Shown here: in pieces, positions 1-64,000 of the stretch | How positions within the stretch are numbered: position 1 is the first letter of the stretch | Layout: every line of letters starts with the position of its first letter | DNA from: Dictyostelium discoideum | Taxonomy: Eukaryota | Assembly: GCA_000004695.1 (NCBI GenBank) | Contig: CM000151.3 | Coordinates: 576,001-640,000, forward strand | DNA length: 64,000 nt | Direction of reading: 5' to 3' | Translations under genes and position numbers: made by a program | The notes under the pieces: model-generated | Databases searched by the model: none | Told to the model about the DNA's origin: nothing | Seen by the model: only the letters and a program-made list of their open reading frames with translations

Positions 1-1
1 A

Positions 2-1231
2 ATTTTAAGTAAAGAGCATGGTTTGGGTGACTGGATTCTACCAATTACAATGGGCTTTGTGGAGTCAAAGACATTGGGTGGTACTTGCCAATTCACTTTA
101 ATTTCACGTAGAAATTTAAATCGTTCTGGTACACGTTATAATGTACGTGGTATTGATAAGAAGGGTAATGTCGCTAATAATGTAGAGACTGAGCAGATTA
201 TTGAGATCAAGGAGAACACTTTCACATCATTCGTGCAAGTTAGAGGCTCGATCCCATTGCTATGGTCACAATTCCCAACTTTGAAATACAAACCATCGGT
301 TAAATTCTACGGTGATGAGAAGGAGAACTCCCAAGCATTGGAGCAACACTTTAAACAACTTCACCAACTCTATGGCTCCACCACCGTGGTCAACCTTATC
401 GATCGTAAAGGTGCCGAATTAAAATTAGGTGAGGCCTATGAAGAACGTGTTAAATCTTTGAAAGATGTTCATTATGTTTGGTTTGATTTCCATTCAATTT
501 GTAAAGGTATGCGTTATGACAAGTTGTCCATACTCATGGACCAGTTAAAGGACGATTTGAAGCAGTATGGCTTCTTTTTCGTTGAGGATGGTAAAATCGT
601 TCAAAAACAACAAGGTGTTTTCCGTACGAATTGTATCGATAATTTAGACAGAACCAATGTAGTGCAATCTTTAATCACTCGTCACTCCTTGGAGAACCAA
701 ATGGCAAGTGTATTGAATAAACAAATCCCATCAACCACTTTCAAAGGCGACCAGTTTGAGTATGTATTTAAGAATATCTGGGCCGACCATGGTGATGCTA
801 TCTCCACTCAATACTCTGGCACTGGCGCATTAAAGAATGATTTCACTCGTACTGGTAAAAGAAATTTCCAAGGTGTACTTAGAGATGGTGAAAATTCAGT
901 TAAAAGATATTATTTAAATAACTTTAAAGATGGTTTCCGTCAAGATAGTTACTTTTTATTCACAAATCCATCAGTTGATTTAACCACTGCTAAACAACAT
1001 GAATCAAAACCACCCTCACCTCTAATTTGGATCTTTTCATTTGTATTTGCTGCTATCTTTTTAGCAAATTTATATCTCCCTTCTGCTACTTCATCAATTG
1101 GTGGTTTCATTTCTCAAACTACCGTTTTAGTTGGTTCAGTTTTCTTTGCTCTTAAATTAGCTATGAAATATCAAGCTTCAATAGTTGATAAACCAACTTT
1201 ATTTAAATTAGATTCAATTTATAAAAACTAA
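2..1231 (+). CDS. sac1: Phosphoinositide phosphatase Sac1, C-terminal approx. 410 aa. The frame is open to the window edge, so the 5' part of the gene lies upstream.
   Basis: SAC catalytic motif CX5R(T/S) is present as CIDNLDRTN. Also ISRRNLNRSGTRYNVRGID and two C-terminal hydrophobic TM helices. There is no in-frame stop back to nt 2. Confidence 0.8.
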   Translation: MLSKEHGLGDWILPITMGFVESKTLGGTCQFTLISRRNLNRSGTRYNVRGIDKKGNVANNVETEQIIEIKENTFTSFVQVRGSIPLLWSQFPTLKYKPSVKFYGDEKENSQALEQHFKQLHQLYGSTTVVNLIDRKGAELKLGEAYEERVKSLKDVHYVWFDFHSICKGMRYDKLSILMDQLKDDLKQYGFFFVEDGKIVQKQQGVFRTNCIDNLDRTNVVQSLITRHSLENQMASVLNKQIPSTTFKGDQFEYVFKNIWADHGDAISTQYSGTGALKNDFTRTGKRNFQGVLRDGENSVKRYYLNNFKDGFRQDSYFLFTNPSVDLTTAKQHESKPPSPLIWIFSFVFAAIFLANLYLPSATSSIGGFISQTTVLVGSVFFALKLAMKYQASIVDKPTLFKLDSIYKN

Positions 1232-1235
1232 ATAT

Positions 1236-1326
1236 AAAAATAAATAATAAATAAATAAATAAATAAATAATTGATTTGTGTGTGTGTGTGTAATTAAATG
1301 TTTTTATTTATTTATTTATTTATTAA
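1236..1326. repeat. Quasi-palindromic simple-repeat block (AAAT)n-(GT)8-(ATTT)n between the convergent 3' ends of sac1 and the hydrolase gene.
   Basis: Read directly from the sequence at 1236-1326. Confidence 0.85.
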
Positions 1327-1331
1327 TTTTT

Positions 1332-1687
1332 TTATAAATTTGAAGAATTTAAAAAATTTAAAGAAATTGAAGCAACATTTTCTAAAGCATTCTCTTCAGG
1401 GAATAAATGAGTTGCATTTAAAATTACAGCTAATTTCTTTTCTAATTTATTATTATTAATTTTATTTAAAAATATTTTATTGTGTTCCAATGTTTCTTTA
1501 TCATCACCACCACAAAGCAATAAAATTCTTGTACTAATTGATTTAATTGAATTTTCATTACATAATGATAATCTACCACTTCTTGATATAATTGAATTAA
1601 TTTTAATACCTAATGATAATACTTTTTTTTCACATTCTATTATACCAGCACTACCTGTTGAACTACCAAAATAAATTAAATCTAAAT
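1332..1687 (-). CDS. Alpha/beta-hydrolase, exon 2 (C-terminal part with FGSSTGSAG and LLLCGGDD motifs).
   Basis: The minus-strand reading frame is open from the AG acceptor at about 1688 to the stop at 1332. The ORF track shows only the Met-initiated tail (1332..1520). Confidence 0.5.
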
Positions 1688-1786
1688 CTATTATTAATTT
1701 AAAAAATATATAAATATGTTAATAATACAAATAAATAAATAAATTAAAAAATTAATAAATTTATAAAATAATTAAAAATATAATAC

Positions 1787-2317
1787 GTTTTAATTTTTGA
1801 TTTAAAATTATGAATTGAGTTGCATTTAAAATTCTATTTGAAATGAAATTTAAATTATATTTAAATTCACCAGTAATGTTATTTAATCTTTCTTCTTGTG
1901 GTGTTAATATATCAAATAGTAATGTTGAGTAACCCATATTTTGAAAATATTTTGATAGATAAAGATTACGTGGTGAAAATCTACTACTTCCAATACCATG
2001 AACAAATATAATTATACCTTTTGATTTTTCATTAAAATTAACAATACCTTCTAAATAAATATCTTCTGATTTAATAGTTACATATTCTTTTATAAATTGT
2101 AATTCACAATTATTATTATTTAAATTATTTAAACTATTATTATTATTATTATTTAAATTAATTCCATCACCCTTATTAATATATGAAAAGCAGTTTTTTT
2201 CAGTATCATAAAAGGTATTACTATTATTTATAGGTGGTGCACATCCTGTTTCATTACCAGAGCTACTTCCTACTCCTCCTCCACTACTACAATAACTACT
2301 AATATTATTATTGTTAA

Positions 2318-2385
<68 letters not shown>

Positions 2386-2489
2386 GTACTGCTTCCACAT
2401 AATATATCGTTTATATTATTTATAATTTCATTTGAAATAAAATTATTATTATTGTAATTTGAATCCATTTTTAACTTTTTTTTGATCAT
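1787..2489 (-). CDS. Alpha/beta-hydrolase (dienelactone-hydrolase-like), exon 1. An N-terminal poly-N tract precedes the hydrolase core.
   Basis: Minus-strand ORF MIKKKLKMDS...GIIIFVHGIGSSRFSPRN. GTATTA donor is at 1786. It is phase-compatible with exon 2 and gives ...NQKLK-H-LDLIYFGSSTGSAG. Confidence 0.55.
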
Positions 2490-2705
2490 ATGTGGTAATT
2501 GTGAAAAAATACACTTTTATTTTTTTTTTATTTTTTTTTTTTTTTATATATATTTGTTAATATTTGTATTGGTATTTTAAAATTATTAAATAATATAATT
2601 ACTATGTTTTTTTTTTTTTTTTTTTTTTTTACCTTTATACTGCTTTTTAAATTTTTTGTATTTTATTTATCTTTTAATTTATTTTTTTGTATTTTATATA
2701 TCTTT

Positions 2706-2740
<35 letters not shown>

Positions 2741-2992
2741 TAAAAACTTTTTATTTTGGATGGTAGTACTATAATAATTAAACTACAATAAATCCATATT
2801 TGAAAATTGAATCTTTAAAATTAGATTTATTAAATTTGGTTTTTACAACTTGCTACTTTTTTTTTTTTTTTTTTTTTTAAATTATTTTATATTTATTTTA
2901 TTTCACTTTTATTTTTTTAATTTTATTTTATTGTTAAATAATTACTTTAAAAAAAAAAAAAACCACCACCACCAATGTATACATTATAATTT

Positions 2993-3034
<42 letters not shown>

Positions 3035-3170
3035 AAAGGGGTGTTTTTACGTCATTTTTCTATAAATGGTGTTTTATATAAGTTATAGTGTGTATTAACA
3101 TAAAGTATATGAATTTATAAAATTGATTTAGAAAATTTAAATGAGAAAAATATTTAATGATATATGGTAT

Positions 3171-3219
<49 letters not shown>

Positions 3220-3562
3220 AATTAAGTTATTTTTATTTTCTTTGAGTTAAAAAAAAACTAAAGATTAAAAATATAGTTATCTAAATTATTTTTTATAATA
3301 ATATCAATTAATATATTTGAGAGAATTAATTTTTAAAATAAAAAAAAAAAAAAAAAAAAAATTAAAAAAACCATTTTCTTTTAATTAATATTTCTGATTT
3401 TTTTATTATGGAGATAATCATAAAATTAAAAATTAGGTTTATAAAATTAATTAAATCATTGATCAACTATTTTTAAACTACACAAGATTCAAGTAACCAC
3501 AAATAATATTATTACCTTTGAAAAGAAATATAAAAGCAATTGAATTCATAAATTATATTTTG

Positions 3563-3593
<31 letters not shown>

Positions 3594-3650
3594 CCTTTGA
3601 AATTTAAAAGTCAAGGCAACTGAAAATTTCTTGTAGGTAGGTTTCTGATT

Positions 3651-3683
<33 letters not shown>

Positions 3684-3871
3684 GTGAAATAAAATATAAA
3701 ATTTTTTTTTTTTTTTAACTTTATCTGATTCTGTCTTTCAAAAAAAAAAAATTGAAAAAAAAAAAAAAATTGACAAAAAAAAAAATTATGAAAAATAAAA
3801 ATAAAAAAATCCCATAATTTGAATTAATCATATAAAAATATTTAAATGTTGTTTGTTGAATTATAAAAATC

Positions 3872-4025
3872 ATTCCAAATTCAACGATGTTTAGAGTCAC
3901 TTGGATCTTGTGTCTCAGATAAGATAAAAGTGCTAAATCGATTGATATACCGAAAGTAACAGAAGATTATCTGTCAGTTTGTTATATAATGACATTATTG
4001 CTAGTAGGTCTTCTGATATCACCCT
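3872..4025 (+). ncRNA. Candidate small ncRNA gene. A GC-richer island of about 150 nt follows a DUSE-like motif.
   Basis: TCCCATAA at 3810-3817 lies about 60-70 nt upstream of a roughly 50% GC island (3885-4025) in otherwise more than 85% AT intergenic DNA. CUGA is near the 3' end (4013-4016) and there is a degenerate C-box-like CGATGT. The island ends in a T-rich run. Confidence 0.3.
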
Positions 4026-4128
4026 TTATTTTAAATAAAAAAAACATATAATTTTTAAATTTAATTTTTTAAAAATAAAAAATATTCTTAACAATACATT
4101 TTATTTTAAAAAAAATGGTATTAATTTG

Positions 4129-4195
4129 TAATATAAAAGATGAATTTGATTTGTTTATTAGATTAATAATTAAATCAAATTCATCTTTTATATTA
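4129..4195. repeat. Perfect 24-bp inverted repeat with a 19-nt loop (hairpin or cruciform).
   Basis: TAATATAAAAGATGAATTTGATTT (4129-4152) is the exact reverse complement of 4172-4195. Confidence 0.9.
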
Positions 4196-4365
4196 TAAAT
4201 TAGTACTATTTTTTTTTTAAAAAAAAAAGTACAAGTTACAATATTCGATCAAAAAATTACAACATTAAATAAAATACAAGAATTATATTTTTTTAAAAGA
4301 ATTATAATTGTATGTTTTTTCTTTTAAAATTTTATTTTATTTTATTTTATTTTATTTTATTACGA

Positions 4366-4405
<40 letters not shown>

Positions 4406-4600
4406 TTAATTGATTGATGAGTTAGGGAATTCACATTCTTCGTTTTTTTAAAATAAAAATAAAAATAAAAAAAAAAATAAAAAAAATTTTATTCGTTTTT
4501 TTTTTTTTTTTTTTTTTATATAAATTAAAATTTTTTTTATTTTTCATTTATTTTTAAAAAAAAAACTTGTAAAAATAACATTATTTCTAGTATAATAATA

Positions 4601-5235
4601 ATGGAAAATGAAACATCAATTGTAAAAGAAGAAGAAACTACTGTTGTGCCAACACCAACAAATGATATTGAAAAAACAGATTCAGTAACAACTGCAACTA
4701 CAACTACTGCAACTACTACTGAAACATCAGCAACTACAACATCAACACCAAATACACAACCAATAGATAATGTAAATACAAATACAAATTCTTCATCTTC
4801 TTCTTCATTCCCACATAAAGTTGATAGAACTGAAGAAAGTTTAGGTATTAAATTATTTTTAGGTAAATCAGGATCATGGAGTGGACTTTTAAAACAAAGA
4901 TTTTCAGATTTTATTGTTAATGAAATTGATGAACAAGGAAATGTAATTCATTTAAAAAATGTGGATTATAAAGCAGATGAACAACAACAATCAACTGAAT
5001 CAACTGAATCAACAACAACCAAAGAAGAAGATTTACAAAAATTAGTTGGTGAAGAGAAAACTAAAGAATTTACACAATTCTTTGATGGTCCAAATAAAAC
5101 TGATCCAAAAGCATTCTTTTTATTTGATGTAAATGAAAATAAAGAACAAAGAACTGAATTACATAAAGTTATAAAATTAAGATATAATTTAGTTTCTGAA
5201 ACTGATAATGGTAAAGTTAAAGTTTGGGCTGAGGC
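4601..5235 (+). CDS. pus7: tRNA/mRNA pseudouridine synthase Pus7 (TruD family), exon 1.
   Basis: GTATGT donor at 5236. The N-terminal S/T-rich tract is followed by a conserved region LFLGKSGSWSGLLKQRFSDFIVNEID. Confidence 0.7.
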
Positions 5236-5320
5236 GTATGTATTTTAAAATAATAATAATAAATAATAAATAATAAATAATAATAAATAATAATAAATAA
5301 TTAAAATATATTTTATTTAG

Positions 5321-6875
5321 TAATCCAAAAAAGAAATCAATTAATGATAGACAACAATGGCCAATTGGTAAACCAAAATATGTTGAATTTAAATTATGTA
5401 AAGAGAATAGAGATACGATGGATACATTGAGTATGATGTCAAGAATATTAAGAAATAGTGAAAAGAATTTCTCATTTGCAGGTACAAAAGATAAGAGAGG
5501 TATAACTACACAAAGGGTTACCGTTTGGAAAGTTACACCAGAGAAATTGGTTGAATTGAATAATAGGATCTCAACACTTTCACCACCAGTTCGTATTGGT
5601 GAGTATAGATTCGTAGAGAATCATTTAAGGTTGGGTGATTTATCAGGTAACAGATTCTCTATTGTAATTAGAGAGATTCAAGGCGCCGATGACCAATTGA
5701 TAACAGAATCCATTGAAACTTTCAAGAAAACTGGATTCATTAATTATTTTGGTATGCAAAGATTTGGTACTGGTGCAATTCCAACCTATGAGATTGGCAT
5801 TGCAATGATTCAAGGTAATTGGGAGAAAGCTGCAAAGTTAATACTAGATCCACGTGATGGTGAACGTGATGACGCAACCAAAGCCAGACTCTATTATAAA
5901 GAAACTGGCGATATTAAAAAAACACTCACAATGTTGCCACGTGGTTTAAACGCAGAGAGAAAGCTATTACTCGGTTTAAAGAATGGTCAGTCCTCTTATC
6001 AAGATGCTTTCTACAGTATACCACGTACACTTCGTATGCTCTATACTCATAGTTATCAATCTTTAATTTGGAATTTAATGGCAACAAAAAGAATTGAATT
6101 ATTTGGTTTTAATAAACCAATCGTTGGTGATTTAGTTATAATTTCTGAAGAATCAATTGATAATAAAAAAAATGAAGAAGAATCAAAAGATAATAACAAT
6201 AATAGTAATGATGGTGAAGAAGAAATTGGTGGTGATGAAACTGAAATTGAAGAGAAAAAAGTTATAAAAGTTGATTATGTTACAGAAGATGATGTAAAGA
6301 ATGATCGTTATACAATTCAACAAGTTGTTTTACCATTAATTGGTGGTAGTACAATTTTACCAAAGAATATTATTGGTGAATTGTATGTTGAAGAATTAGC
6401 AAAGAGTAATATTCAACCATCACAATTTATTAGTAAAAATCGTGCAATCGATCTTAGAGGTGGTTATCGTAAATTATTGGAAACTGCCAAAGATACCACC
6501 TATAAGATTTTCAATTACGATGATTTCACAATTCCATTAGCATTATCTGATATTGAAATTCTTAAAGGCTCTCAAGAACCAGTCGATGTTCCTAATGGTA
6601 AACATAAAGCAGTTAGAGTTTGTTTCAATTTACCAAGTTCAACTTATGCAACAATGGCATATCGTGAAATTTTAAAATCATCAAGTGATATGACTTCTCA
6701 AATGAATATGATCAATAAGAATGTTAATTCAAATAATAAAAGAACTTTAGTAGATATTAATAATAATAATAATAATAATGATAAAAATGATGCAATATCA
6801 TCTGAAACTAAAGAAAAGGTTAATTCTGGTCAAATTGAAGAACAACCATTAAAAAAACAAAATACAAATCAATAA
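5321..6875 (+). CDS. pus7: Pus7 (TruD family), exon 2 with the catalytic domain.
   Basis: AG acceptor at 5319-5320, phase 2. TruD motifs are present: FKLCKENRDTMDTLS, FAGTKDKRGITTQ, GMQRFGTGAIPTYEIG. It is in frame with ORF 5418..6875. Confidence 0.75.
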
Positions 6876-7195
6876 AAAACAAAAAAATAAAATAAAAAAT
6901 TAAAAAGATTATCATGTTTTGTGTGGTTAAATAATCGATTTGTTTTTGAACAGGCACACCCATGGAATTTTTTTGGATATTTTTTTTTGAAAAAAAAAAA
7001 AAAAAAATAATTCATTTAAAAAAAAAAATCAAAAAAAAAAAAAAATATCTTGTGAATAATTTGTTGTGGTAATCATTTTTTTTTTTTTTTAAAACGGCCA
7101 TATTTTTTTCTTCTTTAAAATACCCATGTCATATTAAAAAAATAAAATAAACTTAATACATATATATATTTATAAAAAAACTAAAAATAAAAAAA

Positions 7196-7404
7196 ATGAT
7201 TAAAATATTTTTTTTTTTCATTTCAATTTTATTTTTAATAATAAATTTCAATTTTTCAAATGGAATCGTACCACCAATTGATGAATTTAATGCATTACAA
7301 AATCTAATTTTAAAGTTTAACCTCACAACGTTGGAAAATAAACCAATTACTGAAATTTGTAGTAATGATGTATCATGTAATCAAACAACTGGGTCATTTA
7401 TTAT
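7196..7404 (+). CDS. Paralog A of a tandem surface-protein family, exon 1 (signal peptide plus PPIDEFNALQNLILKFN).
   Basis: Met followed by a hydrophobic signal peptide. GTAAGT donor at 7405. It is homologous to exon 1 of paralogs B and C. Confidence 0.6.
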
Positions 7405-7476
7405 GTAAGTTTTTAAGATTTTTTATTTTATTTATTTTATTTATTTTATTTTATTTTTTTTAAATTGTGTATTAAT

Positions 7477-7521
<45 letters not shown>

Positions 7522-7522
<1 letters not shown>

Positions 7523-7740
7523 ATGGTAATAATTGGAAATAAAGAATATACACCAATTGGAGCAGAACTTATCCCATCGGATATACTTGGTTTTCCAAAT
7601 GTTTATAGATATGATTTTAGAGATTTACCAATAAGTTTTGAGTTTTTTTATTATAAAATTCAAAATGTGGTAACAATTACTTATAGAAACTTTACAGGTA
7701 TAAATGAAATAAATCAAACTTTACCAGGTTATAGAGAGAT
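7522..7740 (+). CDS. Paralog A, exon 2. It corresponds to exons 2 and 3 of paralogs B and C fused into one exon.
   Basis: AG acceptor at 7520-7521 and GTGAGT donor at 7741. It encodes EYTPIGAEL...TLPGYREM, matching EYTPIGAKI... / ...TLPDYASM of paralog C. Confidence 0.55.
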
Positions 7741-7834
7741 GTGAGTTTTTTTTTTTTTTTTTTTTTTGTGTTTTATATATTTATTTTTTGAAAAAACTAA
7801 CAGAAATTAATTGTTTTTTTATTAAAAAAAAAAG

Positions 7835-10607
7835 GTTTATAAGTTGTGATTGTCTTGATGGTTCAAATTTTAAAATGTCATATATTAATAAAAATACATC
7901 ACTTTTTCAACTTGATAAATCATATTTAAATTTAATTAATGATTCTCCAAATTTAAATAAATTATATTCATTAACATTAGGATTAAACAATCTTCCAAAT
8001 ATGTCAAATTATTATTTTAATAGTATGATTTTTTATTTTGGACCAAATTTCGATGTTAATTCATTTGGTTTAAATTATAAAACTATAAGGTCAGAGGTTA
8101 AAGAATTTAAATCATCAGATCCGGAAATGTATTTTCCCATTGAAGCTTTAGCAGATCAGGAAGTTTCATTGGTTGGAGGTTATACAATACGTTTTGATTT
8201 AAAATTTAGTCGTCCACAAGATAATAAGCTATTGAACATTTCAAATCAAAATATTCGTTTTATTACTTTTTCCAACCCTGGGAAATTTTTTAATATTGAA
8301 AGTAATTCATTACTTCAATTCCCTCTAATTCTAAACTATAATTGTAAACTTGTTGTTGAATATGGAACGATTTCTCAAACTGAACCAATTTCACAATTTG
8401 GTAATCCAAAGATTATTTCAATGAAACATTCAATTATTTCAGGTGATTTAGGTAAATATCAATTATCAAATCCTAATCAAGAAAGAATCTATGATTTTTC
8501 AGGTAATTCTATAACTGGAACAATTGATCAATCATGGTGTCATGCTATTTTACAAATTAGAGATAATAATATGACTGGTCCAATTCCATCATGTTTTTCT
8601 TGTTATTTTAATTCTCCATTAATTGATTCATCACTTGGTTCATACATTACTTTTTATGGAGCTTTCGAGGGAAACAACTTTACAAATTTATATCCCAATT
8701 TACCTTGTACAACATTTAAACCTCAAATTGAAAGACAATCTAACACAGCTTTAATTATTTACGGTAATGATATTGGTTTCAATGGAGTCTTGTATAAAAT
8801 AAATGGAACTATTAGTTGTAAAACCTATGAACCAATTGAATATGGTAAAAAATTTCTATTTACTACCAATAATAGCATTTCATTTGCCCATGTAAATTAT
8901 TTATCAATTAATTTTTTTTATCCATTTGATAAGGATTATTATTTCCCATTAATTTTTAGATCACCAATTATTGACTCTGTTTATTTTTCAAATGGTAAAA
9001 GTTTACAAGTTGATGGGTCTTACTTTTCAAGTTATTTGGGTCATGTCACACAAACAATCACTATATCAAATTATACATTTGAAATTTTTGATTCAAGTGA
9101 TTTCTTTTCAATTCAAGCAAATTCAACAAAATTAATTCCAGCTTCTTTAACAAATAAATTCGAATTATTAACTTTAACTACAAATTCAAACATTAAAAGA
9201 GTTTATGTAGATTTGGGTTCAAGAAATGATAAATTATGTAAAAATGATTGTATTGATAATGATCATGGTATTTGTAATTTAAATTTAGGTGTTTGTATAT
9301 GTTTAGATGATTTTATTGGTGATGATTGTTCACTTCCAAACTTTTTCATTACATCAGTTCAACCATCAACAACAAATGGTGGTGAAGCTATTTTCTTTGG
9401 TTCATTTTTAGAATTAACAAATAATATTTCATTAACAATTGGCGGAATAGATTGTCAAATTACATTAAATTCAATAGATACAATTAAATGTATAGCACAA
9501 CCTGGTAATGGTATTAAAACTATAATTTTAAAACAAAATGATAAAATATTCACTGGTGTTGGTATTTATAAATATATTGAATTATCAATACCATGTCCAA
9601 ATAAATGTTCAAATAATGGTATTTGTAATTCAACAACTGGAATTTGTAAATGTAAAAATGGATATACTTTATATGATTGTAGCGCATTAATTAATTTAGA
9701 TAATGGTTTAGGCAATAGTAATAATAATACAGGCGGTGGTGGTACAAATACAACAATTGACCCAGGTACAGGTTCAACAAATATTACAGATTCTCAAACT
9801 AATTTCCAAATTTATTTAAAATCATTAATTGAAGTAGATATTAATAATAATGAAGTTAAATCTTATTCATTATTAAAGAATTGGATATTTAATAAAACTG
9901 AAAATGAAATTGAACCAAATAAATATATATTAAAACAACAATTAGTAAATAATACTACTCCAAATTCAAATGGATGTATAATTACATCAACAATTGAAGA
10001 AATTAAAGATAAAAATGGTAAAGAATTTACATTTGCGGGTACATCATTCGTTGTTTCAAGTGGTTCAATTAAATTTACAATTTCAATTGCAAATTATACA
10101 TATCAAAGTAATTTAAATACTTTAAAATTAGAATTAATATCATCAGTTGATAAAATCGATAAAATTAATAATTGTAATTCAAAAGACACAGAAATCGATA
10201 CAACCAATGTAAATGATATATCAACATTTAATTATATCAAAATTTCAAAAAATAATAAAATTTTCTCTGCTAGATTCATTAATAAAGTATTGTCCGATGG
10301 TAGATCAACATTTTTTACAACAAGCGCAAGAAATGATTCAAATTCAATTATTGTATCATTAAATTTACCTCATTGTATTAATGAATGTTTAATTGATCCA
10401 GATTTTTCAGTTTTACTTACAAATGATTTCAAATCTGAATGTGGTGATGATGATTCATCTCGAAAATGGTTTTTACCTGTTGTAGTAGTTGTACCAGTTG
10501 TAGGTGTTGCTTTTATGATAATCATAATGTTTTTGATTTACAAAAGAAGTACAACACTAAAAATTATGTTACATGCTACAAAATTAAAAAAATTTAATCA
10601 CAAATAA
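7835..10607 (+). CDS. Paralog A, large exon 3. Type-I membrane protein with LRR-like repeats, an IPT/TIG domain, an EGF-like module, one TM helix and a short cytoplasmic tail. It is tgr-like.
   Basis: LRR-like repeats include YDFSGNSITGTIDQSWC and NNMTGPIPSCF. IPT/TIG is ITSVQPSTTNGGEAIFFG...CIAQPGNGIKT. EGF-like module is CPNKCSNNGICNSTTGICKCKNGYTLYDCS. TM is FLPVVVVVPVVGVAFMIIIMFLIY, followed by a KR-rich tail. Confidence 0.65.
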
Positions 10608-10726
10608 AATAAAAAAAATAATATTAATAAAAAAATCTTGGGCATTTATAATATTTTTATAAAATTAGTTGGTGTTGAAAACAATATAAATAATTATAAG
10701 TATCTTAATTATTATAATAATTGAAG

Positions 10727-10749
10727 TTAAAAACCACGTGGTTGTTTAA
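10727..10749. promoter_or_regulatory. Palindromic element TTAAAAACCACGTGGTTGTTTAA (CACGTG core), about 250 bp upstream of paralog B.
   Basis: 12-bp perfect palindrome AACCACGTGGTT (10732-10743) in AT-rich intergenic DNA. Confidence 0.35.
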
Positions 10750-10997
10750 TTTTTTATTTTTGTTGGGTTTTTTTTTTTTTTTAAAAATAAAAAATATCCA
10801 AAAAAAAATAATTTTGGAAACAAAAGAAAAAAAAAAAATTAAAAAATAATCAGAAAAGATATTTTATTTTTTTTAATTTTTTTTTTTTTTTTTTTTGATG
10901 CCAACATAGTTTTTGGGTTTACACCAAAAAAAAAAAAATTACCATTTTTTTTTTTATTTTTTTTTTTTGCGATAAACGAAACGATAGAATCAAAAAA

Positions 10998-11200
10998 ATG
11001 AATTCAATTTTTTTAATTTTTTTTTTAATTTCTATCAATTTTGGAATTTTCTCAACACTATCACCACCACAAAATGAATTAAATGCATTATATAGCCTAA
11101 TAAACAAATTTAACATTAAAATGTTTGGTGATAATCCATCACCAGAATATTTTTGTGTTGTTTATTATTGTTCCCCAATAACAGGTTCAATAATTGGACC
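10998..11200 (+). CDS. Paralog B, exon 1 (signal peptide plus PPQNELNALYSLINKFN).
   Basis: GTAGGT donor at 11201. Homologous to exon 1 of paralogs A and C. Confidence 0.55.
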
Positions 11201-11287
11201 GTAGGTCTCTCTATTTTTTTTTTTTTTTTTTTTTTTTTATTATTTCTGGTTATTAAAATTTTTTTTTTTTTTTTTTTTTTTAAATAG

Positions 11288-11374
11288 GTTTAAATTAATT
11301 GGGGATCCAAGTAATCAATCTAATGAAGTGATGACTCACTCTGATTTAAAGAACTTTACAAATATATCTTCAAT
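11288..11374 (+). CDS. Paralog B, exon 2.
   Basis: AG acceptor at 11286-11287 and GTATGT donor at 11375. It encodes ...SDLKNFTNISSM, matching ...SDLKQFTSVSSM of paralog C. Confidence 0.45.
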
Positions 11375-11418
11375 GTATGTAAAAATAAATTAAAAAAGTT
11401 AGGGCCAATAAACTGATT

Positions 11419-11475
<57 letters not shown>

Positions 11476-11478
11476 AAG

Positions 11479-11607
11479 GGAATTAGTTTATTTTAAAATT
11501 GATGAAGAATTATTATATATTAAATTAAATAATGTTGAAAAGGTTGGTTTTATTTTTGTAAATGGGGTAAAAGAAATAAATAGAACCTTGGCAGATTATA
11601 AAGAGAT
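11479..11607 (+). CDS. Paralog B, exon 3.
   Basis: GTAAGT donor at 11608. It encodes ...INRTLADYKEM, matching ...INKTLPDYASM of paralog C. The acceptor choice is uncertain; 11479 or 11487 are both possible. Confidence 0.4.
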
Positions 11608-11676
11608 GTAAGTAAAATTTATTTATTTATTTATTTATTTATTTTTTTATTTTTCAAATCCTAATACTTTTATTTT

Positions 11677-11720
<44 letters not shown>

Positions 11721-11732
11721 TAATAATATTAG

Positions 11733-14511
11733 AGTAATTGATAGTAGAGATTTAGAAAATAGTACATTTAAACTATCATATATTAATAATGATACTGCAA
11801 AATTTCAAATAAAGAATTCATTTTTGGAATTTGAAAATGATTTACCAGATTTACCATCATTAACAAATTTATTGTTGGAAATTAGAAGTTTACCAAATAT
11901 TTCTCAAATAAATCCTTACCAAGTTTCGTTTAGATTTAGTCCAGATTTTGATATTGGATCATTAAAATTAAATTTTCAAACTTTAAAATCACAATTAATA
12001 ACTATCTTAGATTCGAATGATTCAAATTTAATATATCCATGTGATTTCATAAAAGATCAATATGTTGGACAAAATGAAAAGAGTACTATTAATTTTGGCC
12101 TTAAATTTTTACCACCAATTGATGGTCATGTTATTGATCTATCAAATAAGAATATTGAATCTATATCATATACCAATGCTGGTAATGCTTTTAATATTGT
12201 TATAAATTCAAAATCAACATTCCCTATTTTGGTTGGTTATTATGTTAATGTTGCCCTTTTAAAAGGTAATATATCACAAACTATACCACTTTCACAATTT
12301 GGTAGAGGTGAAAGTATTTCAGTAATAGATTCAAAAATCAGTGGTGATTTGGATACTAATTATAGACCAACTGATGGAGTTGTAAGAAGACTTTATGATT
12401 TTTCAAATAATTTCATTACAGGTACCATTGATCCATCATGGTGTAATGCTCAATTAATAATTAGAAATAATAAAATGAGTGGTGAAGTTCCATCATGCTA
12501 TTCATGTTATTTTAACTATCCAATGCAATTAGTTAATAATCCAGATATTAAAGTTTTTTATGATGGATTTGAAGGAAATAATTTTACAAATTTAGAACAA
12601 AATCTTAAATGTACAACATTTGCTCCACAAATTGATAAAGATTCAGAAACCAGTTTAATTATTTCTGGTACTGATATTGGTTTCTATGGTGATAAGTTTT
12701 TAATACAAGATACTATGATATGTACAACATATCAAGTAATCGAATTTGGTAAAAGTTATAAATGTGGAATTCATCCAAGTTTTTCTTTTAAAGATTTAAA
12801 CTATATTAAAATTAATTTTAAATTCCCATTTGATAAAGATTATTATTTTTCATTAATTAATAGAGTACCAATGATAACATCAGTAACTTACTCAAATAAT
12901 AATTTACAAATTAATGGATCTTACTTTTCAAGTTATTTAGGTCATGTTCCACAAACAATTAGTTTATCAACTTTTACATTTGATATCTTAAATTCAAGTG
13001 ATTTCTTTTCTATCCAAGCAATATCAACTTTTAAAGTAGTTCCAAATCCAGGCTTCAATCTATTAACATTGAAAACAAATTCAAAGATTTCAAGAGTTTT
13101 CATTAATATGGCATCATTAGCAAATGATAAGTTATGTAAAAATAATTGCACAGATGACGACCATGGTGTTTGTAATTTATATTTAGGTACTTGTGTTTGT
13201 AATAATAATTATGAAGGTGATGATTGTTCAATTCCACAATTTTATATTACATCAGTTCAACCATCAACAACAAATGGTGGTGAAGCTATTTTCTTTGGTT
13301 TATATGGATATGACCTTAGTAATATTTCATTAACTATTAGTGGAATAGATTGTCCAATTACATTCAATTCATCAGATACAATTAAATGTATAGCACCACC
13401 TGGTAATGGTATTAAAACTGTAATTTTAAAACAAAATATTAAAATATTCACTGGTATTGGCATTTATAAATATATTGAATTATCAATACCATGTCCAAAT
13501 AAATGTTCAAATAATGGTATTTGTAATTCGACAACTGGAATTTGTAAATGTAAAAATGGATATACTTTATATGATTGTAGCGCATTATTAAATACAGATA
13601 TTGGTTTAGGCAATAATAATAACAATAATAATAATAATGGTGGTACAAATACAACAATTGACCCAGGTACAGGTTCAACAAATATTACAGATTCTCAAAC
13701 TAATTTCCAAATTTATTTAAAATCATTAATTGAAGTAGATATTAATAATAATGAAGTTAAATCTTATTCATTATTAAAGAATTGGATATTTAATAAAACT
13801 GAAAATGAAATTGAACCGAATAAATACATATTAAAACAACAATTAGTAAATAATACTTCTACAACTTCAAATGGATGTATAATTACATCAACAATTGAAG
13901 AAATTAAAGATAAAAATGGTAAAGAATTTACATTTGCGGGTACATCATTCGTTGTTTCAAGTGGTTCAATTAAATTCACAATTTCAATTGCAAATTATAC
14001 ATATCAAAGTAATTTAAATACTTTAAAATTAGAATTAATATCATCAGTTGATAAAATCGATAAAATTAATAATTGTAATTCAAAAGACACAGAAATCGAT
14101 ACAACCAATGTAAATGATATATCAACATTTAATTATATCAAAATTTCCAAGAATAAAAATATTTTCTCTGGTAGATTCATAAATAAAGTATTATCTGATG
14201 GAAGATCAACATTTTTTACAACAAGCGCAAGAAATGACTCAAATTCAATTATTGTGTCATTAAATTTACCACATTGTATTAATGAATGTTTAATTGATCC
14301 AGATTTTTCAGTTTTACTTTCAAATGATTTCAAATCTGAATGTGGTGATGATGATTCATCTCGAAAATGGTTTTTACCTGTTGTAGTAGTTGTACCAGTT
14401 GTTGGTTTTGCTCTTATTTTAATTATACTTTTAATAATTTATAAAAAAAGTACAACATTTAAAATAATACTGCACGCCACAAAATTAAAAAAATTAAAAA
14501 ATAATAAATAA
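11733..14511 (+). CDS. Paralog B, large exon 4. LRR-like repeats, IPT/TIG, EGF, TM; tgr-like surface protein.
   Basis: AG acceptor at 11731-11732, in frame with ORF 11824..14511. The domain order is the same as in paralog A. The C-terminal roughly 420 aa are almost identical to paralogs A and C. Confidence 0.65.
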
Positions 14512-14622
14512 ATATTTCATCATTTATATTATTTTTTATTTTTATTATATTTTTTTCTTATGATTTTATTACAAAGTTTAAGAATTAAGAATCTTTTTTT
14601 TTTTAATAAAATAATAATATTA

Positions 14623-17019
14623 TCAATTAAATTTATATTTAATTAATTTTTCATTTGAAAAGAATTTAGAAATCTTGATTGCACCTCTTTGAAGTGAAAA
14701 AAGTAAAAAAGATTTTAATTCTTGGTTACTGAATATTCCACCATCTGATTTTTCCTTTAAAATGAAATGTAAATTTTGATTAATGTATTCAAAAATTTGT
14801 AATTTTGAATTTGATGTAATATACTCCATAAATGAATTAACCAAAACTTTAATTAAAAATCTTTGATCTTGGGCAGAATTGGATAATGAAGAATCACTGT
14901 GATACTTTTCGATAATTGTTAAAAACCAATTTAAAAATTTAAAATTATTAATTTCATATAAATAGGGAGTGAATTGGTTAACATCGTTTAATAAGAGTCT
15001 TAATCTTTTAATATAAACATCATAATCCTTTTCTTTACTATTATAATATTTATTAACACTGCTGTTGTTGTTGTTATTGAAATCAAATCTATCGATTGCA
15101 ATGAGTAAATGATATTGATATATTTTTGGATTCAAAGAGAATAAACCATCACCATTTTTCAATTCATCATTATAATTTGTATACACCCAATCTATAAATT
15201 TAAAAAACTCATTTGGATAAGAGGATTCCACGATGTGTACTATTTGGTCCATTGGTTGCTTCACAAAAATATTTGCATTAATTACCAAATCTCTTAATGT
15301 TTCATATCATATTAAAAGTTTATATGATAATCCTGAAGTAGTGTATAAATGGAATGACCATTCAAACCCTAATTTATCATTATCGTAGAGTTTTGGATTA
15401 GAACCAAAATGATGTACAAAATCAGCATAATTTTTATTTAAATTCCAAATAATTTATTCGATCTCCAAAGTATCCATAAACTATAAAGCTAATAAGACTA
15501 CTACCACCACCACCACTATTTCTACAACTTGACGGATTTACTGATTTTGATTTATAAAATAATGATTCAAAATGTTTTAATAATTCTAAATTTTTATAAA
15601 ATGTACTGATGTAATTATCATAAACAATATCTTTAAAGTAATTAGATTGATTGTAAAATAAAAATTCTAACACCTCTATTGATTCGATATAATAGGTTGG
15701 TGGAAGTAATAATTTGTCTAAAGTTATTTGTAGATGATTACCAACTTTATTTGAATAATATTTCACCAACTCCGTATCATTATGAATTACAAGCATACAC
15801 AAGAAATAATAACAACAACAACTCTGAAATTCAAGGTCAGGTTGTTTAATTATTCTTTTAACTATTTCATCAATGAATTTAATCTTTTTCTCTTTATTAA
15901 AACAATGTGAAAATAAAATTTTAAATTCTTCATCAGTTGTTTTACCATTATTAAATTGAATAATATTTGGTAATAAATTTTGAAAACCCTGTTTATATCC
16001 ATTTGTTTCATATGATTCTAAAATTTCATAAATTCCTAATCTAACCGTAATTTCAAGTAAATCACAAGAAGGATATATAGTTTTATAATGACCATCATTG
16101 GATTCTTCATGATAATAACAGAAATATAAAAAATTTGATATTTCATGACCAAATATTGAATGATTTAATTTTAACAGTTTCTTTATAAAATTTTTAATTT
16201 CTTCATTATTATTGAAATTTATTGGATCATTTAATAATGATTTTAAATTAACTTTATTAATTTTCTTTGTGAAATTATCAATTTCTTCAATTGTTACAAT
16301 TGGTTTTTCTTCTTCTTCTTTTGGTGGTGTTTTTAATTTTAAAATCAATATTGCAGTGTTGACTAATGCTTTTAATGTTGATTTTTCATTAATGTGATAG
16401 AATTTCGAATATTCTCCTTTTGTAGTGCAATTAATTAATAATTGATAATATTGATTTCTATCATAATTATGATCATGAGCAATGTAATTTAAATAACATA
16501 ATAACCCTTTGAAAAAATTATTTTCTTGATTTATTTGGCAACTACATCTTGAACAGAAATATTTAAAATCACTATAATTTTTATCTAATAATAAAAATGA
16601 GTTTACTGAATTTAATTCTACAACTAGATATTTAATGAATTTATTTGATCCATTAATAATTGAATGCAAAAGATCTGTTTTTGTTGGTACATAGTTGAAT
16701 TCGTTTACAAATAATTTAAAATTTTTAATTTCTTTGATTCAATTAATGCATACACTACATCTTGTGATGAATTGTAATAATCATTCTCTATATTAAAAAA
16801 GTTTCTATAGAATCTATAATCGTCATGAATAATTGTTGAAAATAGTTTCACTAAATCATCTACATCTAAAGTACAACTATTAGAAAATTGATGTGAATCG
16901 AATTGTAAATATCTACAATTTCTATAAACTTTTTCTTTTAATATACTAAATTGATTTGAATTGATAAGATCTTTAATTGACGATATTGAATCATAACTCG
17001 ATGAGAATTGCTTATCCAT
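14623..17019 (-). CDS. Hypothetical Dictyostelium-specific protein locus. Three collinear minus-strand ORFs of 104, 411 and 221 aa make up one gene, either with very short introns or disrupted (possible pseudogene).
   Basis: ORFs 16705..17019, 15434..16669 and 14623..15288 all lie on the minus strand. The 16670-16704 gap can be read as a 34-nt GTAAAC...AG intron in phase. The 15289-15433 gap contains an in-frame TGA and a +1 frame change. No recognisable domain. Confidence 0.35.
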
Positions 17020-17474
17020 AAATGAGAATATCTTTTTATAAATTACTTTATTTCTAAATAATTTCCAAAATAATTTTTCAGTTATTATTCATTGTTGTGT
17101 TATAATTCCCCAAAATAAATAAAAATTAAAAAAAAAAAAAAATTTCTAAGATATTTTAAAAAAAATTTTAACACTAAAATAAAAAAAAAAAAAATTACAT
17201 TTTAATATCCCATCATTTTCTAATCTGCAAAAATGAAAAAATAACATTAAAATATAAAAACAAAAAGAATTTTTTTTTTTTTTTTTTTTTTTTATTATTA
17301 TTTTTATTTATTAAAATTATATATTTCATATTTATCATAATCTTCACCAATCACTAGCACTCATATATACCTTCACCAATAATAATAATAATAATATTAA
17401 TAATATTATAAAGGTGGTTGGGTGTTGAAAAGTAATTTTATGCGGCGCTGGTAGTACCAAAAGATATTTCGGTT

Positions 17475-17505
<31 letters not shown>

Positions 17506-17525
17506 GTCAAAAATACGAAAATACA

Positions 17526-17553
17526 AAAAACCACCGTTTGAAAAGTGGTTTTT
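17526..17553. promoter_or_regulatory. Inverted repeat AAAACCAC-N10-GTGGTTTT about 110 bp upstream of paralog C. It is related to the element upstream of paralog B.
   Basis: AAAAACCACCGTTTGAAAAGTGGTTTTTG, with an adjacent TGACGT. Confidence 0.35.
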
Positions 17554-17662
17554 GTGACGTACAATTTTAGTTTTTTATTTTTTTGATATTTTTTTTTTTT
17601 AAAATTTGTGCTTGTATTTTTTTTATTTTCACTTTTTTTATTTTTTATTGGTAGTGGAAAAA

Positions 17663-17856
17663 ATGATACTATATTATTTATTTATCTTCTTTTCTTTTCT
17701 TTGTTTTTTTTCATTTGGGATTATTCCTCCTGAGAATGAACTTCTTGCTTTAAATAATATTGTACAAAAGTTTAATCTTTCAATTGGTAATCAACCAAAC
17801 CCTGATTATTGTTCAATTTTTATCTGTAGTCAAACAAATGGATCACTTATAGATAC
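17663..17856 (+). CDS. Paralog C, exon 1 (signal peptide plus PPENELLALNNIVQKFN).
   Basis: ATG at 17663. The upstream Met at 17606 given by the ORF track is less likely. GTTTGT donor at 17857. Confidence 0.5.
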
Positions 17857-17910
17857 GTTTGTATTCAAAAATAAATTCTAATTATACATTTCTAAAAATA
17901 AAATTCTAAT

Positions 17911-17943
<33 letters not shown>

Positions 17944-17944
17944 G

Positions 17945-18037
17945 TCTTTATTTATTAGCTAATTCTATTGAATACACACCAATTGGTGCAAAGATCGCTG
18001 TATCAGATTTAAAACAATTTACAAGTGTTTCTTCAAT
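17945..18037 (+). CDS. Paralog C, exon 2.
   Basis: AG acceptor at 17943-17944 and GTAAAA donor at 18038. Confidence 0.45.
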
Positions 18038-18055
18038 GTAAAAAACAAAAATTAA

Positions 18056-18118
<63 letters not shown>
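18056..18118. repeat. (AAT)n microsatellite of about 20 units in an intron of paralog C.
   Basis: Read directly from the sequence. Confidence 0.9.
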
Positions 18119-18168
18119 TATAAACTTTTTACTTATTATTTTTTTATTTTTTTTATTTTTTTTTTCAG

Positions 18169-18297
18169 ATTTTTAAATGGATTTGAAATTGAATATGAAT
18201 TTATTTATCACAAATTCGAAAATTGTCAAACCCTTTATTATATTGAAACTAGGGGAGCAATGGTGATAAATAAAACGTTACCCGATTATGCATCAAT
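18169..18297 (+). CDS. Paralog C, exon 3.
   Basis: AG acceptor at 18167-18168 and GTAAGT donor at 18298. The preceding intron contains an (AAT)n tract of about 20 units. Confidence 0.45.
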
Positions 18298-18394
18298 GTA
18301 AGTTTTTGATTTTATTTTTTATTTTTTGTTTTTTTTATTTTTTTATTAAATTAATAATATGTAATATATATTTTATAAATGTAAAAATTATTAG

Positions 18395-21179
18395 AAATAT
18401 TGATTGTAAAGGATTAGAAGGTACAGAATTTAAACTATCTTATATTAGCTCAAAAACACATAGTTTCAATATATATGGAGGGAACGTAAACTTTATAACT
18501 GATGTTCCAAAGCCAACATTTTTTCAAAATTTACGTTTAAAAACAAAAAACATACCAGATTTAAAAAAAATTGTATTTGAAAATTTAATTATAAATATTG
18601 ATAAAGATTTCAATACCAGTTCATTATCAGCGTATTATAATACAATTGGAGCGAAATCGACTTCACTATTAAATGATGATAGAAATAATGGACCAAATTT
18701 ACCAAGTGAATTTTTAGGTGATAGATGGGTTTCAAATGATAAATATAGGGACAATTTAGATGTGAATGGTTTTTTAGCTCCAATTAATAATGAGCAAATT
18801 GATTTAACAGAATTGAAGTATTCATTATTAGATTTTAGAAAAGCAGGTCAATTATTCAACATTCAACAAAATTCAAAAAATGTATTCCCAATTAAAACTG
18901 GAAACAGTACAACATACTTGAAATTCCATAATGGAAATATTTCTCAAATTTACCCACTTTCCCAATTTGGAAAAGCTTCATTTATCTCTGTAGTAAATTC
19001 AAGTATTACTGGTGATTTAGGCCCATATGAGCCAAATAATGGATTTCCTACAAGACTTTATGATTTTACTAATAATGCTATAACTGGAACAATTGATCAA
19101 TCATGGTGTAACTCTGTATTGATAGTTAAAAACAATAGGATGAATGGTACAATTCCATCCTGTTTTACATGTTATTTTGATTTTCCAATAATGCTAGTAG
19201 ATAATCCAAGTGCCAGTACTATTTATGAAGCATTTCAAGGAAATAGCTTTGATAATTTAAATACAAATATTAAATGTACAACTTTTGCTCCACAAATTGA
19301 AAAAATTCGAGATAAGGCTCTACATATTTTTGGTAATGATATTGGTTTCGATAGTACTTTCTATAAAATAGATGATATTGGAATATGTAGTTCCTATAAT
19401 ACTATCGAATTTGGTAAAAGCTATGAATGTATAAGTAATAATTATTCATTTAAAGATTTAAAATATATTAAATTTAATTTTAAATATCCATTTGATAAGG
19501 ATTATTATTTCCCATTAATTAAAAGATCACCAATTATTAGCTCTGTACATTTTTTAAATAATAACAATTTACAAGTAAATGGTTCTTATTTTTCAAGTTA
19601 TTTAGGTCATGTTTCTCAAACTATTACTATTTCAAATTTAATATTTGAAATTTTAGATTCAAGTGATTTCTTTACAATTCAAGCAACTCCAATTCAAACA
19701 ATTCCAATTGAAAAACTTGAATACCCTGAAAATACAAATACTTTTGATTTATTAACTTTAAATACAAATTCAAAGATTACAAGAGTTTACATTAATCCAT
19801 CTTCAATTAATGATAAAATATGTAAAAATGATTGTACTGATAATGATCATGGTATTTGTAATTTATATTTAGGTGTTTGTGTTTGTTTAAATGATTTTAT
19901 TGGTGATGATTGTTCGAATTCAAAATTTTTCATTACATCAGTTCAACCATCAACAACAAATGGTGGTGAAGCTATTTTCTTTGGTTCATTTTTAGAATCA
20001 ATCAATACTATTTCATTAACAATTGGTGGAATAGATTGTCCAATTACATTCAATTCATCAGATACAATTAAATGTACAGCACAACCTGGTAATGGTATTA
20101 AAACTGTAATTTTAAAACAAAATGATAAAATATTCACTGGTATTGGCATTTATAAATATATTGAATTATCAATACCATGTCCAAATAAATGTTCAAATAA
20201 TGGTATTTGTAATTCAACAACTGGAATTTGTAAATGTAATAATGGATATACTTTATATGATTGTAGCGCATTATTAAATACAGATAATGGTTCAGGTGGT
20301 AATAATAACAATGGCGGTACAAATACAACAATTGACCCAGGTACAGGTTCAACAAATATTACAGATTCTCAAACTCACTTTCAAATTTATTTAAAATCAT
20401 TAATTGAAGTAGATATTAATAATAATGAAGTTAAATCTTATTCATTATTAAAGAATTGGATATTTAATAAAACTGAAAATGAAATTGAACCAAATAAATA
20501 TATATTAAAACAACAATTAGTAAATAATACTGCTCCAAATTCAAATGGATGTATAATTACATCAACAATTGAAGAAATTAAAGATAAAAATGGTAAAGAA
20601 TTTACATTTGCGGGTACATCATTCGTTGTTTCAAGTGGTTCAATTAAATTTACAATTTCAATTGCAAATTATACATATCAAAGTAATTTAAATACTTTAA
20701 AATTAGAATTAATGTCATCAGTTGATAAAATCGATAAAATTAATAATTGTAATTCAAAAGACACAGAAATCGATACAACCAATGTAAATGATATATCAAC
20801 ATTTAATTATATCAAAATTTCAAAAAATAATAAAATTTTCTCTGGTAGATTCATAAATAAAGTATTATCTGATGGAAGATCAACATTTTTTACAACAAGC
20901 GCAAGAAACGATTCAAATTCAATTATTGTATCATTAAATTTACCACATTGTATAAACGAATGTTTAATTGATCCAGATTTTTCAGTTTTACTTTCAAATG
21001 ATTTCAAATCTGAATGTGGTGATTCATCTCGAAAATGGTTTTTACCTGTTGTTATAGTTGTACCTGTTTTGGGCGCAACTATACTTTTTATAGTTTTCTT
21101 TATACTCTATAAGAAAAGTACTACACTTAAAATTATGTTGCACGCTGCAAAATTAAAAAAATTAAATACCAATAAATAA
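18395..21179 (+). CDS. Paralog C, large exon 4. LRR-like repeats, IPT/TIG, EGF, TM; tgr-like surface protein.
   Basis: AG acceptor at 18393-18394, in frame with ORF 18288..21179. The ORF track's N-terminus runs through intron sequence. Confidence 0.65.
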
Positions 21180-21227
21180 CAAATAAAATAAAACTTTTTA
21201 TATAAATAATAAATAATTAAATTTTTA

Positions 21228-21472
21228 TTAAACTTTATTTAAAGTATAACCTGTTCTAACGACATTTGGTGTGTAAGCACGTGAACAAGTCTTACACCAC
21301 CAACGAAATTTATCATGTTTCCATGCAGGTGCCAACCCACATCTAGTACAATTTGGTATTTGTTGTAATGAGTCAGATTGATTATTTAAACAATTTTGGT
21401 TATTTTGATTTGTAATAATGGTATTTTGTGAATAATTATTATTATTAGTAGTATTATTATTAATATTATTAT

Positions 21473-21509
<37 letters not shown>

Positions 21510-21510
21510 A

Positions 21511-21595
<85 letters not shown>

Positions 21596-22494
21596 TATTA
21601 TTATTATTATGAATATTTAAAAGGGTGTGATTATTACCATTATTATTTGTTTGATTGTGGGCTCTATTTGAATTCATTTGGGCGATATTGAATTCACTAT
21701 CGGTAGCTCGTTTATATATTCTATTTTCGATTGGTATGAATGCTTTATTACAATTACGACAGTAGTAACGTTTTTTATCATGTTTCCAACTGGCAACTCT
21801 ATTACAATATGCACAATTTGGTAATTCATTTACTACATTTGATGTTTGGGAATTTGGTGACGTTGGTGTTGGAGATGTTGGTGTTGAATTATCACTATTA
21901 CTATTATTATCATTATCACTATGATTACTATTATTAACAATATTATTATTGTTATTATTAATATTGTTACTATTACTATTATGGTTTATTTTATTATTTT
22001 TATTATTATTTACAAGGTTATTAAAACCAGAAGAAGCTAATTTAATTTCACCATTTTTATTTAAAGTACTTCTGGTAATTATTGACTCTAAGACAATTTT
22101 TGCATCTTTCATTGAGATATTGGATGGTAATGTACCTCCTAATCTTCTAATTTCGGAACAAATTTCTGGAAATGTTAATTTACAAATATCTTCAACTTTA
22201 AAGTTGGAAATTTCAGGAACTGATTGATTATTATTTTTATTATTAATTGGATTTGGATTTGGATTTGGGTTTGGATTTGGTGTATTATTACTACTGTTAT
22301 TATTGTTATTATTAATGGTATTTATATTTTGATTATTTGAAAAATCATTATTAATTGTATTGTTAAAATTATTATTATTATTATTATTATTATTGTTATT
22401 AGTATTATTATTATTATTATTATTTTGGTGATTATTTTTATTAATATTTTGGTTGTAATTGGCATTCATATTTTTGAAATTACTATTAATAATT

Positions 22495-22529
<35 letters not shown>

Positions 22530-22957
22530 TAAATTATTTATTGAAATCGATTGTTGATTGTATTGAGTTTTTGGTTGAATAATATTTTGAATTTGTGGTT
22601 GATTAGATTTGGAGTGTAGTGGTGGTGAAAATTGTGAATTGTTTACAAGTTGAGGTGAACTTAATGGTTGAAGTGATTGTGGAAGAGGTAGAGGTGGTGG
22701 TGAATGTTGTTTATGATAATAAACATTCTGATAATGATATAATGGAGGACTATATGAATGTTGTAATTGATGTTGTTGTTGAATTTCTGGTGATTGAGGA
22801 ATTTGTTGTAAATTATTATTATTATTATCAATTTCATCAATATGGTGGTTATTATGATGATAATTATGATGATGATGATGATGTTGTTGATTATGATTAT
22901 GATGATGATGATTATGATGATATTGATGATGGTTATATGTATAAATTGGATGTTGAT

Positions 22958-22989
<32 letters not shown>

Positions 22990-23171
22990 CTATTAATGTT
23001 AATTTGATTACGAAGGTCGTTAGATTTATTCAAATTTTTATTATTGTTAAAAACCCAATTTGAATTATCGTCGTCATCGCCAATATCATTATTATCATTT
23101 AATAAAAAATCAATTCTTTGTTTTTTAAATGATCTATTATAACTATTAATATCACTTAAAAGCTCCTCCAT
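21228..23171 (-). CDS. N/H/Q-rich nuclear-type protein with two CX2CX14CX2C zinc-ribbon-like motifs.
   Basis: Single 647-aa ORF. The two motifs are CAYCNRVASWKHDKKRYYCRNC and CTRCGLAPAWKHDKFRWWCKTC. It also has long poly-N, poly-H and PNPNPN tracts. Confidence 0.6.
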
Positions 23172-24191
23172 TTTTTTTTTTTTTATTTATTTTATTTATT
23201 TGCAAAAAAATTTATTTATTTTATTTATTTTTATTTTATTTATTTATATTTTTTTTTTTTTTTTGTATTTAAATTTTATTTTTATTATTTTTATTAATCG
23301 TTTTTGATTGAGTTTAAAAATAAAACAAAATAAAAATAAAACAGAGATTGATTTATAAAAAAGGAAATTTTTATTTTATTTTTTTTTTTTTTTTTTTTTT
23401 TTGTTTACAAAATCGATTTTTAAAAATAATTATAAAAGAAGAAAGTGGGGGAAGTAAAAAAAAAAAAAAAAAATAAAAAAAAATTTGTTTAATGATTTTG
23501 AAAAAATAAAAATTATACAAAAAGGAACGGATTATAGTGTAGTTTAATATTTGTATTGGAAGACAATAATTAAAAAAAAAATATAATAATTTAATTAAAA
23601 AAAAATGATAATAATAATAATAATGATAATAACCACACAAACACAAAATTGCTCTACAATTTATTTTATATATCTGTATATTATTTTTATAAATTAATAT
23701 CTATATATAAATTTATATTATTTGTTCTATTTATTGCTATTAAATATTTATTTTAAATTTTATTTTTATTTTTAACTTTTATTTATTTATTTTTTTTTTT
23801 TTTTTTTTTTTTAATTTATAAATAAAATTTTTTTGGATAGCAAATTGTTTAAAAAAAAAATATATAAAAAAATATAAAAATAATAGTATGGCAACTATTA
23901 ATTTAATAAATGGTGGTGGTGGATGGTGGTAGTGTGAGTTGAAAAGGGGGGGGTGTGTGAATGTCAATAATGGAAAAAGAAATGTGATTCCAAAATTTTG
24001 TTGTTTTTATGTTGTTATTGTTGCTGTTTTGAAATGAGAGTAAAAATTTACTTTTATATTAATAGTTTATTTTTATATCAAATATATTTGGTTGAGCAAT
24101 AAAAAAAAAATAAAATAAAATAAAAATAATTAAAATAAAATATTGAAGAGAAAGAATGAGGGGTATAGTCTAGTTTTTTAATAGCATCCAA

Positions 24192-24242
<51 letters not shown>

Positions 24243-24752
24243 AAAAAAAAATAAAATATTGTATGTGAGGGTGTTGGTTTGTGTCAATAAAAAAAAAATT
24301 TGTGGTTGACATCTCACACAACAACTACATGCTAACATAAAAATATGGCACCATTTAAAATAATAATATTAAAAAAAAAAAATAAAAAAATAATAAAAAT
24401 AAAATAAAATTTGGTAAGTGCAATAGAGTGGGCTTGGAAGAAGGTGTAATTTTTTTTTTTTTTTTTTTTGAGTGGTTTCGAAATTTGGGGTTGGTTGAGT
24501 GTTGGTTATATATTAAATGGGTGTGTTTTTATTTTTTTTTTCTTTTTTTTTTTTTTTTTTTTTGTTTTTTGGTAGATATATGCTCGTTCTAAATTTTTAT
24601 AGTAATTTTCAAATGTGTGGGTTGTAGAAGGTATTATTAACACAGTTGGTATTATTAAAGATAAAAATAATTTTTATTTAACTCGACCACCCCACAATCT
24701 ACTACCATTGTGAATTGTTCTTTTCTATTATTATAAATTTTTTTTTATTAAT

Positions 24753-24783
24753 GTGGGGTCTTAATTTTAAAATGCCTCCCCAC
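24753..24783 (+). ncRNA. Candidate very small pol III-type RNA: 6-bp GC stem hairpin plus T10, preceded by a DUSE-like motif.
   Basis: GTGGGG-N19-CCCCAC (24753-24783) is followed by T10 (24784-24793). CCCACAA is at 24691-24697, 62 nt upstream. Confidence 0.25.
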
Positions 24784-25250
24784 TTTTTTTTTTTATCTCA
24801 ATTATATCTAATTTTAATTTCGATCACACCTCTCTGGGGTTAAAAAAAAAAAAAAATAGAAAAAAAAAAAAAAAAAAAAAAATCAATAAAAAAAAAAAAA
24901 AAAAAAAAAAAAATCAAAAACCAAAAATAAAAAAAAAAAAATAAAAACAAAAACACCCATTTTATGTAAAAAATTAATAAAATTGTAAAAATAGGATATT
25001 TATTCCCAAATTAATACACATTTTTTTTTTTTTAATATTTTATTTTTATTATTTAAAATTTTTTTTTTTTTTTTTTTTTTTAGATTTTGAACATTATTAA
25101 ATAATAATAATAATAATTATACTATTTTTTTTTTGTGCTTTTGAATTGGAGAAAAAAGAAAAAAAAAAAAAAAAAACCTATTAATAAAATATTCGAGATG
25201 TGATTTTTTTAAGAAAAAAAAAAAAACCAAAAATAAAAAATAAAGGAAAA

Positions 25251-26458
25251 TTAAAAATAACTAACTAATAATAAAAATTTTAATACATACAATACGAAAG
25301 TACCGGATTTAGCCTTCACTGATCCAGTTGAAGAAGATTTTTTCTTTGTTCCTTGGAAATCGGTATTGAAAAAGTTTTGTTGTTGATTTGGATTATTTGA
25401 ATTTGTTTGCTGTATAGTTGAAACTTGTGAATAATCAAATGAGACAAATTGTTGTTGTTGTTGTTGTGGTTGTTGTGGTTGTTGGGATGGTTGAATTGGT
25501 TGTTGTTGAGATGGTTGTTGTTGTAATGTTTGTTTAGATTGTTTTTTAGAAACAACGCCGCTAGTTGTTGTAGTTATAGTAGTTGATGATGATGATGATG
25601 ATGCTAATGATTGAGTTTGTTGTTGAATTTGTTGAGGTATTGATTGTATTTGAGATTTATTAGATTGAGTTGATGTATTTAATTGTGGCGATGGTTGTTG
25701 TGGTTGAGATAATGTTGATGTTGTTGTTGTTGTTGCTGTTGCTGATGATGCTGGTTGTTGTTGTAATTGTTGTGAAACTGGTTTAAAAGAATCAGCAGAT
25801 TGTTCATTATTAATCCAACCAATTTCTTTCAAGAATGAAAAAGTATCAGTGACAGAAGCATTTTCATCTTTTTTAGATTTTGGTGGATTATTAGTTGAAT
25901 CTAATAAAGATGATGGTGAAGTTGATAGTGAAGTAGTTGCAGAAATTGATGAATTTTCTTTTAACTTTTTCTTTTCTTTATTTCTTCTTCTATTCATATT
26001 TGATAATTGATAAATTTCTTGCATACTCTTTGGAACTTGATTATTATTTAAATTTGAACTACTTGTATTTGCAGTGGTGGTCGTGGTGGTTGTAGTTGTT
26101 GAATTAGAAGTTGATGTTGAATCATTTGAATGTTTAGAATCTTTTTCGTCATCACTTTCATCATCAATATCTTCATCCTCCTCATCATCTTCGTCATCAT
26201 CTTTATTATTATTATTATTGGTACTTTCATCATCGTCATCTTCTTCGTCATCATCATCATCGTCGTCGTCGTCATCACTTTCCTCATCACCATTTGAAGC
26301 CCCTGTTCCACCTCCTCCACCACCTGTATTACCTGATCTTCTTGAAGATTTTGAAGATTTTGAAGATTTATCATCATCATCATAATCCATTTCATCATTA
26401 TCATCATTTCCACTTACACCACCTGTAATTTCACTATCTTGATTATTATCACCATCGC

Positions 26459-26491
<33 letters not shown>

Positions 26492-28279
26492 CACTTTGTT
26501 GTTGTTGTTGATCAATTGATTTCAATTGTTGAGTTGGTTTAAAAACTGGAGCATAAGTTGATTGTTCAAAAGAAGAAGCAACCATTGAAGCTATTCTTTT
26601 GGATCTCTTTCTATCTGGATGATTTTCATCATCACCACTACTTGAAATATCGAATAAACTATTGGTAGAGATTGAAGTACTTGAGTGATTACTTTGATTT
26701 ACACTTGAAACACAAGTTGATTTCTTACCAATTGAAGTTAACGATTGAAAAGCTGGTTGTAAATTATTAACCATTGCAACATGAGTCGTTGCTGATTGTC
26801 CAAAATTACCATTACCCGTTGCATTATCAACATCACTTGATAACCATTTTGCTGTTTTATATAATTGATCTGTTGTTAAAACTGGACTATTTGAATTATG
26901 ATTTTTAATATTTGGTACTGGTGATAATGATCTTTCTGTTTTAATTGGTTGTTGTTGTTGTGGTTGTTGTAGTTGTTGTTGTTGTGGTGGTGGTGGTTGT
27001 ATAATTGGTTTTATAGTTGTTGCTTGTGGTACTGTTGCTGCTGTAACTTGTTGTTGTTGTTGAATTTGTTGTTGTTGAATTTGTTGTTGTTTTTGAGTAT
27101 AAAAAACATTTGATTGATTATTTAAAAGACTATGTAATTGTGGAATAAAAGATGGTTGTTTTGAAGGATCTTCAATTCTAGCTTTTAAAATCTCTTGAAT
27201 TAATTGATGAGAATGTTGTTTAATTGATGGTGGAATTGGTGAACAAAGAGTTAATAATTCTTGTACTGAAGTTGGTTGTCTTTCAACGATTGTTAACATC
27301 ATTTGATTTGGTAAGATATAACGAACACTTTCATCTTCATCACGTGCTAAACCTTCTCTCCAATGATAGAGTACTTTCAATACATTCAATTGAGTTGGAC
27401 TATATTGTAAATTCAATTTCTTTGCGAAATTAATATGGCTATTATCATCCAAAATATCCTTTTCATAACGAAGTAATGATAATTCTCTTGAACGTCTTAA
27501 AACTTCCAATAATAAATGATTATTTAATTGGGTGGTGGTACTGGTACTGGTGTTGGTACTGGTACCACTACTACCTAAATTTTTATTACCTTTTGAAATT
27601 AATTCATTACGTAAACGATCATAAATATATAATAAGTAATGAGTATCTTCACGAGCGTATTTAATCATTTCTTCAGGTAATTTTCTAATTCTCCAATCTG
27701 CTAATTGGTATTTTTTATTTGCATCGATTGCACAATAAAACTTTAAGAGGAAAGCTAGTGAAGCGGAAGGGTATTCAAGTATTCTTGAGGCTTGACCAGT
27801 GTCAAACATATTTACAATGTACACACCGAAATCCCTTTGCAACCATTTTATATCGCTATCACTACCATGTAAAACCTTGACAATCGATGGATTTGTGAAA
27901 ACCTGATTCAACATGTGAATGTGAGATCTTAATAGCAGGGTATCAATTAAGAAATCCTCTGAACGTGTTGAAATTTGCATTAAACATGTGAACCCTTGAT
28001 AAGTTCTATAACTATGATGCTCCAAATCGATGGCAATCTCTTGACAATGAATTAACTTTTCAACCAATTCCTCCAATTGTCTAACAGTTTCAACCCATGT
28101 AAATGGTGTCTCATCTAATCCTCTTGCTAAAATCTCTTTACATTGTTGAGTTTGTTGTTCTGTATATTTAAAATTATTAATTTCATATTCATATGGATGT
28201 GGAAATATTATACCCTCTTGTTCTTTACTTCTAATAATTTTACCAAATGAAATTTCTTTTGGTATTGATTTTTTAAATA
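25251..28279 (-). CDS. exosc10: Exosome 3'-5' exoribonuclease Rrp6/EXOSC10, exon 3. DEDD exonuclease and HRDC region plus a long low-complexity C-terminus.
   Basis: IAIDLEHHSYRTYQGFTCLMQISTRSEDFLIDTL and HGSDSDIKWLQRDFGVYIVNMFDT match Rrp6 Exo motifs. AG acceptor is at 28280-28281 on the minus strand. Confidence 0.8.
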
Positions 28280-28375
28280 CTAAAAAAAAAAAAAAAAAAA
28301 AAAATTAATAAGAGGGAGAGGGGAGAGAGAGAGAAAAAAAAAAAAAATAAAATAAAAAATTAAAAACAAACATAC

Positions 28376-28601
28376 CTTCATCTAATTCAACCATTGCATT
28401 TGGTTTTGATCTAATTTTTGGTAAAAATGGGAAATTATTATTATCAAATGGATCTTCAAATTTATGTTGTGGTCTAACTATATTATTACCATAAAACATA
28501 TTTATTTCATTTCCTGCTTTTTTACTATTTCCTGGTTGAATAGTTGATGATATAAAAATATTGGTTTGATTTTGATTATATTTTGGATCAATTGTTTTAT
28601 C
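28376..28601 (-). CDS. exosc10: Rrp6, exon 2.
   Basis: GTATGT donor at 28375 and AG acceptor at 28602 on the minus strand. It is phase-consistent with exons 1 and 3. Confidence 0.6.
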
Positions 28602-28681
28602 CTATAAATATAAAATAAAATAAAAAATATATTAATACATTAATTTTTAAAAATAATAATAATAATAATAAAGGTACATAC

Positions 28682-29014
28682 AACTTTATCAATCATTCCA
28701 TCAACGATATCAACAATACCACTAAAACGATCGGATAAATCATCTACATCATTTGTATCAGTTAATGATAAATCTGATTTTGGATTTTCAGATTGTACAA
28801 AATTTTGAGCTAAATTTAATAATCTCTTTCCTAATGAATTCATTTTTAATTTAAATTCTGGGAATGTTTCATAATATGAATAATCCTCTTCTGATGGTAA
28901 ATTATTTGATAATTTAGCTGCTTGAACTAAACCTCCAAATAATTGTTTTGAAAATTGTTCAACTCTATCATTTGTTGTACCATTTTCATTAAATGTATTA
29001 TTATTTGAAAACAT
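28682..29014 (-). CDS. exosc10: Rrp6, exon 1 (PMC2NT N-terminal domain).
   Basis: MFSNNNTFNE...LFGGLVQAAKLSNNLPSEEDYSYYETFPEFKLKM. GTATGT donor at 28681. Confidence 0.65.
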
Positions 29015-29415
29015 TCTAAAATCTTTATTATTTATTATTTATTTATTATTATTTATTATTATTTTATTTTATTATTTTATTTTATTGTATTTATTTTATT
29101 TTTTTAATAATTCACCTGCTAAAATAATGAATTTAGATTCCAATTGGGGGTGGAGCTCTAAATGTGTGAATGTTACAACTGATGAGATGTAATGTTTTAA
29201 TAAAAAAAAAAAAAAAAAAAAAAAAACGAAAAAAAAAAAAAAAAAAAAAAAATTTTTTGCGGTTATAAAAATAAAAAAAATAAAAAAAAAAAAAAAATTT
29301 GAAAATTTAAAAAAAAAAATAAAAATAAAAATAAAAATAAAAATAAAAATAAAAAAAAAATAATAAAAAAAATTATTACATGTTATTTGTATGATTATAT
29401 GTTTAGAAAAGAAAT

Positions 29416-29452
<37 letters not shown>

Positions 29453-29713
29453 TAAAATTATTTGGTTATTAAAATTTTTGTTTTAAAAAAAAAATAAAAA
29501 ACGAAAATAAAAAATAAATTTATTATTTGTTTAAATAAATGGAAAAGAATATTTTTTTTTTTTTTTTTTTTAATTATTAACATTATTTGATTATTAAATT
29601 TTTTATTTAAAAAAAATTAATTTTATGGTGATCTTTGTTCATATTATTTTATTTTTTTTTTTTATAAAAATAATAATATATTTAATTTCCTACTTTTCTT
29701 GATTTTTTTTTTC

Positions 29714-29748
<35 letters not shown>

Positions 29749-29878
29749 TATTATTTTAATATATTGAATATGATTTACCACAGCCAATTTATAAATATGT
29801 TATTTTATTTTTTATTTTATTTTTTTATTTTTTATTAAAGATTTGATTATTGATTATTGATTATTGATTATTGATTAT

Positions 29879-31078
29879 TTATAATTTTTCTAAAACTAAA
29901 GCAGTACTACCACCACCACCATTACAAATAGCAGCAACACCATATTTAAGATTTTTATTTTGAAGTAAATGAGTAAGAGTAACAACAATACGACAACCTG
30001 ATGAACCAATTGGATGACCTAATGCAACGGCACCACCATTAACATTGAGTTTATTATGATCGATATCTAAGATCTTTGCATTTGCAAGACCAACAACAGC
30101 AAAGGCTTCATTGATTTCAAAGAGATCAACTTGTGACATATTGATACCTGCATTTTTAAGTGCCTTTGGAATGGCAAGAGCTGGTGCAGTTGGGAATTCG
30201 ATTGGTGCTTGTTCAGCATCGGCATAACCAATAATACGGGCTAATGGTTTGAGACCCAATTCCTTTGCATGACTTTCACTCATCAAAATGACTGAAGAAG
30301 CACCATCATTCAATTTTGAAGCGTTGGCAGGTGTGACTGTACCATTTGGGGTAAAAGCTGGTTTTAAGTTTGGAATTTTATCAAAGAGTACTTTCTTTGG
30401 CTCTTCATCCTCGACGACATAGGTGACTTTACCACCACGACCAACGATTGGAACTTGAACAATCTCGTCATTGAAGAAACCATTCTTTTGAGCTTCGAGG
30501 GCACGCAAATAACTATCTACAGCGAATTTATCTTGTTGTTCACGAGTGATCTTATATTTATCGGCACAATCATCTCCACAAACACCCATAGCACTTCCGT
30601 TGTATGCGTCGGCTAAACCATCTCTAACCAAACCATCGATGAATGTTTGGTTGCCATACTTTGCACCGAATCTCATTTTATCGGCATAGTATGGCACTTG
30701 TGACATTGATTCGAAACCACCTGCAACCACAGTTTTGCTGTGACCCAATGCGATTGATTGTGCGCCAAATACAATTGCTTTCATACCTGATGAACATACT
30801 TTATTGATGGTGGTTGTGATGGTTTTTTGTTCTAAACCAGCTCCCAATGCACATTGACGTGCTGGTGCTTGTCCTAAATTGGCTGAAATTACATTACCAA
30901 TGATTGCTTCATCAACATCTGATGGTTTAATACCTGCTCTCTTTACTGCTTCTTCAATTGTTATTGATGATAATTTTGTACCTGGTATTGTTGATAATGA
31001 ACCACCAATTGAACCAATTGGTGTTCTAACTGCTGAAACAATTACAACTGATTCAAGGTTTTTTGCTGTAGTATACAT
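29879..31078 (-). CDS. Acetyl-CoA C-acetyltransferase (acetoacetyl-CoA thiolase).
   Basis: 399-aa ORF with thiolase signatures: VVIVSAVRTPIGS, NVNGGAVALGHPIGSSGCRIVVTL, GVAAICNGGGGSTALVLE. Confidence 0.9.
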   Translation of the reverse strand: MYTTAKNLESVVIVSAVRTPIGSIGGSLSTIPGTKLSSITIEEAVKRAGIKPSDVDEAIIGNVISANLGQAPARQCALGAGLEQKTITTTINKVCSSGMKAIVFGAQSIALGHSKTVVAGGFESMSQVPYYADKMRFGAKYGNQTFIDGLVRDGLADAYNGSAMGVCGDDCADKYKITREQQDKFAVDSYLRALEAQKNGFFNDEIVQVPIVGRGGKVTYVVEDEEPKKVLFDKIPNLKPAFTPNGTVTPANASKLNDGASSVILMSESHAKELGLKPLARIIGYADAEQAPIEFPTAPALAIPKALKNAGINMSQVDLFEINEAFAVVGLANAKILDIDHNKLNVNGGAVALGHPIGSSGCRIVVTLTHLLQNKNLKYGVAAICNGGGGSTALVLEKL

Positions 31079-31490
31079 TCTCTTTACCTAAAAAAATTCA
31101 ATTATTATTATTATTTTATTATTATTATTAATAAAAAAAAAATAAAAAAATGAAAAAAAAAAAATAAAAAAAGGAATGAAAAATTTTTAATTTTTTAAAA
31201 TTAAAAGAAATAATAATAATTAATTTAAAAAAAAAAAAAAATTATATTATTAGATAAAAGAATATTAAAATTGTCTTTTTTGAATTTATTTTTTTATTTT
31301 TTTATTAATTTTTTTTTTATTAATTTTTTTTTTTTTAACCGTTCATTATTTTTACCTACATTTGAGTTTAAAACTTTTGAAAGGTTTGAAATCATCTTTT
31401 TAAGTATATATTTTATATTTTGGTGTGTGTATGATTTTTAAACTCTTTAATAAAAAAAAAAAAAATTTTAAATTTTAAAACAAAAATTTT

Positions 31491-31536
<46 letters not shown>

Positions 31537-31766
31537 ATTTACGTAAATTTCAATTTTTTAATTTTTTTACGTTTGAAATAAAATTGATTTTTCCCGAATG
31601 AATTTATAAATCAAACAATTTTTTTTTTTTTTTTTTATATTTTTTAAAAAACTTTATTTGATTTTTTTTTTATTTTTATTTATCTATTTATTTATTTATT
31701 TTTATTTATGTATTAAATAATTAATTAAAAACTATTATAAAAATTATAAACTATTTAATTAAAAAC

Positions 31767-31797
<31 letters not shown>

Positions 31798-32311
31798 CAT
31801 ATTTTTCTGGAAAATTTGAAAAGGTGTATTAACATGACGCAATTTTTTATTTTTTTATTTTTTTTTTTTTTTTATTTATTTTTTTTTTTTTTTTTTTGTT
31901 TTTTTTTTTTTTTTTTCACTGATATTTGTGAATTTTATAAAATAGTGATCATAAATCAATTTAATGAGTTGTTAGAAAAATTGTAAATCAATTTTTAAAA
32001 AAATAAATAAATAAAAAGTTTAATTTTTTCCTATCAATTTATTTATTTATTACAAATTTATTTAGTTATCAAATTTCACTTAACTATATTTTTTTTTTTT
32101 TGAATGTTTAGATTTTTTTTTTTTTTTTAATATTTATGAATTAAACTTATTTATTTATTTATTTTTTTTTTAAAAATTGATTTATATGTATTCTTATTTT
32201 ATTATTATTTTATTATTATTTTTTTTTTTTGTTTTTTTTGTTTTTTTTTTTTTTTTTTTTAAATATTAACCAATTTAAATTAATTATTATTATTATTTTT
32301 TTTTGAAATTT

Positions 32312-33331
32312 TTAAACTTGAAATTCAACATAAGTTAAAGCATTACCTTCACGTGGTTCAATCATTGGTTCTAAATAATTCCATTCATTCTTTTCAATAT
32401 TATAACATTGATTTTCAGCTAAAACCTCAGAAAAGTAACCACCAATGACATAGATATTACCAGTACCATCAAAGATTGCAGAATTGCGAACATCTATTGG
32501 CTTTTTCATATCGGAAAGACTTTCCCATTCCCAAGTTTCAATATTCATACGTTCTAGGTTATTTGAAATTTTTCTACCACCAAAACTACCACCCATAACG
32601 TAGATATGATTATTTCCATCGTAAACAGCACCAGGTCCATCACGTTGTTTTCTCATTTTACCAACCTTTACCCATTTATCGGATTGAATATCATATTGTT
32701 CAATGATATCCAAAGCTTTTCCATTGAAACCACCAATAGCATAAATAGAGCCACCATTACGTGGATCATAGATAGCTGATAGATCGGATCTTGGTACTTT
32801 CATTTTCTTTAGACTTTGATACTCTTGAGTGAGAATATCAAAACGATCGATTTGATTAGAGAACCAAGTTTGATCCTTACCACCAACGATATAGATATAA
32901 CGTTGACCATCGAAAACTGTGGCATGTCTCGATCTCTCTCTTGGCATTTCTTTACCCATTACCCATTTATTATCATGAATACAATAACGTTCTACGGATT
33001 TCTCGAAACCACCTGGACATTCACCACCAAAAACATATATATATTGTTTACCATCGAAAACCGCTGAAATTCTATTACGATGGAAATTCATTGGTGATAC
33101 ATAATTCCATTTATTTTGTTGTATTGAATAACATTCAACCGATTGTTTCAATTGTCCACCAATTGCATAAATAAATCTAATTGTAAATTTAATTGTTAAA
33201 TTTGATTTTCTAATTAAATTTAATGATGTTGAATTAATAATATTAATAATTTCTTCATTATTTGATTCAATTAATTTATTTTGTATTGGTGAATTTGGCG
33301 CACTTATATTATTATTATTATTATTTTTATT

Positions 33332-33411
<80 letters not shown>

Positions 33412-34476
33412 GAGATGATGATGATGATGATGATGATGATAAATTTAATTTATTTTCAACTAAATCTAAACACCAAGTTGAACTTCTTTCAATATTTGAA
33501 ACTTGAATTGAATTTTGAATTGATTGTAATAAAGGTTTCTTTTTATTCATTAATGAATTAATTTGTTGAATTAATCCTTTTGAATTTGGAGATGAGGTTT
33601 TTGAAGAAGATGATGAAGAAGATGATGATGATATTGAAGAAGTGGATGAAGAAGTGGATGAAGAAGTGGAAGTTATAGAAGATGATGAAGAAGAAGAATG
33701 TAGCGCAGGTGATGTTGGATTTGAATTGCCAAGTTCTAAATATTCCATTTGATCATTAATTATTTGTTGTTGATGATTATTACTATTATTATTGCTATTA
33801 ATAATAATATTATTACTATAATGACCACGTTTATTTTGTTGTATTTGTTTTTGTTCATTCTTTTTATTTTGTTTATGTTCAAATTCAATATCAGATAATA
33901 ATTGATTAATTAAATTTCTTTTAATTTCCAAAGAGTTTTTAAATTCATTGAAATCTTGATCAACTTGATTTAAAAGTTGTTGAGTGATTGTATTGATTTT
34001 CATTTTAATTTTTTGTTTTTGAGTATTCAAATCGGGTTGACATTGAATGGCTTGTTCAGAGATCTCCCTTTGAATGTGTAATTTATTACGTACTTGATTT
34101 AGATATTGTTTGGTTGCCTTATAATCTTGTTTAGTTTCATTTAATATATCGTTTAATGATTTTAAGGCATGTCCATAGTGTTGATTATCGATATATATAC
34201 ATTTTGCACAAACACCACTACAACATTCAAAACAATAATATTGTATCTCTGAATTATGTAATAAACATTCATTATTTGTAATGAAAAATATATTATCATT
34301 AATATATGTTTGTGATATAATTAAATTATTATTATTAGTAATATTATTATTATTACTATTATTGCTATTATTAATTAGGCTATTATTATTTATAAAAATA
34401 TTATTATTGCTATTTGATTTATATATATGATGGCTATTATTAATATTATTATTATTATTATTATTATTGCTGCCAA

Positions 34477-34516
<40 letters not shown>

Positions 34517-34589
34517 ATTATTAGTATTATTATTATTATTATTATTACAACTGTACAAAAATTGATTATGATTATTATTTATATTTTCA

Positions 34590-34620
<31 letters not shown>

Positions 34621-35935
34621 TAATATTATTATTATTATTATTATTAATATGATTGAAATTATTTGACCCCATTATTACTGGACTACTTGGGACACTAGAT
34701 GAGGTTGAACTATTGGTTGGTCTTATATGTGGTGACTGTTGTACGTTTACATTATATACATTGGTAGGTCCATTTACAAGTGGACTAAATCCACCAAAAA
34801 TATTTGGTGAATGATTTGAAAATGATGGATGTTGCTCGTTATTATTATTTTTACTATAATATTGTTGAATTGGTGGAGGTGGTTGAATTGGAGATTGAGT
34901 TTGAAAAGTTGATTGTGGTTGAGGTTGTGGTTGTGATTGTGGTTGAACCTGTGGTTGTGGTTGTTGGGGTTGATGATGATTAAGATGTTGATGATGATTA
35001 CTATTATTATTAATATTATTATTATATTTATTTAAAGTTGAAACACTTGTTGTTTCATCGTCCGTTAGTAATTGCATCATCGAAGGTGAAGATAAAGGAT
35101 TTAATGGCAATGGTGGTACCATTAATGGTGAAAATTGACTACTCCCACCTCCTCCACTATTAGATGATGGATGAATTCTTGGTGAGAATTGGCCACTACC
35201 ATTTTGAGGGGGTAGTGCACTTCTTGGTGATAATTGTGAAGATAATAAATATGGTGATGGTGCAGGTGACCCGATGGGGGAAGGAGATGTATGATGAAGA
35301 AGTGGTGATTGATGTACGGTACCACCTGCATTTCCCCTTGGTGATGATGGATTATTGTTATTATTAATATTGCCCAAATTCAAATTACTTAAATTTGTAA
35401 TACCATTCAAGCTATTTAATAGTGGTGGGGGAGGTTTCATTCCATTCATATTTGGACTTCCTATTGGCGCTGTATTACCACCACTACTACCATTACCATT
35501 ACCATTACCATTACCATTACCACTACCATTACCATTAATAATACCATTATTATTGTTATTTATATTATTATTTATACCGCCATTGTTATTTTTATTAATA
35601 TTGATATTATTATTGTTATTATTATTATTATTATTATAATGACCATTTCCATTTACATTTACAACGATACCGCCAATACTACCATTTAATTGATAATTTT
35701 TAAATTCGTTTGCATATCTTGTAAGTTGCTCATTATTCCATGCTTCATGAGAACTAGTTTTATCACCACATATTCTGCAATGGTAAAGCATTTGTTTTGA
35801 TCTTGAAAAACTGTTGAGTTCTAGGCAATCACTACAAAAACTGTGATTACATCTCAAAGTTTTTGGATGAGTAAATAATTTTTTACAAATAAAGCATTGT
35901 GGGTAAAATTGATATCCATTGCTATCAACAAACAT
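32312..35935 (-). CDS. RBCC-Kelch protein: N-terminal RING, B-box and coiled coil, long low-complexity linker, C-terminal six-blade Kelch propeller.
   Basis: RING is CFICKKLFTHPKTLRCNHSFCSDCL...CRICGDKT. B-box is CLLHNSEIQYYCFECCSGVCAKCIYIDNQHYGH. Six Kelch-type repeats: IYAIGG, IYVFGG, IYIVGG, IYAIGG, IYVMGG, IYVIGG, each followed by a W. Confidence 0.75.
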
Positions 35936-36416
35936 TTTAAACTTCTATTTTTTTTTTTTTTTTTTTGGTTTTGGTTTTTTTTTTTTTTTTTTTTATGGAT
36001 TTTTTATATGATTTTTATTATTATTATTTTTTACAATTTTAAAAGAGTTATGATTATAAACTTTTGAAAAAAAAAAAAAAAAAAATATAACAAATAAATA
36101 AAAAAAAAAAGACAGGTGTGGGGAGTTTTAAAATAAAAAAAAAATAAAAAAAATAAAAAAATAAAAAAAAAAAAAATAGAAAAGAGGTTCTCTTTTTTTA
36201 TGATTATTTTTTTTTTTTTTATACACTACTTTTTTTTTTTTTTTTTTTTTTTTGTTTTATTTTTTTGGAATAATAACTTTTTGTGGTATTTAATTATTAT
36301 GTTAATTTATTATTGCTATTACTATTTTTATATTTTTTTTAACTGACTAATATTTTTATTTTATTGAGAATATATATAAATTATTTTTTAATATAATTTT
36401 ATAAATATGTATATAT

Positions 36417-36453
<37 letters not shown>

Positions 36454-36563
36454 TTATTATTTTTTTTTATTTTTACAACAAATATAATATTAATATAGTA
36501 TATACTATTAATGTTCAAGTTAATGTTTTTTGTTTATTATTTTTTTTTTATTTTTTTATTTTT

Positions 36564-36610
<47 letters not shown>

Positions 36611-38181
36611 TTTGTTTTTATTTTTTTAAAAGTCACAAGAGAAAAGAAAAAAAAAAAAAAAAAAAAAAAAATAAAAAAAGGAAAAAAAAAAAAAAAAAAA
36701 AAAAAAATGAAAAAGATTTTTAATAATCCAAAAATTTTAATTGAAATTACCAACTGAAAGTTATATTAAAAAAAAAAAAAAAAAAAAAATTAAAAAAATA
36801 ATTTTTTAATAAAATGAAAAAATCATAAAAAAAAAAAATTGAACAAGGTGACCTGATTTGGGATGATGGAAAAAAAATCAAAATTGAACCAATTTGAAAA
36901 AAAAATTAAAAAAAAAAAATAAAAAAAAAGAAATCTTAACACAAAAAGAGAGACAATTTTGAAATAAATAAATAAATGATGGTAATGATAAAGTGAATAT
37001 TTGATTGGTAAAAATGTATGAAATAAAACGATTGATATTGTGTACTGTTTGATTTGATTTTTTAAAAGAATGAAAAATAAAAAAAAATTAAAAATAAAAA
37101 AAAAATTAAAAATAAAAAAAAAAATAAAATTAAAAAAAAAGAAAATTTAAATGAAAATTAGAAAAAAGGTTATTAATAAAATTTTATTTTTATATTAAAT
37201 AATCAAAAAAAAAAGAGGTTTTTTATTTTTTTAGTTTATTTTAAGTTTTATTATTTATATTTTAAAAATAATTTGATATTTACTCTATAAGTTATTAGTT
37301 ATAATTTTTTTTATTTTTTTTATTTTTTTTTTAATATATATATTTTTAAAGGAATTAATTTAATAAAATCATAAGAAAAACAAATTAAAAAAAAAAAAAA
37401 TTTTTATAACCAAAAAAATAAAAAAAAAAAAAAAATAAAAAATAATTGAATTTAATTATTAAAAAATATCTTTTTTTTTTTTTGATGCCCAAAGACAATT
37501 TTTTAAAAATATCTTACTTTTTTTATTTTTTTCTTTTTTTGATCATTTTTTTTATTTTAATTTATTTTAATTTTTTTAATTTTTTTTATTTTTTCCCCAC
37601 CCCAGCCTACTATGGTAACTAAGTAGTTATAGTATTTTTATATCATTTTTAATTTTTTTATTTATTAATTTATTTATTTATTTATTTTTTTATTTTTTTA
37701 TTTATTTATTCATTCATTTATTTTTATTTATTTTTATTTTTTTTTTAATCAACTTTATTTTTTTATTTTTTCTTTTTTTTTTTTTTTTTATCAACTTTAT
37801 TTATTTATTCATTTATTTATTTTTTTTTTTCCTCTTTGATTAAAAACAATTTTAAAAATAAAAAAAAAACCACTTTTTTTTATTTGAGCTAATTTGGAAA
37901 TATTAAAATAATTTGAACGGTACTTTTGATATATATATATGTGTATATATTTTTTATTTTCCTTTTTTGAAATTTGGCCAAATTTAAATGGGTTTTTTAT
38001 ATGATAATTAACGGTTAATTTTGCGCCTTTTTTATTTTTTTTTTCTTTTTTTTTTTTTTTTTTTCAAAATTAAATTTTTAAATTTTTCATTCATTTTTTT
38101 TTTTTTTTTTTTTTTATTTTTTATTTTTATTTTTCATAATCACTTTCTCAATATTATTATTATTATTTCTTTATAGCCAGC

Positions 38182-38223
<42 letters not shown>

Positions 38224-38240
38224 GTCTTCCTTGCCATCAG

Positions 38241-38286
38241 CTCCACATTATTCTTCTAAATATTATGACGATAAATATGAATACAG
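38241..38286 (+). CDS. cks1: Cyclin-dependent kinase regulatory subunit Cks1, 5' coding exon. The true start codon was not located and may sit in a tiny upstream exon.
   Basis: Encodes ...PHYSSKYYDDKYEYR, matching CKS (IYYSDKYxDDxYEYR). GTAAAT donor at 38287. Confidence 0.45.
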
Positions 38287-38484
38287 GTAAATAATAATAA
38301 TAATAAAAATAATATAATAAATAAAAAAAAAAAATAACAAAATAAAAAAAATTAAAATAAAAAATAATAATAAAAATAATAAAAAAATAATAATAAAAAT
38401 AATAAAAAAATAATAATAAAAATTATGAAAAAAAAAAAAAAAACAATAAACTCATTTATTAATAAATATTTTTTATTAAACTAG

Positions 38485-38612
38485 ACATGTAATTTTACCA
38501 TCAGAAATATCATCCCTTATCCCAAGAGATGTGTTATTAACTGAAGATGAATGTAGAAAATTAGGAATTAGACAATCTGATGGTTGGGAACATTATGCAA
38601 ATCATAAACCAG
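38485..38612 (+). CDS. cks1: Cks1, middle exon.
   Basis: HVILPSEISSLIPRDVLLTEDECRKLGIRQSDGWEHYANHKP. AG acceptor at 38483-38484 and GTAAAT donor at 38613. Confidence 0.7.
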
Positions 38613-38710
38613 GTAAATATTTAACAACAAACAAAATAATAATAATAAAAATTTGGTAAATAATCTTTAACTAACCATTATTTAATTTTATTTTTATTTT
38701 ATTTCAAAAG

Positions 38711-38775
38711 AACCACATATCCTTTTATTTAGAAGACCACACAGCGGTATTCCAAATGATGTTGATTATTTGTAA
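38711..38775 (+). CDS. cks1: Cks1, last exon.
   Basis: EPHILLFRRPHSGIPNDVDYL followed by a stop. HxPEPHILLFRR is the CKS hallmark. Confidence 0.7.
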
Positions 38776-38953
38776 ATTACTATTTCATTTTTTTTCTTTT
38801 TTTTTAAATAATTAAAAAAAAAAAAAGAAAAAAAAAAAAAACAAAGAAAAAAAAAAAAAACAAAGAAAAACAGTTGCAAAAAAAAAGAAACAAACACAAA
38901 GAAAAAAAGTTGCAAAATAAAATAAAAAAAAAAAAAAAAAAAAATAGAAGAAG

Positions 38954-39000
<47 letters not shown>

Positions 39001-39392
39001 CAATAACAATATGTGTGTTAAGTCGCTACTTATATAAATAAAGGTTATTTAATCTAAAATAATTCATAAATAAATAAAAAACAATAATAAAAAAAAAAAA
39101 ATAAAAAAAATAAAAAAAGAATTTTCTCTTATCAAAAATTAACACATGTGTCTTCTTTGTTTTGTTTTGTTTTTTTTTTTTTTCAAACCAAATGCAATAA
39201 AACTAAAAATAATAAAAAAAGTCAAAAAAAAAAAAAAATTTAAATAAAAAAAAAATCAAAAAAATTAAAAATAATTTTGCAAAAAAACGATCGTTTTTTT
39301 TTTTTTTTTTTCTTTCCCCATTCATTCAAATAAATTCATAACATTATCAATATTAGGTATACGTATACCTATACACATATATAAAAGATAAA

Positions 39393-39448
39393 ATGAGACC
39401 TATGACAGAAGAAGAAAGTAAAACTTTCTTTGAAAAACTTATAAAATT
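39393..39448 (+). CDS. nip7: 60S ribosome biogenesis protein Nip7, exon 1.
   Basis: MRPMTEEESKTFFEKLIK, matching the NIP7 N-terminus MRPLTEEETKVMFEKL. GTATTG donor at 39449. Confidence 0.7.
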
Positions 39449-39617
39449 GTATTGTATAATTCCTTTTTTATAAAAAATAAAAAATAAAAAATAAAAAATA
39501 AAAATTATAAAAACTAATAAACTTTTTTTTTTTATCTTTATTTTTTATTTTTTATCTTATTTTATTTTTTATTTTTTATTTTTTATTTTTTATTTTTTAT
39601 TTTTTAATTTTTTTTAG

Positions 39618-40101
39618 TATTGGTAAAAATGTTACATTATTAATACAAAGAAAAGATGAACCATATTGTTTTAGAATTCAAAAGAATAAAGTATATTATG
39701 TTAGTGAAGAATTAATGAAAAGATCACAAAATATACCAAGAGAAGGATTATGTAGTTTAGGAACATGTTTTGGTCGTTTTACAAAAACAGGAAAATTTAA
39801 ATTAAATATCACTTGTTTAGATTACTTAGCACAATATGCAAAATATAAAGTTTGGGTTAAACCATCATCAGAAATGTCTTGGATGTATGGTAATAATTTA
39901 TTAAAAGCTGGTTTAGGTAGAATTACAGAAGATACACCTGCAAATCAAGGTGTTGTTTTATTCTCAATGAATGATGTACCAATTGGTTTCGGTGTTACCT
40001 CAAAATCAACTCATGAATGTAGAAAATTAGATCCACAAGCTTTAGTAGTTTATCATTATGGTGATGTTGGTGAATATTTGAGAGATGAAGATATTATGTA
40101 A
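39618..40101 (+). CDS. nip7: Nip7, exon 2 (PUA-domain part).
   Basis: [30 protein letters not shown]...[37 protein letters not shown]...[26 protein letters not shown]. Confidence 0.8.
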
Positions 40102-40263
40102 ATTCTTTTTTTTTCCCCTCTCCCACCTTATTCATTTTATAAATTATTACTAAAAAAAAAAAAAAAAAATAAAAAAAAAAAAAAAAAATAAAATAAAAAA
40201 TAAAAAAAAAAATATAAATATATAAAACAAGCAATAATTGAACTTTAAGTGATCACACAAAAG

Positions 40264-40303
<40 letters not shown>

Positions 40304-40462
40304 CATTAAAAAATTGAGAAAATAATGAAAATTATTTAAGAATGTTGGGAATTATTTTAATCACATTCCCATAATAATGTGAGTGTAATCGACCTATATT
40401 AATCAAAAAACTATTTTGAATTTAAACTTCAGAAACACAAAAAAAAGCATTATTTTTTTTAA

Positions 40463-40620
40463 AAACAAACCAAATCCAAATGGATAGTCGCAATCACTTT
40501 ATTTAGTGCGAGACGTGTCCATACTTCGATTATTAGCAACCGCAAAAAAACAAAATTTGTTGGTTGAGGCATATAGGGTATTCCTCAACCAACTCCCCCA
40601 TTTTAATTTAAAGAAAAAAA
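40463..40620 (+). ncRNA. Copy 1 of a diverged noncoding repeat pair; candidate ncRNA gene preceded by a DUSE-like motif.
   Basis: TCCCATAA at 40367-40374. Conserved block CAAACC..ATCCAAATGGATAGTCGCAATCACTTTATTTAGTGCGAGACGTGTCCATACTTCGA, then ...CAACTCCCCCATTTTAATTTAAAGAAAAAAA. Confidence 0.35.
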
Positions 40621-40733
40621 AAAAAAATAAATAAAATAAAATAAAAATTTATAAATTATAAATAAAAGGTTTATTAATTATATTTTTTTGAATATTTTAT
40701 TTTTTATTTTTAATTTTTATTTTAATTTTATTA

Positions 40734-41076
40734 TTAAGGAAAACATTTTAAAAAATTAATATTACCATTATTGTTATTATTATTATTATTATTAAATTTG
40801 AAAATTGTTAAATTTGGTAATGTTTTATATAGATTTATTATAAAACAAATAAAGATTATTAATGTTATTACATAAAATGAGTTTTTATTTATTGGTAAAT
40901 ATTTTTCAAATAAATCAATATTAATTAAAGCTCCAATGATAATTCCATTAAAGTGACCGATAATTGAAGCATTTTTAATCATAAAGCAAGAATATATTAA
41001 ACATAAAAAAGGATAGTAGGATATTATTGAATTTGTTATTAATTTAATATATATTACTAATAACCCAAAACATACA
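40734..41076 (-). CDS. Rhomboid-like protein, exon 2.
   Basis: An AG acceptor at 41077 joins in phase to give GYSCVCFGLLV. The His-box helix is ASIIGHFNGIIIGAL. Confidence 0.45.
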
Positions 41077-41173
41077 CTAATTTAATAATTTTGGTTATAT
41101 ATATAAATACAAATTAATTAATTATTATTATTATTATTATAATTATTTTTTCAATTTAAAATTATTTATTTAC

Positions 41174-41613
41174 CAAGAATAGCCAATATAATGATTATCT
41201 AAATATGATTCAATCATTTTTATTTTATTATTATTTTTATTATTATTTTTTAAATTAATTATTTTTGAAATATAAATTTCAAAAAATAATAATAAATTTG
41301 TAAAAATTATTAAAATAATATTACATTTAAAGTAGTAGTAGGAGCCTTTAATAATTTCAATTTTACTTGTATTCCATATTGATATAGAATTTAATATTAA
41401 ATGAATTATATTTGAATGTGAAAATGTTGAAGAAATTACTCTCCAATATTGTCCTCCAATTATTTCCTTATAATTAAATGATACCTTTTCTGTACTAATA
41501 TCATAAGCGAAATGATTAAACCATATTAAAACATTTATAATTAAAATTATTGATGTTATTGGACATTGTTTAATTTCAATAAAAAATTCATTATTTAATA
41601 AAACTTCATTCAT
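41174..41613 (-). CDS. Rhomboid-like intramembrane protein, exon 1.
   Basis: YWRVISSTFSHSNIIHLILNSISIW matches the rhomboid TM2 region. It ends in ...HYIGYS. GTAAAT donor at 41173 on the minus strand. Confidence 0.5.
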
Positions 41614-41646
41614 TATTTTAATACAATTTTGATTTAATTTAAATTA

Positions 41647-41679
<33 letters not shown>

Positions 41680-41922
41680 TGTTTGTGTGTGTATGTGTTT
41701 TTTTATTTTTTATTTAATTTAAATATATATTTAATTTAATTTAATTTATTTATTTATTTATTTATTTATTGTTTTTAATTAATTTAATTTTTTTTTTTTC
41801 TTATTATTTTCTTTTTTTTTTTATTTTTATTTTTTTTTATTTTCAAATTTAAATATTCCCATAACAATTAAATGGTGATTAATATTATTTAAAAGCAAAT
41901 TAATTTATATATAACCTTTAGA

Positions 41923-42115
41923 ATCAAACCCTCATCTCAATGAATAGTCGCCATCACTTTATTTAGTGCAAGACATATTCATACTTCGAAATATTTTCAA
42001 AACTAAAAAACTTTGTTGTTGTTTGGTGATGTTGTTGAAAAAGGGAGCTCTTTTTATTTTTACACATCTCAAACTCAACTCCCTTTTAAAATAAAGAAAA
42101 AAAACCTGATGCTAA
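41923..42115 (+). ncRNA. Copy 2 of the diverged noncoding repeat pair; candidate ncRNA gene preceded by a DUSE-like motif.
   Basis: TCCCATAA at 41857-41864, 66 nt upstream. CAAACCCTCATCTCAATGAATAGTCGCCATCACTTTATTTAGTGCAAGACATATTCATACTTCGA ... CAACTCCCTTTTAAAATAAAGAAAAAAAA. Confidence 0.35.
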
Positions 42116-42266
42116 AATAAAATGGAAAATATTAAAATTTGTAAATGAACATCTTTTATATTTTTTTTACATTTTATTTATTTCATATATTTTTTTTTGG
42201 GAATTTTACAAAAATGTTCTTTTATTTCATATATATTTTTCTATATAATATTTTAATTATATCAAA

Positions 42267-42339
42267 GCCCGTTTAGCAAAGTTGGAATTGCGGCAGCCTT
42301 CTAAGCTGCAGGTCGTGGGATCGAGACCCACAATGGGTG
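42267..42339 (+). tRNA. tRNA-Arg, anticodon UCU.
   Basis: Cloverleaf folds by hand. Acceptor GCCCGTT/AATGGGT, D stem GCAA/TTGC, anticodon stem GCAGC/GCTGC, loop CTTCTAA, T stem GTGGG/CCCAC, discriminator G. A T9 terminator follows directly. Confidence 0.8.
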
Positions 42340-42373
42340 AATTTTTTTTTAAAACTCGACAATAAAGTCGTAG

Positions 42374-42383
42374 GTTCGATTCC
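42374..42383 (+). promoter_or_regulatory. External B box (exB, GGTTCGATTCC) downstream of the tRNA gene.
   Basis: A perfect pol III B-box consensus lies about 45 nt after the tRNA 3' end. External B boxes at this position are a known feature of Dictyostelium tRNA genes. Confidence 0.55.
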
Positions 42384-42399
42384 TTGAAGAATTTACAAA

Positions 42400-44036
42400 A
42401 GATGAAGAAATTCATATTAATAAAATAATCTCATGGTTTATGAATTCTCCCGCAAATTCTGAATCACCAACTCTCAATACCAATTCCATTGAAAATAACA
42501 CATCAACCATCCATTCACGTGCAAAAATACCTTTGATGTGTTATGATAGATCATTAAAACCATTAAAAGAAGGTGGTTGGGGTATGTGGAATATACAATT
42601 ACGACAAGTTGCTCAAAAGATTTGGATATACAACAGATTTTTACAAATGCATAGATCTGCAAACAATTCAATATACATGATAAGTTGGATGGATCAAATC
42701 ATCAACAAATCAATCTCTTCTCCATACCTTATAAAAATCAAAAAAGAATGGGAAAACTATGCAACTCAAATTGGACATCTAAAAGATAAAGTTCAAATCC
42801 TACAACCAATATTAACAAAAAACCAACCCTCTCAAACATTAAACACAAATAATATTTCACTACCACCAACACTCAAAGAAATCTACTCGACAATACTAAA
42901 CAATCACCAATGCAAATCAAAAGACTATATTGGCAAGAAATATTCAGATCTACTTCTTACTTTGCACCAACAATCAATACAACTATTATGGAAATACACA
43001 TACGACCAACTTTTTGTCAAAATTCAAAAATTAAAAGATCCAAAAGGCCGTGATACAATGCAAAGATTCCATGCTAGATGTCTTCCGATTAATCATCTAC
43101 ACAACAAAGTTTGCCCCATTTGCAACAATGAAATGAATAATGATCCCTATGGTCATTTGTTTTTCAATTGTCAGCACACAATCAACTTCATAAACCACGA
43201 CAAATTAAAATATTTTATATATAAAAATTGCAATGGAAACAAAAACTGGTCACTAACAAAAAACCAAACAACAAAATTATACACACTCATTTATAAACCA
43301 CAAACAAACAACAAAGCATTTAAACCAGATCCAACTATCAATATTAATTTTCATTTTGCAGAAAACGCACAATATAAAAAATACAGGTTCAACTGGAATT
43401 ATATAAACACAAATCTTGATCTAGTCAGAACACATGCATATTGGAACATAATCTCATTAGTTATTCACCAAATATGGATATGGTTATGCAAATCATTATT
43501 TGACATCAATATAACTCAATCAATTGATAATTGGAACAACCAAATAAACAACACAACACTAGATTATGATATATTAAAATCAAAATGGCACAAGCTAATA
43601 AGATTGGAATATTCAAGAACTTTATCAAACTTTAACCAATACTCAATTAAAAACAACCTCACAAAAACTCAAAAAGAAACCCAATGGTCCGAAACCATCA
43701 AAAAATTTAAAAAAGAATGGAGCATAAACACTAATGAACATACTATTTTAAATTCACAAAAACTAAAAAACCTAAAATAAATAAATAAAAATAACATACT
43801 AATTGTATACTACAATAGTTTATTTATATCAAAAAAAAAAAAAAAAAAAAATATTTATTCGACAAAATCAAAAAACAACACCCAAATCTAATCTCAATTT
43901 TTGTAGTTCTCTTTTGATGCAGAGTTTAAAGACCAAGCATTTGCAACAATTTTAGCAATCAACGAATCCAAAAGAAGAGACGAGACACCAATACAAGAGC
44001 TCAACAACTGAACCAACCATTTTTTTAAAAAAAAAA
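42400..44036 (+). mobile_element. 5'-truncated non-LTR retrotransposon fragment of TRE3 type (tRNA-gene-targeted retroelement). It carries the C-terminal Cys/His-rich part of ORF2, a 3' UTR and an oligo(A) tail.
   Basis: 446-aa ORF 42440..43780 has no RT motifs but has CPICNNEMNNDPYGHLFFNCQHT. Oligo(A) runs at 43838-43860 and 44017-44036. It sits immediately downstream of a tRNA gene in the same orientation. Its base composition is visibly less AT-rich than the flanks. Confidence 0.55.
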
Positions 44037-44199
44037 AAAAAAAAAATATAAATTAAAATAATAAAACACATTGTTTTTTTTTTTTTTTATAATCTAATAA
44101 ACCTACTCTTTCAGTAGAATCATAGTTTTAATTTTTATTATTTATTTTTCTATTTTTGTTAAAAAAAAAAAAAAAAAAATTGTAATAAATGTTATGTTT

Positions 44200-44238
<39 letters not shown>

Positions 44239-44268
44239 CTTTTTTTTTCATTAATTTTCTCTAAATAA

Positions 44269-44457
44269 TTATATACTTGAATAACCATTTCCACCACTTG
44301 TTGAACCTGTTGCTTTTGATTTAATGAAGCCAAAACCATCAGAAATTAAACCACCTAAACTTGACCATGAATCCTTATTTGGAATTAAATCTAATCCAGA
44401 TTTTTCATTCTTAAATTTATTAATTAAAATACCACCAACTAAATAAACTGTAGTAAA
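44269..44457 (-). CDS. cln5: Cln5, exon 4 (C-terminal TM helix and tail).
   Basis: An AG acceptor at 44458-44459 joins in phase to give IIM-ILLSFTTVYLVGGILI..., then a stop. Confidence 0.5.
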   Translation of the reverse strand, partial: FTTVYLVGGILINKFKNEKSGLDLIPNKDSWSSLGGLISDGFGFIKSKATGSTSGGNGYSSI

Positions 44458-44545
44458 TGATAATAATCTATATAATATTTTTATTTTTATAATTATTAAT
44501 TATTTAATTATTTTAAATAATATAAAAAAAAAAAAAAAAACTTAC

Positions 44546-44963
44546 ATTATAATAAAAATCCAACCACCAATACCATTTTTATTATTCAAAATAATATCAT
44601 TATCACTACTATGTTGAAAATGACAACTTTCTAATAAAGTTATATTTGATAAATCTCTTTCACCTATTGGTAAAGGTGATTCAGAGTAAGCAAAACTGAA
44701 AGGACTTGAATCCAATGTAACATTATAATAATCACCATTAACATAAAGATAGAAATTTCCTTTAAATAATTCATCCAATTCTTCGATTAATCCATTGATT
44801 GTTTGATTCTTTGGTATTGAAATATTTAACATTGCTTCATAGAAACTAATTACTTCAATATTTGTTGAACCATCTTGAACATATTCAATTGATTCTCTAG
44901 TATATAATGTTACAATATCTCTAGATGCAATAATTGAATCATTTATATATTTTCCACCTAAAT
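44546..44963 (-). CDS. cln5: Cln5, exon 3.
   Basis: DIVTLYTRESIEY resembles CLN5 NYTRIFLYSGEP. FYLYVNGDYYNV resembles FYLFYNFEYW. GTAAGT donor at 44545. Confidence 0.6.
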
Positions 44964-45041
44964 CTAATTAATTATATATAATTATTATATTAATATAAAT
45001 GGTATATTAATCTTAAAAATTAAAAATTAAAATATACATAC

Positions 45042-45382
45042 TATATAAAGCATTAAAACCAGCCCAAACGAAATCATTACAAACTACACTTTTAACTAAA
45101 AGTTCATTAGTATTTCTATTTAAAACATCAAATAGTTGATAGTATGAGAGTGATTCATTATAATTTTGAGCCCAACATAAAAATGTTTCAAAGATTTCAT
45201 TATTAATTGTCATTATTTCTTTCTCTGAACTCCAATAACCTGTATTATCAATAGAATCACTAAATTGAACTTTACCACTAGTATTCCAAATGATCTCACC
45301 ATTTTCAATTTTATTTGGTAAAATTGATTCCAATACTCCTGGTACTGCTACAAAATCAACTTGATATGTTTCATTACTATTT
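45042..45382 (-). CDS. cln5: Cln5, exon 2.
   Basis: VCNDFVWAGFNALY resembles CLN5 DCSKFVLRTFNKL. AG acceptor at 45383-45384 and GTATGT donor at 45041. Confidence 0.6.
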
Positions 45383-45524
45383 CTATTATTATTTATTATT
45401 TATTATTATTATTATTAAAAAACAAATTAAAAATTAATACCACATATAAAAATATTTAAAACACACAATAGTGTGTGTGTTATTATTATTTTATTTTTAT
45501 TTATTTTTTTTTTTTTCAATTTGA

Positions 45525-45713
45525 TTGAACATACAAAGAATAAAAACCTAAACCACTATGAAAAGCATTAACATTTGCTAATAATGTTCCAAATTTTGAA
45601 AAAAATAATGGAGCTTCTAAATATAAAACAACAATCTCATCTGTATCTGTAAACCCTCTAACACTTTGTAAAATTGATATTAAAAATAAAATAAATATTA
45701 TAATTTTATTCAT
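45525..45713 (-). CDS. cln5: Cln5 (ceroid-lipofuscinosis neuronal protein 5 homologue), exon 1 with signal peptide.
   Basis: MNKIIIFILFLISILQSVRG signal peptide. YLEAPLFFSKFGTLLANVNAFHSGLGF resembles human CLN5 [32 protein letters not shown] donor at 45524 on the minus strand. Confidence 0.6.
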
Positions 45714-46206
45714 TTTTAAAATAATTGTTTGATGTATTTTATTTTATTTTATTTTTTAATTATTATTGTTTTTATTTATTCTAATTTATTTTATTTTTTT
45801 ATTTTTATTTTTTATTTTTATTTATTTATTGATTGTTTGGTTGTGTGTGTAAAAAAAAAAAAAAAAAATTATTTATCTTATATATACATGATTATTTAAA
45901 AATAAATTATTGTAAATTATTGAAACCGAAAATATCATAAAAAAAAGTGATGTCGAAATAAAAAAAAAAAAAAAAAAAAAAAGTAAAAAAAATAAAATTA
46001 AAATTAAATTAAAAAAAAAAAAAAAATATGGATAAAGACAATGTTTTTTCAAATAAAAAATCTTTTTTATCAAAAAAATGAGTTTAAACTTTTCTTTTTC
46101 CTTTTTTTTATTAGTCACTTTTTTTTTTTTTTTTAATCACTTTTTTTTTTTTTTTGACTACTTTTTTTTTATTTTTATTTTTATTTTTATAATTTTGTTT
46201 AATATA

Positions 46207-49200
46207 TTAATCAAGTGATTTTAAATTACCAAATTCATCAAAACTATAAATTAATAATTGACAAGATTCTAATGGTACCATTAAAGTTAAATTATTATTA
46301 ATTGTATTATTGCCATTATTATTGTTATTATTATTACTATTACTATCACCACTGACAGAGGTTGAAGGTTTTTGATAAGATTCATCACCACCCCATAAAT
46401 AGATATCAACGATTTTATTACTATTTGTAAAACCAGATAAATCTCTAATATCAAAGACATGAACAATCTCTAAATTTAACATTTCTCTAATAACAATTTG
46501 ATAACCACCAGCAGTTAATAAATATCTAATACCATTTTGAGATTTAGTGATTAACATTTTAACAATGATTGGTTGAACATCATTTTGTACACTTTGAATT
46601 AAATCACCATTGATTGAATATCTATAAAGTACATTATTATTACTAATTGTTGTATTTGATGATGATAATGAAGATGAAGATGATTCATCATCTCTTGTTG
46701 TTGTTGTTGTTGTTGCTGAGGAATTATAATCTGATTGAACAATTGGTAAAATTGAATTTGAATAAATGAAAAATGTTGAAGAATCATTTTCTAATATGAT
46801 TGAATGAATTGGTAATTTATTTGGATGTTGAATTGATTTAAAGAAAGTACCTTTTTTTAGAGAGTGAACATTTACTTTACCATCTTTACTAGCTGTTAAA
46901 CAAATGTCATTTGCTTTATTGATTGCAATACAAGTGATACCAAAATTATGACCACGTAAAATATGAATTGGTTTAATTGAATGATGATCGGATTGAGATT
47001 GCTCATATTCCCAAACTATGGCAGTACTATCGTCACTACCAGTTACAATCACCTTTTGTTCAATGAGTACACCACCAACACCAAGTCTACCACATTGATA
47101 CTCGTCATAGACAATACAAGTGATTGGTGATTTATGATTGATTGAGCCAGTAACCAATTTTGAACCTTCACCATGAACGATATGTAAAGTGTAATCACAT
47201 TTACCACTTGTTAATAATACTCTACTGTTACTTGGAATTTGACAGAATGGTTTACCAATTACAGATCTTAAACCAGATGATAGAGTGATTGGTTGATTTG
47301 CATTCGATGGTAATGGTTGTACACTTTGTGATACCAAGTTGGTTGAAGTTTGAGTTGAAATGGTTGAAGTCGATTCTAGATAACGATAATATTGTAAATC
47401 ATTATTTGCCTCACCAATTAGTAATACCCTATCGCCCAATAGACTATTAGCACTCGAACTATTACCAACGACACCACTAATCAAAGATGAGCCAATGCCA
47501 CCCGAATAATAATCACTCTTTGTTGGACAATAAACAAAGATGCATAATGGTGAGAAAGGTAAAGATATCAATTGTAAAGGTTTCAATCTTTTGAAAATAT
47601 CCAATTTATTTGAATAACGTTGTGGTAACGGATCACGTTGTGGATGTGGCTGATTTGGGAATAGCTGAGATGGAGTAACACCGAAATTATTGATTTGTAC
47701 TCTTGTAGCCTCTCTAAGTATCGGATCATTCATTGCACCAATATCAACACTACCTTCATAAGTTAGATGATAGAATACATTATTTGCCTTTACAGCTTCT
47801 TTACCACGTTGTTTATAACCAAATATTAAATCAATCCAATGATGAAGATTCATTGAAACATATTCCGACTCCAATGCCATACGATTTAACATTATGAAAT
47901 GGTAGGGTGACTGTTGTGCCCAGGGGGGTAGGGACACGTTATCCAATGCTTTACCATTTTGCTTGACACCAAATTCAACCCGATTTCTATTGATTAAAAA
48001 CTCTGGTAAATAAAAGAACTCTGGTGTCAACTCTTTGACATCTGATGAACTATTTAAACAATTTCTCCAACAATCAATGATTGAATCAAACATACGATCG
48101 GCATGATCGAAATGGCCACTTTGTAATTTTATGAAATGACTTGTGAACGGTTCACAACGCATCAAGAAAAACATGACACTACCACTTGAACTATAATGTG
48201 TACCATACATAAATGCTGGTATCTCTGCAGGACATTGAGTCCAACGTTCCATAAACAATTCCAATCTAGTTGGATTCAAAGCACCAATTGGTTTACTTAA
48301 ATCCCTATAAATTGATTGATCATTGATATTCAATGTATTTGAACTATTATCACCAATGATCCAAGGAAAAACCGGATACTGATTAAGATCATTATAAGTT
48401 CTACCTGCAATTGTATTCAATGTCATTAGATATTCAAAATTTGATATCTCTCTTCTCTTCCATCTTGCAGTTGGATTTAAATATTTAATTACAACTTGTT
48501 GTGGTGTCATTGGTTGATTAGAATTTGAATTGTTGGTGCTATTGTTGGCACCTATAGTACCATCAAAAAAACTAACATTATTTGTATTGATTTTAAATAT
48601 AATATCATTTGAACCATAAAGATTACCAATTAATTTTAAGATTTGAGCACAAATTGAACCTCTTGGAAAGTTTACTAATAATGATTTTCTATCGATGAAA
48701 AAGAATTCTAAAGCAGTTGGTGATAATAAATAACGTCTACATTGTACACCGATAATTTTCTTTATTTCATATTCTCTATCTTTTAAATATTTTGGTGGTA
48801 TACAATCATCTTCTTGAATTAAATTTGATGTCAATATTAATCTATCTGTAAAAATTTGTAATTTAATTCTAATTACTGACATTGGTTTAATAATTTCACC
48901 TTGTGTACTAAATTCTAATTTAATATTTTTATTATTATTATTATTATTATTACTATTATTATTACTATTACCATTATTATTATTACTAGATGGTGATGAT
49001 GATGATGATGATGTTAATGTTGACTTTTTTGGATTTAATAAATTTAATTGTTCAAATAAATTAAAATTTGAATTAACTCTATCATTATTTAATGTTGATG
49101 TTGTTGTTGTTGTTGTTGTTGTTGTAATAATATTTGTACCACCACCACCTGAATTAGTTACTGTTTGAATATTACTAAAACTTGAACTTGGTGATGATGA

Positions 49201-49272
49201 CGATGATAATGATGAAGTTGATGATGTATTTAATAATGTTTGATTAGCTGATAGTGATGTTGATCTTTTAAA

Positions 49273-49309
<37 letters not shown>

Positions 49310-49601
49310 GCTTGCTGTTGTTGGTGTTGATTTTGTGGAGTTTTTTGAGGTTTCATTATTTTTTCATCAACTAAACACCACTCAGATTCATGTTCATCAT
49401 CTAAAATTATATTATTACCATCATCATCTTTTTCTTCAATTTCAAAACCAACTAAAGTATCATTACCTAAAGAATCTGTTGAAGTTGTATGTTTTGTAAC
49501 TTTTCTCAAAATTGGATTATTCTTTAACTGTTCAACAACACTACTACTACTACCAGCATTACTAATTGAAGGTGAAGGTGGTAATTGTAATGATTGTTGA
49601 G

Positions 49602-49645
<44 letters not shown>

Positions 49646-50293
49646 TGTTGTTGTTGTTCTAATCTTAATTGTTGTTGTTGTTCCATTCTTAATTGTTGTT
49701 GACGTAATATCTTTTGATTTGATAAAGAAGCTTCAGGATGATCAGTACCATCATAATCTTTTTTCATTAAAATATTAACACGATTTGAATTTGAAATATT
49801 ATAAAGTCTCCAAATTGTTTTTTCATTATGATTTGGTTCCATTTGAAACCAAGGTGAAGACTCTTGTTGAGTTAATTGTTTAAATTTAGTATTCCATAAA
49901 TCTATAATGTATTGATTATATTGTTGAATATATTCTTGAAAATCCGATTTCCTTTGAATCTCTTGAAATTCATATTTCTGTGAGGTTGATATTGATTTAG
50001 TTAAAAGTTTATTGATTTTATAGGTGATTACATTTTGATGTTTTTGATAATTTGAATTGATTGCTTCCAAAACTTTATTTCTACGTGTCATTGTAAATGC
50101 TGATTGTAAATGAGCATTCTCATAGTGATCTTTAATTTCATGTAATTTATCTAATAATGTTATTTTTGGTAAAAGTTTATCATTAAAATATTTTAAAAAT
50201 TCTGGATGATTAATTAAATCTGTTTTTTCATTCAATGATGAAATACTATGTACAGAGAATGAAGTTTTTTCATTTTCATTATTATTTAAATTT

Positions 50294-50328
<35 letters not shown>

Positions 50329-51842
50329 ATTATTTCCACTATTATTATTTCCACTATTATTATTATTATTACCACCACCAACAACACTATTAATAATTGG
50401 TGATAAAATATTTGAAGGTGGATTAATAAAATTATCAATTAAATCACCATAAGTTTTTAATAATTGTTTTAATAATGAAATTATTATTGATTGAGTATTA
50501 ATTATAATTTTATCTTCATTATTTGTTTTATGACGACGAATGATTGTAATTAATGAACAGACTATCCACATTACATGTTTAACTTGTTCTTTTTGATCAC
50601 GTTCTGATGCTAAAATCGTTTGAATACGAATTGAATTCTTTGAGATTATATGATCCATATCCTCACTAATCATTGGTAAACCCCAAACTCTAATACTAAA
50701 TTGACGTTCTTCATCATCTGCATTCTCATTGGTATGATCGTGTTTACTCTGATGATAAGATTCTCTCTCTCCGTAGAAACATGATTCTGCCTCTTGAAAA
50801 ATACATAAACATAGTCTATAGATAGTATGAATTGAACTCTTTGCCTTTGCCGAACCACTAGTTACATCGATCGATGGCAAATCAATTGTACCACTATTAT
50901 TTGCCAATGTCATAATGTAAGGTGAGAATTGCATACTGCCATAGGGTGATTGATAGTTTGAATGATTACTTGAGAATGGATTCAAACTACTACTTGCAGT
51001 TGGTTTAACGACATTTGCTTGAATACGAATGGTTTGAATCGATTGACTTATATCGAAAATATCCAATAACTTTGCTACAACTCCAAAATCTTCCCATTGA
51101 GATTGAGTATTACGATGTGCTAAAATGTTCATAGTATGAGAGAATACGAAATCTTCAATGATCGATACAAGATTCACATAATTCTTCAAAAGAATTCCAC
51201 CAGTGGTTGGATCATGATTCGATGATTTCAAACCACGTTCTAAATTTAATAAACATTCATAAAAAATTCTTCTCTCTAATGGTACACCATTTGGTAGAAT
51301 AGAAAATATCCATGCCTCTGTTTCTTCTATAAATTTCCAACCATCTTTTTTATTAATACAATCAAATAACAATACTTTCATTATACCTGTTAAAATTTCC
51401 TTTATACCTGATTGATAGGCTCTAATTGATAATTGTTCCTTTGTTTGACTTCTATGATCTGATATTATATTTTGTTGTTGTTGTTGATATGATGATGATG
51501 ATAATGGTGGTGGTGGTGGTGGTGATGGTGACATTGATTTAGTTGAAGTTAATAAAGGTGAAATAGGTGGTGACCATGGTGGTGATGAAGTATTTGATCT
51601 AGGTTGTGGCCATAATGATAATAACCAATGTTGCCAATTTTCACTATCCAATATACCAGCCCTCATTTGTGGTAAATGTTTAATACACAATAAAATTTCA
51701 TTCAATATCTTTTGTTGTAATGCAAGTGGTGCTCTAATTGCTAATCTACAAATTGTTTCCAATGCTGCTATATTAATTATTCTTTTTTCTTTTGAATCTT
51801 TATCTTTATTATTACTATCTATTTTATCTTTATTATTATTAC

Positions 51843-51875
<33 letters not shown>

Positions 51876-52600
51876 TACCACCCATTATATTAACACTTGA
51901 AATCGAATCAGCTAATAAAGTTTCACTACCTAATAATTCTAATAATGGTGAATTTGGAGTATCAGCAATTGATGGTGTAATTTCATCAACAACAATCTCT
52001 GATAAACCACGATACATTAATTCAGTCATTTCAAATTCCATCAATTGATCAGTGATAAAGTATAAAACATCTGTTAAAGTATTCTTTAATTTCAATGACC
52101 TTCTAACATTACCAGATGATGCCATTGATAATCCTTCTGAACCACCCATATATTTACCAATGATTTTTATAACTAATACTTGAACTTGTTCATTATTATG
52201 TTTTAATAATCCTAATAATGATTTTATATCACCTGATGATTCAAAACTATTTAAAAATCCTTTAATTGTATCATAATTTTGAAATTTTTCATCACCACCA
52301 ATATTAATATTATTATTATTACTATTACTATTATTATTATTATTGTTATTATTACTATTATTATTGTTATTTACAGGTAAAAATAAATTTGATAATAAAA
52401 TCATTAAAGATTCTTTTATTACTGTTGAATTACATTCAGAATCTTGTATAAATTTTATTATTTCTTGAATTTCTGGTACTTCTTTTTCATTTAATATTGG
52501 TTTAATTATAATTTTTATAATGTCAAATATATATGATATAATTTCTTTTAAATCTTGATTAGATAAATGACAATTTAATCTACAATTGCCAACATTATTT

Positions 52601-52632
<32 letters not shown>

Positions 52633-52889
52633 TGCACCACTTGATTCTCCAATATTATTATTATTATTATTATTATTTGTTGATATTATTGTATTTTCAT
52701 TAATATGATAAAAATATTTTATACAATCTAATAAATAACGAACTTTAATATTCTCTCTAAAATATTGAGGATTTTGTGAAACTTTAAAAATTATTAAATT
52801 AAATAATTGAATTTGATATTCTTTTTTAATATGAACCCAAATATTAAAATTAAAAATAATTTCTTTATAAATATTTAATTTTAGTAATG
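46207..52889 (-). CDS. BEACH-domain protein (Lvs family), large 3' exon with PH-like, BEACH and WD40 regions. Whole protein is about 2,970 aa.
   Basis: BEACH core is [37 protein letters not shown]...IDLIFGYKQRGKEA, followed by WD repeats. The frame is open upstream of Met 52404 to an AG acceptor at about 52890. Confidence 0.8.
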
Positions 52890-52996
52890 CTATAAATAAT
52901 AATTTTTTTAAAAAAAAATAAAATATACATATTAGTTTTAAATATTTTTTTTTTTAAAATAAAAAATTAAAAATTTTATAAAAAAAAAAAACATAC

Positions 52997-54566
<1,570 letters not shown>

Positions 54567-54651
54567 CTTTTTAGAAAAAAAAATATAAAAAAAAGGTATT
54601 GTTAATATATGTATATGTATATATTGATTATTAATGTATTTAAATACATAC

Positions 54652-54895
54652 GTTTTGTAAAAAATAATGATTTGGTTTAAAATTTGTTAATAAATAATTT
54701 CTATCAAATAATTTTAATAACTTTCTTAATTGTTTAACTGTAATATGTTCAGTACCTAATATTTCAATTAGTTGTAATGTCTTTAATGATATTTGTTCAT
54801 TATCAATACTTGGTAACATTTGAATTAATTCATCTAAAATTACTAAACTTTTATTTGTATATAAAGTTTTAGATTTCCTCTTTTTTGATTTACAT
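54652..54895 (-). CDS. BEACH protein, small upstream exon. Boundaries are approximate because it runs through (AAT)n.
   Basis: Frame reads ...KSKTLYTNKSLVILDELIQMLPSIDNEQISLKTLQLIEILGTEHITVKQLRKLLKLFDRNYLLTNFKPNHYFLQN, ending at a GTATGT donor at 54651. Confidence 0.4.
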
Positions 54896-54947
<52 letters not shown>

Positions 54948-55065
54948 ATTATTATTATTACATATTATTGTTGTTGTTGTTGTGGTGTTGTTGAGATGTT
55001 GTTGCTTTAATAATTGTTCAAAAGAATTATCAGAAACAAATAAATTATGAGTATCAAATATTTTA

Positions 55066-55494
55066 GTTAACATTATTATTATTATTTATTGGTGATGTTG
55101 ATTGAATTAGATTGATTGTATTATTTGAAGAGTAACTTAGAATTTGAATTAATTGATCCAAGATTTTAATTTTAATAAATGATGATATCTCTTCATCTTT
55201 TAATAGTAATATAATCTCATGAATCTTTGTGAAATTTTTAATTATGAATCTATCTTGTTCGGTTGGGTCATAATTCCCATTGAATAAATTATTAATTTGA
55301 TTTGTTATTCTTAAATTATTACTATTACTAAAACTACTATTATTATCATATCCTAATAATTGTTCAAATAATTGTTTCACTATATATTTCTCATTTTCAA
55401 GTTTATTCATAATATCATCACCTCCAATACGTGAACGCTGTTGTTGTTGTTGTTGCTGTTGCTGTTTGAATGGGAATTTTAATGGTGAAGACAT
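55066..55494 (-). CDS. BEACH protein, first coding exon.
   Basis: MSSPLKFPFKQQQQQQQQQRSR.... The join to the next exon across the microsatellite at 54900-55065 is unresolved. Confidence 0.45.
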
Positions 55495-55709
55495 TTTCTT
55501 TTATTTTAAAATTATTATTATTATTATTATTATTATTATAATTATTATTTTATTTTATTTTATTTTTACATAAAATATATAATATATTAACTAATATAAT
55601 ATAAAATGTATATTATATAAAAATAATTATATGTTTTTTTTTCTTTTATATTTAGTTCGTGGTTGAAGTGAGATAAAAATTAAAAATAAAAATAAAAAAA
55701 AAAAAATTA

Positions 55710-55740
<31 letters not shown>

Positions 55741-55936
55741 TTAAAATTTGAAAAAAAAGCCATGTTTTCTTTAAATTAAAAAAAAAAAAAATCCATTTTT
55801 AAAAATAAAATAATTAAAAAACTAAAATCCAATACTAAGACCATTTTATCAGAAGAAATAAATTAATTCAAAAAATATTAATTTAATTTAACAAAAGAAA
55901 ATTTATTATAATTTTCTTTTTTTTTTTTTTTTTTTT

Positions 55937-56042
55937 GGACTTATTTTGTGGTGCCTTTTAAAAAATCTCGTTAAAAATAAAATTAAATTTTAACTTTTTT
56001 ATTTTTTTTTTTCCGAATTATTTTGTAGTGCCTTTTTAAAAC
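55937..56042. promoter_or_regulatory. Two copies of a roughly 25-bp motif TTATTTTGTRGTGCCTTTTWAAAA, 76 bp apart, in the divergent promoter between the BEACH gene and the secreted-protein gene.
   Basis: GGACTTATTTTGTGGTGCCTTTTAAAAAATC (55937-55966) and CCGAATTATTTTGTAGTGCCTTTTTAAAACC (56013-56042). Confidence 0.4.
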
Positions 56043-56124
56043 CTTTTAAAAAAATAAAAATAATTTTTTGGAAGAATTTTTTTTTTTTTTTTTTTATTTT
56101 TACAAATAAAAAAAAAAAAAAAAA

Positions 56125-56383
56125 ATGAAATCATTTTCTTTATTTGTATTACTTTATTTAGTTTGTATTTTTGCTTTTAGCAATGGTAACAATAGTAGTA
56201 GTAGTAGTAGTAGTAATGAAGATCATTATATATATGCATTCCAAGTTAATACAGAAATTGGATCAAATCAATATTTTATAGTTATCAATCCATCAGAAAA
56301 TACAATTATCAAAAATGTTTCAATTAATGTTCCAAATGAATATATTATAAATGGAATTTTAGGAATTAATCAAATTACAAATT
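56125..56383 (+). CDS. Small secreted protein of unknown function, exon 1 with signal peptide.
   Basis: MKSFSLFVLLYLVCIFAFSNG signal peptide. GTTAGT donor at 56384. Confidence 0.5.
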
Positions 56384-56478
56384 CTGTTAGTATTTTCACC
56401 TTTTTTTTTTTTTTTTCAAAAAATCTTAGACAAAAAAAAAAAAATTATTTATTAACACATCAATAAAATTAATTTTAG

Positions 56479-56541
56479 ATTCTCTTATATTCAATTAGTG
56501 ACCTTTACTCAACTGGTGCTATTCTTTCTTTAGATTTAAAT
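56479..56541 (+). CDS. Secreted protein, exon 2.
   Basis: AG acceptor at 56477-56478 and GTAAGA donor at 56542. It stays in phase. Confidence 0.4.
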
Positions 56542-56546
56542 GTAAG

Positions 56547-56653
<107 letters not shown>

Positions 56654-56680
56654 TGTTAATTAATTAATTTCTATTTTTAG

Positions 56681-57298
56681 TCAAATGAAATTTCATTATA
56701 TGGTTCAAATTTATTAAATTATAAAGGTAAATATGCAAATCAACCATATGTTTATTCAGGTGATGTAGTTTATATGGCAATGGAATCAAATGGTGTATCA
56801 GGAGTTTTAGGTTTGGCAAAGTATGATTTCACAGAACAAAGTAGTAAATTCTATAATATTGAAACATCAGGTTTCTCAAGTGAAATTTTACCATTGATTG
56901 CATATGATAGATCAAATCAGTTAATGTATTACACTTATTCACCACTTTCATCCCCAAGTGAAACCAATTTATTGGTAATTGATCCAGAGTCTCCATCAAT
57001 TGAAAAACAGTTTTCATCAATTAAAGGTTTAGAAAACTCAATAAAGAATTCAATGTTATTGACATCACCTAATGGTACATTGTTTTTAATCCAATCCAAT
57101 CAAAATAATAATGGTATGGATATGTGTCCATTTGATCTCAGCAATAATATTTGTAATAATGTTTTCAGTGCTCAAATGGTTAAAGATTTTAATCAAAATA
57201 TTCAATTCAATCCATTTCAATTAACTTTGGAAAACTCTGCTTTAATAGTTTCAAACTTTTTTAAAACTTATAATAAAAGTTATAATATGTTTACTTAA
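56681..57298 (+). CDS. Secreted protein, exon 3.
   Basis: AG acceptor at 56679-56680, in frame with ORF 56774..57298. Confidence 0.5.
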   Translation, partial: SNEISLYGSNLLNYKGKYANQPYVYSGDVVYMAMESNGVSGVLGLAKYDFTEQSSKFYNIETSGFSSEILPLIAYDRSNQLMYYTYSPLSSPSETNLLVIDPESPSIEKQFSSIKGLENSIKNSMLLTSPNGTLFLIQSNQNNNGMDMCPFDLSNNICNNVFSAQMVKDFNQNIQFNPFQLTLENSALIVSNFFKTYNKSYNMFT

Positions 57299-57590
57299 GT
57301 TTCAATCATTTTTTTTGATTCTTTATTCCCAATTGCATCTTTTACCCTTAATAATTATTTTAATTTTTCAAATCCATCAATTCAATATTTTTTTTTTTAT
57401 CTTTGAATAAATTAATTATTAATTATTGGTAATTAATTAATAAAAAAAAATGTGTTTTAAAAAAATGTTTTTTTTTTTATTTTTTTTTTTTTTTTTATTT
57501 TCTTTTTTTTTTTTTTTTTGTGGTTTATAAAAATTTTAATAATAATAATAGTTTAAAAAAAAAAAAAAAACAACTATATATTAACATTTT

Positions 57591-57625
<35 letters not shown>

Positions 57626-58099
57626 CACTTTATTTTGGTGCAAAGATATCTATATTTATGTATAGTTGTTTTTATTTTTTTTTTTTTTATTTATTTATTT
57701 TTTTTTTTTTTTTTTTTTTTTTTTTCTTTTAATATTAAAATCCATTCCAATATTGATGTGAATCGTAGTTTAAATGGAAATAATCTAACCTAATTTTAGA
57801 TTAATAAATTTCCTATTCAAAGAATCTAATCCTTTCAAAATTTAATTTTTTTTTTTTTTTTATTTTTTATTTTTTAATTTTTAATTTTTTTTTTTTTTTT
57901 CTCACTCTTTTTTTTTTTTCCTCATTCTTTTTTTTTCTTTTTTTTTTTTTTTTATTAAAATCTAAAATTACTTTTGCTTAAACACTGTTTACCCCTAATC
58001 AAGTTATTTTCAAATCCAGATTCGAATTTAAAATAATTATTTAATAATCCGTTTAATAAAAAAAAAGAAAAAAAAAATCAAAAAAAAAAAAAAAAAAAA

Positions 58100-58140
<41 letters not shown>

Positions 58141-58462
58141 AAAAAAAAACTTTTTTTTAAAAAAAAAAAAAATCAAAAAAAAATCAAATAAAAATAAAAT
58201 TGTTAAAACACACAAACACATAAATTTCACTATTTTACACTTTTTTATCATATATTATAATTAATAAACAAAGTAGAATACACATTCTTTTATACCTAAA
58301 ACAACATACACATATAATTCAATTCGATTCAATACAAAACAAAACAATACAATTCAATTCAATTCAATTCAATTCAATTCAATTCAATACATACGATACG
58401 ATACGATACAATAGAATACCCTAAATAAATACACACACATATATATAGTCATACATTTTAAA

Positions 58463-58755
58463 ATGTTGAAATTATTTAAGAGGATTGGCAGAAAGAAAGA
58501 TAGTAAAATAGAAGATTTCTATGAGTTTGGACCTGAAATTGGTAGAGGAGCATTTTCAATAGTTAGACAGGGTACACATAAAGATACAGGTGATCAAGTT
58601 GCAATCAAAGCAATATCTAAACAACATGTTAGTGAAGCTGATATGAAACGTTTCACAAGGGAAATTGAAATTATGAAGAAATTAAAACATAAAAATATTA
58701 TACAACTCATCGAAGTTTTCGATTCAAATGATTATCTTTATTTAGTTTTAGAATT
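58463..58755 (+). CDS. CaMK-like Ser/Thr protein kinase, exon 1.
   Basis: GRGAFSIVRQGTHKDTGDQVAIK (Gly loop plus VAIK) and HKNIIQLIEV. GTATGT donor at 58756. Confidence 0.75.
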
Positions 58756-58812
58756 GTATGTTCAAACACATATATAATATATATATTTATATTTATAAAA
58801 CACATTCAATAA

Positions 58813-59187
<375 letters not shown>

Positions 59188-59285
59188 TGATAGTAATAAT
59201 AATTACTTGTTTCTTTTATTTTTTATAATATACTTACTAATGATAATAATAATAATTATTTATGTGTATATGTATATATACTTAG

Positions 59286-59560
59286 CACCAGAAATTTTAG
59301 AATGTAAACCATATGATACATCAGTTGATATGTGGAGTATTGGTGTTATAACATATATATTGTTGTGTGGTTTTGCACCATTCTATGCGGATACTCACCA
59401 TGAACTATTTCAAAAGATTTTAGATTTAGAATATGATTTCCCTGAACCTGAATGGAATGGTATTACAGATTTAGCAAAAGATTTCATTTCACAATTATTA
59501 ATTATAAATCCTGAAGAAAGATGGACTGCTTCTCAATGTATTAAACATCCTTGGTTAGCT
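59286..59560 (+). CDS. CaMK-like kinase, exon 3.
   Basis: APEILECKPYDTSVDMWSIGVITYILL...HPWLA. GTATGT donor at 59561. Confidence 0.75.
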
Positions 59561-59680
59561 GTATGTATCTTTATTATTTTTACTTTTTTTTACTTTTTTT
59601 TTTAAAAAAATATTTACATTTTTATCATTAACGCACTTTTTTATTTTTTTATTTTTTTTATTTTTTTATTTTTAAAATAG

Positions 59681-59953
59681 GAAAACCATGGAGATAAAGA
59701 ATTAAAATCATTGGATTCAGCAATTTCTTCAATGAAAGATTATGTTAGAAATAGAGAAGCATCAACATCTAATATTTTAAAAATGAGAGCATCACAATCA
59801 ACACCAAATTTACATTCCGCCAATAGTAATACAAATACAAATAGTTTAAGTAGTAGTAATAGTAATAATACAACCAGTAATAGTAATAATAATAATAATA
59901 ATAATAGTAATAATAGTAATAATAATAATAACAATAGTAATAATAATAATAAT

Positions 59954-60017
<64 letters not shown>

Positions 60018-60022
60018 TATAG
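59681..60022 (+). CDS. CaMK-like kinase, exon 4 (regulatory tail plus poly-S/N).
   Basis: AG acceptor at 59679-59680. It is in frame with ORF 59711..60022, which the track starts at a TTG. Confidence 0.6.
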
Positions 60023-60157
60023 ACCAACAAATCACCAAAAAAAAAAGAAAAAAATAGAAAAAAAAAAAAAAAAAACAAAAAACAGAAAAAAAAAAGAAAA
60101 CAAAAATACCAATAATCAAAGAAATGTATATATATATATTTTTTTTTTTTTTAAAAA

Positions 60158-60201
<44 letters not shown>

Positions 60202-60542
60202 ATTAATCATGAAAATAAATATAATAATAAAAAAAAATAAAATAAAAGGTAATAATAATATTAATAATCTGTAAAAAGTCCATTTATATTCTTTAAAATA
60301 AATAAATAAAATAATTAAAAAAAAAAAAATTAAACAATCTCATTTCTTTATATTTTATTTAATGCGACTTAAATTTTAAACAAAAAAAAAAAAAAAAAAA
60401 AAAAATTGTCGTGTATGTTTATGATCAAACAATAAAATAAAATAAAAAAAAAAAAAAAAAAGTCGTTATTGATCTTTAATGAGTTGTGTTGTGGTTTACA
60501 CGTCGTTTGGATTTTTATTTATTCAAATATTTTTGATTTTTT

Positions 60543-60584
<42 letters not shown>

Positions 60585-61162
60585 AAATGTGTCATGTTGC
60601 AAATCTGATATTCGAATAAAAAACAATAAAATTTTTATTTTTAAAAAAAATGATTAAAAAAAAAAATAAAAAAATAAAAAAAAAAAAACCATTAAAACTC
60701 GCAAAGAAAAAAATAAAATGAAAAAAAATATTTTAAAGAAAAAAAAAAAAAAAAAATTAATAGAAAAAAAAAAAAACTAAAAAAAAAAAAAAAGAATTAA
60801 TAAAATCTTCAATAATTTCGTATTTTTTTCTGTACAAATCATAATTTATTTTAAAAAATATCTATTATAAAAAACGGCAATAGTTAAAAAAAAAAAAATG
60901 AAAAAATTTTGAGAAAAATAGATTTTTACTCTAAAATAAAAATCTAAAACTGTTTTTTTTCATTCATTAAATTACCAAAACATTTATTTTTATTTTTTTT
61001 TTCTTTTTTTTTTTTTCCTCTAAATTTTAACTAGATTTTTTTTAATCATTTTTTTTTTTTTTAATCACTTTTTTTTTTATTTAAAATTAACTCTATATAC
61101 TCTATATAAAAAAAAAAAAAAAAAATAAAAAAAAAAAAAAAAAAATAAATAAAAATAAAAAG

Positions 61163-61232
61163 ATGAGTACTTTAGAACAATATCTTAAAGTTATTGGATT
61201 AAAATCTTATAAAGATTTAATGATTGATAATG
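61163..61232 (+). CDS. SAM- and PH-domain protein, exon 1.
   Basis: MSTLEQYLKVIGLKSYKDLMIDN is the start of a SAM domain. GTTAGT donor at 61233. Confidence 0.6.
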
Positions 61233-61360
61233 GTTAGTTTAATAAAATTAAAATTAAAATTAAAATTAAAATTTTACCAAAATAAAATAAATTTATAAAT
61301 TTTTTTTTTTTTTTTTTTTTTTTCTCCCCAAACCCCAAAAAAAATAAAATTTTTTTGTAG

Positions 61361-63576
61361 GATATGACGATCCAGAATTAATTTCAGAATTAACAGAAGA
61401 TGATTTGGTTGCAATTAATGTAAAAAGAGGGCATGCAAAACGTGCATTTTTAAAAGCTAAAGAATTGGCAGGTAAACAAAATGAAAGTTCAGCTAAATCA
61501 CCAGATGTTTCATCATCAACAACAACAGCATCAACATCATCATCATCATCATCATCAACATCAGCACCAGTTGAAGAAAAGAAAAGAACAACAACAATTA
61601 GTATTGGTAAAAAAGGTGAAGATAATGATGATGATGATGAAGAAGAAGAGAAAGCTTCATATAGTGGTCCAATTTTACAAAGTAAAGTATTGAATGAAGG
61701 TTTCATTCAAAAGAAAGGTAATGAAGGTTTCTTTGGTTCAAAGATGTTTCAAAAGAGATATTTTAAAATTTATGAAGAAGGAAGATTGGCATATTTTAAG
61801 AATCAAAATGATGTTTCACCAATTGGTGTTATCGAGATGAAAGGTGCATTGGCATGCGAAGATATGGAGGGAAAGCCACAAGGATTTAAATTATCCATGA
61901 AAACAAGCGCACGTGTTTATTGGTTAGTTGCAATGACCAATGACCAAAAACAAAAGTGGGTATCCGTTATCAAACAGCAAATCACCCCACCAGCCGTACC
62001 AAAACCAATAGATCCAAATGAAATCAGACCATACTTACAAAACACTGAAGAACCACCACAATGTGCCTCCACCCGTTTCGATGCATCCAATTCATGGGAT
62101 GCCATTGAAAAACAAATTATCGAGGGTCAAATTCGTTTACATATTCATAGTAATGGTGATTTATTCGTAGAGGAGACTCGTTCAATTGAAGTTGGTGAGG
62201 AGGGTTTAGTTTGGATTGAAGATTTACCAAAATCAATTGACGATCGTACAGTTCATTTCCAATCATTCACAGAGCCAACTGCTTTCGTCTCTGAACAAAC
62301 CTATCATAATGATGCAAAAACTCCAGAAAGAATGTTATCAAAATTAATTGGTAAAGAAATTCAAGTTTCAGTACCACGTGATGACCATTTCGATGAACCA
62401 TTATTACTTAAAGGTCAACTCATTTATAATGCAAATGATTCAACCTATGCTCTTCAAGATAAAGAAACCAATACAATTCATTTCCTTAAAACCGATGAAG
62501 CCATTAGTTATAATCTATTGGATACCACTACAATCGATCCAATCTTTAGAAATTCATCATTGGAATGGAATATTAATGGTAAAGAACCAAAACATTTATC
62601 AAAGATTTCTTACAATTCTAAAGATCTTTTCAAATGGAATGCTACTTATGTTTCTGTACTTAATCCAAGAGAAACTGAAATGGAAATTAGAGGTTGGTTT
62701 ACCATTGAAAATGAGTCTGGTAAAACTTTTAACAATTCAAATGTAATTCTAGTTAGAGAACCAGAGGAAAAGAAAAAAGATGAAGAAAAGACCGATGAAT
62801 CCGCCTTACCAATTGGTTTACCAAAATTGGGTGGATTCGGTTTAAAACTTCCAAAGATTGGTGGATTCGGTGGTGATTCAGAAACACCAGTACCAGAGAA
62901 GCGTATCTATCGTTATGAAGTCCCTCATAAAACTACACTCAGAGATGGCGAATCTAAACAAATCTGTTTTGTCAGTACTAAATTACCAGTAAAGTCTTTT
63001 GATTTCATCACTTTTGCAACACCAAATTATCAAAAGTATGCTATGATCGGTAAAGATCAAGGTGCAAATGCTGCCTCTTCAGTTAATTCATCGGTTACTT
63101 TCACTTGGAATTTACCATACTCAATTCCAGCTGGTCAAATGAAATTACAAAGACAATTAAAAGATAAATTTGGTTCCGATATTGTAAATACTTTTGATAT
63201 CGCTCATTATAACCCAACTGATATCATTTCATTACCACTTCAACCATTGGGTAAAGTTTCTTCAACTCGTACCCAAACTGGTTTTAACTTTGATCTCAAT
63301 GGTTTATTCATTGTTGAAACCTATGAAATTCGTGTAAACAATGGTCGTGAAGAACCAATTAAAATCACTGTTGAAGAATCTTTATACCGTTCAACTTTCT
63401 GGGAAATCACTAGTAGTAGTCATAAATTCACTCCACATCCAACTCATTCTCGTAAAATTCATTGGCAATTATCAATTCCACCACTTGATGGTGAAGTAAT
63501 TAAATATTCTGTATTTTATAGTGGTTTAAATTTACCAGCAAGTATGACTGCTAAAAAAGATGAAAAAACTAATTAA
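61361..63576 (+). CDS. SAM-PH protein, exon 2. Rest of the SAM domain, a PH domain, and a roughly 540-aa C-terminal region of unknown function.
   Basis: GYDDPELISELTEDDLVAINVKRGHAKRAFLKA completes the SAM domain. The PH domain is GFIQKKGNEGFFGSKMFQKRYFKIYEEGRLAYF...WVSVIKQ. Confidence 0.7.
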
Positions 63577-63769
63577 TTTTAATAAATAAATATAAATATA
63601 AAAATAAATAAATAAATAATAATAAATAATAAAAATAAAAATAATAATTTAAAATGATTTTAAATAATAATAAAAGTTTTTTTTTTTTTTTTTTTTTTTT
63701 TTATTTTATTTTAATTTTAATAGTTTTTTTAAAAATAGGCATTTTGCTCAAACAATTTTAAATTTTTTT

Positions 63770-64000
63770 AAAGATGGGCATTTTGTTTAGCAGTTCCAAC
63801 TACAAAATAATTTGGTTTCCATCCTTGAGTATTATTATTATTATGGTTAAATAAATTATTTTGATTATTAATATTTTTATTTATTATAAAATTATTATTT
63901 AAATTTTTATTATTTGAACCTAATGAAAGTATAGTTTCTTATAAAAAAGAAAATTATATAATTAGAATAAAAATTTTTTTTTTTTTTTCTAAATTTTAAA
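63770..64000 (-). CDS. Possible 3' end of a minus-strand gene that continues beyond the window.
   Basis: Minus-strand frame reads ...INNQNNLFNHNNNNTQGWKPNYFVVGTAKQNAHL, then a stop at about 63772. The fragment is short and unanchored. Confidence 0.2.

Follow-up and report, generated by a model that had tools for sequence, protein, structure and literature searches.

A homogenised membrane-proximal block in three tandem ComC-like genes of Dictyostelium discoideum, probably maintained by recurrent gene conversion

Three tandem paralogs on chromosome 2

The window analysed here, a 64,000-nucleotide stretch of D. discoideum chromosome 2, contains three tandem paralogs, all on the plus strand, that span DDB_G0271634 to DDB_G0271638 and are referred to below as A, B and C (Table 1). 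The gene coordinates proposed for them in the initial annotation proved correct, and splice models built from GT/AG sites and the reading frame give products of nearly identical length. Among the deposited D. discoideum proteins, the product of gene A exactly matches KAM9951495.1 and that of gene C exactly matches XP_645584.1/EAL71683.1; no exact match to the product of gene B was found in the protein collection searched. These paralogs are uncharacterised and annotated merely as 'hypothetical protein' or 'EGF-like domain-containing protein', and literature searches for the three gene identifiers (DDB_G0271634/6/8) found no paper, phenotype, expression or ligand data.

Table 1. Genes, domains and sequence blocks of the A/B/C triplet (nucleotide positions are those of the window)
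Feature	Position	Strand	Details	Basis
Gene A, DDB_G0271634	7196..10607	+	exons 7196-7404, 7522-7740, 7835-10607; 1066 aa	GT/AG sites and reading frame
Gene B, presumably DDB_G0271636	10998..14511	+	exons 10998-11200, 11288-11374, 11479-11607, 11733-14511; 1065 aa	GT/AG sites and reading frame
Gene C, DDB_G0271638	17663..21179	+	exons 17663-17856, 17945-18037, 18169-18297, 18395-21179; 1066 aa	GT/AG sites and reading frame
Domains of the gene A product	residues		LRR_ComC 90-389; Beta-sand_ComC_1st 434-513; Beta-sand_ComC_2nd 520-604; EGF_2 730-754; ComC_SSD 779-1003	Pfam
A/C-only 5' extension, gene A	9225..9422	+	EGF-like module 1 and start of TIG-like domain; B excluded
A/C-only 5' extension, gene C partner	19809..20006	+
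Homogenised block, gene A	9423..10481	+	residues ~673-1025	sliding identity, pS, within-species paralog vs ortholog distance, breakpoint fits
Homogenised block, gene B	13321..14382	+		pS, paralog vs ortholog distance, breakpoint fits
Homogenised block, gene C	20007..21050	+		pS, paralog vs ortholog distance, breakpoint fits
AAT/GGT-type low-complexity linker within the block	9690..9736	+	Asn/Gly-rich	site list and alignment
TM helix and cytoplasmic tail, gene A	10482..10607	+	gene-specific; K-rich tail of 21 aa	pS, ortholog grouping, protein identity
TM helix and tail, gene B	14383-14511	+	outside the block in D. discoideum
TM helix and tail, gene C	21051-21179	+	outside the block in D. discoideum

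Domain architecture and relationship to ComC

The hydrophobic N-terminus of each protein, the helix (WFLPVVVVVPVVG...) and the K-rich tail that follows it can be read straight from the translations, so that the signal peptide, transmembrane (TM) helix and KR-rich tail described earlier are indeed visible, the tail being short and K-rich. Four ComC-specific Pfam domains are found in A, B and C with E-values of 1e-24 to 1e-114. The leucine-rich repeat domain LRR_ComC (PF24141), located at residues 87-388 in both B and C, is covered over profile positions 1-288 of 288 in each protein (E-values of 2.4e-40 to 5.1e-38, 132-140 bits vs a cut-off of 27). All three proteins also contain the two beta-sandwiches, ComC_1st (PF24142, 84-95 bits) and ComC_2nd (PF24143, 90-93 bits; cut-off 27 for both), as well as the supersandwich ComC_SSD (PF22933), which adjoins the membrane and matches the full 222-position profile with E-values of 5.5e-112 to 7.4e-114. 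Gene C has the same Pfam domain set as gene A, and gene B carries all the ComC domains, its LRR_ComC profile being covered in full. For the EGF_2 module, B and C reach 26.9-28.1 bits and A reaches 19.7-22.4 bits, the cut-off being 22.1. The LRR and EGF modules proposed at the outset are thus supported by Pfam, whereas the proposed IPT/TIG domain survives only as a lone match per protein (16.2, 20.0-20.3 and 20.4-20.6 bits) that falls under the Pfam gathering cut-off of 20.9. The order of modules would be a signal peptide, ComC-type LRR, two beta-sandwiches, an EGF-like module, a TIG-like domain, a second EGF-like module, the supersandwich, a TM helix and a short tail.

With four ComC-specific domains and a single sub-threshold TIG match, the label 'tgr-like' does not fit: as judged from their domain content, A, B and C are predicted type I membrane proteins of the ComC family, and membership of the Tgr family is not supported. 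They share with Dictyostelium ComC all four ComC domains, arranged in the same order and scoring well beyond the gathering thresholds, and the combination of a signal peptide and a TM helix; this likeness is judged by the Pfam profiles (PF24141, PF24142, PF24143 and PF22933), not by the comC sequence itself. ComC has been listed as a secreted/transmembrane protein with EGF domains whose gene is limited to group 4 dictyostelids (PMC4931340), and the comC mutant shows aberrant aggregation (PMC2873529). The comC gene is a developmental gene with an aggregation phenotype, in contrast to the uncharacterised A, B and C. An exhaustive search of representative sequences yielded 589 representative clusters of ComC-like proteins, a family that is Dictyostelium-specific as far as the named matches show. 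The nearest unlinked D. discoideum paralog found was DDB_G0270708, with 65-67% identity to the triplet in the block described below and 32% in the N-terminal part.

Extent of the homogenised block

Pairwise alignment of the three genes shows that identity is not uniform along the gene and rises in the block. Protein identity among A, B and C is 38-40% over residues 1-500 (the strong N-terminal divergence reported previously is evident, although the figure of 40-50% was too high) and 32-38% over the upstream exons, compared with 93-94% in the block and 62-67% in the TM helix and tail. The block is ~1.06 kb long and encodes the C-terminal part of the TIG-like domain, EGF_2, an N/G/T-rich linker, the whole of ComC_SSD and the juxtamembrane stalk. 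Nucleotide identity in the refined block is 94.6-95.3%; the block coordinates given in the initial annotation yield 91.4-92.6% rather than the 95-100% claimed there. Many 100-nt windows of the block are nevertheless 97-100% identical, and the longest exact runs reach 180-181 nt. The 52-mer quoted in the initial annotation is exact in A (position 9783) and B (13684) but has three mismatches in C (20358). Indels of the AAT/GGT-type linker produce a local dip in identity at 9681-9778. Two-breakpoint likelihood fits give a mismatch of 3-4% inside the block vs 33-36% outside (2ΔlnL of 383-453). The mosaic is genuine and greatly exceeds what chance would give.

The homogenisation extends to synonymous sites. 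In all five genomes compared (see below), paralog dS is 0.03-0.12 in the block vs 0.56-0.84 for the N-terminal stretch of the last exon, so that the synonymous divergence of paralogs is 7-20 times lower in the block; these dS and omega values, obtained by NG86/JC, are rough estimates at the 22% GC of this genome. A comparison of dN/dS between the two halves, which had been suggested as a check, gives omega of 0.33-0.68 for the N-terminal part vs 0.09-0.30 for the block, making the latter the most constrained part of the protein.

Stepped and pair-specific boundaries

At its 3' boundary the block stops 105-125 nt short of the stop codon, within the opening codons of the TM helix, with the A-B tract extending to ~10500 in gene A. 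This boundary had originally been placed at the stop codon, but the TM helix and tail are already diverged, as seen in their protein identity and in pS, which is back to 0.4-0.6 there. The 5' boundary is stepped: A and C are similar from ~9225/19809, and similarity to B begins at ~9423/13321/20010. In the A/C extension, the within-species A-C distance is 0.025-0.071 vs 0.14-0.16 between orthologs of the window strain or D. cf. discoideum and those of D. citrinum; the A-B and B-C distances in this region are 0.18-0.21 in every genome. This pair-specific set of breakpoints is seen in D. discoideum, D. cf. discoideum and D. citrinum alike. The 3' limit is not strict, since the A-B tract passes through the TM helix in D. 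citrinum and D. cf. discoideum and the tail is homogenised, too, in D. firmibasis.

Phylogenetic evidence for gene conversion

We compared the syntenic triplets from five genomes that belong to the discoideum and citrinum clades (each species being represented by one to three genomes), using distance matrices and bootstrapped neighbour-joining trees for the N-terminal part, the block and the TM helix with tail. All five genomes have three copies in a syntenic, one-to-one gene order. In the N-terminal part, the ortholog clades A, B and C each have 100% bootstrap support and do not intermingle. In the block, it is the species clades (D. citrinum, D. cf. discoideum and D. discoideum) that receive 100%, and the ortholog clades 0%. 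For the TM helix and tail, grouping is once more by ortholog, with 100% support for the C orthologs, 99% for the D. discoideum A copies and 100% for the D. discoideum B copies. Intergenic DNA and flanks are colinear between strains. Within the block, paralogs of the same species are separated by distances of 0.015-0.03 (0.015-0.029 in D. citrinum and D. cf. discoideum), and D. citrinum differs from the others by 0.08-0.10. Sites at which one paralog is the odd one out form 25 runs, compared with 37.4 +/- 3.5 expected (runs test, P=0.0004). Beyond these clades, D. firmibasis, whose split from D. discoideum has been estimated at 50-100 My (PMC12745789), carries two copies, with differences of 50% between their N-terminal parts and 4% in the block. 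The data thus combine synonymous homogenisation, a patch that clusters by species between sides that cluster by ortholog, recurrence in at least four lineages and a mosaic of short tracts.

Purifying selection acting alone and without DNA exchange, perhaps in part on codon usage or mRNA structure, would account for the block having the lowest omega and being the most conserved part even in comparison with an unlinked paralog; indeed, the identities to DDB_G0270708 indicate the level that is reached by constraint alone. This reading has a negligible probability and is already contradicted: it is at odds with the reduced synonymous divergence and with the fully supported species clades, and constraint cannot yield orthologous blocks that differ more from each other than do the paralogous blocks within a species. 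An equally slim chance attaches to a recent, independent duplication in each species followed by very fast N-terminal divergence, or to an assembly artefact merging paralogous reads. Copy number does vary over longer times (the syntenic site has a single copy in D. dimigraforme and two copies in D. firmibasis, against three in the discoideum and citrinum clades), but the N-terminal parts, TM helices and tails, gene order and flanks are all orthologous across species, and the dS between paralogs in the N-terminal part approaches saturation and is the same in every genome. The blocks, moreover, are not identical, their differences are structured, and the pattern recurs in seven independent assemblies. 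The presence of the mosaic in independent Sanger-era as well as recent assemblies argues against assembly collapse, and the duplication reading, like that of constraint alone, is already contradicted.

On the basis of these sequence comparisons we consider it highly probable (roughly 0.87) that the block has been homogenised by recurrent, lineage-specific, non-crossover gene conversion between old tandem paralogs of the Dictyostelium ComC family. The initial annotation had invoked gene conversion or concerted evolution of the membrane-proximal extracellular part, and the synonymous homogenisation, the species-wise clustering of the block and the runs of odd-one-out sites all bear this out. The internal patch of ~1.06 kb, from the middle of the TIG-like domain to the juxtamembrane stalk, would have been copied repeatedly by ectopic non-crossover conversion, presumably through homologous-recombination repair with a neighbouring paralog as the template. 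It would thereby evolve in concert within each genome, while the LRR/beta-sandwich half at the N-terminus, the introns, the TM helix with the tail and the flanking DNA would stay separate orthologous lineages. That the TM helix and tail group by ortholog and that the intergenic DNA is colinear points to an internal patch and not to unequal crossing-over. Tract ends are probably set by loss of homology, the edges lying at indel-rich or hypervariable loops and at the diverged TM region. As the patch is the most constrained part of the protein, constraint and conversion may well reinforce each other.

For the D. discoideum lineage, the block tree places the A copies of three genomes in a single clade (100%), and sites diagnostic in the two other genomes of the lineage display only scattered single or paired switches, with no clear long tracts. 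Since only scattered short patches have switched since these genomes split, replacement of the whole block appears to be infrequent. GC3 is not raised in the block (0.05-0.10 vs 0.08-0.15 in the N-terminal part, all 15 sequences), so the GC-biased signature used for vertebrate cases is absent here. A raised GC3 often accompanies conversion but does not define it.

Allorecognition

The triplet had been interpreted as a Tgr-like polymorphic self/non-self recognition locus, with a ligand-binding half under balancing or diversifying selection and the rest evolving in concert. A/B/C and the tgr family (tgrB1/tgrC1) do have in common that they are Dictyostelium-specific, encode single-pass surface glycoprotein-like proteins and form tandem clusters, and tgrB paralogs also undergo interlocus conversion (bioRxiv 10.1101/2025.10.22.684067). 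The large size of the ComC-like family and the developmental role of comC, with its aggregation phenotype, are likewise in line with such a model. However, the domain content is not that of Tgr proteins, which are defined by repeated IPT/TIG or Ig E-set domains (bioRxiv 10.1101/2025.10.22.684067), as opposed to the ComC domains and one sub-threshold TIG-like segment of A/B/C. The tgrBC locus is structurally unstable (PMC12745789), unlike the A/B/C triplet with its one-to-one syntenic orthologs and unmixed N-terminal parts throughout the discoideum and citrinum clades.

Polymorphism points the same way. Genes tgrB1 and tgrC1 are extreme polymorphism outliers and A/B/C are not. Two wild genomes differ by 0.75-2.1% in A/B/C vs 0.5-2.0% in the flanks. 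As background, the genome mean of nucleotide diversity has been given as 0.003 (bioRxiv 10.1101/2025.10.22.684067). The allelic divergence of A/B/C is the same as that of the flanks, with dS of 0.07-0.10 vs ~0.10 in flanking genes, a weak test in that it covers three D. discoideum-lineage genomes, and this speaks against the allorecognition reading. Hyperpolymorphism of gene A, suggested by 93% protein identity between 'alleles', was rejected, as flanking genes are equally diverged synonymously; the other D. discoideum-lineage assemblies stem from diverged lineages, probably the ones reported in PMC12745789.

As for the claim that the membrane-distal half diversifies, its evolution is fast, given the N-terminal omega cited above and near-neutral values of 0.84-0.92 between close species at the LRR end (first 120 codons of the last exon). 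No window-wide omega > 1 is consistent in all three genes, and diversifying selection is therefore possible rather than demonstrated. In sum, we regard the Tgr-like model as quite improbable. Kibler et al. 2003 reportedly placed comC in one genetic pathway with lagC/tgrC1; a literature search for comC and lagC together found nothing.

Fold and possible function of the homogenised module

An AF2 model of the block, based on 83 family members, is an all-beta supersandwich with a pLDDT of 85; an earlier AlphaFold model of gene A positions 9216-10604, built on a 9-sequence alignment, reached a pLDDT of 36 and was discarded. The predicted fold of the module is galactose-mutarotase-like and closest to the luminal domain of GLMP. 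With 8-9% sequence identity to GLMP and other galactose-mutarotase-like supersandwiches, the resemblance is at the fold level only and homology is not established; a sequence search of the PDB produced only a marginal EGF-like match. GLMP, moreover, is lysosomal and has no LRR, EGF or TIG modules. As a single-pass accessory subunit, it places its luminal supersandwich on the polytopic protein MFSD1 (PMC11252000, PMC6819133).

More weakly, we infer from their sequences that A, B and C may be developmental cell-surface adhesion or signalling receptors, that their variable LRR ends might confer different binding specificities and that the shared supersandwich might serve as a common membrane-proximal docking or carbohydrate-binding unit. 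Gene-specific binding would then likely reside in the LRR and beta-sandwiches, with the TM helix and tail also gene-specific and the supersandwich as the shared module.

The conserved position of the boundaries could be due to selection or to the limits of homology, and the data cannot separate the two. A selective refinement of the conversion reading, not exclusive of it, is that tracts are retained because the supersandwich must fit one shared partner, either a membrane protein in cis or a glycan, and that conversion tracts reaching into the LRR half, the TM helix or the tail are purged because these have gene-specific functions. Both parts of this proposal seem possible but on balance doubtful. 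In their favour, the same pair-specific boundaries are found in D. discoideum, D. cf. discoideum and D. citrinum despite separate homogenisation, purifying selection acts on the block, the TM helix and tail differ between paralogs but are conserved among orthologs, and the closest solved fold belongs to an accessory subunit. However, tracts that end wherever homology runs out would leave this pattern as well, and their edges do lie at hypervariable or indel-rich segments; the 3' limit is loose in D. citrinum, D. cf. discoideum and D. firmibasis, and the shared partner is hypothetical, GLMP offering a similarity of fold only. More speculative still is the notion of a 'variable head, constant stalk' set, in which three LRR heads would be mounted on one co-evolving GLMP-like module that fits a single shared partner or glycan, with selection, and not just homology, having held the tract limits for the 50-100 My since the D. 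firmibasis split; we think this rather unlikely. If true, the protocadherin arrangement (see below) would have a counterpart outside the metazoans, and the ComC family would gain a mechanistic link to cell-cell communication in Dictyostelium.

Parallels with teleost protocadherins

The closest evolutionary analogue of the gene conversion favoured here is the regional gene conversion in the clustered protocadherins of fugu and zebrafish, as relayed by PMC1852091, which cites Noonan et al. 2004. There, too, the genes are tandem paralogs whose products are type I membrane proteins of the adhesion type, the distal ectodomains (EC1-EC3 in fish) are diverged and orthologous between species, the membrane-proximal 3' coding part is homogenised within species by repeated lineage-specific conversion, and the case was built on synonymous-site identity and a breakpoint inside the ectodomain (PMC1852091). 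The two systems differ in that protocadherins consist of cadherin repeats, as opposed to the LRR, beta-sandwich and supersandwich domains of the amoebozoan proteins; in that A/B/C number only three genes; in that the TM helix and tail of D. discoideum A/B/C lie outside the converted tract; and in that GC3 is raised in the fish tracts and not in A/B/C, which also have no shared constant exons.

The process is thus already known, and the triplet would be a new clean example of it, not a new kind of system or a second allorecognition locus. It offers a very clean, phylogenetically dated case of domain-restricted concerted evolution in protist surface receptors, in which donor and acceptor genes, tract limits and lineages are all defined, and it flags three uncharacterised ComC-like genes for Dictyostelium biology. 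In practical terms, trees and ortholog calls made from the C-terminal half of A/B/C will be wrong, and short-read variant calls inside the block will cross-map.

Neighbouring genes

The gene between B and C has no Pfam match and no similarity to other loci or to the rest of the window; a relationship to FNIP-repeat genes was considered and rejected. In D. firmibasis, FNIP-repeat genes separate the two copies.

Gene structure and family assignment

Three tandem genes on the same strand, designated A, B and C, were modelled from GT/AG sites and reading frames in a window whose G+C content is ∼ 22%, and the spliced models agree with the gene coordinates of the initial annotation (see the table). 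The 1066-aa model of gene A is the same as a more recently deposited protein (KAM9951495.1, in the DDB_G0271634 cluster) and spans the entire LRR_ComC profile; the AX4 model P0004 of DDB_G0271634 has 996 aa and leaves the first 50–70 residues of the 1066-aa model unmatched. The 5′ exons of this gene were probably missed by the AX4 annotation. Protein C is identical to XP_645584.1 (DDB_G0271638). These two matches, both to D. discoideum proteins, place the window on chromosome 2 of that species. The exact 1065-aa model of gene B had no counterpart among the deposited proteins compared, the gene B models of other strains being 1024–1025 aa long. The number of exons is three in gene A and four in genes B and C: an intron interrupts the N-terminal LRR segment of B (within 11288–11607) and of C (within 17945–18297) but not that of A (7522–7740), pointing to the loss or gain of an intron following duplication. 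Two T homopolymers, of 52 nt (11420–11471) and 47 nt (11668–11714), lie in introns of gene B. We found no paper that mentions any of the three genes.

Features of the triplet and its surroundings (window coordinates unless residues are given)
Feature	Position	Strand	Remarks
Gene A	exons 7196–7404, 7522–7740, 7835–10607	+	1066-aa model
Gene B	exons 10998–11200, 11288–11374, 11479–11607, 11733–14511	+	1065-aa model
Gene C	exons 17663–17856, 17945–18037, 18169–18297, 18395–21179	+	spliced model
Block, A-B fit	9423–10500 / 13321–14401
Block, A-C fit	9225–10482 / 19809–21051
Block, B-C fit	13324–14383 / 20010–21051
LRR_ComC	protein A residues 90–389		Pfam, full 288-position profile
Beta-sand_ComC_1st	protein A residues 434–513		Pfam
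Beta-sand_ComC_2nd	protein A residues 520–604		Pfam
EGF-like module	protein A, between Beta-sand_ComC_2nd and TIG-like segment
TIG-like segment			residues 648–712; sub-threshold in all three proteins
EGF_2	protein A residues 730–754		Pfam; followed by Asn/Gly-rich linker
ComC_SSD	protein A residues 779–1003		Pfam, E ∼ 1e-112
Hydrophobic helix and 21-residue Lys-rich tail	protein A, C-terminal to ComC_SSD
Gene of roughly 890 aa	14623–17019; ORFs 14623–15288, 15434–16669, 16705–17019	−	between B and C
Asn/His-rich gene	21228–23171	−	no Pfam match
tRNA-Arg(TCT) gene	42267–42339	+	sole tRNA in the window

The initial annotation had described the three products as Tgr-like. The defining feature of Tgr proteins, repeated IPT/Ig E-set domains (bioRxiv 10.1101/2025.10.22.684067), is lacking in A, B and C according to Pfam, which assigns them to the ComC family instead. 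The LRR region predicted at the outset was recovered over the full profile (E ∼ 1e-38 to 1e-40 in A, B and C); the predicted IPT/TIG domain scored only 16.2–20.6 bits, against a Pfam gathering score of 20.9. In an exhaustive HMMER scan, the near-identical segment described below (the block) matched 589 representative clusters at E ≤ 1e-3, and all those looked up by name came from Dictyostelium species. The family's namesake, comC, encodes a group-4-specific secreted/transmembrane EGF protein (PMC4931340) and has an aggregation phenotype (PMC2873529). The supersandwich module (ComC_SSD) is closest, at the fold level only, to the luminal domain of GLMP, a single-pass accessory subunit bound tightly to the transporter MFSD1 (PMC11252000, PMC6819133); by analogy only, this module could serve the three receptors as a shared unit for membrane-proximal docking or sugar binding.

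Identity mosaic of the three genes

Comparison of A, B and C in 100-nt sliding windows and by codons, together with breakpoint fits, confirmed the mosaic of a diverged N-terminus and a near-identical block. Nucleotide identity is ∼ 50% at the 5′ end of the genes, 60–85% from ∼ 8400 to ∼ 9400 and 94–100% from ∼ 9480 to ∼ 10480; it is ∼ 70% in the final 125 nt of coding sequence and at background level beyond the stop codon. At the protein level, identity is 38–40% for residues 1–500, 62–72% for residues 501–672, 93–94% for residues 673–1025 and 62–67% for the transmembrane (TM) segment and tail. The block edges were obtained from two-breakpoint likelihood fits, pair by pair, with a mismatch of 3–4% within the block versus 33–36% outside (2ΔlnL 383–453). 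Certain details of the initial description need to be amended. A block length of ∼ 1.26 kb applies to the A/C pair only and is otherwise ∼ 1.06 kb; the true end precedes the stop codon and lies within the TM-coding region; the block as initially delimited is 91–93% rather than 95–100% identical; and the 52-mer quoted from it is exact in A and B but has three mismatches in C.

Gene conversion versus constraint

The synonymous divergence of the paralogs drops from 0.56–0.84 in the N-terminal portion of their last exon to 0.03–0.12 in the block, which cannot be explained by constraint at the protein level. DDB_G0270708, the closest unlinked paralog found in D. discoideum, has 65–67% identity in the block versus 32% in the N-terminal part, and this shows the level reached by constraint alone. 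The comparison also indicates that near-identity is restricted to the tandem triplet, with the caveat of a representative library that merges relatives of >50% identity.

Syntenic loci were compared in two more assemblies of the D. discoideum lineage, one of ‘D. cf. discoideum’ and one of D. citrinum, and the gene order (TruD gene, A, B, C) is the same in every one. The N-terminal 480 aligned codons group strictly by ortholog, with p-distances of ∼ 0.35 between paralogs in each genome and 0.04–0.27 between orthologs, unlike the block, which groups by species. The block distances among A, B and C are 0.016–0.029 within D. citrinum (0.08–0.10 to other genomes) and 0.015–0.026 within D. cf. discoideum (0.05–0.07 to D. 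discoideum). In bootstrapped neighbour-joining (NJ) trees, each of the three ortholog clades has 100% support in the N-terminal part; in the block, ortholog clades have 0% support and each of the three species clades has 100%. In the TM segment and tail, NJ trees return to grouping by ortholog. A window-by-window comparison placed the concerted zone at A 9423–10481 in all three species. D. firmibasis, whose split from D. discoideum is estimated at 50–100 My (PMC12745789), has two copies at the same locus, one of them B-like in its N-terminal part, that differ at 50% of amino acids there and at 4% in the block; D. dimigraforme has one. This pattern implies that homogenisation recurred independently in at least four lineages, the duplicates themselves being older. 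Gene conversion, as the initial annotation had proposed, is strongly supported as the cause of the mosaic by the synonymous homogenisation and by the fully supported switch from ortholog-wise flanking segments to a species-wise block.

Among known systems, the nearest evolutionary parallel is the regional gene conversion of teleost protocadherin clusters, where, as in the triplet, a 3′ ectodomain region homogenised per lineage adjoins diverged, orthologous domains, EC1–EC3 (PMC1852091). No report of concerted evolution was found in the literature on the ComC family. The triplet represents a well-resolved new case of an already known phenomenon.

Mechanism and tract limits

Orthology is kept on either side of the block (N-terminal half, TM segment and tail, colinear intergenic DNA) and the copy number is unchanged across the discoideum and citrinum clades, which identifies the exchange as non-crossover patch conversion rather than unequal crossing-over. 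Odd-one-out paralog sites in the block form 25 runs versus 37.4 ± 3.5 expected (P = 0.0004), and this clustering points to a block built from several short tracts. The tract limits differ by gene pair and are conserved between species: codons 472–541 are, in each species, homogenised for the A-C pair alone. For the A-B pair, homogenisation includes the TM helix in D. citrinum and D. cf. discoideum, whereas in D. discoideum it does not. Tract edges fall at hypervariable or indel-rich loops and at the diverged TM region, consistent with a model in which heteroduplex extension would halt where homology fails; selection acting on tract boundaries is a possible alternative. The block shows no rise in GC3 and hence no signature of GC bias. 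D. discoideum shows just scattered short switches since the divergence of its three genomes. In gene B of the two wild genomes of this lineage (loci L001 and L002), the block (16121–17210) differs by 2.1% and the N-terminal part (13974–16120) by only 0.75%, an excess that, on small numbers, fits allelic variation fed in by interlocus conversion.

Selection and allorecognition

Ortholog ω values are 0.33–0.68 in the N-terminal part and 0.09–0.30 in the block, the highest (0.84–0.92) coming from the LRR-coding start of the last exon (its first 120 codons). The membrane-distal half had been proposed to diversify; it does evolve fast, but these values fall short of demonstrating positive selection. 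Hyperpolymorphism, considered on account of 93% protein identity between ‘alleles’, was rejected, as the flanking genes have an equal dS (∼ 0.10); the other assemblies are probably those of the diverged isolates reported in PMC12745789. Differences between the two wild genomes amount to 0.75–2.1% in A, B and C and to 0.5–2.0% in the flanks. The allorecognition genes tgrB1 and tgrC1 are extreme outliers relative to the genome mean π of 0.003 (bioRxiv 10.1101/2025.10.22.684067), whereas A, B and C diverge at the level of their flanks. With this flank-like divergence and ComC domains, the Tgr and allorecognition reading of the initial annotation is not supported.

Neighbouring features and other loci

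The gene of roughly 890 aa between B and C is present in the window strain and in two other genomes of the D. discoideum lineage and missing at that position from D. cf. discoideum and D. citrinum, in which the three ComC-like genes directly adjoin. It had no Pfam match, resembled neither the other loci nor the remainder of the window, and appears to be a lineage-specific insertion. In D. firmibasis (locus L007), two FNIP-repeat ORFs with identical N-termini (14595–16382 and 18534–19859) lie between the two ComC-like genes, which indicates that a larger segment was duplicated in this species. The deposited models (1655 and 1532 aa), in which these ORFs are joined to the ComC-like genes, are probably annotation fusions. 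The long ORF of the lone syntenic ComC-like gene of D. dimigraforme (locus L008, 10660–12267; deposited model of 958 aa) is broken at 12267, perhaps by a frameshift or an additional intron or through an error of assembly. Downstream of the triplet, GC skew is strongly positive (0.36–0.45) across 4 kb (22001–26000), a stretch that overlaps with the Asn/His-rich gene in its 5′ portion and also with the long homopolymer runs of A and T farther downstream.

Follow-up and report, generated by a model that had tools for sequence, protein, structure and literature searches.

[quoted passage not shown]

TRIM ligases are usually regarded as an animal family. In the window analysed here (64,000 nucleotides of Dictyostelium discoideum, contig CM000151.3, positions 576,001 to 640,000), one open reading frame sets TRIM-like modules ahead of a Kelch propeller, which raises the questions of whether it encodes a single protein, whether its N-terminal half is that of a TRIM, and what the propeller might do for it. 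The frame runs from 32312 to 35935 on the minus strand (as do all features below, given by window position) and encodes 1207 aa from an ATG start with no intron; the coding sequence is complete in a single exon of 1207 codons, with a TAA stop at 32312-32314. The start codon has an A-rich context (AAAATG) and the 3' flank is AT-rich. Both ends of the protein match the termini of the D. purpureum ortholog P0001 in alignment. The original prediction had described a 1207-aa protein joining a C3HC4 RING, a type-2 B-box, a coiled coil and a propeller of six Kelch repeats, and all of these modules were recovered from the single frame, in the order RING (residues 14-56), spacer, B-box2 (557-589), helix (594-701), disordered stretch and Kelch (~918-1207). 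Literature searches with a putative name in UniProt style, 'RING finger domain and kelch repeat-containing protein DDB_G0271372', and with that identifier gave no match, and no paper about the gene came up.

Read-through of two or three genes (RING, B-box, Kelch), joined via in-frame low-complexity repeats, could also give such a frame. The public Acytostelium gene model lacks a RING, and the exact 1207-aa sequence was absent from the protein collection searched, both of which would suit this explanation. However, the 3.6 kb of AT-rich DNA contain no stop codon, and there are no internal promoter-like AT-rich gaps: GC content is a coding-like 25-27% in the DNA of the linkers, compared with 11-18% for the intergenic flanks. 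D. purpureum, P. violaceum, Synstelium, P0002 and P0200 each have one collinear protein of the same kind, and in Acytostelium a RING lies upstream of the truncated public model in the same frame, which is open right into the annotated protein. Judged from the sequence, the open frame is not a chance one, because 3.6 kb would be unexpected at ~25% GC and because seven orthologs are collinear end to end. The ortholog collinearity and the in-frame Acytostelium RING effectively refute a fused-ORF artefact, to which we give next to no probability.

The C3HC4 RING finger (residues 14-56, 35768-35896) was identified by regular expression, Pfam and its ligands in the orthologs. Its spacing is the canonical C-x2-C-x11-C-x-H-x2-C-x2-C-x15-C-x2-C, and it contains the TRIM-like signature C-N-H-S-F-C-x-x-C-L. 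With the isolated N-terminus, Pfam cutoffs were passed for both zf-RING_UBOX (36.3 bits, cutoff 25.2) and zf-C3HC4 (27.1 bits, cutoff 21); in the full-length scan the same families scored 24.7 and 18.2 bits, both slightly under cutoff, presumably because of the HMMER composition correction. None of the eight zinc ligands varies among the orthologs, and the nearest solved relatives are the RINGs of TRIM21, TRIM5, TRIM72 and TRIM2/3. The E2-contact hydrophobic positions are also kept: six of seven orthologs have I or V two residues past the first Cys, and all seven have L, V or I following the sixth. The final Cys pair reads C-R-I-C, without the usual Pro, and the residue after the last Cys (the linchpin position) is Gly here and in close relatives and K, R or S in distant orthologs. 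Conservation and alignment with TRIM21 further delimit a post-RING segment (residues 64-80, 35696-35746) with the pattern E-x3-N-x-Q-L-x-R-x2-N-x2-K. Its invariant residues are E64, N68, Q70, L71, R73, N76 and K79, and it aligns with the stretch following the RING of TRIM21 (chain 5olm).

The type-2 B-box zinc finger (residues 557-589, 34169-34267) has the ligand pattern C-x2-H-x7-C-x2-C-x4-C-x2-C-x6-H-x2-H, and its ligands are invariant in six orthologs. The Pfam zf-B_box score was 25.3 bits in the full protein and 29.7 bits in the isolated region, above the cutoff of 24.1. The AlphaFold2 (AF2) model of the finger (pLDDT ~90) superposes on the B-box2 of TRIM21, TRIM5alpha and TRIM39 at 1.3-1.6 A over ~39 residues. 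Directly behind it, the coiled-coil region (residues 594-701, 33833-34156) was supported by AF2, periodicity, profile alignment and Foldseek. These ~108 residues form two helices (AF2 pLDDT 90-95), 594-631 and 636-701, interrupted at C-Q-P-D. They are amphipathic, with a periodicity of 3.5-3.67 residues (p 0.001-0.005 vs shuffles), so that a long amphipathic helix follows the B-box as in TRIM coiled coils. The B-box-coiled-coil model, built from six sequences only and with pTM 0.28, had TRIM5alpha structures as its top Foldseek matches and KAP1 and TRIM72 also among the best folds, at weak E-values (1e-2, none <= 1e-3). An amphipathic helix with a Trp (residues 787-827, QQINSL..KK, W821, E827; 33455-33577) was delimited between this region and the propeller by conservation and AF2. 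Q791, I792, N793, S794, K799, I806, W821 and E827 are invariant in four orthologs, W821 even in six. AF2 predicted a helix at 787-813 (pLDDT 57-73; periodicity p = 0.0035), and by analogy with TRIMs the segment 787-827 may be a linker helix folded back against the coiled coil.

The C-terminal propeller (residues 906-1207, blades from ~918; 32315-33220) was assigned by Pfam, AF2 and Foldseek. Pfam matched six Kelch_1 stretches (E 1e-44), and a regular expression located six IY[AVI][IFVM]GG motifs at residues 922, 966, 1014, 1064, 1111 and 1161. No Pfam NHL family matched the protein even at E <= 10; with Kelch_1 matching throughout, an NHL identity of the repeats was rejected. The AF2 model of this region is a closed six-bladed fold of the KEAP1/KLHL type (mean pLDDT 91.4, pTM 0.86), and Foldseek matched it to KEAP1, KLHL17, KLHL2 and KLHL3 with a target TM of ~0.9 and an rmsd of ~1.7 A. 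Identity of the propeller among orthologs is 57-83%, and conservation is preferential in the B-C and D-A loops: identity is 72% in the substrate-face loops and 52% on the opposite face (Mann-Whitney p = 8e-4), and in the D-A loops the final four residues reach 92%, equal to the structural core. The Kelch motif's own structural Arg accounts for part of the D-A loop conservation.

The modules are held apart by long disordered spacers. The first (residues 91-547, 34295-35665), recognised by its composition and rich in N, S, P and G, comprises 457 aa, 75% of them N/Q/S/P/G/T/H. The second (residues 701-905, 205 aa, 70% N/Q/S/P/G/T/H) contains two stretches with pLDDT below 50, one N/S-rich (702-786, 33578-33832) and one with poly-S and a 27-residue poly-Q (828-905, 33221-33454). 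Runs in the linkers include that one of 27 Q and N runs of up to 12. Together they measure 662 aa, or 55% of the protein, in agreement with the more than 500 aa of low-complexity linker that had been claimed; poly-N/Q linker composition is ordinary in this genome. Between the last Cys of the RING and the first of the B-box there are 500 residues here and 242-466 in five orthologs (overall 242-500). The first spacer aligns poorly across orthologs except for short motifs. PPLPLNPL (residues 274-281, 35093-35116), found in the ortholog alignment, is invariant in the window protein, D. purpureum, P. violaceum and P0002, and was not found in the Synstelium and Acytostelium orthologs. SPNIFGGFSP (376-385, 34781-34810) is limited to Dictyosteliaceae, and SPVIMGS (418-424, 34664-34684) is shared by the window protein, P0002 and P0003, with a similar SPSLIGS as its Synstelium counterpart.

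To follow the protein through other genomes we used domain-only profiles, as low-complexity words overwhelmed a homology search with the whole protein (8000 candidates, 4 matches). The best 150 HMMER matches were mostly giant multi-propeller Kelch proteins, and information came only from single stretches that span the whole profile. The same layout recurs in seven dictyostelid orthologs, representing both orders, including the long RING-to-B-box spacer; among the matches listed, none lay outside Dictyostelia. The predicted amoebozoan architecture thus holds as a conserved feature of Dictyostelia, but the combination of modules is not unique to Amoebozoa. At least three unrelated environmental lineages (P0093/P0206; P0119/P0266; P0077/P0231/P0110) encode compact proteins with the same Pfam order of RING, B-box(es), coiled coil and Kelch propeller. 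In contrast to the window protein, their RING-to-B-box spacing is short and canonical (~40 aa), and there are two B-boxes in P0077. Compared with the dictyostelid protein, their propellers come last among 185 and their RING/B-box/coiled-coil parts reach <= 12 bits, so that neither part is nearer to it than unrelated Kelch or RING proteins are. By sequence, these look like independent fusions. A viral origin of the P0093 lineage was unsupported in IMG/VR.

For comparison with TRIMs, a profile of six orthologs with the spacer excised was searched against the PDB. Its match to TRIM72 (E 5e-13) is a single stretch that takes in the RING, the B-box and the beginning of the coiled coil; it also matched KAP1 (1e-12), TRIM21 (5e-11), PML (1.6e-10) and TRIM3; the best twelve PDB matches were all TRIMs. 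The recognised TRIM C-terminal classes, C-I to C-XI, carry COS/FN3/SPRY, PHD-bromo, NHL, filamin, MATH, ARF, TM or none, and a C-terminal Kelch falls outside them. Kelch occurs 0 times in the TRIM surveys of Marin (2012) and Sardiello (2008), which agrees with the original prediction that it is unusual for TRIMs, and our literature searches on TRIM or RBCC proteins with Kelch, whether or not Dictyostelium was specified, turned up no account of the architecture. The tripartite motif that had been proposed is present as far as RING, B-box2 and coiled coil occur in order; however, a TRIM is defined by a RING 'closely followed' by a B-box (Marin, 2012), and here 500 residues intervene.

TRIM72 and TRIM21, the closest solved RING/B-box/coiled-coil proteins, share the single type-2 B-box, but they belong to vertebrate-restricted subfamilies with a PRY-SPRY C-terminus, whereas the window protein has Kelch and long disordered spacers. 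The TRIM-NHL proteins (TRIM2, TRIM3, TRIM32, TRIM71/LIN-41) resemble it in overall plan, with a six-bladed target-binding propeller coming after RING, B-box2 and coiled coil, and TRIM2 and TRIM3 are among the best RING/B-box/coiled-coil sequence matches. They differ in that their propeller is NHL and their spacer a few tens of aa, while the window protein is amoebozoan, with Kelch, a 500-aa spacer and no filamin; subfamily C (TRIM-NHL) is animal-only (Marin, 2012). Outside animals the same survey found only TRIM37-like TRIMs (subfamily A), including one MATH-less D. discoideum gene. Subfamily A likewise combines a RING and a single B-box in a non-animal eukaryote; unlike it, the window protein has no MATH/TRAF, and its RING and B-box are 500 aa apart. 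No MATH domain was matched by Pfam at E <= 10 and no TRIM37 chain was among the PDB matches to the RING/B-box, and a TRIM37-like identity was rejected on present evidence. The window gene probably differs from Marin's MATH-less TRIM37-like gene.

Whether the likeness to TRIMs reflects descent can be argued both ways. It is possible, though we doubt it, that the protein is a RING E3 whose RING and B-box, with the coiled coil, were assembled independently by domain shuffling in the dictyostelid ancestor, which would make it TRIM-like in architecture only. The spacer of 242-500 aa in every ortholog is unlike that of TRIMs, the only TRIMs recorded outside animals are of the TRIM37 type (Marin, 2012), which is not matched here, and the environmental lineages with the same four modules are unrelated to the dictyostelid protein, so the fusion has arisen repeatedly. 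Against this, the order RING, B-box2, coiled coil is identical to that of TRIMs, the alignment to TRIM72/KAP1 is collinear across the three modules at E ~1e-12 to 1e-13 with TRIMs outranking other RINGs, and the HSFC-x2-C-L signature and post-RING segment are TRIM-typical. Short zinc fingers carry little phylogenetic signal in favour of either view. An unlikely but more novel reading takes the dictyostelid protein as an ancient non-animal TRIM class, with the conserved 240-500-aa RING tether as a different mechanism of activation. The tripartite module would then, outside the TRIM37-like lineage too, have joined varied substrate-binding domains before there were animals, and either the tether could let the RINGs within one coiled-coil dimer pair or the N/Q-rich linkers could drive condensates. 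Animal TRIMs depend on higher-order assembly for their RINGs to meet.

On the strength of its architecture, we think it likely that the protein is a self-contained RING E3 ubiquitin ligase on the TRIM plan, with the Kelch propeller recognising substrate. This matches the ligase with an unusual substrate-recognition domain that had been proposed, as far as architecture goes; ligase activity itself is inferred. From family knowledge, the RING would bind an E2~ubiquitin conjugate, and the B-box2 and ~108-residue helix would build a homodimer that is elongated and probably antiparallel, like those of TRIM5alpha, TRIM25 and TRIM72. Substrate is most likely recruited by the propeller, by analogy with NHL and SPRY in animal TRIMs and with the BTB-Kelch adaptors of Cullin-3. 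The propeller may bind a short degron on the B-C/D-A loop face, as KEAP1 binds the Nrf2 ETGE, in a pocket predicted to be lined by R953/N954/R955, R1001/S1002/R1003, R1049/S1050/D1051, R1098/D1099, D1148/R1150/N1151 and R1195/E1196, and the bound protein would then be ubiquitinated. More speculatively, the ancestral 240-500-aa tether probably allows the two RINGs in a dimer to contact each other, or to reach a propeller-bound substrate, and higher-order assembly might not be required.

Not every residue of the RING is what an active ligase would lead one to expect. A linchpin Arg or Lys after the last RING Cys activates E2~Ub in many RINGs, and the Gly at this position, together with the last Cys pair without Pro, could indicate a degenerate RING that serves protein interaction, either in a dimeric scaffold with a Kelch propeller for binding, say, actin, which several Kelch proteins bind, or in an adaptor of some other ligase. 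Scaffolding or condensate behaviour is also suggested by the prion-like N/Q-rich linkers and by the Pro-rich PPLPLNPL. Yet the zinc ligands (8/8) and E2-contact hydrophobics are conserved over roughly the whole depth of Dictyostelia, distant orthologs have K or R at the linchpin position, and an Arg linchpin is missing from many active RINGs. We consider such a scaffold or adaptor quite improbable.

If the protein is indeed a ligase on the TRIM plan, it can be compared with the substrate adaptors of Cullin-3. The BTB-BACK-Kelch proteins (KEAP1, KLHL2/3/8/12/17/20) have the closest propellers by structure and, at 25-31% identity and E down to 1e-37, by sequence, and share both the six-bladed fold and the conservation of the same B-C/D-A loop face. 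Nearly all of these nearest propeller relatives have BTB and BACK, whereas neither BTB (PF00651) nor BACK (PF07707) had a Pfam match in the window protein; dimerisation would come from the B-box and coiled coil instead of BTB. As the RING is on the same chain as the propeller, we infer that Cullin-3/Rbx1 is not needed, and the two-component Cullin-3/BTB-Kelch arrangement would be collapsed into one polypeptide. A single chain could thus carry out what in animals takes Cullin-3/Rbx1 and a BTB-Kelch adaptor.

None of the parts is unusual in itself, and the advance is one of annotation, with no new principle. The protein would add a second non-animal TRIM-type RING/B-box/coiled-coil module, conserved over the full depth of Dictyostelia, to the TRIM37-like one, and its C-terminal domain, used by no recognised TRIM class, would extend the known combinations of this ligase scaffold. 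Dictyostelium is genetically tractable and offers a system for asking how a long RING-coiled-coil tether affects TRIM-type catalysis, and which degron is read by a KEAP1-like pocket in an amoeba. The orthologs are already public, labelled 'hypothetical protein' or 'RING-type domain-containing protein'. A thiolase gene neighbours the RING/Kelch gene.

The gene was a single unbroken ORF of 1207 codons in the ORF listing (window 32312..35935, -), with its start codon in an A-rich context (AAAATG), a homopolymer-rich promoter region upstream and AT-rich DNA with AATAAA motifs 3' of the stop. GC content across the very AT-rich window is 11-32% per 2-kb bin. An exact-sequence look-up of the 1207-aa protein found no entry in the protein collection.

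Pfam scanning of the full-length protein detected six Kelch_1 repeats (E 1e-39) and a zf-B_box match at 25.3 bits against a cutoff of 24.1; the isolated propeller and B-box segments gave E 1e-44 and 29.7 bits, respectively. The RING models were narrowly below cutoff when the full-length protein was scanned, but the isolated RING segment passed for both zf-RING_UBOX (36.3 vs 25.2 bits) and zf-C3HC4 (27.1 vs 21 bits). Both fingers showed textbook ligand spacing: C-x2-C-x11-C-x-H-x2-C-x2-C-x15-C-x2-C at residues 14-56 for the RING and C-x2-H-x7-C-x2-C-x4-C-x2-C-x6-H-x2-H at residues 557-589 for the B-box, which is a B-box2 because its second ligand is His. Each blade carried one IY..GG motif (residues 922, 966, 1014, 1064, 1111 and 1161), and no NHL model matched the protein, even at E <= 10. 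The RING, the B-box2 and the six-repeat propeller, with Kelch rather than NHL repeats, were therefore upheld as the original prediction had them. The N/Q/S/P-rich linkers, expected to exceed 500 aa, comprised 662 residues (91-547 and 701-905), 70-75% of them N/Q/S/P/G/T/H, including a 27-residue Q run.

The C-terminal part (residues 880-1207) was modelled from an alignment of 56 sequences, with a mean pLDDT of 91.4 and a pTM of 0.86. The model predicted a six-bladed Kelch propeller of the KEAP1/KLHL kind, and Foldseek superposed it on the Kelch domains of KEAP1, KLHL17, KLHL2 and KLHL3 and on designed six-bladed Kelch proteins (target TM ~0.9, rmsd 1.6-1.8 A, ~295 columns). A PDB sequence search agreed with the fold search (KEAP1, E 3e-37). 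The B-box/coiled-coil model (residues 540-830) was built from six sequences only. Its B-box (555-593) was confident (pLDDT ~90) and, taken alone, lay 1.3-1.6 A from the B-box2 domains of TRIM21, TRIM5alpha and TRIM39. Two long helices followed at 594-631 and 636-701 (pLDDT 90-95), then a disordered stretch and a helix of lower confidence at 787-813. All three helices had a hydrophobic periodicity of 3.5-3.67 residues, well over shuffled controls (p 0.001-0.005), and the best PDB folds for this model were the TRIM5alpha B-box-coiled-coil, KAP1 and TRIM72, with weak E-values of ~1e-2. As modelled, the long helices, their periodicity and these folds support the coiled coil that had been proposed.

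For comparison with TRIMs, the spacer between RING and B-box was excised and the joined RING, B-box and helix were searched against PDB sequences. The window sequence was collinear with the TRIM21 RING-B-box (5olm, E 7.6e-6) and TRIM72, whereas a six-ortholog dictyostelid profile gave far stronger matches, aligning with TRIM72 (E 5e-13) in one stretch of RING, B-box and the first ~60 coiled-coil residues, and also with KAP1/TRIM28 (1e-12), TRIM3 (1.4e-12), TRIM21 (5e-11) and PML (1.6e-10). The 12 best PDB matches to this profile were all TRIMs, with RNF135 13th, and no TRIM37 chains were among the PDB matches of the RING/B-box/coiled-coil part. The RING showed the TRIM-typical signature H-S-F-C-x-x-C-[LI], and the conserved post-RING segment E64..K79 aligned with the equivalent TRIM21 segment. 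However, the TRIM definition quoted in Marin 2012 (PMC3503706) has the RING 'closely followed' by the B-box(es), while the gap in the window protein is 500 residues. The same survey gives subfamily A (TRIM37-like, RING-B-box-MATH) as the sole TRIM subfamily outside animals and reports one TRIM37-like gene, without MATH, in D. discoideum; 'Kelch' has zero occurrences in it (PMC3503706).

The same collinear layout was found in D. purpureum (P0001, DICPUDRAFT_90119), Polysphondylium violaceum (P0003, CYY_006262), Synstelium polycarpum (P0005), a JGI sequence (P0002) and a further representative (P0200), as well as in Acytostelium subglobosum (P0006), where the public model has no RING. At the Acytostelium locus, an ORF beginning 357 nt upstream of this model encodes a C3HC4 RING in frame (CVTC...CLH..C..C...CPLC; DF837581.1, L003:4644-5000, upstream of SAMD00019534_049780) and runs on into the annotated protein, so the public model is truncated and starts ~119 codons too late. 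A NIP7 gene lies upstream both in Acytostelium (L003:813-1644) and in the window (NIP7/UPF0113 PUA-domain exon, 39715-40101, +), and this local synteny, kept across both dictyostelid orders, supports orthology. Since the orthologs span Dictyosteliales, Acytosteliales and Synstelium, the gene goes back to the common ancestor of Dictyostelia. Conservation of the linker motifs PPLPLNPL, SPNIFGGFSP and SPVIMGS was confined to Dictyosteliaceae. Outside Dictyostelia the dictyostelid profile score dropped from 497 to 147 bits, and the best matches were animal KLHL8, KLHL10, KEAP1 and KLHL12, aligned over the propeller only. The architecture had been put forward as amoebozoan; the layout held throughout Dictyostelia, but no ortholog was detected in other Amoebozoa within word-index sensitivity.

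Compact RING/B-box/coiled-coil/Kelch proteins were found in three environmental lineages (P0093/P0206, P0119/P0266 and P0077/P0231/P0110), which come from the metagenome contigs L001 (JGI 3300045971, 63-kb, ~50% GC), L002 (ENA ERZ27257035) and L004 (ENA ERZ27257034); no relative turned up in IMG/VR. In P0077 the RING is followed by two B-boxes, a coiled coil and six Kelch repeats. P0119 begins within its own RING and the first C-x2-C (MNCHIC...) is just upstream in frame (L004:482-574), so this gene call is N-terminally truncated. The RING-to-B-box distance in the environmental proteins is ~40 aa, a normal spacing, in contrast to 242-500 aa in all dictyostelid orthologs. Against the window propeller, their propellers scored 37-79 bits and ranked 133rd to 185th among 185. 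The RING/B-box/coiled-coil parts of these proteins scored <=12 bits. With no link between these lineages and the dictyostelid family, the fusion seems to have more than one origin. The representative library also held many giant proteins (P0157-P0302) of up to 7,663 aa with <=27 separate Kelch-propeller stretches. These outscore true full-length matches, so that weaker proteins of this architecture are masked.

The best-supported reading is that the window protein is a single-chain RING E3 with a Kelch degron receptor. The RING would recruit an E2, the B-box2 and coiled coil would form a dimeric scaffold, and the propeller would bind the degrons of substrates; the long ancestral disordered tether might allow RINGs within a dimer to pair with each other, or to get to substrate held on the propeller. 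Such a ligase is predicted to work as the TRIM-NHL and TRIM-SPRY ligases do, and to pack the role of the Cullin-3/BTB-Kelch system into a single chain. The hydrophobic E2-contact positions of the RING were conserved among orthologs. The 'linchpin' position after the last RING Cys was K, R or S in distant orthologs and Gly in the window protein and close relatives, which makes intrinsic ligase activity uncertain.

In KEAP1 and other KLHL propellers the degron-binding face consists of the B-C and D-A loops. We compared loop conservation across seven orthologs, with strands assigned from the propeller model and residues grouped by structural class. Identity to the window sequence was 72% for the B-C and D-A loops and 52% for the opposite-face A-B and C-D loops (Mann-Whitney p = 8e-4). 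Within each D-A loop, the final four residues (HRNR, ERSR, PRSD, RDGP, DVRN and REGN) reached 92% identity, equal to the structural IY..GG core (91%). One Arg per blade is the Kelch motif's own, so this signal is functional only in part. We found no description of this gene or architecture in the literature; the component parts are all well known, and databases already list the orthologs as hypothetical proteins. The dictyostelid protein is real, well conserved and a tidy experimental candidate.

The adjoining ORF encodes an acetyl-CoA acetyltransferase (thiolase) that shares a 90% cluster with the copies of D. discoideum AX4 (XP_645587.1), D. citrinum, D. firmibasis and D. dimigraforme, which places the window in the D. 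discoideum species group. The 399-aa thiolase ORF follows a short exon 1 (MISNLSKVLNSNV...) and an intron rich in A+T (window 31079-31400, -), in agreement with the 414 aa annotated for the D. discoideum protein. Upstream of the RING/Kelch gene, a 6-kb AT-rich stretch (GC 11-17%) contains a rhomboid-domain ORF fragment (41170-41613, -) and a tRNA-Arg(TCT) gene (42267-42339, +). At 46207-54551 (-), a large BEACH/PH-BEACH/WD40 (Lvs-type) gene appears to be divided among two or more ORFs (46207-52404 and 52938-54551), which are presumably exons. The ORF at 18288-21179 (+) has the ComC-type set of LRR, beta-sandwich, EGF and supersandwich domains and belongs to a family typical of Dictyostelium. 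The plus strand showed unusually strong GC skew at 22001-26000 (+0.45 then +0.36 in consecutive 2-kb bins); a 647-aa ORF with no Pfam match (21228-23171, -) overlaps this region, and an RRP6-like 3'-5' exonuclease/HRDC ORF (25251-28076) adjoins it.

Follow-up and report, generated by a model that had tools for sequence, protein, structure and literature searches.

The inventory of small RNAs in the model organism Dictyostelium (snRNAs, snoRNAs, and the Class I and Class II RNAs) is considered fairly complete. Amongst these, and elsewhere, Sm-class snRNAs have a recognizable layout: a 5' stem-loop, a single-stranded U-tract, and a 3' stem-loop, as seen in U5 and in the lineage-restricted SmY RNAs of nematodes. 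The Dictyostelium genes for U1, U2, U4, U5, and U6 and for the Class I and Class II RNAs are driven by an upstream motif, DUSE ([AT]CCCA[AT]AA), which was defined along with its spacing of roughly 63 nt to the start (PMC3188802, PMC7919456). Closely related snRNA and Class I genes occur as nearby pairs (PMC7919456). Class I and Class II RNAs are 42-65 nt in length, with a 5'/3' terminal stem and an 11-nt motif, CCUUACAGCAA, beside the 5' stem (PMC3188802, PMC7919456).

The window considered here, a 64-kb stretch of D. discoideum DNA, contains a pair of sequences that share the promoter motif, the setting, and the pairing of such genes and none of their RNA bodies. Both are 100% identical to a D. 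discoideum assembly. They lie in direct orientation, one on each side of a minus-strand rhomboid gene, just as a previous sequence-only reading had them:

about 40431-40599, + strand: copy A, structured RNA gene, predicted extent
40734-41613, - strand: rhomboid-family gene DDB_G0271574, with an intron, between copies A and B (context, outside the RNA)
about 41920-42083, + strand: copy B, structured RNA gene, predicted extent

That reading described two diverged copies with a common core and a common tail, and both descriptions hold. Positions 40467-40529 and 41927-41989 are 83% identical without gaps (repeat search, family D15), the distance between the direct repeats is about 1.46 kb, and the 64 kb hold exactly two occurrences of the 26-mer ATAGTCGCNATCACTTTATTTAGTGC, where 0 are expected. 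The tail CAACTCCC..TTTTAA..AAAGAAAA is found in both. Like the DUSE-driven genes, the copies are intergenic GC islands, with 28-41% GC as against 1-14% in the flanking intergenic DNA, and they resemble snRNA and Class I genes in their nearby pairing (PMC7919456). A tRNA-Arg gene lies 180 nt downstream of copy B, its end a T9 run that provides a local example of a Pol III terminator, and there is a probable tRNA-targeted retroelement ORF just downstream of the pair. I propose that copies A and B are probably two paralogous, independently promoted genes of one small structured ncRNA family, about 165-170 nt in length and of the Pol II snRNA type.

The copies were compared amongst seven genomes of the D. 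discoideum complex (D. discoideum, two 'D. cf. discoideum', D. citrinum, a D. citrinum-like genome, D. dimigraforme, and D. firmibasis), each contributing two copies, 14 in total. All seven retain the order NIP7, copy A, rhomboid (minus strand), copy B. The conserved segments are the DUSE (0.93-0.95), the core (0.84-0.85), the Sm-like segment (0.78-0.80), and the 3' flank (0.60-0.81); the weakly conserved segments are the spacer (0.57-0.63), the leader (0.42-0.45), the linker (0.38-0.39), and the sequence downstream (0.39-0.40). The alignments show that both copies have been under purifying selection since before the D. discoideum complex diverged.

Each copy has its own putative promoter, with the same DUSE motif about 63 nt from the predicted start:

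40366..40375, + strand: copy A DUSE TTCCCATAAT, with core TCCCATAA at 40367-40374; putative promoter element, invariant or nearly so in the 14 copies
40393..40404, + strand: copy A A/T motif CTATATTAATCA, about -38 to -27; possible TATA-like element
40427..40435, + strand: copy A CTTCAGAAA motif, with predicted start A40431, 64 nt past the T of TCCCATAA
41856..41865, + strand: copy B DUSE TTCCCATAAC, with core at 41857-41864; putative promoter element, conserved in the alignment
41883..41895, + strand: copy B TATTATTTAAAAG, about -37 to -25; possible TATA-like element
41916..41924, + strand: copy B CTTTAGAAT motif, with predicted start A41920, 63 nt past the T of TCCCATAA

The exact 8-mer TCCCATAA, which the earlier reading had equated with DUSE, is indeed at 40367 and 41857. 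It appears a third time in the window, at 3810, and the bare 8-mer is not enriched (3 observed, 3.75 expected). It counts as meaningful because of its position, not its frequency: it stands at the aligned position in copies A and B and in all 14 copies from the seven genomes, matching [AT]CCCA[AT]AA in every one. The DUSE TTCCCATAA lies in each copy 63-64 nt upstream of a conserved CTTYAGAAW, and its identity over the 14 copies is 93-95%, compared to 29-64% for the adjacent bases. CTTYAGAAW is present in 13 of the 14, at a fixed distance from the DUSE. The A within it, 63-64 nt past the DUSE (about 60-63 nt in DUSE genes), is the start predicted from the sequence. At the A/T motif of copy A, a block TATTAATCA / TATTTAAAAG is aligned in most of the 14 copies, and ATTTAAAAG is kept in five of the seven B copies (missing from L002B and L004B/L005B).

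The predicted RNA is 164-169 nt long. Its parts occur in the order leader, conserved 5' hairpin, ACUUCGA, A-rich linker, AAAYUUUG, variable 3' hairpin, and C-rich tail, followed by a conserved TTTTAAWWTAAAG flank:

40438..40466, + strand: copy A leader insertion, 29 nt relative to copy B; A8...U8, a predicted A-U hairpin that includes a T8 run
40480..40522, + strand: copy A 5' hairpin, AUGGAUA-GUC-(GC)-CACU-[UUAUUU]-AGUG-(GC)-GAC-g-UGUCCAU, from fold and covariation
40523..40529, + strand: copy A ACUUCGA, single-stranded, directly 3' of the 5' hairpin, from alignment conservation
40530..40551, + strand: copy A variable A-rich linker, with 38-39% identity amongst orthologs and varying length
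40552..40563, + strand: copy A Sm-site-like AAAAUUUGUUGG, the last bases overlapping the foot of the 3' hairpin; putative Sm binding
40559..40593, + strand: copy A 3' hairpin GUUGGUUGAGG / CCUCAACCAAC, with 11 bp and an apical mini-stem, from folds and covariation
40594..40627, + strand: copy A C-rich tail UCCCCC, flank TTTTAATTTAAAG (40601-40613), and A-run; putative 3'-end formation signal
41940..41982, + strand: copy B 5' hairpin, AUGAAUA-GUC...CACU-[UUAUUU]-AGUG...GAC-a-UAUUCAU, from fold and covariation
41983..41989, + strand: copy B conserved ACUUCGA, from alignment conservation
42005..42018, + strand: copy B Sm-site-like AAAAAACUUUGUUG, from alignment conservation; putative Sm binding
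42015..42079, + strand: copy B long 3' hairpin, GUUG..GUUUGG.GAUGU ... ACAUC.UCAAAC.CAAC, from folds and covariation
42080..42104, + strand: copy B tail UCCC, flank TTTTAAAATAAAG (42084-42096, contains AATAAA), and A-run, from alignment conservation

An insertion in copy A had been noted before, at about 32 nt; it is real, with a length by alignment of 29 nt (40438-40466), and six of the seven A copies have its equivalent. The limits previously given to the two blocks, 40463-40620 and 41923-42115, need adjustment: the start in copy A is slightly off, and the conserved units extend to about 40613 and 42096, not to 42115. The 14 copies were used to build a covariance model (R1); run on the window and all loci, it matches copy B over 41920-42096. 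The tail and flank of copy A are 81% identical amongst A orthologs, while the sequence further downstream is 40% identical. A flank similar to the TTTTAAWWTAAAG type also follows the third DUSE-linked island, at 4020-4046. Within the body, the 14-copy alignment has CATACTTYG as invariant or nearly so and TTTGTTG as near-invariant, the Sm-like segment as a whole being 78-80% conserved.

RNAalifold predicts a consensus of 21 pairs from the 14-copy alignment, and in the two hairpins 97.8% of the alignment cells are paired, compared to 28.6-38.0% with the partners slid. Both sides have changed, in compensatory fashion, at six pairs, and the covariation score was reached by none of 500 shuffles, the effective number of sequences amongst the 14 being only about 2.4. 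Columns 63/100 pair as G-C in each of the seven A copies and as A-U in each of the seven B copies, the pair at columns 69/92 goes from C-G to U-A, and the basal stem of the 3' hairpin has compensatory changes between copies at four of its seven pairs. A strong hairpin directly follows UUUG in all 14 copies, with an identity between A and B in this region of only 33%. Between the hairpins, AAAAUUUGUUGG / AACUUUGUUG is conserved, yet its GUUG forms covarying pairs with CAAC at the base of the 3' hairpin. The G.U or U.G cells at six pairs are compatible with the + strand only. The thermodynamic z is -4.3 for copy A and -1.7 for copy B, and the sequences of copy B show signs of relaxation in some species: in D. 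dimigraforme the apical portion of the 5' hairpin is replaced, and D. citrinum and its relative have lost the basal stem's 3' half.

The same comparisons reject coding, in agreement with the earlier view of the copies as non-coding. The linker lengths differ by numbers that are not multiples of 3. The 42-aa 'ORFs' of both copies begin with GTG and share only the part that is conserved as nucleotides. The 5' hairpin also holds an 8-codon AUG...UAG micro-ORF. Its D to N change falls precisely at the position for which the pairing base compensates, and in D. dimigraforme copy B the frame no longer exists.

How does this RNA compare with those already described? Its body is unlike all of U1, U2, U4, U5, and U6, with no Rfam match, and inspection of copies A and B found neither AUACUUACCU at the 5' terminus nor GUAGUA, nor a GCCUUUUAC loop or a sequence that would pair with U6. 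A Class I or Class II RNA is rejected: CCUUACAGCAA is missing in both copies, there is no terminal stem, and the RNA, at 164-169 nt, is three times the size of Class I. It is not a box C/D snoRNA, as AUGRAUA (AUGGAUA in A copies) lies in a Watson-Crick stem and no CUGA is conserved close to the 3' end, nor a box H/ACA snoRNA, as there is no ACA 3 nt from a conserved end and the 3' hairpin of A copies is an uninterrupted 11-bp stem without a pocket. A K-turn (U4-like CAAUGA) fails, since its GA is in Watson-Crick pairs and is GG in A copies. The resemblance to tRNA-like A/B boxes is limited to a loose TTCGA.

The Infernal/Rfam covariance search suggested earlier has now been done with Rfam 15. 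It gave no RNA-family match to either copy in the whole window at gathering thresholds, in 40300-42250 at E<=10, or in the seven orthologous loci, and the DdR and snoRNA models in Rfam did not match the copies. The output overall consisted only of tRNAs and a spurious SNORD107 match (19 bits vs a threshold of 50). Across the 64-kb window and about 145 kb of orthologous loci, R1 found no copies beyond the two in each genome, and with its filters off it found no homolog at the NIP7 loci of D. purpureum and P. violaceum, where gene order differs. The known depth of conservation, as traced by sequence, is therefore shallow. In a synteny walk, rhomboid homologs were found only within the D. discoideum complex, and the CLN5-like neighbor extended the walk to D. 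purpureum only. A metagenome scan with a strict core pattern gave no matches, and one with a loose pattern gave at least 120, none above chance by R1 (best 22 bits, E = 0.46). The idea that these are paralogous ncRNA genes of an unrecognised class thus gains support from retention in seven genomes, from compensatory changes, and from the absence of a match in Rfam 15. 'Unrecognised' holds for Rfam and accessible papers; Kaneda 1983, Hinas 2006, or Larsson 2008 might describe the RNA already.

The layout closest to that of copies A and B is found in the Sm-class RNAs. Like U5 and SmY, they have two hairpins parted by an A/U-rich single strand, ending in AAUUUGUUGG; their 3' tail is short and C-rich, and a promoter of the snRNA type lies upstream. 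Like the SmY-type orphans, they constitute a lineage-restricted small gene family. They differ from U5 in that the invariant loop GCCUUUUAC is missing, the loop being CACUUUAUUUAGUG, and from the class generally in having a 5' leader of 20-50 nt, a U-tract that partly overlaps the 3' stem, and an Sm site that is predicted from sequence.

I suggest the following course for the RNA. The DUSE, perhaps along with the A/T box near -30, would recruit the small-RNA transcription machinery, and initiation would take place at the A of AGAAW. The 3' end would form a few nucleotides past the 3' hairpin, directed by the TTTTAAWWTAAAG flank, which may resemble a 3' box or an AAUAAA-like signal, and by the A-run. 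The ends of both transcripts are predicted positions. The RNA would then be the trans-acting scaffold for an snRNP-like particle, in which the U-tract AAAYUUUG(UUGG) between the hairpins may be the site of an Sm or Sm-like ring and the 3' hairpin may protect the end of the RNA. By the predicted pairing, the tract is not a clean single-stranded RAU(3-6)GR site, because it shares bases with the covarying GUUG/CAAC pairs at the base of the 3' hairpin. A candidate recognition surface for a partner RNA or protein would be provided by three near-invariant elements: AAUCYCAAUG and CAUACUUCGA, on either side of the foot of the 5' hairpin, and the loop CACUUUAUUUAGUG.

It may be that this RNA is already known, a view I take seriously without thinking it probable. 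The copies would then be the genes of the orphan capped snRNA D1/Dd8, or would be amongst the predictions of Larsson et al. 2008. Wise and Weiner reportedly described in 1981 an orphan capped small nuclear RNA of D. discoideum, named D1, and Kaneda et al. in 1983 are said to have found Dd8 'not homologous to any other sequenced small nuclear RNA'. The screen of Larsson et al. 2008 was reportedly based on GC islands, DUSE, and similarity clustering, and a screen of that type would be expected to catch two 83%-identical GC islands with DUSE. D1/Dd8, compared by description alone, is likewise an orphan of the snRNA class reported from D. discoideum only, and the predicted first base of our RNA, A, and its snRNA-like architecture are in keeping with it. 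Table S3a of the Sucgang 2011 supplement has 'D1/Dd8' amongst ncRNAs 'found only in D. discoideum', not in D. purpureum, and to the extent of that table this agrees with there being no homolog at the D. purpureum NIP7 locus. Against the identity stands Rfam 15, which holds Dictyostelium DdR families, none of which match. Furthermore, neither the core sequence strings nor the gene ID DDB_G0271574 gave a match in the searchable literature and its supplements.

The polymerase would be Pol II, as for U1, U2, U4, and U5, because each of the 14 copies has T4-T9 runs within its conserved, covarying body, at positions that are inconsistent between copies, and no consistent T-run comes after the 3' hairpin; in several copies the run there is missing or no longer than TTT. 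This is not proof of Pol II, because an A/T box at -30 plus an upstream element is the classic layout of Pol III type-3 genes. It is conceivable, though unlikely, that the copies are transcribed by Pol III in the manner of U6 or Class I genes and yield an RNA of about 75 nt that consists of the core only and ends at the first T-run, with the 3' hairpin outside. The copies have an A/T box at about -30, TTTT occurs directly past the core in D. discoideum copy B (41993-41996), CTTCGAA is, by eye, loosely B box-like, and DUSE drives Pol III genes too (PMC7919456). But a run of 5-9 T occurs 10-30 nt past the predicted start in six of the seven A copies (as two shorter runs, T4 and T6, in one copy). 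These early runs precede the conserved core, and therefore Pol III would terminate before it. The first T-run past the core is at a different place in every copy, and the conservation of the 3' hairpin and flank, with compensatory changes, would be unexplained if they were untranscribed. A Pol III type-3 gene has oligo-T directly after the RNA and no strong T-runs inside, which does not fit the copies.

It is extremely improbable that the copies act in cis, copy A as a 3' UTR structure or terminator of NIP7 and copy B as a promoter or insulator of the rhomboid gene. Their positions invite the thought, copy A beginning about 330 nt past the NIP7 stop codon on the same strand and copy B lying on the other strand from the rhomboid gene, about 300 nt before its start. 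However, these contexts are not equivalent, and the two copies have the same architecture, each with its own DUSE at a fixed spacing. Long A and T homopolymer tracts part copy A from NIP7, and covariation at the level of RNA, with G.U pairs, is not expected of elements that act as DNA. The fallback offered by the sequence-only reading, that the copies are LTR-like or terminal repeats of a decayed insertion enclosing the rhomboid gene, could draw on the direct repeats about 1.46 kb apart and on the tRNA gene and probable tRNA-targeted retroelement ORF just downstream, but it is effectively refuted by the presence of only two copies per genome (64-kb window and about 145 kb of orthologous loci), two metagenome scans without a match, an interior that is an intron-containing host gene on the opposite strand without element ORFs, positions fixed in all seven genomes, and a divergence that is mosaic and structure-preserving rather than uniform.

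If copies A and B are snRNA-type genes, as I propose, what might their RNA do? It is very doubtful that one can be so specific as to call the pair a lineage-restricted Sm-class snRNP with a dedicated role in RNA processing for which Dictyostelium is not known to have an RNA component, in U7-like cleavage of histone pre-mRNA 3' ends, or as a telomerase template. The most attractive candidate job for such an snRNP would be that of a functional equivalent of U7. Dictyostelium, Davila Lopez and Samuelsson are said to have reported in 2008, has SLBP and histone stem-loops and no identified U7. The U7 Sm site AAUUUGUCUAG begins with the same 7 nt, AAUUUGU, that occur in the copies' U-tract (7 of 11 positions match), and, as in U7, the tract lies directly before a long 3' hairpin and a short tail. 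The U1 Sm site (AAUUUGUGG) fits the tract as well as that of U7. Against the roughly 60 nt of U7, the RNA measures about 165 nt; it also has a large 5' hairpin, and the region just 5' of its U-tract is its least conserved part. U7 snRNA itself is rejected by the misfit of size and 5' hairpin, with no match to RF00066. A more remote alternative is a template of the telomerase type: a stable hairpin has directly after it CUCCC(CC), which could template AG(1-8) terminal repeats. Features that would speak specifically for either role are limited to the AAUUUGU tract, the hairpin layout, and the C-run.

The significance of the pair depends on its relation to the old orphan. If it is not Dd8/D1, the pair adds to the inventory an snRNA-like family that is new and whose comparative backing is unusually clear: both ancient paralogs are kept in seven genomes, base pairs change in compensatory fashion, and the motifs of the promoter and the 3' flank are defined. 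If it is Dd8/D1, then a 40-year-old orphan is supplied with a gene structure, a fold supported by covariation, conserved single-stranded candidate interaction sites, and a phylogenetic range. The alignment could seed a family for an RNA unmatched in Rfam 15, and the TTTTAAWWTAAAG flank is a candidate 3'-end signal for the snRNA-type genes of Dictyostelium.

The two elements are best regarded as two ancient paralogous genes, which would each be driven by an upstream sequence element of Dictyostelium (DUSE) and give an orphan snRNA-like RNA of about 165 nt with two hairpins. Synteny, mosaic conservation and covariation support this conclusion, and with it the main claim of the sequence-only reading, that of paired paralogous small ncRNA genes with DUSE. 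The features concerned are these:

3810-4046, plus strand: third DUSE-linked island, with the third exact TCCCATAA at 3810
about 40431-40599, plus strand: copy A, predicted start A40431
40438-40466, plus strand: palindromic leader insertion of A copies, A-run...T-run (in D. discoideum A8-GCAUUA-U8), predicted A-U hairpin
40734-41613, minus strand: rhomboid gene DDB_G0271574, gene models varying from 109 to 261 aa between assemblies (L002-L008)
about 41920-42083, plus strand: copy B, predicted start A41920
42267-42339, plus strand: tRNA-Arg(TCT), retained at variable distance downstream of copy B in five further loci
42440-43780, plus strand: 446-aa ORF, 101 nt past the tRNA, without Pfam domain

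In addition to direct inspection of 40200-42400, a repeat finder was run; it returns the core as a direct repeat in two copies (40467-40529 and 41927-41989, 83% identity). The 64 kb hold two occurrences of the 26-mer ATAGTCGCNATCACTTTATTTAGTGC where 0 are expected. In the pairwise alignment the likeness starts at the motif, takes in a conserved CTTYAGAA, spans a 29-nt insertion in copy A and continues through the core, then picks up again at TTTGTTG and the tail CAACTCCC..TTTTAA..AAAG. The diverged copies, shared core and shared tail described from sequence are thus all there, as are the motif upstream of both and the minus-strand, intron-containing rhomboid gene between them; the insertion in the first copy is present too, at 29 nt and not the 32 or so estimated. 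Both copies are GC islands, with 28-41% GC where the intergenic DNA around them has 1-14%. The DUSE core TCCCATAA, which a motif search finds at 40367, 41857 and 3810, is not enriched as an 8-mer (3 observed against 3.75 expected in the window), so its significance must rest on position and conservation.

Both are found in related amoebae. The exact protein of the upstream gene, NIP7, was used to reach seven syntenic loci: D. discoideum itself (L006, 100% identical to the window across both copies), two of 'D. cf. discoideum' (L007, L008), D. citrinum (L004) and a close relative of it (L005), D. dimigraforme (L003) and D. firmibasis (L002). All seven hold both copies at equal relative positions, giving 14 copies, and the duplication is therefore older than these species, with both paralogs kept.

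Identity among orthologs by segment, from the 14-copy alignment
DUSE: 0.93-0.95
Core (5' hairpin plus ACUUCGA): 0.84-0.85
AAAYUUUG tract: 0.78-0.80
Tail plus 3' flank: 0.60-0.81
DUSE-to-start spacer: 0.57-0.63
Leader: 0.42-0.45
Linker: 0.38-0.39
Downstream DNA: 0.39-0.40

The sequence CTTYAGAAW is present in 13 of the 14 copies, its A lying 63-64 nt past the first T of TCCCATAA, which is the DUSE-to-start spacing reported for DUSE genes (PMC3188802, PMC7919456). The leader insertion is found in six of seven A copies (L003-L008) and in neither D. firmibasis copy A nor any B copy; D. firmibasis copy B has another of about 16 nt, unlike it. The B paralog is under less constraint in some species (L003:12923-13087; L004:12754-12920; L005:12643-12819): D. 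dimigraforme has GCGACCAUAUGGUGCC where the 5' hairpin would otherwise have its apical half, and D. citrinum and its relative have lost the CAACUCCC tail together with the 3' strand of the 3' hairpin's basal stem.

Folded singly, copies A and B both form the same pair of hairpins, and the full predicted RNAs have z = -4.3 and z = -1.7, respectively. RNAalifold predicts 21 pairs from the 14 sequences. In that structure pairing holds in 97.8% of cells, a figure that drops to 28.6-38.0% once the 3' partners are shifted by 1-3 columns; at six pairs both sides have changed, in 23 cells altogether. None of 500 shuffles reaches the observed covariation score, a test that overstates significance, the 14 copies being close relatives worth about 2.4 effective sequences; neither the column-shift controls nor the compensations between A and B depend on it. 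The cleanest compensation belongs to the 5' hairpin, where the seven A copies all have AUGGA/UCCAU and the seven B copies all have AUGAA/UUCAU; in the same hairpin GUU/AAC replaces GUC/GAC in two B copies. Between paralogs the 3' hairpin is only 33% identical, yet every copy forms a strong hairpin from the G of UUUG, with stems such as GUUGGUUGAGG/CCUCAACCAAC (A copies), GUUAGUUUGG/CCAAACUAAC (copy B of D. firmibasis) and GGUUAG/CUAACC (copy B of L008). At six pairs there are G.U cells, compatible with the plus strand only.

Other identities fare poorly. Rfam 15 gives no match for the copies at gathering thresholds, in the window or the seven orthologous loci, nor any across the locus at E<=10, which fits the unrecognised class proposed from sequence. 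Spliceosomal snRNA is rejected (the invariant sequences of U1, U2, U4, U5 and U6 are missing), as are Class I RNA (motif and terminal stem both absent) and snoRNA (no C/D or H/ACA boxes). The fallback of the sequence-only reading, termini of a decayed element, does not survive as a dispersed repeat: the covariance model recovers nothing beyond the 14 known copies across about 210 kb, and metagenome scans are empty. Protein coding is rejected for both copies, in agreement with the sequence-only reading.

Which polymerase would transcribe them? All 14 copies have runs of T4-T9 within the predicted transcript, at no consistent position: 10-30 nt past the predicted start in six of seven A copies (T5-T9; one copy has only T4 and T6), and, as T5-T9, in the linker, at the U-tract or within the covarying 3' hairpin in several B copies. 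With such runs inside it a Pol III transcript could not take in the conserved downstream half, which makes Pol II the most likely polymerase. After the 3' hairpin the T-run is absent or just TTT in several copies; a T9 run ends the tRNA-Arg directly downstream of copy B. Pol II genes that also use DUSE include U1, U2, U4 and U5 (PMC7919456). Given Pol II, the conserved 3' flank (TTTTAATTTAAAG in A copies, TTTTAAAATAAAG in B copies, each followed by an A-run) is a candidate 3'-end signal. I see in it a possible likeness to the 3' box of vertebrate snRNAs (GTTTN0-3AAARNNAGA) as well as to AAUAAA.

The third island is probably another unannotated DUSE-driven ncRNA gene. About 60 nt past its TCCCATAA comes a GC-richer stretch (about 3871-4019) with two hairpins (MFE -36.9 kcal/mol, z = -3.2), its 3' flank CACCC TTTATTTTAAATAAAAAAAAC resembles that of copies A and B, and it has no Rfam match at E<=10. 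All three plus-strand TCCCATAA sites in the window thus precede structured GC islands. Of the protein-coding neighbors, the 446-aa ORF is presumably, from its spacing to the tRNA, that of a TRE3-type tRNA-targeted retroelement. Rhomboid homologs were found within the D. discoideum complex only. With splicing at GGCTATTCTTG|GTAAAT...AAATTAG|T, GYS is joined to CVCFG and the GHFNGIIIG motif stays intact, an indication that several deposited models are cut short or wrongly spliced.

Further out, in D. purpureum (L001) and P. violaceum (L129), NIP7 lies between L36e and CKS, in the order L36e(-), NIP7(+), CKS, with CKS on the plus strand in the former and the minus strand in the latter. At these two NIP7 loci the covariance model finds no copy, even with filters off. 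Throughout the D. discoideum complex (L002-L008), NIP7 is followed by copy A, rhomboid and copy B, and across the loci compared (L001, L129, L002-L008) the rearrangement on the NIP7 side coincides with the sole place where the RNA genes are seen. One D. purpureum site deserves mention:

L001 (GL871339.1) 6290-6490, minus strand: DUSE, TTCCCATAAC, convergent with a CLN5-like gene

This DUSE, TTCCCATAACAATT, has 14 nt identical to copy B and the same arrangement relative to the CLN5-like gene as D. discoideum copy B; TTTTAGAAC and AATGAATAGT, common to copy B, follow, and after them the body is unrelated. The spacing is 31 nt against 63 nt in the copies. Within the site is UUACAGCA, a portion of the Class I motif, and at its end GGAUCCUGU, then T5/T7 runs. 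It goes unrecognised by the covariance model, and it folds no better than shuffled sequence (z = +1.1). It could be a strongly diverged ortholog or a different DUSE gene.

Could the RNA be an old acquaintance? Dd8 is a trimethylguanosine-capped snRNA whose sequence was reportedly determined in 1983 and which was described as having no homology to any other snRNA. It is plausible that copies A and B are its genes; that their RNA has been described already, under whatever name, I consider possible but somewhat doubtful. The Sucgang 2011 supplement enters 'D1/Dd8' as an ncRNA seen in D. discoideum alone. The RNA of the two copies would most likely be assembled into an RNP.

Follow-up and report, generated by a model that had tools for sequence, protein, structure and literature searches.

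The tRNA-Arg(UCU) locus analyzed here, which lies in a stretch of 64,000 nucleotides of Dictyostelium discoideum DNA (the window), consists of an ordinary tRNA gene, an external B box, and a TRE3 retrotransposon copy that is 5'-truncated and dead, and as such is textbook Dictyostelium biology. We put a probability of roughly 0.9 on the reading that a functional RNA polymerase III unit, made up of the tRNA gene, a T9 run, and the external B box, was struck by an element of the TRE3 group, most likely TRE3-C, and that this explains the locus as a whole. TRE3 elements behind tRNA genes and external B boxes have long been described from the genome of D. discoideum and are already known, and the locus matters little beyond annotation hygiene. 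What is added here is that the insertion is polymorphic among sequenced strains, that it provides an example of a TRE3 insertion apparently joined by microhomology without a target-site duplication, and that the external B box and a T-loop carrying A54 and A60 are kept at the orthologous locus. The sole mildly unexpected item at the locus is an initiator-like elbow in an elongator tRNA. The features are listed in Table 1.

Table 1 Features of the tRNA-Arg(UCU) locus, with positions counted from the first nucleotide of the window
Feature	Position	Strand	Basis
Spurious first exon of gene model DDB_G0271576	42123..42141	+	P0014 starts MENIKIY-EEIHINK
tRNA-Arg(UCU) gene, with A20, A54, A60, and a G1-U72 pair	42267..42339	+	ARAGORN, Rfam, synteny
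T9 run, presumed RNA polymerase III terminator	42342..42350	+	Read from the sequence
External B box, core GGTTCGATTCC (42373-42383) within the conserved block TCGTAGGTTCGATTCC	42368..42383	+	Sequence match, conservation
ORF2 C-terminal remnant, first ATG at 42440, no APE or RT	42383..43780	+	Translation, Pfam, protein comparison
5'-truncated TRE3-family (probably TRE3-C) non-LTR retrotransposon, last ~1.47 kb	42384..43851	+	BLASTN
Cys/His zinc knuckle (HC domain) CPICNNEMNNDPYGHLFFNC, CX2CX10HX4C	43112..43171	+	Translation
Position at which 51 bp present in other copies are deleted	43736..43740	+	Split BLAST alignment to L022 16540-16580 and 16632-16745
Oligo(A) tail (A21) of the TRE3 copy	43831..43851	+	Homology to all other copies ends here
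Separate, older oligo(A)-tailed fragment, A20 at 44027-44046	43852..44046	+	Strain comparison

The tRNA-Arg(UCU) gene and its orthologues

Two ORFs of the window were identical to AX4 chromosome 2 proteins, which identifies the window as part of that chromosome (DDB_G0271644; acetyl-CoA acetyltransferase, main exon). Orthologous loci were located via rebuilt spliced proteins of the neighbouring genes (NIP7, rhomboid, and CLN5-like), and six assemblies were compared with the window: ACTFIT, ACTFIW, ACTFIY, ACTFIZ, L025 (D. citrinum ACTFIV), and L026 (GCA_054859145.1). In all six, the rhomboid and CLN5-like genes bracket tRNA-Arg(UCU), and the tRNA-Arg(TCT) gene was found at the syntenic place (6/6). 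When the BEACH-domain neighbour was used as query, neurobeachins dominated the matches and the D. discoideum orthologue was not returned, and a look-up of a neighbouring 2065-aa ORF found no database record. At the syntenic loci of D. purpureum and D. firmibasis, no tRNA was found.

ARAGORN made a single tRNA call over the 64 kb, a tRNA-Arg with anticodon TCT on the forward strand, and the gene scored 59.2 bits against the Rfam model RF00005, whose gathering score is 29; five other D. discoideum tRNA genes scored 57.9-67.4 bits with the same model. The first-pass annotation of this DNA, made from the sequence alone, had described a tRNA that folds well and has an atypical T-loop, and this description is borne out by the ARAGORN and Rfam calls and by the T-arm, GTGGG-ATCGAGA-CCCAC, in which A54 and A60 are present. 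The internal B box, GGATCGAGACC, has two mismatches to GGTTCGANTCC and lacks the canonical combination of T54 and a pyrimidine at position 60. The T9 run that follows the gene is what we take to be its RNA polymerase III terminator.

A decaying pseudogene, with the T-loop as mutational damage, might be proposed from A54 and A60, which deviate from the elongator consensus, and from the G-U pair with which the acceptor stem opens. However, the Rfam score is normal for Dictyostelium tRNAs, both the terminator and the external box are intact, and the window tRNA sequence is identical in four D. discoideum or D. cf. discoideum assemblies. The T-arm of L025 and L026 reads GGGGG-ATCGAAA-CCCCC, so that pair 50-64 has undergone a compensatory change from U-A to G-C while A54 and A60 were kept. 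A cloverleaf alignment of six distinct sequences, comprising the orthologues and three tRNA-Arg(TCT) genes from metagenomes that have this T-loop, had 99.2% of its cells paired and 12 pairs changed on both sides. Because the gene is conserved at orthologous loci with compensatory stem changes, it is probably under selection and not a pseudogene, and decay is highly improbable as an explanation. The gene looks functional, and its A54/A60 T-loop is a conserved trait of this tRNA and not damage.

The external B box

The core sequence, GGTTCGATTCC, is unique as an exact match in the 64 kb, and three matches were found when one mismatch was allowed, against 0.65 expected. It starts 33 nt and ends 44 nt past the tRNA end. 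The first-pass annotation had rightly called this box perfect, but had placed it at 42374-42383, about 45 nt past the tRNA, whereas it starts one nucleotide earlier. At the orthologous loci, TCG(Y)(W)GG(W)TCGAT(K)(Y)C is retained as a block, and the spacer preceding it varies in both length and sequence; in ACTFIW, the box carries one mismatch (GGATCGATTCC). An extended motif, TCGTAGGTTCGAYTCY, is common to three unrelated genes, and the extended block is also found behind tRNA-Gln and tRNA-Phe. Template switching onto the tRNA was considered as the origin of the external box and was ruled out, since the same box is found in strains that do not carry the insertion.

According to published work, 66% of D. 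discoideum tRNA genes have an external B box ~41 bp downstream (PMC3159450), and a review gives a figure of about 80% of the tRNA genes (PMC5911963). The box described here is the same GGTTCGANTCC-type motif, located 33 nt downstream, and shows no difference in kind; the addition to what is known of the external B box is its conservation at the orthologous locus in six other assemblies.

It had also been proposed in the first-pass annotation that the external box compensates for the weak internal one, which would mean that it rescues transcription of a gene whose internal box is weakened by A54 and A60. This would agree with an internal box that has two mismatches next to an external box that is perfect, and with the retention of the external box at all orthologous loci. 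However, in a small sample, an external B box was also present behind the Gln, Phe, and Val-AAC genes, whose internal boxes are canonical or nearly so, with no mismatch in Val-AAC and one in Phe. Moreover, the external box of ACTFIW is itself mismatched, and eukaryotic initiator tRNA genes carry an A54/A60-type B box and are transcribed from it. Because the Gln, Phe, and Val-AAC genes have both boxes, nothing in this sample links the external box to the weak internal box of tRNA-Arg(UCU), and we regard compensation as unlikely.

A 5'-truncated TRE3 copy with an ORF2 remnant

The TRE3 copy contains the tail of ORF2 with its Cys/His knuckle, the 3' UTR, and an A21 tract. Its GC content is 0.25-0.35, against 0.07-0.2 in the flanks, and its forward strand is A-rich. 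A 446-aa ORF occupies 42440-43780 within a frame of 465 codons that is open from 42383. A Pfam search of this ORF gave no RT match, and the RING/zinc-finger Pfam matches at the knuckle were weak; homologues of the ORF carry PF00078. AAC27746, which belongs to the same 90% cluster, carries the GenBank name 'similar to HC domain of Tdd-3 and DRE'. The lower AT content of the block, the 446-aa ORF, the Cys/His motif, and the lack of an RT motif, all of which had been noted at first pass, were confirmed by GC content, translation, and Pfam. The start of the block had been placed too far downstream, near 42395-42440, since the open frame and the homology begin at 42383/42384, where the external B box ends.

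The ORF2 remnant matches residues 927-1378 of P0013 at 98% identity. P0013 is the 1389-aa protein, with APE and RT, of a full-length copy, in which PF03372 (Exo_endo_phos) lies at 422-530, PF00078 (RVT_1) at 726-846, and the HC motif near 1170. P0013 thus has the TRE3 domain order of APE, RT, and Cys/His zinc finger, of which the window copy keeps only the HC part. A private deletion of 51 bp removes the normal ORF2 stop, and the predicted protein ends in ...NEHTILNSQKLKNLK instead of the ...NEPIPTITPPINY found elsewhere. The copy is dead because it has no promoter, ORF1, endonuclease, or RT.

Sister copies and family assignment

BLASTN detected five other copies with 93-95% identity, one in L001, two in L002, and two in L022. 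The DNA homology to these copies spans 42379-43851 of the window and stops at the first oligo(A). They lie behind tRNA-Gln (L001), tRNA-Val-TAC and tRNA-Val-AAC (L002), and tRNA-Phe and tRNA-Asp (L022). Including the window copy, the elements start 40, 44, 50, 52, 64, and ~68 nt past tRNA-Val, Arg, Asp, Phe, Val, and Gln, respectively, and 6/6 are located 40-70 nt downstream and are co-oriented with the tRNA. This placement and the 98% match to P0013 uphold the earlier proposal of a 5'-truncated, TRE3-type non-LTR element behind the tRNA. Oligo(A) tails of the other copies range from A14 to A27, and target-site duplications were found in four of the five (TCTAATTGGTAA and AAATGCATCC in L022, ATCTTTT in L001, and TAAAAAG in L002). 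The first of these is the 12-bp duplication flanking a full-length copy behind tRNA-Phe (L022 9846-14587), which measures 4742 bp plus A19 and encodes APE and RT.

TRE3 elements are found 40-150 bp downstream of tRNA genes, in tRNA orientation, and target either of the two B boxes, internal or external (PMC5911963). The window copy has this distance and orientation and an oligo(A) tract, and no target-site duplication, which in TRE3 elements varies in length. Published lengths are 4734 bp for Dd_TRE3-C, 5229 bp for TRE3-A, and 5279 bp for TRE3-B (Table 1 in PMC5006619), and the 4742 bp of the full-length copy therefore fit TRE3-C and not TRE3-A or TRE3-B. The subfamily is probably TRE3-C, as judged from element length and from the GenBank 'similar to' name of AAC27746. 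With the TRE3 family (TRE3-A, which is Tdd-3, TRE3-B, TRE3-C, and TRE3-D), the elements described here have in common the order APE-RT-zinc finger and the oligo(A) tail; frequent 5' truncation and tandem pile-up at one tRNA gene are likewise features of the family. The window copy differs in that it is without a target-site duplication, lies flush with the external B box, and carries the private 51-bp deletion, but nothing differs in kind.

An oligo(A)-tailed fragment downstream of the TRE3 copy

The DNA immediately downstream of the A21 tract ends in a second oligo(A) tract, A20. This distal fragment is found without the TRE3 copy in ACTFIW and ACTFIY, and it is missing from ACTFIZ, L025, and L026. 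Comparison with the TRE3-C copies revealed no similarity. A peptide encoded in it (FSFDAEF...QELNN) had no match in the search and is used only in a predicted ACTFIT model.

The two tandem oligo(A) tracts could be taken to indicate that 42384-44046 forms a single element whose 3' end is bipartite, with a 3' module set between an internal and a terminal A-run, and another TRE3-type element in L022 does have an internal A-run before its 3' module. Such a composite element is nevertheless scarcely credible, given that 5/5 other copies end at the first oligo(A), followed by a duplication or by flanking DNA, and that ACTFIW and ACTFIY carry the distal fragment without the TRE3 copy. From the strain comparison, 43852-44046 is an older, separate insertion and not part of the TRE3 copy. 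The first-pass annotation had let the block end in oligo(A) tracts, which is correct for the first tract and not for the second, which belongs to the other fragment; likewise, its interval, drawn to 44036, is about 200 bp too long, as the element ends at 43851.

The gene model DDB_G0271576

In AX4, the 446-aa ORF is annotated as DDB_G0271576 (P0014), a hypothetical protein with an intron. The intron implied by this model (42142-42402) spans the tRNA gene and the external B box. Models in both AX4 (P0014) and ACTFIT (P0031) and an open frame of 465 codons would speak for a cellular protein-coding gene, but this is very improbable: the first exon of 6 codons is joined over an entire tRNA gene, the sequence is multi-copy and runs into an APE-RT ORF2 in longer copies, the 3' UTR and oligo(A) are in common with other copies, and five related assemblies lack it. 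A match to a cellular gene, in place of the C-terminus of a TRE ORF2, was the outcome that the first-pass annotation had named as speaking against its reading; the ORF was found to be continuous with the APE-RT ORF2. DDB_G0271576 is a retroelement remnant, and this amounts to an annotation correction for a hypothetical gene.

Insertion polymorphism and junctions

The insertion is present in AX4 and in ACTFIT (99.3-99.6% identical to the window) and absent from ACTFIW, ACTFIY, ACTFIZ, L025, and L026. It is strain-polymorphic and recent. In the empty alleles, the match to the window is lost at 42384 and picks up again at about 43854-43890. At the 5' junction, the empty alleles read ...GATTCC TGAT..., the element at its point of truncation reads ...CATACC TTGAAG..., and the window reads ...GATTCCTTGAAG..., so that the join is ambiguous within a 3-nt CCT microhomology (42382-42384) located where the external B box ends.

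A search for a target-site duplication at the flanks of the window copy, as the first-pass annotation had suggested, found none. The pair TCGACAATAAAGTC / TTCGACAAAATC was considered as a candidate duplication and was ruled out: its position is upstream of the conserved external B box, and its downstream copy aligns with the ACTFIW flank.

Ancestral bases that follow the box in other strains are missing in AX4 (TGATTAGAA in ACTFIW, TGATAAAAA in L025 and L026), and the 3' flank of the window aligns to ACTFIW sequence ~281 bp further on. These comparisons suggest that target DNA was lost either upon insertion or in a later deletion. The loss would amount to no less than ~10 nt and perhaps as much as ~280 nt, its size being uncertain since the sequence after the external B box differs from lineage to lineage. 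The missing duplication would be explained by a microhomology join with target deletion, and a duplication is not obligatory for truncated copies.

The first-pass annotation had read the abutment of the truncated 5' end on the external box as a targeting or TFIIIC footprint. The abutment itself, at 42384, is confirmed, but its reading as a footprint is replaced by that of a microhomology join. Intact copies have target-site duplications, and their 5' ends lie 11-34 nt beyond the external box; because of this distance the flush abutment is better seen as an outcome of repair than as a footprint.

Among mammalian L1 elements, 5'-truncated insertions joined by microhomology with target-site deletion occur. 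The window copy resembles them in its 5' truncation, the 3-nt microhomology, the lack of a target-site duplication, and the missing flanking DNA. It differs in belonging to another element family and host, and in that the deletion is inferred from other strains and not from a pre-insertion allele.

By analogy with TRE and L1 elements, the machinery of the element would recognize a tRNA gene marked by TFIIIC and the B box, its APE endonuclease would nick the DNA downstream of that gene, and target-primed reverse transcription would start on the oligo(A) end of the element. In the present case, reverse transcription would have halted about 3.3 kb before the 5' end, and the cDNA end may then have been joined via the CCT microhomology in the closing bases of the external box. 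The sequence following the box would have been lost, with no target-site duplication formed. The TRE3 copy would thereby have landed upstream of the older oligo(A)-tailed fragment, in the same landing pad.

An initiator-like elbow in an elongator tRNA

The trio of A20, A54, and A60 has been described as a tRNA elbow specific to eukaryotic initiators (PMC10602860). All three residues of initiator tRNA-Met are also found in tRNA-Arg(UCU). In contrast to the initiator, however, tRNA-Arg(UCU) serves as an elongator and its anticodon is UCU, its first pair is G1-U72 where the initiator has A1-U72, and the G-C run of the initiator anticodon stem is missing.

The trio and an invariant G1-U72 are kept across Dictyostelium lineages, with the compensatory T-stem change, and they are common to three tRNA-Arg(UCU) genes on unrelated metagenomic contigs; 16 of the 19 metagenome matches to the T-arm pattern are not tRNAs. 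A search of 185,579 prokaryotic genomes with the T-arm pattern yielded eight matches, none of which was a tRNA-Arg (0/8), and a full-text literature search with the T-arm sequence returned unrelated primers only.

The T-loop may merit a genome-wide check, and the A20/A54/A60 elbow is the sole item of this locus worth a short follow-up. It is conceivable, though we would put it forward only tentatively, that all Dictyostelium tRNA-Arg(UCU) genes have the elbow, which would make tRNA-Arg(UCU) an elongator whose T-loop is of the initiator type throughout the lineage. If this were true, the elbow may bear on m1A58/T54 modification, eEF1A binding, or TFIIIC recognition.

An initiator-like elbow in tRNA-Arg(UCU)

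The tRNA-Arg(UCU) gene carries A20, A54, and A60 together with an invariant G1-U72 pair, and these features are kept across its Dictyostelium orthologues. The A20/A54/A60 trio is the elbow signature of eukaryotic initiator tRNA (PMC10602860). The same features are present in three metagenomic tRNA-Arg(UCU) genes, and no tRNA-Arg(UCU) gene with them was found among 185,579 prokaryotic genomes.

Coordinates of the features discussed; L numbers denote comparison sequences
Feature	Location
tRNA-Arg(UCU) with A20/A54/A60	window 42267-42339; L025 (D. citrinum ACTFIV) 11529-11601; L026 (GCA_054859145.1) 11896-11968
Same, further loci	L012 84-156; L017 193-266; L020 530-602
External B boxes with TCGTAGGTTCGAYTCY	window 42368-42383; L001 9800-9815; L022 9819-9834
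Lineage-specific DNA behind external B box	L024 7905-8195; L028 11415-11745; L029 12690-13370; L025 11640-12290
51-bp deletion, private to window TRE3 copy	window 43736-43740
Older oligo(A)-tailed fragment (A20 tract at 44027-44046)	window 43852-44046
Two mutually inverted tRNA-Asp(GTC) genes	L022 16418-21167

The site behind the external B box

The sequence directly 3' of the tRNA-Arg(UCU) external B box is unlike in each lineage, the differences including short repeats that end in oligo(A), and one repeat recurs at L022 15195-15306; it is a hot spot for insertions. Three unrelated tRNA genes (Arg, Gln, and Phe) have TCGTAGGTTCGAYTCY in common in their external B boxes, an identity longer than the B-box consensus demands. 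TCGTAGGTTCGAYTCY looks like a variable-loop plus T-arm segment.

The TRE3 copy and its gene model

The normal ORF2 stop region was lost from the window TRE3 copy through the 51-bp deletion, which is flanked by a 3-nt overlap in the split alignment. In gene model DDB_G0271576, and likewise in ACTFIT_002179 from a strain assembly with the same insertion, a 6-codon exon, MENIKI, is predicted, and the predicted "intron" encloses the whole tRNA-Arg gene and external B box; exon and "intron" together span window 42123-42402. The MENIKI exon is invented; what was annotated as a gene is the remnant of a retroelement, and the model is an artefact of annotation. The older distal fragment also occurs in strains without the TRE3 copy. 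A short open frame inside it (FSFDAEF...QELNN*) is spliced into by one gene predictor.

Of the two tRNA-Asp(GTC) genes in L022, one has behind it a 200-bp tail, probably of TRE3-C, that shows the duplication AAATGCATCC. Behind the other lies a different element with APE and RT (1115-aa model), in which an internal A-run precedes the 3' module.
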